From NCBI GenBank assembly GCA_903847465.1, contig CAINDQ010000038.1, positions 1-39,204 on the forward strand: DNA of 39,204 nucleotides, written 5' to 3'. The stretch's first letter is position 1, and each line of letters begins with the position of its first letter. Shown in pieces: positions 1 to 39,204 of the stretch. The notes under the pieces were generated by a model. That model did not search any database. It saw only the letters and a program-made list of their open reading frames with translations, and had not been told where the DNA came from. The translations under genes were made by a program, and so were the position numbers. The DNA is from an uncultured Candidatus Peregrinibacteria bacterium. GTDB taxonomy: Bacteria; Patescibacteriota; Gracilibacteria; UBA1369; LOWO2-01-FULL-3.

Positions 1-331
1 TAAGTGAAAGAGTGGAAATTGTTCCACCACTTTTCAAATTTAGACTTGTTGAAAGTAAAACGTTGCCTGCGGTATAAGAGACTACCTTCAATTTAATTCC
101 AGTAGGTGTATGCGCAATAGTATCTCCAACACATGCACTATACAATCCGTCATCACCTGCCGAATTTCCACAAGACATAGCAGAAGTAGAACCTGTCGTG
201 GCAACTAGGTTCAGTAGATTTGCGCTTAAAAGCCCGGAGTTGACGATAGCCACACAACTCACCAAGAACATGAGTACGACAAGGGCACCAGGAGCAATCA
301 TCCTGAGAAAACGAGGTTTCAGTTTAAACAT
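1..331 (-). CDS. hypothetical exported or membrane-anchored protein; its C-terminus lies beyond the window edge
   Basis: This gene is not in the ORF track because no stop lies in the window. A reverse-strand ATG at 331..329 opens the frame MFKLKPRFLRMIAPGALVVLMFLVSCVAIVNSGLL..., which stays open to position 2. A basic N-terminus followed by a hydrophobic helix indicates a signal peptide or anchor. Confidence 0.5.
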   Translation of the reverse strand, partial: MFKLKPRFLRMIAPGALVVLMFLVSCVAIVNSGLLSANLLNLVATTGSTSAMSCGNSAGDDGLYSACVGDTIAHTPTGIKLKVVSYTAGNVLLSTSLNLKSGGTISTLSL

Positions 332-476
332 AGGAAATAGTTAGAATATATTTTTGTTTTATGACTTACTAAGCGATATTGTACCATGTTTTGACGAAAA
401 GGGCAAGTGGGCAAAACCACTTTCCTCCTTCCCCAAATCCCCCTATAATCAAACCAATACTTTTCACCATAATCTC

Positions 477-1001
477 ATGTCCGACAAACCCTTCACCATT
501 CACTTCGTCATCACCGGCGGCACCATTGATTCTCGTTATGACGGCAGCAAAGATACCGCTATTCCAAATGAAACCTCTATCATCCCTTCTTTCATCAAAA
601 GTCTAAGGCTTCATCATGATACCGAATTTACAACCGTCTGCATGAAAGACAGCCGTCAACTCGTACAGGAAGATTTGGAAAACATTATCCGAACTATTGA
701 AGAAAGCCCTCATTCCAAAGTCATTATTACCCACGGGACATATACCATGCCCGACACCGCCCGCTTTCTCAAAGCCAACCTAAAAAACAACGAAAAAACC
801 ATAATTCTCACAGCATCCGCCATCCCAATAAACGGTTTTTCTCCTTCGGATGGACCTTTTAGCCTAGGCTACGCAGTTGCTCAATTAGAACATCTTGAAC
901 CAGGAGTTTACGTCGCCATCAACGGAAAAGTTTTTTCACCAGAAGAAGTAATGAAAGTTATCAGTGAAGCCCGCTTCACCTCTATTTTCCAAAGAAGCTA
1001 A
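477..1001 (+). CDS. L-asparaginase-family protein, N-terminal catalytic domain only (174 aa)
   Basis: The ORF track gives 354..1001 from a TTG. I prefer ATG 477 because a TATAAT box at 444..449 lies upstream of it. Motifs seen: ITGGTIDS (asparaginase TGGTI Thr-nucleophile signature), HGTYTM (compare HGTDT), LTASAIP, and VMKVISEARFTS. The protein ends where the family's C-terminal domain would start. Confidence 0.7.
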   Translation: MSDKPFTIHFVITGGTIDSRYDGSKDTAIPNETSIIPSFIKSLRLHHDTEFTTVCMKDSRQLVQEDLENIIRTIEESPHSKVIITHGTYTMPDTARFLKANLKNNEKTIILTASAIPINGFSPSDGPFSLGYAVAQLEHLEPGVYVAINGKVFSPEEVMKVISEARFTSIFQRS

Positions 1002-1007
1002 TCACCT

Positions 1008-1271
1008 ATGTCCACCATTCAACAACAATTAGACGAAATCAAAAAGCGAAACCTCCGCGTTGAAGCCGACAAAGCCTGGGAAACAAGCTGGACTCGCAGA
1101 GCACTAATCCTGCTTCTTACCTACCTTGTCATCGTAATCTTCTTCCTCGTTACCAAATTGCCAAATCCTTTCCTAAATGCCATTGTCCCCTCAGTGGCCT
1201 TTCTGTTATCAACCATGTCCGTTCCCCTATTTAAAAATTGGTGGCTAAATAATATTCACAAAAAATCATGA
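1008..1271 (+). CDS. small membrane protein (87 aa, 2 predicted TM helices)
   Basis: The ORF has a charged N-terminus followed by ALILLLTYLVIVIFFLV and IVPSVAFLLSTMSVPLF hydrophobic helices. Its stop overlaps the next start (ATGA at 1268..1271). Confidence 0.55.
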   Translation: MSTIQQQLDEIKKRNLRVEADKAWETSWTRRALILLLTYLVIVIFFLVTKLPNPFLNAIVPSVAFLLSTMSVPLFKNWWLNNIHKKS

Positions 1272-1690
1272 ACAACGAAAAAAAATTGTATACCAAAGGC
1301 TGGGTTTTCTTTGGATCATTTCTAGGCGGACCTTTAGCCGGATGCTATTTGGTCAGTAAAAACTTCGAAACGCTGGGGCAAAAAAATCTCGCCAAAAAGA
1401 CCTTGATAGTTGGAATAATCACAACCATTATCCTCTTCGGTTCAATCCTTTTTATTCCTGAAGCAGTCCTAAGCAAAATTCCGAGCTCCGTGATTCCTCT
1501 TGTTTACACAATGGCCATTTATCAATATTTGGTCTTCAAACAAGGGGCAGCCATCGAAGAACATCTAAAAAACGGCGGACTAAAACATTCCGGATGGAAA
1601 GTCGCAGGAATTGGGCTTTTATCGCTGGTAATTTCGATGCTATATGCTTTCGCTTTGGCGTTTTTACTACCAGAAAGCCTGATGAGTTAG
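1268..1690 (+). CDS. hypothetical membrane protein (140 aa, about 4 TM helices)
   Basis: The ORF is translationally coupled to the upstream gene by an ATGA overlap. Several hydrophobic helices are present (WVFFGSFLGGPLAGCYLV, LIVGIITTIILFGSILFI, GIGLLSLVISMLYAFALAFLL). Confidence 0.6.
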   Translation: MNNEKKLYTKGWVFFGSFLGGPLAGCYLVSKNFETLGQKNLAKKTLIVGIITTIILFGSILFIPEAVLSKIPSSVIPLVYTMAIYQYLVFKQGAAIEEHLKNGGLKHSGWKVAGIGLLSLVISMLYAFALAFLLPESLMS

Positions 1691-1753
1691 ACGTAAAACA
1701 GTTGACAATTCTATAGGTGCTATTACAATCAGCGACCATTATTAATAGTGCTT

Positions 1754-2527
1754 ATGGTAAATACCACCCCTGCGGGACCAACCGAGGAAAGAGAAAATCT
1801 TTCAGAGGAAACCATCGAATTAATCCTAGATTTAGTAAAAACTAAAATCAGGCAGGTTCTCGCAAGAAATAACGGACTGCAATTATCAACCTCTCTTCAG
1901 GAACCAAGCATCGAGCTGCAAGAAAGCCCAGATGGCGAAAAAGATGAAGCGATTATTCTCGAAACAATTAAAACTGCCCTAAGAGCAATATTCAAAACAA
2001 ACAACTTAAAATTTACCATTAACGATTCCGTAATAAAAATCACCGCAGCAGATAGCGAAAATACAAAAACTTCCCAACCAGAAGTAGTCAGACCAACCCC
2101 TCATTTGGAAACTTCCAAAAGAACTTTGGATGCAAAAGCCAGGATCACTCTTCCCCCAAGCCTGATAAGCAAAATCCCAGACTCTATGTTTATATACTAT
2201 AAATTCGAAGGCACGACCATAAAATGCATCGTGTCTCCTATAGAAATTGCTTTACCTGGGTATAACGTCTTCAATCAAAAAACTTCAATTGACCATCTCA
2301 AAGGAGTTCCGCAAAAGAGAATCAGCCTATCAAAATTATTCGCAGATCGTCGATCAAGAATAGAGAGAACGTCGAAAGTAATAGGCATGATATACAGCCC
2401 AGAAAATGGATACATAATTCTTGGACAACATGGCCTTGGATCACCTATCTTCACGACTCATGCCGATTACCAAGAAGAAATCTCTATTCTGGAAGCAGCT
2501 TTTGAAAATGCCAGACAAGCTGATTAA
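1754..2527 (+). CDS. hypothetical protein with an acidic N-terminal half and two SpoVT/AbrB-like (MraZ-like) half-motifs in the C-terminal half
   Basis: The ORF track gives 1748..2527 from a GTG; the first ATG is at 1754. KARITLPPSLISKIP...IKCIVSP and KRISLSKLF...NGYIILG resemble looped-hinge AbrB-type DNA-binding motifs. This is a weak match made by eye. Confidence 0.5.
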   Translation: MVNTTPAGPTEERENLSEETIELILDLVKTKIRQVLARNNGLQLSTSLQEPSIELQESPDGEKDEAIILETIKTALRAIFKTNNLKFTINDSVIKITAADSENTKTSQPEVVRPTPHLETSKRTLDAKARITLPPSLISKIPDSMFIYYKFEGTTIKCIVSPIEIALPGYNVFNQKTSIDHLKGVPQKRISLSKLFADRRSRIERTSKVIGMIYSPENGYIILGQHGLGSPIFTTHADYQEEISILEAAFENARQAD

Positions 2528-2621
2528 CTTTCCATTATTTCAAATTTTTCGCCCCCCCTTGCCCAAAAAAGCCGACTGTGCTATTAATAAACACCTCTTA
2601 TTATTTAAATCCTACATTCAC

Positions 2622-2858
2622 ATGGGTAGCCCAGAAGGATTTCCAGAAGCAGGTGAGCCAATATCCCCAACCGAACTCCAACCAGACATGTCAGTTGAAT
2701 CACAAACGGGACTATACGCTGGCAAAGTTGTAGCAGTAACTCCAAGAGGCTACACAATGGCATGGGACGTTATTGACGGCAGAACAGTCCCTGGTAAACC
2801 ATTTACAACGCCTTACCCTTTCGAAACAGATTTCCAATTTAGAAGGCGTACGTCTTAA
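2622..2858 (+). CDS. small hypothetical protein (78 aa)
   Basis: This is the ATG-initiated 3' part of track ORF 2421..2858. The 5' extension overlaps the previous gene and contains a promoter-like TTGCCC-N17-TATTAA at 2559..2587. No motif was recognised. Confidence 0.35.
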   Translation: MGSPEGFPEAGEPISPTELQPDMSVESQTGLYAGKVVAVTPRGYTMAWDVIDGRTVPGKPFTTPYPFETDFQFRRRTS

Positions 2859-2898
2859 ATTTTGCTAAAAACCTTTCAAACATCTAATCCCTAATAAT

Positions 2899-3309
2899 AT
2901 GGTACACGAACACATGCAACAGTATGAAGACCGCCTGACCAAAGCCGCAAAGGAACTTAAACAAGTCTTGACGAGCGAATCACCTTCATCCCTCATTTCA
3001 GACATCAGATTTGCCGTTGAAACAGCCCTAGAGGATGAATTCCTGGAAGGAATGGGAGACTCTGACGAAGATAATAGTGTTCAAAGGTTGGAAGTACTCG
3101 ACGACATGGAATTTGATTTTGGACGAACCGCCGCAGAGACTTATGCTAGAGCACAAGGCATCACCGATGAGGCTATCTTGGAAAAAGTAAGAGAATTTGG
3201 ATTCCACATAGCCGCGCTCTGGATTCAATCAGGAATTGAAAAGGAAAGAGATATCCAGGCAGGAGTAGATGAGCCCCCACGCGACCCAGACGAAGATCAC
3301 GACCTATAA
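2899..3309 (+). CDS. hypothetical acidic soluble protein (136 aa)
   Basis: A clean ORF, D/E-rich, with no TM helix and no recognisable motif. Confidence 0.5.
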   Translation: MVHEHMQQYEDRLTKAAKELKQVLTSESPSSLISDIRFAVETALEDEFLEGMGDSDEDNSVQRLEVLDDMEFDFGRTAAETYARAQGITDEAILEKVREFGFHIAALWIQSGIEKERDIQAGVDEPPRDPDEDHDL

Positions 3310-3325
3310 TACTAGTCCGAATCTA

Positions 3326-3353
3326 TTGAGCCAATCCAAATTTTGCTTATAAT
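3326..3353 (+). promoter_or_regulatory. near-consensus promoter placed for a leaderless transcript of 3360..4847
   Basis: TTGAGC (3326..3331), a 16-nt spacer, then TATAAT (3348..3353). Only 6 nt (ATAAGC) separate the -10 from the A of the ATG at 3360. Confidence 0.5.
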
Positions 3354-3359
3354 ATAAGC

Positions 3360-4847
3360 ATGAAAATCTATAAATACGTATTGGAGATCACAGCGTTTCT
3401 TTGCGGCGCCATTGTGATGGTTTTTGAACTTGTCGGATCTAGAGTGCTCGGACCATATTTCGGAACTTCTATTTTTGTTTGGACTAGTTTGATCGGAATT
3501 ATTTTGGGAAGTCTTAGCCTTGGCTATTATCTTGGCGGAAAACTTGCCGACAAAAAACCTAGCTTCAGCAATTTATCGCTAATTGTTTTATTGGCAGCAA
3601 TCTTTATCGGATTAACTATTTACACAAAAGATTCACTCCTTCTTATCTTGCAATCGAACTTTGCAGACATTCGCTTCACTTCGATTTTCGCATCTTTAAT
3701 TTTGTTCTTACCAACCAGCGTTTTGTTGGGAATGGTTTCCCCTTACACCGTTAAGTTAAAAATGGAAAATTTGAATACTTCGGGCTCAACCGTGGGCAAT
3801 CTTTACGCAATCTCCACCGCAGGAAGTATTTTTGGAACATTCTTGTCCGGCTTTTATTTAATCCCAAAATTTGGAACAAATAAATTGTTAATTATTCTGG
3901 CAATAACTTTGATCGCTGTTTCTTTTTTGCTTTCGATAAAAAAATATACCAAAATTAAATTATCCATTTTCGCCATTATTATCACCGGATATTTTTTGAC
4001 GGGCGGACTCAGTGATGTATTCGCAAAGACGGGCGTTATCGACGTAGATACGGCTTATAATCGCATTTGGATTTACGATCGCGTTGATCCAAGAACAAAC
4101 AAATCCGTTAAAATGATGGGGATTAATAACGAAAATCATTCTTCAATGTTCTTGGATAGCGACGAGTTGGTTAATGAATATACAAAATATTATAATTTGG
4201 CAGAACACTTCTTTCCCGATTTCAAAAAAGCTCTGATGTTTGGAGGCGCAGGATATTCTTATCCAAAAAGTTTCTTGCTCAAATACCCAGAAGCAACCAT
4301 CGACGTAGTCGAAATAGATCCAATGATTACCGAGCTAGCCAAAAAATATTTCAGATTAAAAGATGATCCAAGGTTAACCATTTATCACGAAGACGGCAGA
4401 GTGTATTTGAACAAAACCCAAGAGAAATACGACGTGATTTTTGGAGATGCTTTTACCTCACGTTATTCTTTGCCATATCAACTAACCACGCAGGAAGCTA
4501 TCCAAAAAAAATATAATATTTTGAATGATAACGGGGTCGTTCTTTTGAATATAATTTCCGCAGTAGAAGGAGAACAGAGTGAATTTTTACGAGCAGAATA
4601 TGCCACCTACAAAACCATTTTCCCTCAAGTTTATTTATTCCCAGTGCAAAATCCAGACGACGGAAGTAATGTCCAAAACGTAATCCTTGTGGCTTTAAAA
4701 TCACCAACTATCCCAAAGCTTAAAAGCGCTAATTTAGTATTAAATAGATATCTACAACACTTATGGGAAAAAGACGTTGTTACGGATTTGCCAATTTTGA
4801 CTGATGACTATGCACCAGTGGATTACTACATTAATAAAACAATTTAA
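3360..4847 (+). CDS. membrane-fused spermidine/spermine-synthase-family protein (polytopic N-terminal domain plus aminopropyltransferase-like Rossmann domain)
   Basis: The N-terminal ~220 aa carry about 7 hydrophobic helices. The C-terminal part reads ALMFGGAGYSYP...IDVVEIDPMITELAKKYF...IYHEDGRVYL...YDVIFGDAF, the typical spermidine-synthase-family motif pattern. Confidence 0.85.
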   Translation: MKIYKYVLEITAFLCGAIVMVFELVGSRVLGPYFGTSIFVWTSLIGIILGSLSLGYYLGGKLADKKPSFSNLSLIVLLAAIFIGLTIYTKDSLLLILQSNFADIRFTSIFASLILFLPTSVLLGMVSPYTVKLKMENLNTSGSTVGNLYAISTAGSIFGTFLSGFYLIPKFGTNKLLIILAITLIAVSFLLSIKKYTKIKLSIFAIIITGYFLTGGLSDVFAKTGVIDVDTAYNRIWIYDRVDPRTNKSVKMMGINNENHSSMFLDSDELVNEYTKYYNLAEHFFPDFKKALMFGGAGYSYPKSFLLKYPEATIDVVEIDPMITELAKKYFRLKDDPRLTIYHEDGRVYLNKTQEKYDVIFGDAFTSRYSLPYQLTTQEAIQKKYNILNDNGVVLLNIISAVEGEQSEFLRAEYATYKTIFPQVYLFPVQNPDDGSNVQNVILVALKSPTIPKLKSANLVLNRYLQHLWEKDVVTDLPILTDDYAPVDYYINKTI

Positions 4848-4870
4848 TTATCACTAACAATAATTAAGTC

Positions 4871-5479
4871 ATGGAAAATCAACAAAAAGATTACAACCCT
4901 TTCAAGTTATGGGGTAGCTGGTTTGGTTTTATCTTGGGATTAATCATCCTGATTTTCACATCAACATCTCTTAACGCAGGACACCTACCCCCTTTTGCGG
5001 CAATTATGATGCCAATTGTTGTTTTGAATCCTATCGTATGGATTGATTCAGAGATCGCTTTTTTAACCCTTCCTGTCGCCTTATTTTTCTGGGGATGGAT
5101 TATTCATGTTGTTTTTAGATTGTTCAATAGGCGAACCGTTTCTGAACCAAGTCGCATGAACACAATAACAAAAACCTTCCTCATTATTTTTAGTACAGAA
5201 GCAATTATTTTAATACTAGGCCTCTTTTTCTGGGAAACAGATCGCGGATATAACGACTGCAGATACGAAACCCCTTCCTTGTTACATCCATTTGGAGAAT
5301 TATCTAAGGGTATTCCAGGGCCAATGGGATGGGGGTGTGAAACAGGAGGAACAGCCTTTAGAAATATTGGTCCGGTGTTTTTTCTTGCCGCAGACGCCTT
5401 AATATTAACTGTCGTAATTTTTATAATTTATCTAATTATTAAAATATACGCTCCACATAACTCAATCCAAAATGCATGA
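4871..5479 (+). CDS. hypothetical polytopic membrane protein (202 aa)
   Basis: Multiple hydrophobic helices are present (FGFILGLIILIF, LTLPVALFFWGWIIHVVF, FLIIFSTEAIILILGLFF, VFFLAADALILTVVIFIIYLII). Confidence 0.6.
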   Translation: MENQQKDYNPFKLWGSWFGFILGLIILIFTSTSLNAGHLPPFAAIMMPIVVLNPIVWIDSEIAFLTLPVALFFWGWIIHVVFRLFNRRTVSEPSRMNTITKTFLIIFSTEAIILILGLFFWETDRGYNDCRYETPSLLHPFGELSKGIPGPMGWGCETGGTAFRNIGPVFFLAADALILTVVIFIIYLIIKIYAPHNSIQNA

Positions 5480-5663
5480 CACCCTCACCCTGATCTATGA
5501 TTCCCTCGACATCGTCGTAGCAATAATTTTGGGAATCTGGTTTCTAACTATGAAACGTTGGCCAGGAAAACCAGCCTCAAAACAACACATTAAATGGTTC
5601 CGCATCCTTGGAGTTCTCGCAATTCTTTTCGCCATAATTCGCGGAGTCGAAACATTCCTTTAG
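5472..5663 (+). CDS. small membrane protein (63 aa, 2 TM helices)
   Basis: The ORF overlaps the upstream stop by 8 nt. Helices: IVVAIILGIWFLT and ILGVLAILFAII. Confidence 0.45.
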   Translation: MHDTLTLIYDSLDIVVAIILGIWFLTMKRWPGKPASKQHIKWFRILGVLAILFAIIRGVETFL

Positions 5664-5671
5664 AATAATTT

Positions 5672-5926
5672 ATGCAACCGATCAAAAGAAAATGGGACGT
5701 CCTCTCTAAAGAACAAAGAGAAGCTCTCATCAAAAAAGTCATCGCCTATTTCAAAACCGAAAGGGACGAAGAATTAGGAGTGATAGCCGCAGAAGACATC
5801 CTCGATTTCTTCTTGGAATCTCTCCACAAAGATATCTACAACAAAGCTATCGAAGATTCCAAAACCACAATCAAACAAAGTTTCGATAATTTAGAAATCG
5901 ACCTAGATCTCCTCCTAAATAATTAA
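5672..5926 (+). CDS. DUF2164-like small soluble protein (84 aa)
   Basis: LSKEQREALIKKVIAYFKTERDEELGVIAAEDILDFFLESL matches my recollection of the DUF2164 family pattern. I could not verify this here. Confidence 0.5.
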   Translation: MQPIKRKWDVLSKEQREALIKKVIAYFKTERDEELGVIAAEDILDFFLESLHKDIYNKAIEDSKTTIKQSFDNLEIDLDLLLNN

Positions 5927-5938
5927 CCATACCTCCCT

Positions 5939-6202
5939 ATGGATCCACAACCAATCTCGATCATCGACAGCCCAAACACTTACTTGGAAAGACTAGGCAG
6001 ACTTTTTTTCGGCGCAAACGGCGTGAATTATTACGGCCTATTGATGGTGATTGTTCCTCTAATTGTTTTGGCGGGAATATTTTTTATCATCCGTCATTAT
6101 TCATCCAGCAAAAGAATTGTGGGCATTTACGGAGTCGTTGCGGCAGTAGCATATCTCGCCTACCTATTCATTCTACTTCCTAGTTTCTCATACGTAATCT
6201 AA
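5939..6202 (+). CDS. small membrane protein (87 aa)
   Basis: Two hydrophobic helices: YGLLMVIVPLIVLAGIFFII and IYGVVAAVAYLAYLFILL. Confidence 0.5.
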   Translation: MDPQPISIIDSPNTYLERLGRLFFGANGVNYYGLLMVIVPLIVLAGIFFIIRHYSSSKRIVGIYGVVAAVAYLAYLFILLPSFSYVI

Positions 6203-6209
6203 AACCTTT

Positions 6210-6518
6210 ATGACTACTCTCGAATTCCTCAGACAATTTCGCCTCGGCGGATACGCTGTTTTTGACTTTGCAGTTTCGTTTTTAGGAATGTTTTTGCTGT
6301 CTCCACTTCTCTCAAAATTATTCTTAAAGCTTCACCTTGAGATTCCGAAATTGAACTGGGTTTTCCTCACAATTCCGATTGCTATCATAGTCCATTTGCT
6401 TGTCGGCAACATGACTCCTATGACAAAAAGCCTCCTAGATCTTCACGGCGGCTATATCACGAAACTCATCGCTCTAGCCTCTTTGATCTTGGGAATTTAC
6501 GGAATAAAAATCATCTAA
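6210..6518 (+). CDS. small membrane protein (102 aa, 3 TM helices)
   Basis: Helices are AVFDFAVSFLGMFLL, VFLTIPIAIIVHLLV and LIALASLILGIYGI. The gene is followed by a hairpin terminator. Confidence 0.55.
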   Translation: MTTLEFLRQFRLGGYAVFDFAVSFLGMFLLSPLLSKLFLKLHLEIPKLNWVFLTIPIAIIVHLLVGNMTPMTKSLLDLHGGYITKLIALASLILGIYGIKII

Positions 6519-6540
6519 AAGAAATCCTTCAAGAAAACAA

Positions 6541-6580
6541 AAGAGCCCCCTGTTTTTCAGAGAGCTCTTTTTATTTATTT
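6541..6580. terminator. bidirectional rho-independent terminator between the convergent genes 6210..6518(+) and 6596..15748(-)
   Basis: AAAAGAGC (6541..6548) pairs with GCTCTTTT (6566..6573), with an inner CTG/CAG pair. An A-run lies on one side and a T-run on the other (..GCTCTTTTTATTTATTTT), so a U-tract follows the stem on either strand. Confidence 0.6.
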
Positions 6581-6595
6581 TGGTTTTTCGAATAA

Positions 6596-9500
6596 TTATT
6601 TCCCCAATTTCGTCAACAATCTAGACAAGTTCTCCGCAAATCCGCCACGAGTTATTTGCGTTCCAGGAGTAAATAATTTTCCGGTTTCTTCAAGAATTCC
6701 AAGCTCTTTTGCTTTCGCAATAAATCCAGCGTACCAAGCATCCAGAGCTACATCATCAAAAGGTTTTTCACTAACAACTTTAGAAATCTCAACCCCAAGG
6801 ACATTCAACAACATTTTCATTGTTTGAGCCTTGGAAGCGGTTAGTTCCGGTTTGAACAAACCTTTATATTCACCAACCAAATATCCTTCTACCCAGCCCT
6901 GCTCTTTCGCATAGCAAACATAAGGCGCATACCATTGAGTCTTCACATCAGGGAAACAATTTTTGTACTTATAAGGATCAGGCGCATTCACCTTCCAAGC
7001 TACAAGCATTTTGAGAATTTGAGCACGATTGACTGGTATTTCCGGTTTGAAATTTCCATCCTCATATCCTTTCACAACTCCTCTTTGATACAAATCGTAG
7101 ATCGCTTTGGCATTTTTTCCAGTTTCTCTCGCTACATCTTTGAATGAGAATGTTGTAACTTCAGAAACCTTTGCTATTTTTTTCATCAGAAGACTACTCC
7201 CTCCGCCTCCACCAGAACTAGCTGGCACACCAGCGATATAGTATGAAGCAAGTGTTGTGCGGAATGAACAAATTCCTTCGGAAGAAACTATACAAGTTCC
7301 ATTTCTTTCATCATCAGCGTCAATCCAAAGCAGTCCATCTTGCGTCCAACCACCATCAAGAGAAATAGATCTTTGGACCGTCAAAGTATCTCCACTTAAA
7401 TCAGCGCCAACATACATATCAACCGTTATCGGTTCACTAAATTGCAATCCAAGATCGGGAATACCCCATTCAAATGCACCAACCAAAGTACCGGCACCAA
7501 AATTAGACAACAGCTCGGTAGCTGTATCTACCGCATTCAACAAAGCAGCATTGAAAGTATCGTCCTCACCTTCGCCTACGTGACGCGTTATCGCAGTACC
7601 AGCAGGAAGAGTGATAATAGTATTAGATGATTCCGTAACTGGAATAGTGATTACAGTGTCCTCCTCAACGTCTATTTGAGTGATTTCCGAATAATCTCCA
7701 TTGTCCACTCCCGGCACAGACATCGTCCCTCCATCATCAAACAAAATTTCCAGATCATTAGTGTCTGGATCGTCATCAATCTCAACCTCATACTCACTCA
7801 AATCTTCAGCGGAACAACTTTCGTTTGTACAGAATGGTCGATACAAAACTGAATAGGAATCGCTAAGGACAATTTGAGTCCCTTGTCCGCTAGGATTTGT
7901 TACAATCGACGGCCCAGTCGCATCTCCCCACCAATTATTTCTAGCATGAATTGTTCCTCCTTCAGCGACCGCGTCAATCGCATCCTCCATATTATCAAAA
8001 GCATTTTCGCCACAAGTGTATTCACCACAATCATCACCATCAACGTCATAATTAAAATCAACATAAACATCGTCAACACCACCTGCTGGCCAGTCCCACG
8101 CAGAAGTGTCCAACATATCATAATTAACAAGATCACTATATTCCGACAACACATACATATCATTACCATTGTTCACCCCCACGGAAGAGTTTTCAGATAA
8201 ATCGCCAATCATTTCGCCATAATTTAAATCAAAAGTATTGTCATCCCGAAGCACAATTTCAAAATTCAACAAGGTCTCGCAATTACTATGCTCAGCCCCC
8301 TGCCATCTAAATATCACCTGCCCATCTTCGTTATCCGTAATATAAATATCTGAACCATCGCCGCCACACTCAGAGTCGGTATCCAAATCGCCACTCATAG
8401 CCACGATGATCGGAACACCAATTCCGTCAGCCACACCAAAATCGTACTCATTGTCCGGATCCTCAAAAGCAATATAACCATTTGAACTAACATAAACATA
8501 ATCACCCGCACTATAAGTTACCCCATAAAAAGTAAAATCAAACGGTAACTCATACGTCCAAACGTTATCATCATCATTCCATCCTTGAGCTTCACCACTA
8601 TCATGAAATTGATTTTCATCTAAGATAGTTTCCACTGGATTTTGAATAGCAGACTCACTGGCAGTAAAGGTGCGAGAATCAGTAACAAGCAGATCTCCAT
8701 CCGTATTTACAACATAGGCCTCGATGGTATGTTCCTCGGCAGACAAATCATCAAAAGTGACGTCATATGGGAAAGAAGAAGCATCATACAATGCTTTTAT
8801 TTCACCTGCAGATAAAACACGATCGAAAACCAAAACATCATCGACACTACCATCAAGTTGACCCTCAACAGACAAAGATGCTCCGATTCTGGCGCCGCCA
8901 TCCATTTCAGTATCCCAGTCTTGCGCACCAGCTTGCGTCAGGAGCGATCCATCATAATACAGTGAAGCATATTGACCATCATAAACTCCCGCAATCTGAT
9001 GCCACTCCCCATCCGTCGTGGACAATCCAGAATTAAGGATGTCAGAACCAAAGCCACTAAACATAAGGGTACTTGAATCTTCACAGATCAAAGCCCTTTG
9101 AGAATATTCAGTCTCAGCCCCATACACAAATAAATAGGTGCTATCGCAAGAATCAGTCTTAAACCACAAACTGATCGTCACCGGATCGGTGCCAACCGGG
9201 AAAGATTCTGTTTGCAAGTCAACATAACCCTGTGAGAAATCAAATGCTTGACCAAATTTACCTTCAATATAACTAACTCCATCGGAAGCATCACCCGAAG
9301 CATCATGTACAGAATCATCATTGGCATTCTCTTCGCCGCGCCACCAACCAATGAGCGAATTATCTAAATTATTAATAACATAAGACTGCGGACCATCACC
9401 AGTGGTTTCGATTTTAACTTCAGCCGTGTTGCTAGCCAAGGTCTCTTCATCTGCCGGAGTAGGTGGCGTAACAAATTGAATTGTAAACGGATCATCAGCT

Positions 9501-12500
9501 TCTATAGCCTCCAAAGTAGGATATAATCCCTCAAAGGCTCCCCAAGCCTGATCCCCTCCACTAAATATCCAGTTGTTCGAGAATGGTGATTGTGACGCGA
9601 CATCTAAACCTTGGAAATATGCTATTGATTCACCAAGAATAGGGTCACCGGACTCACGACCATCGCCTACAGGAGTACCTTCACCGACATAGTAATCATA
9701 TAAAGCACCATAATCAACATCTCCGCCTTGTCCAATAAAATCACCAATATATGTCGGATCAATACCCTCCCCGGTGACTGTTCCCGTACTAAACGAATAA
9801 CTAATCTCCCCAGAAAGATCAATACCCACCAAACCGCCAACATATTTATTGCCTTGAACAGTACCGGTAGCATACGAATTTACAACTTCACCGGACAAAC
9901 CACCTACCAAACCACCAGCTCGCTCACCTCCGATATACCAATTTCCACCATCTCCAGCCGTCACATTACCTGTAGCATAACAATCTTGGACTAAAGCATT
10001 TGTTCCACCCACCAAACCTCCCACGCGAAGACTAATACCTAAAACATCACCGGTAGCATATGATTCATATATATCTCCATTATTCGCCATACCAACCAAA
10101 CCACCGGCATAGGAAGATGGAGCATCAAGTTCATAACCATCTTCATGTGCAGTAACACTGCCCGTGGCAAAGGAAGCATAAACTTCTCCGCCATCCAAAT
10201 AACCAATTAAACCGCCTGCCCCATATTCATCAGCAGTAATCTCCCCAGTGGCGAAAGAATTCTCGACATAGCCTTGTGCGGCACCGATCAAACCGCCGAC
10301 ATTCCAATAACCAGCCACTCTCACATCAGCTGAACTATGAGACACATAACCGTACTCAGTCATCACACCGACCAATCCACCAGTTTCTTGTTCACTACCC
10401 TGAACTTGACCAGACGAATATGAACCAAGAATATAACCTTGATTATAGTCTCCTTCCGTTCCAGACAAAGCACCAACCATACCGCCAACATAATTTCTTC
10501 CATCAACCGTAATATTAGTTTCAGAAGTAGTAATTGAACCAAGCGATCCGCCAGCTAAACCACCGACATAATCATTTCCAGAAATATTTCCTTCAACATT
10601 GGAATTACCGACCTCCACATGGTTAAACATTTTACCAACAAGACCACCAACGCGATCATGACCATTGACATAAACATCCGTTAAACTAACATTAAGGATT
10701 CTACCACTTTCTTCATCTTCTTCTCTGATTTGCACCACGCCAAACAAACCGACATAATCGGTTTCCGATCGATCTATATTTAAGCCATCAATAGTCTTAC
10801 TATCACCATCAAAATGACCGGTGAAAGGTGATTCTAAAGTTCCAATTGGTTCAAAACCAGCACCATCATTCCATCCACTGGTTGCGGAACAATCAATAGT
10901 ATCGGTTTCACCCTCAGGCACCAAAATATAATAATCATCCAAATAATCCACATCACTATTTATTGCCTGCAATTGCTGACAATTAGCAATTTGCCACGGC
11001 CCATCCCCTACATCCTCTGGAGAACCATCTCCTCCGGCAAATGAAGGTTCTTCTTCCACACTGAAAGTTCTTTCACTAGTCGAAACTTTATTGCCATCCA
11101 AATCAACAGCATAAGCAGTATCTGTATGCTCACCACCAGCTAAATCGGTAAAAGTATTACTATATTGATTTGCAGAAGCGTCGTACAAAGACGCAATCTC
11201 TCCCAAGGATAAAACTCGATTAAAAATCGAGATGTCGTCAATCAACCCAGTCCAATATTCAAAATCTCCATCGCTATTTCTACCAATAGTGAAATTATTA
11301 GTCGCATAAGCAATTGAAGATATGCCAACTGTATCGTAATTCTTATCCAATTCTCCATCTACATAAATTTTTATATTTCCAGCTGAGAACGCGACTGTAA
11401 CTAAATGTCCACTTCCATCTGCAATATTCGTAACACCATCGACATTATCAAAACTGCCACCACCACCAACAGCGACATGAATCTGGCCAGTTTCTCCATC
11501 CATAGAGACTAGATACCCTGAAAGCGGAAAATGCCATTGATTACCTATAATCGTTTTCCAGCCAACGCCTTGATTGACTGGCTTAACCCATGCAGACACA
11601 GTAAAATTATCAGAAGTTTGCAATGATTCATCGCTCGCAACAGTTACATAGTTAGTACCATCAAAATCAAACGCCTGCCCAAATTTTCCGGCAGAATAAG
11701 AACCGACACCCTCTCCTGTGTACAATTCCCATTCGTATATTTCCGGCCAATTTGCAGAAGGAGTTCCTGTATCAATAAACAATCTGTAATAACGATAACT
11801 GGTTGAATTTGAAATATAGTCATTATACCAAGTATTATTGACCCCATGGCTAAATGATTTCAGGTCCGTCCAAGCGCTATCATCATTTGAACCTTGTATT
11901 CTTCCTGTCATAGCCTCGGTTGGTTCGTTATAAAGCAATCTGGTCTTTGTGACTGTTGCTTCATTACCAACTCCTAGATCAATTTCAAGCCACTGAGTTG
12001 TCCCATTGTAACCACCGGTATTTCCATCGCAGAACCACTTCGTATCAGGATCACCATCAAAGGCCTTGCCAGGAAGATAAAAATCAACAGGGTTTTCAGG
12101 ATCAACTAGGTATGTATTAGAAGCACTCGCTGTTGCAGAAGTTGTATCCACTATTGTATAGCCAGAACCATCTATGTCAAAAGACCCATTATTCCCAGTC
12201 CCCGATTCATCAGTCGCATTATCTTCGCCTCTCCACCAACCAACCAAAGAATCATCAAAATTATTTACAATATAATGCTGATTGGAGCTATTGGTAGCAA
12301 CTGATATTTCCGCTGAAGTCCCATTGATAATAGAAGAATCTACAGGAGTCGGCGGAGTCTCAAAAGAAATTGTCAAAGGATCGTCTGCCGCGATTGCATA
12401 TAGAGTTGGAAAAAATCCTTCCGTCGCTACCCAAACAGGATCGGGTTGTTCCAACGTGCCCCCTACAAAATCCCATGAACTAATAGGCGGAGTAGGCTCA

Positions 12501-15500
12501 GGATAACTCGCCGCTTTGAAATAACTTAAATTATCAACATAAGGCACAACAATCTCTTCATCATTACCTACTGCCTGCCAAATACTTCCATCATTATAAT
12601 AGTAGGAGCTATCAATTCCAGCGCCTACATTTAAACCATCGGTATAGCCTATAAAGAAACCAATGTCGTAAATTCTTTCGCTGGTAATTATTCCCGCCAT
12701 AAAACTATTAAGAACCAAATCGGACCCACTTTCAGACCCGCCAACAAAACCACCGATGGCCTCAGAAGAATCAGAATCAGTACCAGCAACAGTTCCACCA
12801 AAGTAACTATTTTCAATAATTGATGTAGAATAACCATTGTATCCGACCATACCACCGACACCTACTAAACCACTAACATCGCTTACGGAATAACTATCCA
12901 CAACAACTACTCCAGTCCCATCATAGCTATCATTATAAATACTCCCAATAACACCACCTACCTTTTCACCTCCTCCAGCCACAGATCCAGAGGTATAACT
13001 TTGAGAAATTTGAATGTCGCAGTCATCGTCATCAAAACCCACTGACCCCAACATTCCACCAACAGAATTTACCCCAGACAAAACATTGCCAGAAAAGTAG
13101 CTGGTAGAAATATCTAATTCAAATTCTTCCGAAACACAGGCATTGCCGAGGGATATATTTCCAACAAACCCACCAACCCCATCAGCACCACCAGTAATAT
13201 CACTCGATACGGATGAACTCGTAATTGTGGATGGTCCAAAATCTTCTAAATAACCGACAAAACCTCCGGCCGTTCCGACAGAGGTAATATCAACGCTACT
13301 CACTACATTATCGATAGTAATCCCACTGGCAGACCCAGCTAACAAACCAGCCGAAGAACCACTCTGAGTACTATTAACCGTACTACTTGAGAAAGTTAAA
13401 TCCTTAAAAATAGCTGAGGAAACAAACCCAAAAAGACCGACATTAGCGGCATCAATATCAATATTTAAGTTACTAATCGTCTTATTATTTCCATCCAAAA
13501 CTCCAACAAAAACGCCAGTATCTGACTCATCACTAAATGTCCCGATCGGATCAAAGTAACCTTCATTCGCTTCACCGTCAATAACGGTCGCGCAATCAAT
13601 ATCATCCACCAATTTATACACATCTTCTGAAGCAGTGTCATTACTGTAAGTCACCGCAATGTCCTGCAATTCCTGACAAGTAGAAATTTCATGTGTTTTT
13701 CGAAGCGTTGGATAACCGACTCCCTCTGGATCCAACCAAATACTATCAAAATCCCAATCTGCAAAAGTATCACGATCTCCCATTTCTAGAGTAGTTTTTC
13801 CAGTACCAATACCATTTTCCCCAAGTAAGAAAATTTCATTATTCCAAAACAAACTATTTGACCCAGCTCCAGTATCTAGATATCCAACGATCCCGCCAAC
13901 TCCCTGACCTCCACCTTCACGAACATTAACATCAACAACTGAGTAACTATTGCGAAGGAATGCACCACCTTGATTGGCACCTACTAAGCCACCAAGTCTA
14001 TTTGCGCCAGTCACGCTACCAGTAGCATAAGTATTTAAAACTGAAGTATCACCATGACTATATCCAATCAACGCTCCTACTGCCCAATCAACACCAATGA
14101 TATAAACATCTTCCAAGCCAACATTTTGAATAGTTGCCCCATCCGTTTCTCCAAAAAAACCAGTTCCGCCCCCACCAGTAACTGGAGTCGACACAGGTTG
14201 ATTAATATAAAGATTAGAAATGACATATCCATACCCATCAAATGTTCCACTAAAATATGTAGCTGGCGTATCATTAGGATTTCCAATCGGATTGAAACCC
14301 ATCAAATACGTTAAATCAGCCGTAACTGCCCCCGCAGGCTCTACGTCAAAAGTAATAGTTCCATTCGCAGGATCAACCGTATACGAATCTTCTATAGCAA
14401 CCTCCCCTCCAACATAAATTTCCCCTCCCGTTAAATTCGTATAGCCAGTTGAATAAGTAGTGCCACTTACAAGTGTAAGCGATATTCCCGTCACTAAAGC
14501 TGACTCATTCCAATCTTCTGATTCCGCACAATCTATGTCGGAAGTCAAAACATAGTCTGCATCCAAATCCGTCCTCATATTTTGCAATTGAGCACAAGTT
14601 TCAATTCGATATGGATCCTCCGACGTTCCGCTACCGCTAGCAAAAAGAGTATCCACAGCAAAATTAGCAGTAACCGTTATATCATTGATAATGTCGGCAT
14701 CAGTTCTCTCTGCAGGTAAAAGCTCATCGTCACTCCAAGAAATAAAATGATAACCCGCGTTAGGAACAGCGGTAACTGTCGCCCCACTCCCTAATTCGTA
14801 AACGATTTGTGGAGAAACGCCATCTATATAACCACCTTCTCCAGCTGTATAAGTCAAAGTATAAGTTGTCGGATCGCCGCCACAGTCTGGTGGACAGTCA
14901 TCTGGTGGCGGAACAAAGTCCTCAACCGTAATTGTTCCAGAATCACCAGGGGTTAACCCCTCCAATGTCGCATGAATAGTGGCAGTTCCAGTCGCGCCAC
15001 CGGTAAAAATGGCACTCTTCATATCTAGTGCTGGCGAAAGATCACCATCAACCACCCCACCTGTTTCACCTTCAAGTGACCATGCAGTTGCCGCAACATT
15101 CTCAATAAAATTTCCATACTGATCACGCGTAATTGCATAAGCGGTCAATGTATCTCCAATATAAATCGTCTGCTCCCAAACATCTATTTCAGTCCCGTCT
15201 TCTACGCGAACCTGTGTCGCCACATCCGGAACCAAAGTTACTGTAGAGATACTTAGAGACACATCTGCAAACGAAACACTAAAAGTTCCCTCCGTAGTAG
15301 TCGTTGTAGACAAACGAATTTCGTCACCACTCGCCGTGCCAGATAACTTAACACTGATCGTACCACCACTGTAAAGGGTATAAAAACTATCCATAATTAT
15401 ACTAGTCCCCGTAATCTGTATACTATTCGGAGAATCTTCTCTTTCCACTGTCGGCATTTGAGAAATGATCAAGTCTGAAGCTGTAATGCCTGGATCAATA

Positions 15501-15748
15501 ACTGTTCCTGCAGGAAAAAACATCGTCACGGTTAAAGGGGTTGTATAATTTTCCGAAACATTGAAAGTCCCAATGACATCATTTGGTTGCAGCCATGATC
15601 CTACGGTCTCCCCAGAAGGGCCAAAGGTAAGATCGGCCGCGTTTGCGTTTGCAACGCCAATTTTTAGACCACCCAAATTAGTAGCCATTAACGTAAACAT
15701 CACAAAACTCGCAACGAGTTTTTTGAAACAGGAGAGAGATTTTTTCAT
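6596..15748 (-). CDS. giant SLH-anchored modular surface protein A (3050 aa; GLUG beta-helix stalks plus lectin-type domains)
   Basis: A 3050-aa uninterrupted ORF with these elements in order. (1) Sec signal peptide MKKSLSCFKKLVASFVMFTLMATNLGG..ANA. (2) Ig-like domain (TLTAYAITRDQYGNFIENV). (3) Listeria-Bacteroides-type repeat (YTLTYTAGEGGY..GYHFISWSDD). (4) Three cap modules (PYRIETCAQLQ.., ISTCQELQ.., QIANCQQLQ.. ending in DIDC), each followed by many GLUG-type turns (VGGLVG/VGGFVG). (5) F5/8 type C, two LamG and a NIDO-like domain. (6) An NNWWG beta-helix end. (7) Three C-terminal SLH repeats. Confidence 0.95.
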   Translation of the reverse strand: MKKSLSCFKKLVASFVMFTLMATNLGGLKIGVANANAADLTFGPSGETVGSWLQPNDVIGTFNVSENYTTPLTVTMFFPAGTVIDPGITASDLIISQMPTVEREDSPNSIQITGTSIIMDSFYTLYSGGTISVKLSGTASGDEIRLSTTTTTEGTFSVSFADVSLSISTVTLVPDVATQVRVEDGTEIDVWEQTIYIGDTLTAYAITRDQYGNFIENVAATAWSLEGETGGVVDGDLSPALDMKSAIFTGGATGTATIHATLEGLTPGDSGTITVEDFVPPPDDCPPDCGGDPTTYTLTYTAGEGGYIDGVSPQIVYELGSGATVTAVPNAGYHFISWSDDELLPAERTDADIINDITVTANFAVDTLFASGSGTSEDPYRIETCAQLQNMRTDLDADYVLTSDIDCAESEDWNESALVTGISLTLVSGTTYSTGYTNLTGGEIYVGGEVAIEDSYTVDPANGTITFDVEPAGAVTADLTYLMGFNPIGNPNDTPATYFSGTFDGYGYVISNLYINQPVSTPVTGGGGTGFFGETDGATIQNVGLEDVYIIGVDWAVGALIGYSHGDTSVLNTYATGSVTGANRLGGLVGANQGGAFLRNSYSVVDVNVREGGGQGVGGIVGYLDTGAGSNSLFWNNEIFLLGENGIGTGKTTLEMGDRDTFADWDFDSIWLDPEGVGYPTLRKTHEISTCQELQDIAVTYSNDTASEDVYKLVDDIDCATVIDGEANEGYFDPIGTFSDESDTGVFVGVLDGNNKTISNLNIDIDAANVGLFGFVSSAIFKDLTFSSSTVNSTQSGSSAGLLAGSASGITIDNVVSSVDITSVGTAGGFVGYLEDFGPSTITSSSVSSDITGGADGVGGFVGNISLGNACVSEEFELDISTSYFSGNVLSGVNSVGGMLGSVGFDDDDCDIQISQSYTSGSVAGGGEKVGGVIGSIYNDSYDGTGVVVVDSYSVSDVSGLVGVGGMVGYNGYSTSIIENSYFGGTVAGTDSDSSEAIGGFVGGSESGSDLVLNSFMAGIITSERIYDIGFFIGYTDGLNVGAGIDSSYYYNDGSIWQAVGNDEEIVVPYVDNLSYFKAASYPEPTPPISSWDFVGGTLEQPDPVWVATEGFFPTLYAIAADDPLTISFETPPTPVDSSIINGTSAEISVATNSSNQHYIVNNFDDSLVGWWRGEDNATDESGTGNNGSFDIDGSGYTIVDTTSATASASNTYLVDPENPVDFYLPGKAFDGDPDTKWFCDGNTGGYNGTTQWLEIDLGVGNEATVTKTRLLYNEPTEAMTGRIQGSNDDSAWTDLKSFSHGVNNTWYNDYISNSTSYRYYRLFIDTGTPSANWPEIYEWELYTGEGVGSYSAGKFGQAFDFDGTNYVTVASDESLQTSDNFTVSAWVKPVNQGVGWKTIIGNQWHFPLSGYLVSMDGETGQIHVAVGGGGSFDNVDGVTNIADGSGHLVTVAFSAGNIKIYVDGELDKNYDTVGISSIAYATNNFTIGRNSDGDFEYWTGLIDDISIFNRVLSLGEIASLYDASANQYSNTFTDLAGGEHTDTAYAVDLDGNKVSTSERTFSVEEEPSFAGGDGSPEDVGDGPWQIANCQQLQAINSDVDYLDDYYILVPEGETDTIDCSATSGWNDGAGFEPIGTLESPFTGHFDGDSKTIDGLNIDRSETDYVGLFGVVQIREEDEESGRILNVSLTDVYVNGHDRVGGLVGKMFNHVEVGNSNVEGNISGNDYVGGLAGGSLGSITTSETNITVDGRNYVGGMVGALSGTEGDYNQGYILGSYSSGQVQGSEQETGGLVGVMTEYGYVSHSSADVRVAGYWNVGGLIGAAQGYVENSFATGEITADEYGAGGLIGYLDGGEVYASFATGSVTAHEDGYELDAPSSYAGGLVGMANNGDIYESYATGDVLGISLRVGGLVGGTNALVQDCYATGNVTAGDGGNWYIGGERAGGLVGGLSGEVVNSYATGTVQGNKYVGGLVGIDLSGEISYSFSTGTVTGEGIDPTYIGDFIGQGGDVDYGALYDYYVGEGTPVGDGRESGDPILGESIAYFQGLDVASQSPFSNNWIFSGGDQAWGAFEGLYPTLEAIEADDPFTIQFVTPPTPADEETLASNTAEVKIETTGDGPQSYVINNLDNSLIGWWRGEENANDDSVHDASGDASDGVSYIEGKFGQAFDFSQGYVDLQTESFPVGTDPVTISLWFKTDSCDSTYLFVYGAETEYSQRALICEDSSTLMFSGFGSDILNSGLSTTDGEWHQIAGVYDGQYASLYYDGSLLTQAGAQDWDTEMDGGARIGASLSVEGQLDGSVDDVLVFDRVLSAGEIKALYDASSFPYDVTFDDLSAEEHTIEAYVVNTDGDLLVTDSRTFTASESAIQNPVETILDENQFHDSGEAQGWNDDDNVWTYELPFDFTFYGVTYSAGDYVYVSSNGYIAFEDPDNEYDFGVADGIGVPIIVAMSGDLDTDSECGGDGSDIYITDNEDGQVIFRWQGAEHSNCETLLNFEIVLRDDNTFDLNYGEMIGDLSENSSVGVNNGNDMYVLSEYSDLVNYDMLDTSAWDWPAGGVDDVYVDFNYDVDGDDCGEYTCGENAFDNMEDAIDAVAEGGTIHARNNWWGDATGPSIVTNPSGQGTQIVLSDSYSVLYRPFCTNESCSAEDLSEYEVEIDDDPDTNDLEILFDDGGTMSVPGVDNGDYSEITQIDVEEDTVITIPVTESSNTIITLPAGTAITRHVGEGEDDTFNAALLNAVDTATELLSNFGAGTLVGAFEWGIPDLGLQFSEPITVDMYVGADLSGDTLTVQRSISLDGGWTQDGLLWIDADDERNGTCIVSSEGICSFRTTLASYYIAGVPASSGGGGGSSLLMKKIAKVSEVTTFSFKDVARETGKNAKAIYDLYQRGVVKGYEDGNFKPEIPVNRAQILKMLVAWKVNAPDPYKYKNCFPDVKTQWYAPYVCYAKEQGWVEGYLVGEYKGLFKPELTASKAQTMKMLLNVLGVEISKVVSEKPFDDVALDAWYAGFIAKAKELGILEETGKLFTPGTQITRGGFAENLSRLLTKLGK
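6599..7150 (-). other. three SLH (S-layer homology) repeats, C-terminus of protein A
   Basis: FSFKDVARETG..VVKGYEDGNFKPEIPVNRAQILKML; FPDVKTQWYAPYVCYAKEQGWVEGY..FKPELTASKAQTMKML; FDDVALDAWYAGFIAKAKELGIL..FTPGTQITRGGFAENL. Confidence 0.8.
8138..8560 (-). other. NIDO-like (nidogen-type) domain in protein A
   Basis: WTYELPFDFTFYGVTYSAGDYVYVSSNGYIAF...VPIIVAMSGDLDTD...SDIYITD...VIFRWQG matches the remembered NIDO pattern fpFfG..y..lyVntNG.isF ... iiAPfwaDvd ... vyyr. Confidence 0.45.
8780..9262 (-). other. LamG / concanavalin-A-like lectin domain (second copy in A)
   Basis: GKFGQAFDFSQGYVDLQ...VTISLWFKTD...WHQIAGVYDG...LYYDGSL...VDDVLVFDRVLSAGEIKALYDA. Confidence 0.7.
11177..11689 (-). other. 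LamG / concanavalin-A-like lectin domain (first copy in A)
   Basis: GKFGQAFDFDGTNYVTVASDESLQTSDNFTVSAWVKP...HLVTVAFSAGNIKIYVDGEL...IDDISIFNRVLSLGEIASLYDA. Confidence 0.7.
11720..12079 (-). other. F5/8 type C (discoidin)-like carbohydrate-binding domain in protein A
   Basis: GKAFDGDPDTKWFC...QWLEIDLGVGNEATVTKTRLLYN...GRIQGSNDDSAWTDL...YRYYRLFI...IYEWELY follows the A.DGd..T.W / wl.vDLG / iq.S.Dg..W / aRYvRl / E.e.y pattern. Confidence 0.6.
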
Positions 15749-15852
15749 ATTTATTTAATTAGGATTTGAGGTTGAAGATTTTTTTATTACTCTTGCGAGT
15801 ATATCAAGAGCACAAGCCAAATGTAAATATTTCTTTGTAAATAAATCCCGTG
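15570..15852 (-). repeat. copy 1 of the duplicated promoter/5' leader/signal-peptide cassette (partner at 26708..26990)
   Basis: About 100 bp upstream of the ATG plus about 180 bp of coding sequence align almost base for base with the equivalent part of gene B. For example, CAAAACTCGCAACGAGTTTTTTGAAACAGGA and ATTACTCTTGCGAGTATATCAAG.GCACAAGCCAAATGTAAATATTTCTTT occur in both. Confidence 0.85.
15798..15827 (-). promoter_or_regulatory. sigma70-like promoter of giant gene A
   Basis: Read on the minus strand: TTTACA (15827..15822), an 18-nt spacer, then TATACT (15803..15798). The predicted leader is about 43 nt and has no SD motif. The element is conserved in gene B. Confidence 0.45.
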
Positions 15853-15886
15853 TTTGAATGCCCCAGTAATTTTCACTCCAATAAAT

Positions 15887-15926
15887 AAAAGAGCCTCCAT
15901 TTTTCAGAAGGCTCTTTTTGTTTAGA
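15887..15926. terminator. rho-independent terminator downstream of giant gene B
   Basis: AAAAGAGCCT (15887..15896) pairs with AGGCTCTTTT (15909..15918) around a 12-nt loop. On the minus strand the stem is followed by TTTTATTTATT. The sequence is related to the terminator at 6541..6580. Confidence 0.65.
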
Positions 15927-15945
15927 ATTTTTAACCACTCACCAC

Positions 15946-18900
15946 CTATTTAACAATCAAATCCACAATCTTTGCAGCCTCAGCTCTAGTGATGTTGTTT
16001 CTTGGTTTGAATGTCTTGTCTCTATATCCGCTCACAATGCTATTCTTGACTGCGTACCCAACAAACTTCGCAAACCAGTCAGTCAACAAAACATCTGGGA
16101 ATGTATTTTCGTAAGCAGAGAGGTCTCCTTTTTCTTTCGCAAGGACAAGGATTTTCACAGCCTCAGCACGAGTAATTGGTGCGGCTGGTTTAAATGTGCC
16201 ATCGCCATATCCGGTTACTATTCCAGCCTTAACCGCCGCCTCAATATATGGTGCGAACCAATCTTTTGCATCAATCACATCGGTAAAATTTGTGACCGGT
16301 TTTTCCGAAAGAGGTAATCCAAATTTCATCACCACAATCTTTGTAAACTCAGCTCTAGTGATTGGTTTGTTTGGTTGGAAGTGTGTTTCGTCATAACCTT
16401 TCACAATTCCCTTCTGATACAAACTCTCGACGTACAAATCAGCCCAATGATTAATCATGTCTACGAATTGATGCCTTTTTCCAGCAGGAAGCACCTCTTC
16501 CGCCTTCACTACTTTCTTTAGAACGCTGCTTCCTCCGCCTCCACCATTATCCTCAGCAGGAATACCCAAAATTCCAGAATAATCCAAGTTTTCAACTTTA
16601 ATTTTACTACCAAGATCCGTACACACTATTCCAGTTCCCTCGTCCGTATATGCTCCTCCGAGACATTCAGTAAAGTCATATTCACTTGCTCCGTCACAGC
16701 TTGCGCTTATTTCGGACAATTCGGTAATCTCAGCATTTTTCACGCACAAAGACGCGAAGTTATTATCATCTATGTACATGGTTTTCTTTTGCCCTTCTTG
16801 CAATTGACCATCAAGATTTATCAAAACTGAATTCGGCCCTTTCTTTATCACAACATTACTTAAATCAAAAACGTCTGCGCCGAAATCAAATGTAAAGTCA
16901 GCTATTTCATCTTCCCCTTCATAGAAAATAACTTCTTCTGCCTCAGAAAAAATTCCATCAGTTCCTTCTCCTCCGACTGTGACATTCAAATCTCCAGAAA
17001 GACCGTCTGAGGTTACTTCTCCTTCGGTATACCATAGTGGGTCACTTGAATCATGCTCACCATCACCGTCAGTGTCAGGTCCACGTTGCCACTGGAATAT
17101 TGGATATGCATTGGCCGCTATATACCAAACATCATTGAAATCCCAACCATTGAAAGTCCCTTGAGTTTGCATTTCGGAAGTCGTCTTATCCAAACCAGCA
17201 TCACCTTCTTCGTTATCAATACCCGTAGTATCAATATCCCAGTAAGAATTTTCTACTGGCCCACCTTCACCCATAGCTCCAACCAATCCTCCATAAGTTA
17301 TCACATCCTCTCTTGCACCAGATGAGTCACCATTTCCTCCCTGCAAAGTAGCGCCATCATCACCATTTATTTGACAAGCACCACCGGCACTTTGAGTTCC
17401 TCCACATCCGCCACGATAATCCATACCATCAGCACCATCATTCCCCTCTTCTCCACCACCAGCTCCTCCAGGACCAAAATATCCCGTTCCTCCTCCTCCA
17501 CCTCCGGCAATAATTATTGAATTTTCTTGCACAAAAGCTCCGTCAAAAATACCTGACAATCCACCACCTCCTCCTCCGGAAGCATCGTCATATGTGCCAT
17601 ACCCTCCACCTCCAAAACCACCTGCTCCACCAACCAATCCAAGAAGTCCTCTACCACCACCTCCACCAACAATAATAAGTAATTCTTGACCTGGGGTGAC
17701 GGTAAGAGTCCCGCTAGCGTAACCACCGGAACCTCCTTGATTTGTAAGAGAATAGTTACCTCCACCTCCACCAGCTCCCCATAATTTAACATTCAAACTT
17801 GTAACGCCTTCTGGAACTACAAATGCTTGTTCATTCCAGTCATCATAGTCAAATACTTGGGTTGTATCTCCATATGTAACCACAACTCTTCCATTACCGC
17901 TTTGTTTTATCGAAGTGCCTCCTGTCCCAATTCCAGTAGAATAATTTTCATCATCTGTCGTTGGCGGCAAAGCGCTTGTCGACCCGACGCCATTATTTCC
18001 AGTCTCAAGATACCCGTTTGTAGTAACAACAAGAGGATCATAATATCCACTTCCACCACCCGCAGGTCTAGCATCACCGAAACCACCTTCACCACCAAAG
18101 TATCCTCCACCACCTCCTCCTCCATCATAATTATTTCTCAGATAACTACGCACTTTCCCAACTGAATATGAATTGCTAATACTACCACTATTATATCCAG
18201 CAAGTCCGCCCATATAATCATAAGCACCAATTAAACAATTAGCATAAGAATCTATAATTTCTCCAGTTCCAGCATTATTACCAACAAGACACCCAACAGT
18301 CTGATTAGCGCTAATTTGACCAGAAACAAATGATCTTTGAATCGAACCTTCGTTATATCCGACCAACCCTCCAACAGTACGACCAGCATCTCCTGAATAC
18401 GAGCCAATCACTAAATTTTCCAAACCAACATCAGTTATTGCGCCACCCTCTCCAAGATGCCTAAATAAACCGACATAATTCAAATCATCTATAGATATAC
18501 TCAAACGACTAATCACGTGTCCATCACCATTAAAAGAACCAGTAAATGGTTCTGGTGGCGGATCAATCGGAATAAAATTACCAAATTGAGAACAATCTAT
18601 ATCATTGTTTAGAATAAAATTTTTGTCGAGATATAAATATCCACCTTCGCCATCTTGAGTACCAATGGCTTCAAGCTGTGCACAGGTTTCAATTTGATAT
18701 GGTGATTCTTGGCCGTTTCCGCCGGCAAATGTAGACGGTGCCGCGTTCAAGACCGTTTTTAACACAACTATATCCTTGTCGCCGGAATAAGCGTTAATTG
18801 GAAAACGGTCATTTTCCCCTCTCCATGTTCCTTTGCTATATCCAACCGCATAAACATAAGTACCATCGGTTACTATACCTAAGCCACTATCTTCCATTCC

Positions 18901-21900
18901 TGAGCCAAAGAAAGTGTGTGTATTATAAGAACCATCACTATTGAGCTTGAGAAGCATTATATCTGCATTCCCTGTATAGTCACGGACTGGTGAGGTGTCA
19001 TCATCTCCTTGCCAGCTCGCTAAACTTCTACCGACAACATACATGTTATCAGAATCATCATGGGTGAGACTTAAACCATAATCTTCAGAATCGGAACCAT
19101 AGAATGTATGCCACGCATATCCTCCTTCGTTATCAAGAGTCAAAACCATGATGTCGTTATTATCGCCGGAGTGTGCATGAAGTGGCGATTGATCTGCTGG
19201 ACCATCCCATGTCTCCCCGCTAAAACCTGTCACGGAAATATAATTACCATTACTCACATCAATATCATTTGCCCAATCTGAACCTGAGGAACCATAAATA
19301 GTGTGCCAAGCATATGCTCCACTTCCGTCCAATTTTAGAACAAAAGCGTCGTTGTCTCCACCGGTGAAGTCATGTTGCGGATCTCTGTTATCGTCCCCGT
19401 ACCACGTACTAGTACAGAATCCACTCACATACACATTTCCAGCAAAATCAACTGTAATAGAGGTAGGCTCTTCACCTGGATTATCTTCATCAATAAATGT
19501 CTGCGAACCATAGAAAGTGTGCCAATCATAAGAGCCATCCGTTCCCAATTTCAAAACCGCTATGTCAGTTTGCAAACCAGTATCATCGCCACCACTATAT
19601 GCATGCAAAGGCGCAGCTTCATCGTCTCCTTGCCAAGTATCATAACTCTTTATAGCAACATAAACGTTCCCTTCACTTACAGCAATTCCTTGGGCTTCGT
19701 CTGGATAATCATAAGAGCCGTAAAAAGTATGCCATTGATATGCACCATCGCTATTAAGTTTTAACACCAAAGCATTTGACTCCTCTCCAGAAAATCCATG
19801 TATAGGCTGGTCTCCCTCTCCTGGGCCATTCCAGCTACCATAACTAAACCCAGAGATATACAAATCGTTGTTAGAATCAATTGCTGCCGATAATGCATAA
19901 TCAGCTCCTTGCGAAGTACCATAGAACGTATGCCACAAATAATTTCCATTTGAATCAAGCTTCATAACAAAAATATCAGCATTAGCACCAGAATTAGAGT
20001 GCGAGTTAAGTGGTGATTCACTATTTGGCCCATCCCACGTATCCTTACTCCTACCCACAACATAAATATTGCCATCATCATCTCTCACTATACTGTACCC
20101 ACGATCTTCATTGGCTGAACCATAGAAAGTATGCCATGATCCTGACTCCTCTAATGTTGGAAAATTATCCGCATGAGCATACCAGGTATTTTCAAAATCC
20201 CAGTTATATCCTTCACCTTGTGCCTCCAAATAGAATTCGTTTTCAGCATCGTAAAAATAAGAAACTCCCTCTGCTAAATAAAAATTATCAGAATCGTCAT
20301 TCCCCTCATTATTATTATTTATACCAACCAACGGTTCCTCCGCCGAAACATAAACACCAGACTTATAAATACCGTAACCATAATCAGGAAAATTTAATCC
20401 CGCAAAAAGTCCAACGGTGTTTACTCCTTCTTCAAAACTTCCGCCAGTTATAGTACCAGTAGAAAAACTTCCGTACACAGAATCACCTCCATTGCGCCCA
20501 ACAAATCCACCGACACTTTCCGTCGTGTCCGTAACCGTCAAATCACCACTTGAATAAGAAGTGTATACGTCTCCATCATTATATCCGACAAATCCACCGA
20601 CATGTGCCGCTTCCGAATTTTCATTCACGACATCCCCGGTAGAATATGTATTTTCTATGTTCCCATAGTTGACACCAACAAAACCTCCAACATTATAATC
20701 ATCACCAGTCACTGTCCCCGAAGAATACGAAGTTGATATAGCTCCATTATCATTATACCCGACAAAACCTCCCACCGATTGCAGTCCGGAAACCGCCCCG
20801 AGAGAGTAGTTATTACTGATAAGCACATCTCCTGTAAAATACCCAACAAATCCACCGACGTCTTCACCCTCAGCCTCAACTGCAACATCAGAATACGAAT
20901 CACTAATCTCCCCTCCATAATTGTATCCGACAAAACCTCCTATTTCATCACGACCATAGACATTACCTGTAGCAAAAGAACCTGTAATAGTTCCTACGTT
21001 AAAACCAATCAATCCACCAACATTATCATAACCTGAGACAGTAATATTGACGGCACTAGAATCTGTAATCGTATGATGGGTTCCAGGATGCGTATAGTAA
21101 TAATACTCACGGAACCAATCTTGAATATAACTAGGATATTTATACATCCCTACATGTTCCAATGGTTCATGATATCCATTTGAAATAACTTCAAAAGATC
21201 TCTCGTAACCGCTCGGCAAAGTAGGCAATTCTCCAAAATCCAAATCAACTTCCGTATTGTCTTCACTTAATACAATATATTTTTCATCGACTTCTTTTAA
21301 TAAAGATATGTCGCAACCATTAAGCCCAGTACAGGCAATCGGTTCCAAGGCATGGGTCACCACGCTCGCCCCCTTTGTATCTGTAATTTTTATTGAAATA
21401 TAATCGACATAATCAATGTTTTTCTCAGTAGGATCATACGCCATCTTCACAATCCTATTTGTGAACGGATCCAACTTATAATTGAATGCTCCTTCCTTTT
21501 CTTTACCGGTATTATAGACATTTAGTTTCGAGTTGAATTCATATCCTTCGCCATTATCAGTTTCAATTATCGGACATTTATTGTGTGCCAAAATTCCATC
21601 GGCATAATAACTATGTCCAGGTCCGCAAGTCAGCTCAGATTCATTCGCGGGTTTAACTTCTAAATTATAAACAGGCACAGTGTCATACACTCCATTGATA
21701 GAACGAACTTCGACGTCCTGTCCGTTTTCATCCATCAAAATATCCCCAACAACCATCTTACCCGCCTCCTTCCATTCACCATTCACATAAAGTGGATGAT
21801 TTGGAGTAAGTTTCAAATCATCATTTATAATTAAATAATAACTAGCTTTATGAATAAATGTTTGAGCAACTTCTCCAAAAACTTTCTCTTTGGAAGCCTC

Positions 21901-24900
21901 ATTAAATGATTGAACCTTGTCTCCTGCCTTCACATCTTCAATATTTTTATAAGATCCATCTTCAAGCAAAATTTGCGTACCTCCCAAGAAACAAACATCC
22001 GGAACATCGTGATAACCTCCAAGTCCTCCGACATTGCCTGCCTCATCCGCGTCTACTTCTCCACTCACGTTAACATTATCAATAGTACTGCTGGTACTTA
22101 TATATCCGCCCAAAATTCCTACATAATCAACTTCTCTAAAAGCCTGAATGTAAGCACCGGTTATATCAACATTGGATATCTCAGCTCCATCTCCTATCAT
22201 CCCAAAAAGACCGAGAAAATCCTCGTTACGTTCGATAGTTAAATTTTGAATTTCATAATTACCACCCTCTCCGTTGTCTCCATCCAAAGTTCCAGTAAAG
22301 AAATTATCTTCTATGTTTGGGTAATGGTCTCTATCTCCACATAAATGGCTGGTAGTATTGCAACCTATCGGATCAAATCCCTTGCCAGAAGGCACCTCCC
22401 AATACCATTCCCGCATCGCAGCCTCACAATCCTCCTGATTATCGATAACATTGTCCCCAACACAAAAACCCTCATATTCAAACGGATTCCACTCCTCCGT
22501 TGCTGAACAATCAATGTCAGCAATCAAAATAAAATGATCAGCAAGAAATCTCCCTCCATATCCACCAATAGCCTGTAATTGCTCACAAGTTTCAATTTGA
22601 TAAGGATCTAATTCAGTTCCTGAACCGTCAGCAAAGAGATCTCCCCCCACCACGCTAAATGTTCTTTCCTCGGTTGAAATTTTATTCCCATCCAAATCTA
22701 CAGCATAAGCGGTAGTGGTATGATCACCAGCCGATAAGTCGGCAAAAGTAACATCATATGGGCTCCTAGCATCATACAAAGACATAATCTCACCCGACGA
22801 CAAAGCCCTGTTGAAAACAGCAACATCGTCAATAGCACCATCCCACGGCTCTGAAGTATATGCAGTATTGCCAATTGTAAAATTTGCCACCGGAACATCA
22901 GCACTAGGCCCATACTCTGGGTCGGCCTCAACAGTCTCAAGATATTCACCATCCACATAAAAACTAACATCGTTACTTGAATCAAAAACAATCGCCAAAT
23001 GATACCACGTATCAGGAGCAAGATCTGCTGTAGAAGTTGGGTAATCCTGTCTGTTAAATGTTGTAAATACAATTTGATTTTCAAATATTCCCCAGCCATA
23101 TCCTTCGCCATCTACCTCAGCTCTTCCAAGAATTCTTTTGGTGCCGGGATTAACAGTATTCGCATTGATCCAAGCAGACATTGAAAAATTATTTTGCAAA
23201 TTCAAGCTTTCTGAGCTTCCCATGTCAATATAATTATCATCACCATTCAAACTAAATGCTTGCCCAAACTTTCCGTCCGTATATGCTGAATCTGGACCAT
23301 CGTATGTACCAAAAAATTCAACAATATCATTCCCGTTACCAGACTCGTCAGTATTATCCTCACCTCTCCACCACCCGACCAAAGAATTATCGAAATCATT
23401 TATCACATAATGCTGAGCAGAACTGCTTGTGGAAATTTTTATGTCCGTAGATGTCCCTTCAATGGTTGATAAATCTACCGGAGTTGGATCCTCAAAAGAA
23501 ACTATGAAAGGATCATCGGCCGAAATCGCATAAAGAGTTGGGAAAAATCCTGCCGTCGCAACCCAAATCCCTTCAAAATCCCACGCACTAATTGGCGGAG
23601 TAGGCTCAGAGTAACTTGCCGCTTTGAAATAACTTAAATCCCCCTCAAAATTACAAGTTGGCGACAAGGGGTCAGAGGGATCAATATTGCCGGCACACCA
23701 CCAATTAGCGCCGCCACCGTTATAGTAATAAAATCCATCGACAATTCCAGCCCCCATATTTGCATTGCTATCACCTACAAAAAAACCAGTATTAGAGCTA
23801 CCATCGCCAGCAATCGTCCCCGCCATAAAACTATTAAACACATAATCAGTTCCATCCTCTGTGTAACCACCAAAACCACCAAGCGCATTAGAGAAATTAG
23901 CATTCGACCCAGTAACTATCCCGCCAAAATAACTATTTTCAAAACTGGAATTAATACCATAATTATAACCCACAAAACCACCTACGTTCTCATCGCCACT
24001 CACGTCACTCACCGAATATCCATTTGTAAGATAAAATCCTAAATCGATATAGCCATTATCGTTTTCAATTTTGCCAGCAAATCCTCCCGCAGAGACATTG
24101 TCAGTCGAAATTGCGCCCGAGGTAAAACTTTTAGAGATATTCACATCGCAGTCATCATCGGCAAACAGCATATACCCAAACATGCCACCGACATCATTAC
24201 TGTCGGATGATACATCTCCAGAAACATAACTTTCTGTCACATTGATATCCCTATTATCAGCATCACAAGTTCCCATCTCTGTATAACCCATGAACCCACC
24301 AACGTTATCCTTAGAACTATTTACTGTACCTGTAAAACTAGTTCCGCTAATGATTAATTTATTATCCAAATACGCCTCTCCAATCAATCCGCCGACACCC
24401 CCAAAATCAAATCCTAGTCCCAAAACATCGCCTGAAACCGCAACATCACTAATGCTCAAATCTTCCGAAGTTTTATCAATAATACCCACCAACCCGCCAG
24501 CATATCTCCAAGACCTAACACTTAAAGCACTCGTAACGTTTTCGAAATTTGGACCAGTAGCAAATCCCACCAAACCACCAACCGTCGCACCAGAATTTGT
24601 TCCGACAACAGATCCGGATGTTAAATCCAAATCCTTAATCGTAAAATTTTCAGCTTCAGAAAAAAGCCCAACATACTCCATATTAGATTCAATATTTAGA
24701 CCACTTATAGTCTTGTTATTCCCATCCAAAATTCCCTCAAAATCATCATTATTAAATACAATTGGGTCAAACTCTCCATCGCCATTTACAGTAGAGCAAT
24801 CAAGATCATCAGTCAGCTTATAAGTATCGAAACGTGCCAACGAATCGACATCGACTTCATAAGTAGAAACTATATCCTGCAATTCCTGACAAGTAGAGAT

Positions 24901-26886
24901 GTTATGCGTTTTGCGTAATTGTGGAAAATTGGGCCCAAAAAGAACCCAATCATTTTGAAAATCCCAAGCACTATATATCCCCAAGACTTGATCATAAAAA
25001 TCTGAATCCATTGCCCTCGAATACCCCATGACCGCACCTACCTCATTGCCAACCGCATCAACACCCTCACGAGCAACCCAACCATCAGTTTCCAAACTAT
25101 TCGGCAAACCTGCCCCAATAAAACCACCGACTGGATTACTACCACTAACAACACCCGTTGCGTAAGAATTAGTTACAACTGGTAGCGGAGAAGAATATGA
25201 CACAAAGCCAATGAGACCACCAACATTACTACCAGTCGCTGTCCCGGTAGCATAAGAATTTGCAATCACACCATTGTCACCAAGGTACCCAACTAATCCA
25301 CCAATTGTGCTAGGCCCAGAAACTTCAGCATTGGAATATGAATCATTTATCACGTTTTCATTTCGACCAACCAAACCGCCAATATTATGACCATCTCCAC
25401 TCAGTTCACTTCCATACACTTCACCAGTCGAAAATGATTTTGAAACATCACCGTCATTGTAACCAACAAGAGCTCCGACATGAAAATCCCCAGTTATATT
25501 TACATTGGTTAAACCAACGTTCGTGATCATTGACGCACCTGATGTATATCCAAACAAACCAATACTCTCTGTTAACGGTCGATTAATAAACAAACCATCG
25601 ATGGTGTAACTTTGACCATCAAATGAACCAGCAAAAGGAGTAATCGGCTCAAATCCCATTAAATAAGTTACATCAGCCGTAACGGCTCCCCCTGGTGCTA
25701 CATCAAAAGTAATCGTCCCATTCTTAGCATCGACTGTATACGAATCTTCCGCAGCGACTTCCCCTCCAACATAAACCTCTCCCCCCGTTAACTCAATATA
25801 ACCTGTTGAATAAGTAGTTCCTTCAAGCAATGTGAGCGATATTCCCGTCACTAAAGCTGACTCATTCCAATTTCCCGATTCCGCACAATCAATATCATCA
25901 ATCAAAACATAATACGCATCCAAATCCGTATTCATATTTTGCAACTGCTGACAACTTTCTATTTGATAAGGATTTTCCGAAGTACCAGCTCCTTCTTCCC
26001 CGGAATTAGAGAAAACAGGGCCCTCAACTGTGATCGTTCCGGAATCAACCGATGTAAGTCCTTCCTGAGCAGCTCTTATATTCGCGCTACCAGTATCATC
26101 GGCGCTAAACACTAAATATTCACCTTCTGGATTAATGCCAATATCACCACTCTCACCATCTGCAACTCCTCCGGTTTCGTTTTCAAGTGTCCACGAAGTA
26201 GCACCTGAAATACTGACATTCCCAATAAAATTATCATACTGATCACGAGTAATAGCATATGCATGCAACTCCTCACCAATAGTAATTGTTTGCTCTGGAA
26301 CCACGGTCCCACTTCCATCCGCAGCCGTTTCTACTAGAACCTGAGTAGGAGCTCCAGCAACCAACGTAACATCGGAAATAGTTAGAGGAGCAACCATATT
26401 CATTCCCATGGAAAAAATTCCAAAAGAACCTCCGGTAGTAGCTGTCGTTGGAAGTTGAATTTCATTACCACTAGCTGTATCTGACAATTTCACCGTAACC
26501 GCACCAGCATTAATAGTCGTTTCGACCCCCAACCTAATAGTGGGATCTCCAGAAATCTCAGCGATGCCAGGCGGATTATCCACCGGCCCATCTTGCTCAA
26601 TAACGAAATCCGACCCAGTAATATTCTCAGAATTTAGAGTCGACCCATCAGGGAAAGTCAAATATAGACTGAAAGACGGCTGGTACGTTCCCGTGGATTG
26701 AAAAGTTGTAATGACATCTCCAGGTTGCAACCAAGATCCGACAGTACTACCGGAAGGCCCGAAAGTTAGACCGGTGGCATCAGCGTTTGCCGTTTCCATT
26801 TTCAAGCCACCCAAATTGGTAGCCATTAATGCAATAACAACAAAACTCGCAACGAGTTTTTTGAAACAGGAAAGAGATTTTTTCAT
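15946..26886 (-). CDS. giant SLH-anchored modular surface protein B (3646 aa; GLUG stalks, LamG, Hint/BIL, SBBP propeller, glycine-rich domains)
   Basis: A 3646-aa uninterrupted ORF with these elements. (1) A signal peptide [27 protein letters not shown]..ADA nearly identical to that of A. (2) An Ig-like domain. (3) Four cap modules (PYQIE[ST]C.QLQ...DIDC), each followed by GLUG turns. (4) One LamG domain. (5) A Hint domain CFLGGTQ...ILAHN. (6) Seven WHTFYGS-type SBBP blades. (7) [9 protein letters not shown]-type glycine-rich domains. (8) Three C-terminal SLH repeats. Confidence 0.95.
   Translation of the reverse strand: [3646 protein letters not shown]
15949..16467 (-). other. three SLH repeats, C-terminus of protein B
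   Basis: [138 protein letters not shown]. Confidence 0.9.
17314..18123 (-). other. glycine-rich domain(s) of the ALK/LTK-GRD / bacterial Gly_rich type (residues ~2922-3191 of B)
   Basis: [59 protein letters not shown]...[13 protein letters not shown]...[12 protein letters not shown]. This is preceded by a shorter Gly-rich segment that ends in [10 protein letters not shown]. Confidence 0.6.
18754..20136 (-). repeat. seven tandem SBBP-type beta-propeller repeats (residues 2251-2711 of B)
   Basis: There are seven units of about 60-70 aa. Each follows W/T-HTFYGS..(D/E)..G..I..D..GN.YV.G.S...W.G.......H...G..D..V.KL...G.Y. Confidence 0.75.
21070..21579 (-). other. 170-aa orphan module immediately C-terminal to the Hint domain (residues 1770-1939 of B)
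   Basis: [30 protein letters not shown]...[20 protein letters not shown]. The module is K/Y/E-rich and lacks the GLUG periodicity of both flanks. The lines I hand-counted across the 21070..21993 insert were mostly 22-38% GC (one was 48%), against 42% and 55% in the two flanking lines counted. Confidence 0.5.
21580..21993 (-). other. Hint / bacterial intein-like (BIL, A-type-like) autoprocessing domain, 138 aa (residues 1632-1769 of B)
   Basis: Block A is [13 protein letters not shown] (Cys1 codon at 21993..21991). Block B is [11 protein letters not shown] (TxxH). Block F is VYNLEV...HSYYADGIL and block G is AHN (Asn codon at 21582..21580). No endonuclease insert is present. The next residue is Lys, not Cys/Ser/Thr. 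Confidence 0.8.
22768..23277 (-). other. LamG / concanavalin-A-like lectin domain in protein B
   Basis: [39 protein letters not shown]...[22 protein letters not shown]...[22 protein letters not shown]. Confidence 0.7.
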
Positions 26887-26990
26887 ATTTATTTATTTAG
26901 GATTTGAGGATGAAGATTTTTTATTACTCTTGCGAGTATATCAAGCGCACAAGCCAAATGTAAATATTTCTTTTCGCAATAAAATCCGTG
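26708..26990 (-). repeat. copy 2 of the duplicated promoter/5' leader/signal-peptide cassette (partner at 15570..15852)
   Basis: See the partner feature. The copies are direct repeats about 11.1 kb apart on the same strand. Confidence 0.85.
26935..26964 (-). promoter_or_regulatory. sigma70-like promoter of giant gene B
   Basis: Minus strand: TTTACA (26964..26959), an 18-nt spacer, then TATACT (26940..26935). The hexamers are identical to those of the gene A promoter. Confidence 0.45.
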
Positions 26991-27035
26991 GTACAATAGC
27001 AGGAGAAAAATATTTCCCTTCTTAACCAAAAGATT

Positions 27036-27449
27036 ATGAAAAAAATTGCAATCTCTCTGTTAATCATCAGCGCTCTCGCTTTCACCGGTTGCGGACAGGC
27101 CCCGACAAACACGCCTCCCACAAACACAACCACCAGCGATCTAAAAACCTACACTGCCAAATTATTCACAGTAAAATACCCAAGCACCTTTGAGGCAAAA
27201 GAAGACACCCAAGAAATCTTAACAATTTCTAGCGATAAAGGAAAAATCATGATCGGCAATTTCGAACCAAACGCTTCTCCTGGCCCACAACCAGGCATGA
27301 CTCAAACCCAAATCGACGAATTTCCAAAAGACACAATTTATCACGGCAGAGTTGGAGAAATCGCTAGCGCTTTATTTTATCCAACAGGCGACAAAGCAAC
27401 AATGGACGAACTAAAATCAATTCAAAGCTCAATCAATTTAATTCCCTAA
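27036..27449 (+). CDS. putative lipoprotein (137 aa)
   Basis: MKKIAISLLIISALAFTGC is a signal peptide with a lipobox-like FTGC, followed by a Thr/Pro-rich linker (GQAPTNTPPTNTTTS). Confidence 0.7.
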   Translation: MKKIAISLLIISALAFTGCGQAPTNTPPTNTTTSDLKTYTAKLFTVKYPSTFEAKEDTQEILTISSDKGKIMIGNFEPNASPGPQPGMTQTQIDEFPKDTIYHGRVGEIASALFYPTGDKATMDELKSIQSSINLIP

Positions 27450-27461
27450 TCAAAAACACCC

Positions 27462-27860
27462 ATGAAAGGATTCAACGCCAACATCGAAAAAGCCACTTTA
27501 GAAAACACTAACTTCCGCAAAGTTCTCTACACCGGCCATCACAGCCAACTCGTCCTGATGTGCCTAAAACCAAATGAAGAAATCGGTATGGAAGTTCACT
27601 CTGACAACGACCAGTTTTTCCGTTTCGAAAAAGGCCAAGGCAAATGCATCATTGATGGAAATGAATACGAATTGTCCGACGGCTCCGCAATCGTCGTTCC
27701 ATCAGGCGCTCAACACAACATCATCAATACTTCAGAAACCGACGACCTAAAACTCTACACCATCTATTCCCCTGCCCACCACAAAGACGGCATCGTCCGC
27801 GCTACAAAAGCCGACGCCGAATCACAAGAGGCAGAATTTGATGGAGTAACAACTGAGTAA
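27462..27860 (+). CDS. cupin-domain protein (132 aa)
   Basis: GMEVHSDNDQFFRFEKGQG is cupin motif 1-like. GSAIVVPSGAQHNIIN matches cupin motif 2, G.....P.G..H...N. Confidence 0.8.
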   Translation: MKGFNANIEKATLENTNFRKVLYTGHHSQLVLMCLKPNEEIGMEVHSDNDQFFRFEKGQGKCIIDGNEYELSDGSAIVVPSGAQHNIINTSETDDLKLYTIYSPAHHKDGIVRATKADAESQEAEFDGVTTE

Positions 27861-27908
27861 TAATCGAGCAAAAACGCCAATCCACAGCACAATTCCCCAC
27901 CTCTTAAT

Positions 27909-27937
27909 TTGACATTCCCGCCTCAATAGAGCAGAAT
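27909..27937 (+). promoter_or_regulatory. sigma70-like promoter for 27962..28456
   Basis: TTGACA (27909..27914), a 17-nt spacer, then CAGAAT (27932..27937). The predicted leader is about 18 nt. Confidence 0.4.
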
Positions 27938-27961
27938 TGACGTAATATAAGTTTATGCTAT

Positions 27962-28456
27962 ATGGCAATTGGTAAGCCTAGAGACGATAGAGATGATCAA
28001 TCTGGTCCTCTCTTTATACCAGCTAACGACGCAGATCGATCGACTGACACAGCCGCTCTTGGAAGTACCGATACTCCCGACGTGGAAATCAGTGATTTTG
28101 TAAGAGACCAAGTAACCGCCCTAAGGCCAGAATATGAAGTATTTCGAGATCTTGGATTATCTTTTCCAGGAGCTGATCAAAAATTTTCAATAAGCGATTT
28201 TTTGGCAAAAAGGGCCGTAATAGAAGGTGGCCAAGTTGTAACGTTAGATCTTTCAAGAATGGTCATCTCAAACCCTTTAGCCTTAAGAGGCCTGCCAAGA
28301 CTTCGAGAGTTAAGTTTTGTTGACGCCACCGACGGAAACGGAATTCCTCTTATTTCTGACGAAGATGTCGCCGCCGTCTTTACAACTCTCCCCAGTTTAA
28401 AAACCTTGAGACTAGAAGTAAATCAAACGATAGTCTATCCTGAAGGCATAAACTAA
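27962..28456 (+). CDS. hypothetical soluble protein with two or three LRR-like segments (164 aa)
   Basis: The N-terminus is acidic and probably disordered. It is followed by VVTLDLSRMVIS, LPRLRELSFVD and LPSLKTLRLEVN, which are weak LxxLxL matches. Confidence 0.5.
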   Translation: MAIGKPRDDRDDQSGPLFIPANDADRSTDTAALGSTDTPDVEISDFVRDQVTALRPEYEVFRDLGLSFPGADQKFSISDFLAKRAVIEGGQVVTLDLSRMVISNPLALRGLPRLRELSFVDATDGNGIPLISDEDVAAVFTTLPSLKTLRLEVNQTIVYPEGIN

Positions 28457-28472
28457 TTGTTAAATCTTCACC

Positions 28473-29027
28473 ATGAAAATAGCCCTCATCATCCACGGGA
28501 CAGAAGGTTATCCAGAAGAGAATTGGTTTCCTTGGTTGAAAAACGAATTAGCTATTTTTGGTTATCAAACAATCATTCCTCAATTCCCTACTCCTCAGGG
28601 TCAGAATCCTGAAGAATGGCTAAAAGTCCTCGCACCACTAATGAATAATTTTAACGAAGAAAGCATTCTGATCGGCCACAGCATCGGCGCCACTTTCTTG
28701 CTCCGCGTTCTCGAAAAACTCGAGACAAAAGTAAAAGCCGCAGTCCTTGTCGCTCCATCCTTTGGCATCAAACCAATCACCTATTTCGACCTCGACGTTC
28801 CTTTCACAAAAGATCCTTTTGATTGGAATAAAATCCGCAGTTCGGCTAGTCACTTTCTCGTTTTCCATTCCGAAGACGACCCCTACATCTGTCTAGCCAA
28901 TGGCCAGAAAATCGCAGACGAATTAGGCACAACTCTAATCGCCGAAAAAAACGCCGGCCATTTCAACGCCAACGCTGGCTACGCAAAATTTCCAGACCTT
29001 CTTGAAAAGTTAAAGAAATTTTTATAA
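28473..29027 (+). CDS. alpha/beta serine hydrolase of the YdeN/RBBP9 family (184 aa)
   Basis: IALIIHGTEGYPEENWFPWLKNEL matches the family N-terminal pattern. GHSIG is the nucleophile elbow. FHSEDDPY supplies the Asp and NAGHFN the His. Confidence 0.8.
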   Translation: MKIALIIHGTEGYPEENWFPWLKNELAIFGYQTIIPQFPTPQGQNPEEWLKVLAPLMNNFNEESILIGHSIGATFLLRVLEKLETKVKAAVLVAPSFGIKPITYFDLDVPFTKDPFDWNKIRSSASHFLVFHSEDDPYICLANGQKIADELGTTLIAEKNAGHFNANAGYAKFPDLLEKLKKFL

Positions 29028-29121
29028 GCCACCGGCTGTACAAACCTCTTTGTTTTTCCGATTAGTCTTCTTGCCTTTTTTCAATTTAAAGGTAAAAATA
29101 CCCTCCACTAATCATCGTCGA

Positions 29122-29688
29122 ATGTTTGAAAAAACAAGAGCACGCGTCACAGAAAAATGCAAAACTGACTTACTCACCAGACAGCAAGCAACCGAAATGA
29201 TCCGTCGAATTATTTACAGAACTATCGTTCAAAAAGTTCGTCCACACTTAAACCCGATGGCCCATTTAATCCAGTTTATTCGAGATGATGCAGGTAGAAA
29301 TGCCGTTGATCAAGCGCTCGGACGTAACGCTCATAGAGACGAAACGATTCCCAAAGAACGCTCCTTGAAAGAAATGATTGAAGGAAGCCCGGATCACCTC
29401 ATTGCCAGAATGCTTGGAGAAATTGCGGACTGCATAGATAAAAGCGCCACGCTTTCCATCGAAGATTTAACCAAGGCCCTCCAAGCCATTGTCGCCCGAT
29501 ATTATCACGGATATTCAGACCTATTTAATGCTGAAGAACTTTTGAGGGCATATGGAGTACGGAAAATTTTGGACGACATGATTATCCGAGAAACCATTGA
29601 AGGCAAACCTTTGCCGACACTTTTAATAGTCGGATATGTCCGAGAAACAGCCTCCGAATTTCTTGGCTGTCTTCCCAAAAAAAGTTAA
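29122..29688 (+). CDS. hypothetical soluble helical protein (188 aa)
   Basis: This is the ATG-initiated part of track ORF 29050..29688. The TTG extension is a hydrophobic-looking artefact, and a TTGCCT-N17-AAAAAT element at 29071..29099 lies inside it. No motif was recognised. Confidence 0.5.
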   Translation: MFEKTRARVTEKCKTDLLTRQQATEMIRRIIYRTIVQKVRPHLNPMAHLIQFIRDDAGRNAVDQALGRNAHRDETIPKERSLKEMIEGSPDHLIARMLGEIADCIDKSATLSIEDLTKALQAIVARYYHGYSDLFNAEELLRAYGVRKILDDMIIRETIEGKPLPTLLIVGYVRETASEFLGCLPKKS

Positions 29689-29702
29689 GCCACCTCCATT
29701 AA

Positions 29703-30779
29703 TTAATGCCTTCTTTTCTCTCTGCTTTTTCTTACCACTTTCAAGATCCTTTCATTCGCCCTTTCATGCAATTCTTCAGCAAAAGATCTTTGAACCGTAA
29801 CTCTATTGTTATACCTAACCGGTTCTTTTGGAATACCTTGCTTCAATTCAATTCCAAAATCCTTATCTGCAAAACCAGCCTGCTCCGCAATTCTCAAAAA
29901 TAAATCCTGCTGAACCTCACCAACAGAAGTTTCTTTTACCGCAGGCATAAAGGCCATATACTTGCTTCCATTCAAAGGCTCACCGCGAAACCGAAAAAAC
30001 ATCAACATAAAATCACTCAAAATTTGATGAGCCTTCAAAAGCTCCTGCCTGCTACAACCGTTTTGATTTTCCAGCATGGCCAAAGCTGTTTGAATATGTT
30101 TCGGAATTGGCAATCCCGTCTCGCTTTTTCTTCCAATCATTTCGCTAATCAAAAACACCAACCTAGAAACACATGCTTTAAATCTAATATGCAACAAATT
30201 GTTACCCATTTGAGATCCGGTTTCTTGAATCCATTTCAATTCCAGCAATTCCCTGAACAAAGCAGTTAATACTTTTTTAAAATCTTTATCCGTTACTCCA
30301 GTCTCAATCAAAGTATCTACACCGGCAGGCTCACTGGTTTTAATAACCTTCCCCCTGTGTGCCGACTGTCCAGCAAAATACGACACAGTCGCAATAATCG
30401 TAGCTATATCAAAATGTCTATTGCTGGTATCGAAAGGCGCAAGCGCGTCAACATCCAAATGATTTTGCTCGGGATTATATCCATAGCCATCCTTGCCAGG
30501 GAAAAAACCATAGCCATACATCTCCGCCAAGCCCTTGGCCACAAAAGGATACTTATGATCCAACCAGTTTCGACCAAATTGAGGAGACTTTTCAAACACA
30601 CTATTTCCTCTCCTAGGATCATGTCCACGCTCACAGCTACGCTCAAATGGAGATATTCCCCGATGAATTAAACTCTCGTAAGCCTCTCTATGCACAGCCA
30701 ATCTCTCTGCTCCATCAGTATAAGTAGCGGCATATTCATCCGGAGTGATTGTAAATTTTTCAGATGTTTCTGGTGGCAT
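29703..30779 (-). CDS. hypothetical soluble protein (358 aa from Met at 30779; ATGs at 30806 and 30911 are alternatives)
   Basis: A long clean ORF. A minus-strand promoter, TTGACG (30833..30828), 17-nt spacer, AAGAAT (30810..30805), places the transcript start downstream of the two upstream ATGs. No family was recognised. Confidence 0.6.
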   Translation of the reverse strand: MPPETSEKFTITPDEYAATYTDGAERLAVHREAYESLIHRGISPFERSCERGHDPRRGNSVFEKSPQFGRNWLDHKYPFVAKGLAEMYGYGFFPGKDGYGYNPEQNHLDVDALAPFDTSNRHFDIATIIATVSYFAGQSAHRGKVIKTSEPAGVDTLIETGVTDKDFKKVLTALFRELLELKWIQETGSQMGNNLLHIRFKACVSRLVFLISEMIGRKSETGLPIPKHIQTALAMLENQNGCSRQELLKAHQILSDFMLMFFRFRGEPLNGSKYMAFMPAVKETSVGEVQQDLFLRIAEQAGFADKDFGIELKQGIPKEPVRYNNRVTVQRSFAEELHERANERILKVVRKSREKRRH

Positions 30780-30804
30780 TTTTTGAAAATTTAAAATGGC
30801 AATC

Positions 30805-30853
30805 ATTCTTACACAAAGAGCCCCTTGCGTCAACAGACTCTTGGTGTTACAAT
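30805..30853. promoter_or_regulatory. back-to-back divergent promoters with overlapping -35 hexamers
   Basis: Plus strand: TTGCGT (30825..30830), 17-nt spacer, TACAAT (30848..30853), preceded by TGT (extended -10). Minus strand: TTGACG (30833..30828), 17-nt spacer, AAGAAT (30810..30805). The two -35 elements share the 9-bp TTGCGTCAA. Confidence 0.45.
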
Positions 30854-30965
30854 CGCCCTCCTTAACCGTACGATTTTGGACGAAATTAATCAAAGACACA
30901 TAGCTGACCATATTTCCGAGCTAGGAAATAACACTGGCGACACTCTGCTCGCCGCCCAAAGAATC

Positions 30966-31655
30966 ATGGCAAATTTAGCAGACGCACCCTCTCAAGAAGA
31001 GGCTCTTTCTTACGCTGTCCAAGTATTCACAGACTTGACCCAGCCCCAACGTTTGACTCTTCTTAGGACTGTCCGCACTCATCTCGAGAGATCACAATAT
31101 GATTGTTTAGCGGTCGTTCCAAATAGATTAATTGTGGAAAATGTTTTGAATAGAATTGAAACCGAAATGACCAGAAAAACTGAAGTCTCATGGCCAAGAC
31201 GTCCAAAAGAAATCCACGGCAACCCAGAAGAAATAACTGCTGTGACAACTTTGATCGCCGAAATTCGCGCAATGATCTCGTTTGAAACAATGCCTGTGCC
31301 AGAAAACCATTTTCAACCTTCAACAGAATTAATCAGATTTTTTGGGACACTTACCGACAGACAATTCTCCGGACTAATCTACCTTGTAAAAGAAATGCGT
31401 GACGTCAAAGCTTGCAGAAAAAGATTCCACTCGGTAGTGGACGAACACTTCATGAATAGTCGCATGGGAATTGCTGACGAAATGACGATGTACCCTAAAC
31501 TTCTCAATAACGGAGACTTCGAATTATTCTTACGCTCTATAAAAAAGTCTCTTTTAGCCGAAATCGTCGCCATGGATTTTCAAGAGCTCACCAAACTCGA
31601 AGAATCTTTAGAAGAACTACGCCGTATAAAATACGCTCAAGGCAGAGTCAGATAA
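30966..31655 (+). CDS. hypothetical soluble helical protein (229 aa; an in-frame TTG at 30876 is an alternative start)
   Basis: This is the ATG-initiated part of track ORF 30825..31655. The TTG at 30825 is itself the -35 hexamer of the predicted promoter. No motif was recognised. Confidence 0.5.
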   Translation: MANLADAPSQEEALSYAVQVFTDLTQPQRLTLLRTVRTHLERSQYDCLAVVPNRLIVENVLNRIETEMTRKTEVSWPRRPKEIHGNPEEITAVTTLIAEIRAMISFETMPVPENHFQPSTELIRFFGTLTDRQFSGLIYLVKEMRDVKACRKRFHSVVDEHFMNSRMGIADEMTMYPKLLNNGDFELFLRSIKKSLLAEIVAMDFQELTKLEESLEELRRIKYAQGRVR

Positions 31656-31680
31656 ATTCATCAACGCCAGCCAGTTCTCT

Positions 31681-32859
31681 TTAATTCAATATATACGCTT
31701 TCAGCGGTGGGAAGCCATTAAAGTACACTGAACTATACGATTGTGTATAAGCGCCAGCGGACAAGAAGTAGACTTTATCGCCTTCCTTCATGCCGTGTGG
31801 AAACTTGTACTGATAACGTTCGTACAAAATATCCATGCTGTCGCAAGTTGGCCCAGCAATAATATATTTGTCAGTATTTCGATCACTTAATTTGGCTTTT
31901 TCCCAGAAAATTGGATACTTGATAGATTCATCAATCGTCTCAATCATTCCACCAAACTTTCCAATATCCAAATACAACCATTTGTATTCATCCAATCTGG
32001 ATTTTTGAGAAATCATCACAATTTCACTCACCAAAACTCCCGCATCACCAACCATCGAACGTCCTGGTTCAATCAAAATCTCTGGCATATCATCACCGAA
32101 ATCCTCATGTAAGAATTTTGTAACCTCCTTGGTGTAAACATCCAAAGCATAAGTAGGATGAACATATGGAGTTGGGAAACCTCCTCCCAAATTGATCGCC
32201 TGCAATTTGATTTTGTACTGCTTCAGCGCATCAAATAAATATTTGCAAAGAGAAACCGCCTTATCCCATTGTCCAATGTCACGTTGTTGAGAACCAACAT
32301 GGAAAGATAGTCCGTAAGGAATCACATTCAATTTGCTTGCCTTCATAATCATCTGATAAACCATGTCTGGATGCGCTCCAAACTTTCGTGACAAAGGCCA
32401 ATCCGCATTTCCTCCTTCAAGCAGTAAGCGGAACAAAATTTTCGAACCTGGAGCATTCTTGGCTATTTTTTCCACATCGCCATATGAATCCGTAGCATAC
32501 AAACGAATTCCTTTTTTGTAAGCATAGGCAATATCTTTTGCTTTTTTGATTGGGTTTCCATAACTCAATCTCTTTGGGTTAATGCCCAAACGCAAACATT
32601 GATCAATTTCATAAATAGAAGCGACATCAAAATTTGATCCTTTTGTTTCCAAAAGCTTTATAATGTCGTCATGTGGATTTGCCTTTACCGCATAGTAAAT
32701 TTTGGCATAAGACAAATTCTTGCTGAGTGTCTCATAATTTTTAGCCACTCTTTTCAAATCAACTACAACGAACGGAGTTTCTTTTCCCTTGATGAATTCC
32801 TTTAGTCTTTTTACCTCATCGGTACTGAGATAAGTGTTGATAGAATGTTTTTCTTTCAT
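31681..32859 (-). CDS. ornithine decarboxylase, alanine-racemase-fold (group IV, eukaryotic-type) PLP enzyme; ornithine/lysine specificity unresolved
   Basis: IYYAVKANP carries the PLP-binding Lys. Other motifs: FDVASIYEI, HVGSQQ, NLGGGFP, GPTCDSMD (ODC-type rather than the LysA-type CESGD) and LSAGAYT. The start was set at ATG 32859; the track's TTG at 32913 adds 18 aa. Confidence 0.85.
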   Translation of the reverse strand: MKEKHSINTYLSTDEVKRLKEFIKGKETPFVVVDLKRVAKNYETLSKNLSYAKIYYAVKANPHDDIIKLLETKGSNFDVASIYEIDQCLRLGINPKRLSYGNPIKKAKDIAYAYKKGIRLYATDSYGDVEKIAKNAPGSKILFRLLLEGGNADWPLSRKFGAHPDMVYQMIMKASKLNVIPYGLSFHVGSQQRDIGQWDKAVSLCKYLFDALKQYKIKLQAINLGGGFPTPYVHPTYALDVYTKEVTKFLHEDFGDDMPEILIEPGRSMVGDAGVLVSEIVMISQKSRLDEYKWLYLDIGKFGGMIETIDESIKYPIFWEKAKLSDRNTDKYIIAGPTCDSMDILYERYQYKFPHGMKEGDKVYFLSAGAYTQSYSSVYFNGFPPLKAYILN

Positions 32860-32963
32860 GCTTGGTTGTTTTGTTAGACTGTACCCAAACGGGCCCTGGC
32901 ATAAATTTATCAAGACCCACTTTAGACGGTTCTCAAAAAAAATAAATAGTATTTTTTTAACCC

Positions 32964-32992
32964 TTGACTTTCTGGCTTCTGCATGGCAAAAT
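32964..32992 (+). promoter_or_regulatory. sigma70-like promoter for the kinase gene
   Basis: TTGACT (32964..32969), a 17-nt spacer, then CAAAAT (32987..32992). An A/T palindrome lies just upstream. The predicted leader to ATG 33021 is about 22 nt. Confidence 0.5.
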
Positions 32993-33020
32993 CTCGCACT
33001 CTAATTTTTTAAATAACCAA

Positions 33021-34055
33021 ATGAGGGCACCGTCAGCAACACCACAGTCCCCAGCCGAGGAATCAGCAGGGCAAACAGCTTTGCCTTCTGAGAAAACAAG
33101 GCAACCAGAAATAACCTTTCCGGAGGTACCTTCGATAAAAGATGCCATCGCGGCATTGCTGGCTGGTAAATTTTCTATAAATGACGGTGTCGAACCACCA
33201 ATAATCGAATCCTCAGAATCGGCCCCTTCAACTCCGCATATTGCAAAAAACATTTGGACCTCTCTAACATATGCATTGAGAAATTTGTTCTCTATTGAGC
33301 AAGAACTTCAAAACAAATTTCTATCCACCGAAGCCATGCAAGAAATTGACGAACTTTTAAGAGCAGCCATTACCCTTGTTAGAACATCCCGCAAAAGCTG
33401 CCCTACCTTTGAAGCTCTATTTGATCACAATAGTGATTTCGGACTATTTACCCTTATTACTTTCCGCATTCCAAAACTAACCTCTCAGGAAGAAGCAGAA
33501 AGAATCGAAGCCAAAGACCTAATCAAAAAATATCTCCGCAGTCTAATAGCCACCATCTCAGCAACCAAATTTTGGGCAGAAGGAGAAAAACTCGAAAGCA
33601 AACCGGTAAACCTCCACGATTTAATAGAAGAAATAACTCCTAGCTTAAACATAGAATTCATAGTTACCGAAGAATCCATTGTTCAAATCGATGTCCCTAA
33701 AGATCTAGTGATTTCCGCCGATCCTTATACCCTTCAAGCGCTTTTGGAAAATATGGTCAAAAATGCCGCCGTTCATGGAGACGCCTTAAGATTGAAAATT
33801 GTGGGCAGCCGCCAATCCGATAAAATAGCCACAATCGAAGTTAGTGATGATGGCCCAGGAGTAAATGCAAACATCGCTCCGCGTATTTTTGATTGGAAAG
33901 TAACCGACGGGAAAGGCTCAGGCTTAGGCCTTGCCAATGGAATAGAACGCATGGCTCAAATGGGTGGAACCATGACGCTCGAACCAAACGGTGGCCTCGA
34001 AAACGAACTCGGCTCTAAAGGCGCAAAATTCATCATGACATTTGCGATCGCTTAA
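33021..34055 (+). CDS. soluble orphan histidine kinase, HisKA_2-like H-box plus HATPase_c (344 aa)
   Basis: H-box-like PHIAKNIWTSL (H-x-x-K-N, His codon at 33237..33239). N box LLENMVKNAAVHG. G1 box SDDGPGV. F box IF. G2 box GKGSGLGLANG. No TM helix, PAS or GAF domain is visible, and the N-terminal ~70 aa are P/S/E-rich. Confidence 0.8.
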   Translation: MRAPSATPQSPAEESAGQTALPSEKTRQPEITFPEVPSIKDAIAALLAGKFSINDGVEPPIIESSESAPSTPHIAKNIWTSLTYALRNLFSIEQELQNKFLSTEAMQEIDELLRAAITLVRTSRKSCPTFEALFDHNSDFGLFTLITFRIPKLTSQEEAERIEAKDLIKKYLRSLIATISATKFWAEGEKLESKPVNLHDLIEEITPSLNIEFIVTEESIVQIDVPKDLVISADPYTLQALLENMVKNAAVHGDALRLKIVGSRQSDKIATIEVSDDGPGVNANIAPRIFDWKVTDGKGSGLGLANGIERMAQMGGTMTLEPNGGLENELGSKGAKFIMTFAIA

Positions 34056-34070
34056 TTAAAAAATCCTTTT

Positions 34071-35387
34071 TTACATTCCAACCACTCGAGCTATCCTCTC
34101 CCGAGCACCTTTTATAGGTTCGGCAACTTTTGGTTTAAGATCCGGTCCTCCATGAGGCACCTCGTCTTCCCTAATTTTCGGAGAAGCAACTTCTACATTT
34201 CTCATCGCTTCCAAAAGAATAGTTCGCAAATAAGGCCCTGCATTCTCAAATTGAGCGAAATGATTTGAAGCAAAAACGCTCACTATTTGTCCTGACTTAT
34301 CAACTGTTCCCGTAATCATTCCCAATTCTCTCGGCAAACCAATTACCACCAAAAGCCCGCCATCCTCTCGCTCACTTGGCATAATCGTTACCAGACAACT
34401 TTCCGTACCATATTCTTTTACGCAAGCATTCCCAATAATCATATCCGAGGCCACAACTTTCACTTTTGGCTCTGGCGCTTTTGGACCTCTTTCGTACTTT
34501 GTATACTTACCAGAATATCTATTTCTAACAACTTCGCTAACTATTTTTCTCGCTGAAATTTTTGGACCTCTTATTTTTTCCCAAGTCCCTTTTGAAGAGG
34601 AAAGTTTCACGTTATAAATATCCACAATAGTAACTGAACCGGGAGAGCCTTCGTGAGATAATTTCACTTCAGCTTCTATAACCCCATTATCATCAGGCAA
34701 AGTGATTTCACAATTTATCTCTCTAAACCTATTATCAAGACTTTGTTTCACTCTACATGGCTTCTCAAAGCCAGAAACAACTGTTTCAAAAGTTGCAAAT
34801 TTTGCATCAGGAGTTTCTACTCTTTCATCAGCATGCTTTCTGACTCGATGCACTTCCCCATATAATTCGATCGTTTCTGTTCTCGTGTGTTCCATCAATT
34901 CATCAATTGCTTCCATGTCCAACATTCCCCTTCCCAAAACAAAAGACCTCGCCCCTTTTCTTTCAGGAGCTGGAGCTCCCGCTTCCTTGTTGTTACTTTG
35001 AAAAGTGTTTAGAGCATCCATCGCCATATCGCTCGGCTCATGCTCGATACTGCTGTCCGGATTATTTGGGAAGGTTGCGAAGCATCCTCCAATTCTATTA
35101 TTGTTCACCGACGCCGTCACCACTCCACCACCTCTCGGCAAAGTGATTTCAATTTCGCTAGGCAATCCATTTGTGCCCGTTCGAATAACAACCGTACTAT
35201 CGCTACCTCTTCTGCTTCTTACTTTTGCCGTTCCAGTGTCCACACCTTCCATTCTTTTCAAGATTTCCAATTCCGAACCCCAGTCAATAACGCCTGTTTG
35301 AAAATCAACCTTTATCGGTGCAAGTTCCCTCACTGCTTCCGGAGCCGCTGGAGCCTTTTGTTTTCTAGCAAGTAAACCTTCAATCAT
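34071..35387 (-). CDS. hypothetical soluble protein with three weakly similar internal modules (438 aa)
   Basis: The recurring module core is EIEITLPRGGGVVTASV / NCEITLPDDNGVIEAEV / LLVVIGLPRELGMITGTV. The start lies 14 nt downstream of the preceding gene, so co-transcription is probable. Confidence 0.65.
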   Translation of the reverse strand: MIEGLLARKQKAPAAPEAVRELAPIKVDFQTGVIDWGSELEILKRMEGVDTGTAKVRSRRGSDSTVVIRTGTNGLPSEIEITLPRGGGVVTASVNNNRIGGCFATFPNNPDSSIEHEPSDMAMDALNTFQSNNKEAGAPAPERKGARSFVLGRGMLDMEAIDELMEHTRTETIELYGEVHRVRKHADERVETPDAKFATFETVVSGFEKPCRVKQSLDNRFREINCEITLPDDNGVIEAEVKLSHEGSPGSVTIVDIYNVKLSSSKGTWEKIRGPKISARKIVSEVVRNRYSGKYTKYERGPKAPEPKVKVVASDMIIGNACVKEYGTESCLVTIMPSEREDGGLLVVIGLPRELGMITGTVDKSGQIVSVFASNHFAQFENAGPYLRTILLEAMRNVEVASPKIREDEVPHGGPDLKPKVAEPIKGARERIARVVGM

Positions 35388-35401
35388 TTTGAGTTCTTTT
35401 A

Positions 35402-36697
35402 TTATCTAAAAAATCCCTCATGTGGCCATTGTCTTTCCCCTACATTTCCGGCAATTTGAGCGGCTTCTCTTTCTGCTTTTGTCATTTTCCTAACATACGC
35501 AATATCTGTACTCCACGAAGTCCCACCTCTTCTATCCCAATCTGCCTCGTAGGAGCTTCTCAATTCTGGATTTTTTAACTGATAAATAGGTCTATCAGCT
35601 GCGAAAACCAAAGGAATCCCTTTGAACATTCTGTCGAACAACACTTGTCTATCCTCATAGTCCATCACAATATCTCTATCGTTGAAAGTTCTGCCTACTT
35701 CCACTGGAAATAACTTCATTTTTTGCCCATGGAGAACTGAAGTTGGAAACTCAACAAGGGCTCTCTCTTTTTTATAACCCTTTGTAAAATCAAAACCACT
35801 TTGGGCCAATTTTTTAACCATCACATACATCCTGCTGGCCGCATCTAAATAATAAAATGGATATTCTGTTCCCTTTCCCATCTCCGCAATATCACGAAGA
35901 TTGTAAATCATACTGTCATAATATTTTCTGTTTTCCGGAGTAAGAGTTGCATTTAAATTCTCGACAGTCATTTGTTCTTGAGCTTCCGCAAGCGCCCTTT
36001 CAAAACCCTTTGTTCCATGTTCCATCGCGCTAGTTAATTTTTTCTTTCTTGGGCCATCGGGAATTTCAGAAGATCTTGCTGGTTGAGTTTCCTCTGGATC
36101 ATTAGGCTTCTTGTCTCTTTCTTCCTCACGTCTTCTGTCCTCAGCCACTTTGGCATATCTTATTACGAGTGCAGTCTGAAGTTCTTCAAAAGTTCTTGCT
36201 CCTTTAAAAATCTGATTTAAATCTGAAGAGCTCATCTTTCCTTGTTGGCCAAGTATTGAAGTTATAACGCGCCCTTGAGTCTCGATTTGAACAAGATGCT
36301 CGTCGTTTCGACTAATCACCGCATTCCAAGCATCAACTTCCTGAGAATGCCTGACTGGCAAACGTGAAGAAGTAGCATGATCCACCAATTTATCTGCAAC
36401 AACTGAATCAAGTAAGAATTGGTCTGGATTAGCTTTCGGATCAATATCCGTCAAAGATCCATTTCTAAATCCGTACAGAGAAGAATTATACGCGCTCTGT
36501 TGAATTCTTGTTAACGGACCATACATTTGCTCAGGATTTCTCTGAGTATACTCAGAAGTTCTTGGAGAAGCTTCTGGGGCTACCGGAGAAACATCTGGAA
36601 GCTTTGGGGCATCCGGAGTTTTTGGAACATCTACGGGACTAGCATTGTCGGGATTTTCAGGAGCATCCCCTTCTGGGCTTGTTGGTTGTCCTGCCAT
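35402..36697 (-). CDS. hypothetical protein with a Pro-rich low-complexity N-terminus (431 aa)
   Basis: The protein starts MAGQPTSPEGDAPENPDNASPVDVPKTPDAPKLPDVSPVAPEASP. A central RRREEERDKK charged linker follows, then a C-terminal globular-looking part. The gene has its own promoter at 36730..36758. Confidence 0.65.
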   Translation of the reverse strand: MAGQPTSPEGDAPENPDNASPVDVPKTPDAPKLPDVSPVAPEASPRTSEYTQRNPEQMYGPLTRIQQSAYNSSLYGFRNGSLTDIDPKANPDQFLLDSVVADKLVDHATSSRLPVRHSQEVDAWNAVISRNDEHLVQIETQGRVITSILGQQGKMSSSDLNQIFKGARTFEELQTALVIRYAKVAEDRRREEERDKKPNDPEETQPARSSEIPDGPRKKKLTSAMEHGTKGFERALAEAQEQMTVENLNATLTPENRKYYDSMIYNLRDIAEMGKGTEYPFYYLDAASRMYVMVKKLAQSGFDFTKGYKKERALVEFPTSVLHGQKMKLFPVEVGRTFNDRDIVMDYEDRQVLFDRMFKGIPLVFAADRPIYQLKNPELRSSYEADWDRRGGTSWSTDIAYVRKMTKAEREAAQIAGNVGERQWPHEGFFR

Positions 36698-36729
36698 ATA
36701 AAGAGTGATTAATGTATTTATTATAACTT

Positions 36730-36758
36730 ATCATAACACAAATAAGCGTCTTTGTAAA
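36730..36758 (-). promoter_or_regulatory. sigma70-like promoter for 35402..36697 (and probably 34071..35387)
   Basis: Minus strand: TTTACA (36758..36753), a 17-nt spacer, then TATGAT (36735..36730). The predicted leader is about 26 nt. Confidence 0.5.
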
Positions 36759-36799
36759 CCAATCCGCTCGCTCAAAACCCAGTCAGGTCAGCCTATTCC

Positions 36800-37636
36800 T
36801 TACACAATCCTCGACATCAACCCAGAAGCCGCAGCAATAACCTTTCTAGTCCATGCTGTAATCACCCATGGATGCATTTCGGCATAAATTTTCTTAAGAT
36901 TTTCTTCGTTTTCCACCAATTTTTTATGTGCCTCAAGCCTTTCCTCTTCAAGCATTCCCGTCTTAGTCCATGTTGGCTGTTCTCGCTTTTCAACATCGTA
37001 ATGATTATCAATCGCTCTAGCCAAAAGCCTTTTTGTCGACTCCAAAGTGTCCTCAATTCTCAAAGAAACATCAGAACCGTTTCCACGCAAAGCTCTCTCC
37101 GCAGCTAGAAACAATTCATAAGCCCTGTGTTCCCATGAAATTGCCTTTTCTTGATCACTGCGCCCATCAAGACTCTCTCTAACCAAAGTTTGTCTATTAA
37201 GACGAGTTCCACGCTCGTTAACTGGTTTATTTGGTTGCATCACGGCATAAATTTTCCTGATATTTCGCATTCTTTTCTCGTGTTTTTGCGTAAGCTCGGC
37301 CACCACAGCTCCAATATCTCTCTGAACTTTTACGCGTCCAGGATTTTTCTTGATTATTTCCGCCCTCGCCACCTCCATTTCCAATCTAGTTTGATGCGCT
37401 CTGGTCAATAATTCTCTCAAATCTCGGACTTCATCTCCCATATCCGTAATTCCGTCGCCCTTTCTCAAAGTTCCCGAAGGATTATTCCCTTCCAAGGCTT
37501 GATCGGCATCAAATAACAATTCCGATCCGCGGACTCTCCACGACTCAGCTATCTGTTCAGGAGTCTCCCTCTCGTCTTCAGGCACATCCTCCTGCGCAAC
37601 CCCGCGACGCTCTGTAAAATCTTCACTGTATGACAT
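36800..37636 (-). CDS. hypothetical helical protein made of two tandem ~125-aa repeats (278 aa)
   Basis: Repeat 1 reads ESWRVRGSELLFDADQALEGN...LRELLTRA...KHEKRMRNIRKIYAVMQP. Repeat 2 reads ISWEHRAYELFLAAERALRGN...TKRLLARA...AHKKLVENEENLKKIYAEMHP. Confidence 0.65.
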   Translation of the reverse strand: MSYSEDFTERRGVAQEDVPEDERETPEQIAESWRVRGSELLFDADQALEGNNPSGTLRKGDGITDMGDEVRDLRELLTRAHQTRLEMEVARAEIIKKNPGRVKVQRDIGAVVAELTQKHEKRMRNIRKIYAVMQPNKPVNERGTRLNRQTLVRESLDGRSDQEKAISWEHRAYELFLAAERALRGNGSDVSLRIEDTLESTKRLLARAIDNHYDVEKREQPTWTKTGMLEEERLEAHKKLVENEENLKKIYAEMHPWVITAWTRKVIAAASGLMSRIV

Positions 37637-37669
37637 AAATTTGATTAAAATTTAACTTTTCAAGGCGAT

Positions 37670-37733
37670 ATCCTACGGCGTTTTACTCACAAAGTCAACG
37701 CGAACTTGACTTTTCCCCAAAATATACTAAAAT
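37670..37733. promoter_or_regulatory. back-to-back divergent promoters for 36800..37636(-) and 37756..38703(+)
   Basis: Minus strand: TTGACT (37698..37693), 17-nt spacer, TAGGAT (37675..37670). Plus strand: TTGACT (37706..37711), 16-nt spacer, TAAAAT (37728..37733). The two -35 hexamers form the inverted repeat AGTCAA-cgcgaac-TTGACT. Confidence 0.55.
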
Positions 37734-37755
37734 AATCGTCCTTGTCACAAATTTT

Positions 37756-38703
37756 ATGCTTAAATCTTTCAATAAATCTTACGGCGATGCTCGAATAAAG
37801 GTCGGCGACGAACCTCATGTGGACCTTTTTGCGACAGACCTACGCGCACGTGACGGCTACAAAGAAGCCGTCGAACCAGCAATTGCCCTAGACCGCACTT
37901 TTGAATTGGAAGAGGAGATTTTTTCGGACGTGGAAAGTGCAACTGTTGCCGAAGGCCATTCTACTATTCGCAGAAGGGCTCATCCCGCTCTTAGGGCTAT
38001 CGCCGGATTTGCTTTTGAAGAATATGGTCTCCCTACCGCAAATGGCGTTGAAATAGGCTCAGGCCCATTGGGATACATGACAAATGCGCTCTTGCCAAAA
38101 ACTGTAGATAGAAAAAGTTGGAGAGAAGTCGAAATAAACCCTCTATCGGTAGCGAAAAATCAAAGACTCCATCCTGACTCCAGAATAATTCAAGGTTCTT
38201 ATCAAAGATTAGCTGAAGTTTTAGGAGAAAATTCTGTAAATCTTGTCGCAGGATTATCCTCACTAGATTCAACCACAAACATCGACAACGTCGCAGAACA
38301 AATCAGGCTATCCTTAGTCGAAGGCGGCTATTTACTGCACGTCCAGGACATTCAGCCATCCCCAAGCACCACTCTTCACGAACTTCGCACCATGGGAGAA
38401 GGTCTTCCTCATGTTCAATTTAGAAACCGCTACTCCTCATTTGGCGAAACCTTTTTCGTAGGGAATAATCACTCCGAACCAATTTCAACAACCGAGCTTT
38501 TCAGAAGAAGAATGGGCAGAATTTTTTGTCCAAAAAATGGTTTTGAACAAGTCTTAAATCACTGGATCACCGCCGCCGTTCCGAGCGGACGCCCAGATTC
38601 TTATGTCTTTCATGGAGGGAAAGATCTTGTCCTTAAATTGCCAAAAGGAGAAACCCAAATGGACTTCGCCTCAGCAGTAGTTACTATTGCTAGAAAAATT
38701 TAA
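37756..38703 (+). CDS. class I SAM-dependent methyltransferase-like protein (315 aa)
   Basis: NGVEIGSGPLGYM resembles motif I (E/D.G.G.G). WREVEINP supplies the acidic end of beta2. NLVAGLSSLDS and LVEGGYLLHVQD resemble motifs II and III. The substrate is not inferable. Confidence 0.55.
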   Translation: MLKSFNKSYGDARIKVGDEPHVDLFATDLRARDGYKEAVEPAIALDRTFELEEEIFSDVESATVAEGHSTIRRRAHPALRAIAGFAFEEYGLPTANGVEIGSGPLGYMTNALLPKTVDRKSWREVEINPLSVAKNQRLHPDSRIIQGSYQRLAEVLGENSVNLVAGLSSLDSTTNIDNVAEQIRLSLVEGGYLLHVQDIQPSPSTTLHELRTMGEGLPHVQFRNRYSSFGETFFVGNNHSEPISTTELFRRRMGRIFCPKNGFEQVLNHWITAAVPSGRPDSYVFHGGKDLVLKLPKGETQMDFASAVVTIARKI

Positions 38704-39204
38704 GAGCCTTTTTCTCCCCATGCTTCGCCACAAATCTCCTCCTCAATTTTTCGGCTGCCATTCTCGCGAAAGGATTTTGTTTGGCTAAAGCCCTGTCATA
38801 AATTTCTTTATTTTTCGTAGCCTGCGCTCCAGCAGGCGCAGCCAATCTATCCACCTCATCAAAAAACTGAGCCATTCTTCCTAGAAATTCATCAGAGTGT
38901 TTTTCGAATATCGGCAAGGTTGCAAAAGCAGTTCCAAAACTCAACGCCGGCGTCGTATGTTTGCACATCCAATAAAAATAATTCGCCATTTTTTGATCAT
39001 TTGGATCCTCAGAATCTTTCAACTCTTTATATCCATCCCACATAATCAAAAGTGCTCTTATGCTCATCGGCCCATTTTCCAAATAAGTCTGCCTTCTAAA
39101 ATGATGATCCAATTCTTCCAGCCTTTCACCACTGATATGGGGATGTGGATTTCTCAGATTCGTCCTTTTATGCCCAAAAGCTTCTTCGGTAAGATTATGA
39201 TCAA
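38690..39204 (-). CDS. hypothetical soluble protein; its N-terminus probably lies beyond the window edge
   Basis: The track lists 38690..39112 from a TTG. I translated 39113..39204 in the same frame (..DHNLTEEAFGHKRTNLRNPHPHISGERLEEL..) and it contains no stop, so the gene probably starts outside the window. The stop region overlaps the convergent gene by 14 nt. Confidence 0.5.
   Translation of the reverse strand, partial: DHNLTEEAFGHKRTNLRNPHPHISGERLEELDHHFRRQTYLENGPMSIRALLIMWDGYKELKDSEDPNDQKMANYFYWMCKHTTPALSFGTAFATLPIFEKHSDEFLGRMAQFFDEVDRLAAPAGAQATKNKEIYDRALAKQNPFARMAAEKLRRRFVAKHGEKKALKFF

Follow-up and report, generated by a model that had tools for sequence, protein, structure and literature searches.

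A candidate autoprocessing Hint domain and its recurrent Cys-Pro partner module in the beta-helix stalk of a giant bacterial surface protein

That variable surface proteins can contain self-cleaving Hint domains has reportedly been known since 2003; type-A bacterial intein-like (BIL) domains are said to go back to Amitai et al. in 2003 and Dassa et al. in 2004, and the CthBIL structure (2LWY) to Aranko et al. in 2013. BILs are autocleaving or weakly splicing Hint domains of bacterial proteins that are not conserved and are mostly secreted or surface-exposed, in which they occupy hypervariable regions (PMC4031507, PMC7765530, PMC7664689), the multi-domain scaffoldin ScaO being an example of a host (PMC4582956). 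Those of type A end in His-Asn and have no nucleophile at +1; they mostly cleave, and aminolysis enables them to ligate (PMC4031507, PMC7664689). Hedgehog-like (Hog) domains use the first, acyl-shift step alone (PMC7664689).

We analysed a window of 39,204 nucleotides from an uncultured Candidatus Peregrinibacteria bacterium. Gene B (15946..26886, minus strand) is unbroken in the ORF list and translates into a giant surface protein of 3646 aa, with a signal peptide, GLUG beta-helix segments, a LamG domain, a cassette of a Hint domain and a 170-aa module, further GLUG segments, SBBP propeller repeats, a Gly-rich block and three SLH domains, in that order. Its Pfam matches are to SLH (2.9e-42), Glug (3e-36), Laminin_G_3 (2.7e-25), PT-HINT (1.6e-12) and Peptidase_M26_N (1.3e-10). 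The probable Sec signal peptide (MKKSLSCFKKLVASFVVIALMATNLGGLKMETANA|DA; 26779..26886, minus strand), which we read off the sequence, suggests that Hint would act after export. At the C-terminus, the three SLH domains (15949..16482, minus strand; three stretches matching Pfam SLH, 142.8 bits) provide a cell-wall anchor; 1877 aa follow Hint and about 1700 aa follow the module. Cleavage by Hint, if any, would release the N-terminal fragment and leave a C-terminal fragment, led by the module, anchored through SLH.

The earlier note had placed a Hint domain with all four core blocks at aa 1632–1769 (138 aa; 21580..21993, minus strand), and this is borne out by profile searches. The top-scoring HMM was PF07591 PT-HINT (55.1 bits, cutoff 27.7; E 1.3e-14), and PF14623 scored 40 bits (cutoff 27); Vint and Hint profiles also match these residues, and the Hint segment alone exceeds the cutoffs of TIGR01445 (27.0 bits, cutoff 24.5) and TIGR01443 intein_Cterm (21.9 bits, cutoff 15.6). 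By sequence, the nearest solved structure is PDB 2LWY, a ‘bacterial intein-like domain’ (E 3.2e-10), and from this sequence match a horseshoe Hint fold is to be expected; single-sequence AF2 of aa 1600–1960 gave a pLDDT of 32. Profile matches so far beyond chance place the segment in the HINT superfamily.

Catalytic blocks were compared in an alignment of 13 cassettes with 34–79% identity (A2), across which Cys1, TxxH, YNLEV and HN are invariant. Block A, CFLGGTQILLEDG (aa 1632–1644), opens with Cys1632 (21991..21993, minus strand), the invariant putative nucleophile for an N-to-S acyl shift. Block B, LKLTPNHPLYV (aa 1691–1701; 21784..21816, minus strand), contains the T-x-x-H motif, has its T, H and P invariant and aligns with IKTTFDHPFYV of 2LWY. 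Block G, HSYYADGILAHN (aa 1758–1769; 21580..21615, minus strand), is the part recognized by TIGR01443 and ends in His1768-Asn1769, the invariant residues expected to serve Asn cyclisation. Block F is VPVYNLEV (aa 1737–1744). Inteins usually have Asp in block F where the window Hint has Asn (VYNLEV), which is a counterpoint to reading the domain as active. Between blocks F and G lies a 13-aa insert, KPANESELTCGPG (21616..21654, minus strand), with a conserved Cys1754; it is clade-specific, being found only in the window protein, P0003, P0004 and L024.

The size of the domain leaves no room for a homing endonuclease and its terminal Asn is followed by Lys, which is not a nucleophile, both as the earlier note had stated. 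A class-1 intein demands Cys, Ser or Thr at +1; here the junction reads HN|K, with Cys at +2, and assignment to the canonical class was rejected. Class-1 mini-inteins resemble this domain in size, in having blocks A, B, F and G, and in lying just upstream of a conserved host Cys, albeit offset by one Lys, but their hosts offer a conserved enzyme site, whereas protein B is a hypervariable surface protein. The polymorphic-toxin PT-HINT module was likewise rejected. The top HMM score is to this self-cleaving type of large secreted proteins, and distant relatives from Flavobacteriia have a short C-terminal tail behind Hint; the window Hint, however, is internal, with the module, GLUG rungs, propeller repeats and the SLH anchor downstream in place of a C-terminal toxin, and the neighbouring gene is a paralog of gene B, paralog A, rather than a small immunity gene. 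That the domain either releases a C-terminal toxin in the classical manner or is a canonical class-1 intein thus seems hardly credible, given the +1 Lys, the non-conserved host, the missing endonuclease and the length and nature of what follows Hint.

The sequence features of a type-A BIL, on the other hand, are present: a mini-Hint in the range of 130–140 aa with Cys1 and TxxH, a C-terminal His-Asn (AHN, aa 1767–1769), a non-nucleophilic +1 residue, no endonuclease, and a secreted or surface-exposed host that is not conserved and carries the domain where it is variable. The clade to which the window Hint belongs differs from described type-A BILs in that its +1 Lys is invariant, most of its members are fused to a specific downstream Cys-Pro beta-sandwich, and the F-to-G segment of the window subclade is longer by the Cys-containing insert. 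Its hosts, too, are distinct, being uncultivated lineages that include one Woesearchaeota metagenome-assembled genome (MAG). We consider it probable, judging from sequence, that Hint is an active type-A BIL-like autoprocessing domain of the BIL/PT-HINT family, followed by a single Lys and then a Cys-Pro beta-sandwich, and that the two domains form a conserved cassette inserted at a turn of the beta-helical GLUG stalk.

On the N-extein side, the last GLUG rung is GNVGGLGGYHDVPDV (aa 1617–1631; 21994..22038, minus strand), which in the translation ends with Val1631 at –1; on the C-extein side the next rung is ITDSSAVNITVSGYDNVGGLIGFN (aa 1940–1963; 20998..21069, minus strand). Without the 308-aa cassette, protein B and paralog A stay in register when aligned across the junction, in keeping with the insertion between GLUG turns that had been proposed, and Pfam finds no Hint match in paralog A, which indeed has no equivalent. 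No flanking repeats were found around the cassette. The insertion site (GG[LI]GGYHD...) is kept in P0003/L001, P0004/L003 and L024, three diverged relatives in which the identical site is occupied by a cassette with 57–80% identity over Hint and module. Four lineages, the window included, carry the cassette at one site, and the C-terminal regions of their hosts differ, with SLH in the window protein, PG_binding_1 in P0004 and no recognized anchor domain in P0003.

The GC dip that the earlier note had taken as a sign of insertion is real (36.7% in the cassette against 42.1% in the rest of gene B, and below all 273 stretches of the same size in the gene), but it fails as evidence for foreign DNA. 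GC3 is unchanged (30.2% within the cassette, 29.6% outside it), so that the dip, which arises at codon positions 1 and 2, reflects amino-acid composition (Gly 7–9% and Lys 7% in the cassette, as opposed to Gly 15% and Lys 2% elsewhere in protein B); moreover, the three relatives have the cassette at the same site. In comparison with L001, dN was 0.136 for Hint and 0.142 for the module, against 0.305 and 0.346 for the flanking stalk, and the cassette also exceeds its flanks in amino-acid identity against both P0003 and P0004. This shows the cassette to be under purifying selection, with dN about half that of its flanks. These values bear on the possibility that Hint is an inactive relic kept as a spacer or structural domain of the stalk, which would fit the block F Asn and the generally obscure role of BILs. 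We regard it as quite unlikely, because every catalytic residue is invariant down to 34% identity, dN is halved and four lineages retain Hint at this site.

The module (Lys1770–Thr1939, 170 aa; 21070..21579, minus strand) had been called an orphan, a description that holds only against curated libraries. An exhaustive phmmer search returned 34 matches, about 30 of them genuine relatives, and AF2 with the relatives' alignment gave a confident beta-sandwich with a C-terminal helix (pLDDT 94.4, pTM 0.87). When 26 members were searched against Pfam, only scattered single-member matches appeared, each to another family (best E 0.0086); NCBIfam gave nothing meaningful, and the best E in a PDB profile search was 0.66. 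Foldseek detected nothing at E ≤ 1e-3 either in the PDB (best E 0.012, TM ≤ 0.39) or among the viral predicted folds of BFVD (best E 1.2e-3, TM 0.25). The module is thus a real domain and belongs to a rare and independent family, uncatalogued in curated libraries, whose members are confined to the huge surface proteins of little-known lineages. A beta-sandwich fold and occurrence in other giant surface proteins hint that the module probably has a binding or structural role at the surface.

Hint lies directly upstream of the module in 18 of 29 relatives, 15 of these 18 having the identical HN-K-C-P junction, and the pairing, with Hint just before the module Cys, occurs in at least three separated Hint lineages. 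In the window the junction comprises aa 1768–1772 (21571..21585, minus strand), with Lys at +1, Cys at +2 and Pro at +3, and is invariant in alignments A2 and A3. In the other 11 relatives the module occurs without Hint, frequently at the very C-terminus of the protein. A layout of Hint with a conserved accessory region directly behind it recalls Hog proteins, and the linkage is recurrent; the module might then be an adduct-recognition region, comparable to the sterol-recognition region, with a lipid or wall nucleophile becoming joined to the N-terminal fragment through the thioester. This seems very improbable, and the Hog assignment was rejected: the window Hint keeps the His-Asn motif for Asn cyclisation and C-cleavage, its clade also occurs with other downstream sequences, the accessory domain is a beta-sandwich in its own right, present also in the 11 Hint-less proteins, and the cassette is not C-terminal, 1877 aa following Hint and some 1700 aa the module. 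Hog domains, to our knowledge, do not have a His-Asn C-cleavage motif.

If Hint is an active type-A BIL-like domain, processing would proceed as follows. Once protein B had been exported through Sec and Hint had folded, an N-to-S acyl shift at Cys1632, assisted by the block B Thr and His, would convert the Val1631-Cys1632 peptide bond into a thioester, and cyclisation of Asn1769, assisted by His1768, would break the Asn1769-Lys1770 bond; the two events together would excise Hint. As in the assayed type-A BILs, cleaved fragments would be expected to predominate, giving an N-terminal product of about 1600 aa with stalk and lectin domains and an SLH-anchored C-terminal product with a new Lys-Cys-Pro start and the module. 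A fraction might be re-ligated by attack of the freed Lys1770 amine on the thioester, and prior capture of the thioester by Cys1771 is conceivable. We infer both that processing occurs at all and that cleavage would outweigh ligation.

Plain severing might harm the host, because the beta-helix is continuous across the insertion and continuous Hint-less homologues exist, and for this reason ligation could matter more than in the assayed BILs. Removal of its 132-aa Hint leaves the metagenomic protein L029 colinear across the junction with two Hint-less homologues, P0015 and P0021, which places Hint exactly before the conserved Cys of the module. Conserved Cys residues in the module are odd in number, which probably leaves its Cys2 as a free thiol. 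Such observations, together with the recurrent pairing and the invariant HN-K-C-P, favour a physiological, module-dependent ligation of the splicing type, in which Cys1771 at +2 would capture the thioester and, after Asn cyclisation, the acyl group would pass to the Lys1770 amine. Hint would be removed cleanly and the beta-sandwich left inserted in an intact stalk, a new variant of protein splicing that might be redox-gated through Cys1754-Cys1771. We think this unlikely. Lys is found at +1 in 18 of 18 cassettes and in all eight close relatives that have Hint only and end in HN, irrespective of the downstream sequence, and Hints of the same clade precede sequences with no Cys close by (HNKPLPYEL and HNKDDPQPEW, for example). 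The Cys-Pro start is also kept in Hint-less modules, which argues that its role is independent of Hint, and the S-to-N shift from a +2 Cys would need a large ring. We know of no precedent for such a shift in natural inteins. It is also rather doubtful that Hint and module are a co-adapted unit in which the module Cys, at +2 behind the invariant Lys, accepts the N-extein thioester, perhaps with a Cys1754-Cys1771 disulfide as redox gate in the window subclade.

The Hint part of the cassette is of an ordinary, known bacterial type, and its recurrence as a two-domain unit is a modest novelty; the earlier note's ‘undescribed mechanism for this protein class’ was an overstatement, since BILs in surface proteins were already known by 2003. 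If Hint simply cleaves, the finding adds one further member to a known class. More than 20 years after their description, the role of BIL and Hint domains in surface proteins is still obscure, and this clade, whose partner domain is fixed, whose HN-K-C-P does not vary and for which nature supplies both occupied and empty architectures, offers a clean system in which to distinguish cutting, splicing and conditional shedding. The partner is itself a family predicted with confidence to fold and absent from every library catalogue. Ligation by a mini-Hint in the absence of a +1 nucleophile would, if real, provide a useful tool for protein engineering. Should the co-adapted unit prove true, giant extracellular adhesins, in DPANN archaea as well as in uncultivated bacteria, would possess a new means of ligating protein or of being shed conditionally.

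The 138-aa Hint segment of protein B (Cys1632 to Asn1769 of the translated ORF; nt 21993–21580, minus strand), scanned on its own, scored above the curated cutoff with PF07591 PT-HINT (55.1 bits, E = 1.3e-14; cutoff 27.7), PF14623 Vint (40 bits, E = 4.6e-10; cutoff 27), PF01079 Hint (33.5 bits, E = 4.3e-08; cutoff 29.7), TIGR01445 intein_Nterm (27.0 bits, E = 6.9e-06; cutoff 24.5) and TIGR01443 intein_Cterm (21.9 bits, E = 1.5e-04; cutoff 15.6). The Hint domain that the earlier note had read from the sequence alone is therefore real. Its best solved sequence relative is 2LWY, a bacterial intein-like (BIL) domain of Clostridium thermocellum (E = 3.2e-10). All four blocks, A, B, F and G, can be recognised (CFLGG..., LTPNHP, VYNLEV and ...AHN, respectively), the set of catalytic residues is complete, and 138 aa are too short to contain an endonuclease. 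A word-index homologue search with the Hint returned nothing or almost nothing, and AF2 run on the single sequence of residues 1600–1960, with no alignment supplied, gave a pLDDT of 32.

As had also been noticed, the residue that follows Asn1769 is Lys, which is not a nucleophile. Type-A BIL domains are defined by a C-terminal His–Asn and the absence of a +1 nucleophile; in these domains cleavage is dominant and aminolysis can give ligation (PMC4031507). Because it has the His–Asn end and lacks a +1 nucleophile, the Hint of B is, by this definition and as judged from sequence, a type-A BIL-like domain.

The remainder of the cassette, the 170-aa module (Lys1770 to Thr1939; nt 21579–21070, minus strand), follows directly, so that the cassette coordinates agree exactly with the 21070–21993 proposed earlier, and no ORF break occurs across this segment of gene B. 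Gene B (15946–26886, minus strand; 3646 aa) lies in tandem with a second giant gene, A (6596–15748, minus strand; 3050 aa). Looking up protein B by exact match retrieved no record, and a cluster look-up supplied neither names nor taxonomy. The two products are almost the same in their probable signal peptide and over the first ∼55 residues, with divergent domain content thereafter: A contains F5/8 type C, InlB B-repeat and two LamG domains, and B has the Hint cassette as well as SBBP propeller repeats. The two seem to be a duplicated pair of surface proteins that diversify rapidly. B also has a long glycine-rich low-complexity block (residues ∼2890–3150; window ∼17400–18200, minus strand), with the sequences GGGGGGYFGGEGGFG... 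and AGGGGGGTGYFGPGGAGGG, which separates its last GLUG region from its SLH anchors. Downstream of B (27900–39204) the majority of ORFs have no Pfam match, and several have acidic or Pro-rich N-termini; recognisable genes of the window encode an ornithine/DAP decarboxylase, a histidine-kinase ATPase domain, a cupin, a serine hydrolase, a spermidine-synthase-like protein and an asparaginase fragment.

The cassette does interrupt the stalk, as had been supposed. Both flanks are GLUG rungs, removal of all 308 cassette residues from B restores an in-register alignment with paralog A over the junction, and a Pfam scan finds no Hint in A. This comparison with paralog A shows, at the level of sequence, joint acquisition (or retention) of Hint and module in the window. 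The same insertion site (GG[LI]GGYHD..|C ... HHT|I[TSA]xSSA) is occupied in three related loci, L001 (protein P0003), L003 (P0004) and L024, whose Hint plus module shares between about 55% and about 80% identity with the window copy. The C-terminal regions of the hosts differ, with SLH in the window, PG_binding_1 in P0004 and no recognised anchor domain in P0003. L001 and L003, which encode the closest relatives of protein B, are from MAGs that bear the label ‘uncultured Gammaproteobacteria’. The giant GLUG proteins of these loci have Gram-positive-style wall-binding ends (PG_binding_1), and the window protein has SLH; the label may be unreliable.

The GC dip within the insert is genuine (36.7%, against 42.1% in the rest of B, and below every same-sized window of the gene), but its reading as a foreign insertion is not sustained. 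The drop is confined to codon positions 1–2 and arises because the cassette is poorer in Gly and richer in Lys, Glu and Tyr. We reject an origin in foreign DNA because GC3 is the same in the cassette as elsewhere (30.2% and 29.6%), and neither direct nor inverted repeats were found at the cassette borders. The insertion is old rather than recent. Amino acid identities to P0003 and P0004 are 80% and 60% for the Hint and 77.5% and 51% for the module, compared with 63% and 46% for the N-flank and 61% and 50% for the C-flank. Since dS was saturated, cassette and flanks were compared by dN; against L001 this was 0.136 for the Hint, 0.142 for the module, 0.305 for the N-flank and 0.346 for the C-flank. 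We conclude from these substitution rates that the cassette is under selection.

The 170-aa part had been described as an orphan, which holds for curated libraries only. Searching 1.84 billion representatives exhaustively with phmmer brought up 34 proteins at E ≤ 1e-3, 16 of them at E ≤ 1e-10; four of the 34 were repeat or low-complexity artefacts, leaving 30, the window's own protein included. No other search brought the family to light. Word-index protein searches with the module found nothing, and with the module profile nothing or almost nothing. Pfam and NCBIfam scans of the window module and 25 relatives gave no credible match, a profile search of PDB sequences found nothing, and tblastn did not detect the module in plasmid and phage collections. 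When supplied with the 26-sequence module alignment, AlphaFold predicted an all-beta sandwich with a helix at the C-terminus (pLDDT 94.4, pTM 0.87). Foldseek found no neighbour of this model at E ≤ 1e-3 in PDB or BFVD, and homology to concanavalin A-type lectins or cupins was not accepted, as the best TM-scores were just 0.25–0.39. The module thus represents a beta-sandwich domain family that is rare and uncatalogued. The N-terminal Cys of the module is probably unpaired, because Hint-less copies have this one conserved Cys and Hint-linked copies have the same Cys plus a CxxxxxC pair.

Among the 29 family members with known upstream sequence, a Hint ends one to four residues ahead of the module Cys in 18. 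The junction reads HN-K-C-P in 15 of these and HNKCA, HNKRCA or HNKIECP in the rest, and none of its five residues (H, N, K, C, P) varies in the 13-sequence cassette alignment or in a second narrow alignment. The other 11 members are Hint-less; in several the module forms the very C-terminal end of a LamG- or beta-helix-bearing surface protein. A scan of a metagenome collection for the junction pattern recovered six loci only, so the cassette is rare. A view of HNKCP as a single co-evolved motif has to be tempered. The +1 Lys is found in all eight close Hint-only relatives ending in HN, regardless of the downstream sequence (the first Hint of protein P0022 is among them), and Hint-less modules likewise start x-C-P-F. 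The Lys thus belongs to the Hint clade and the Cys–Pro to the module family, each independently. The Hint-only relatives other than the P0022 Hint are from MAGs whose labels read Methanobacteriota, Thermoplasmatales, Buchananbacteria/Patescibacteria, Limisphaerales and uncultured Gammaproteobacteria. In a rough NJ tree, module-linked Hints fall into at least three separated groups with Hint-only ones interleaved.

A natural occupied/empty pair for the Hint by itself is given by locus L029, where the site is occupied, and the proteins P0015 and P0021, which are Hint-less. In L029, an upstream domain ending ...GYFHVGVSGSYYS is followed by a 132-aa Hint and then by the module (K-CPRIF...); without its Hint, L029 is colinear over the junction with P0015 and P0021 (...GYMHIGVSGAYHTAV-CPFVYSY...). 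Upstream domain and module are common to all the spans compared (L029 1–2758; P0015 aa 58–279; P0021 aa 440–738). The Hint is thus an intervening element that sits, with a single Lys between, exactly ahead of the Cys conserved in the module, and the module behaves as host (extein) material.

Other relatives show further arrangements. Residues 190–727 of P0022 contain, in order, a Hint, a Hint that starts Ser–Leu and lacks Cys1, a module and a third partial Hint, and two Hints are directly adjacent in L007 (4001–4888), which is from a Thermoplasmatales MAG. Patescibacteria-type Hint-only relatives (L005, at about 4390–4840, L008 and L009) end HNKG[ED]C.P, after which come Cys-rich repeats with the pattern CGD..ID.GE.CDDGN. 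The Flavobacteriia relatives (L011, L012, L016, L021 and L022) have the classical polymorphic-toxin layout, in which the Hint ends HND or HNA, a C-terminal tail of ∼150 aa comes after it, and a small ORF lies next downstream. In L023 (3373–4899), on a contig that looks archaeal (IF-2/aIF5B-like GTPase, DUF460, GatC), the Hint-less P0029, with its module at the extreme C-terminus, adjoins a 190-aa Exosortase_EpsH-family gene; we rejected this neighbour as functional evidence, as P0029 lacks a C-terminal sorting helix.

We infer that protein B is exported, that Cys1632 would form a thioester with Val1631, and that Asn1769 would cyclise. The products would be mainly cleaved, namely an N-terminal stalk/lectin fragment that is set free and a fragment starting KCP that stays SLH-anchored and whose neo-N-terminal peptide would read KCPIIETDNGEGYEFNSK. 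Some re-ligation through the Lys1770 amine may occur, a course reported in type-A BILs (PMC4031507, PMC7664689). Each of three other readings, Hedgehog-like adduct transfer, polymorphic-toxin release and a canonical intein, lacks a defining feature here. The window subclade has, in addition, 13 residues inserted between Hint blocks F and G (containing ELTCGPG, with conserved Cys1754; residues 1745–1757, window 21616–21654, minus strand), which in the alignment occur in the window, P0003/L001, P0004/L003 and L024 and nowhere else; the Cys among them could pair with the +2 Cys1771 over the C-terminal junction.

The earlier suggestion of an undescribed mechanism is too strong, because autoprocessing Hint domains are established in hypervariable surface and secreted proteins (PMC7765530, PMC4031507); they occur in large multi-domain scaffoldins too (PMC4582956). 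What is new is the uncatalogued module family itself, together with its recurrent, junction-invariant fusion to one Hint clade in beta-helix surface giants, the hosts being uncultivated bacteria and DPANN (Woesearchaeota) archaea. Ligation may be more important here than in the BILs assayed so far, because the stalk is continuous over the site and continuous Hint-less homologues exist, and the invariant +2 Cys could assist it.
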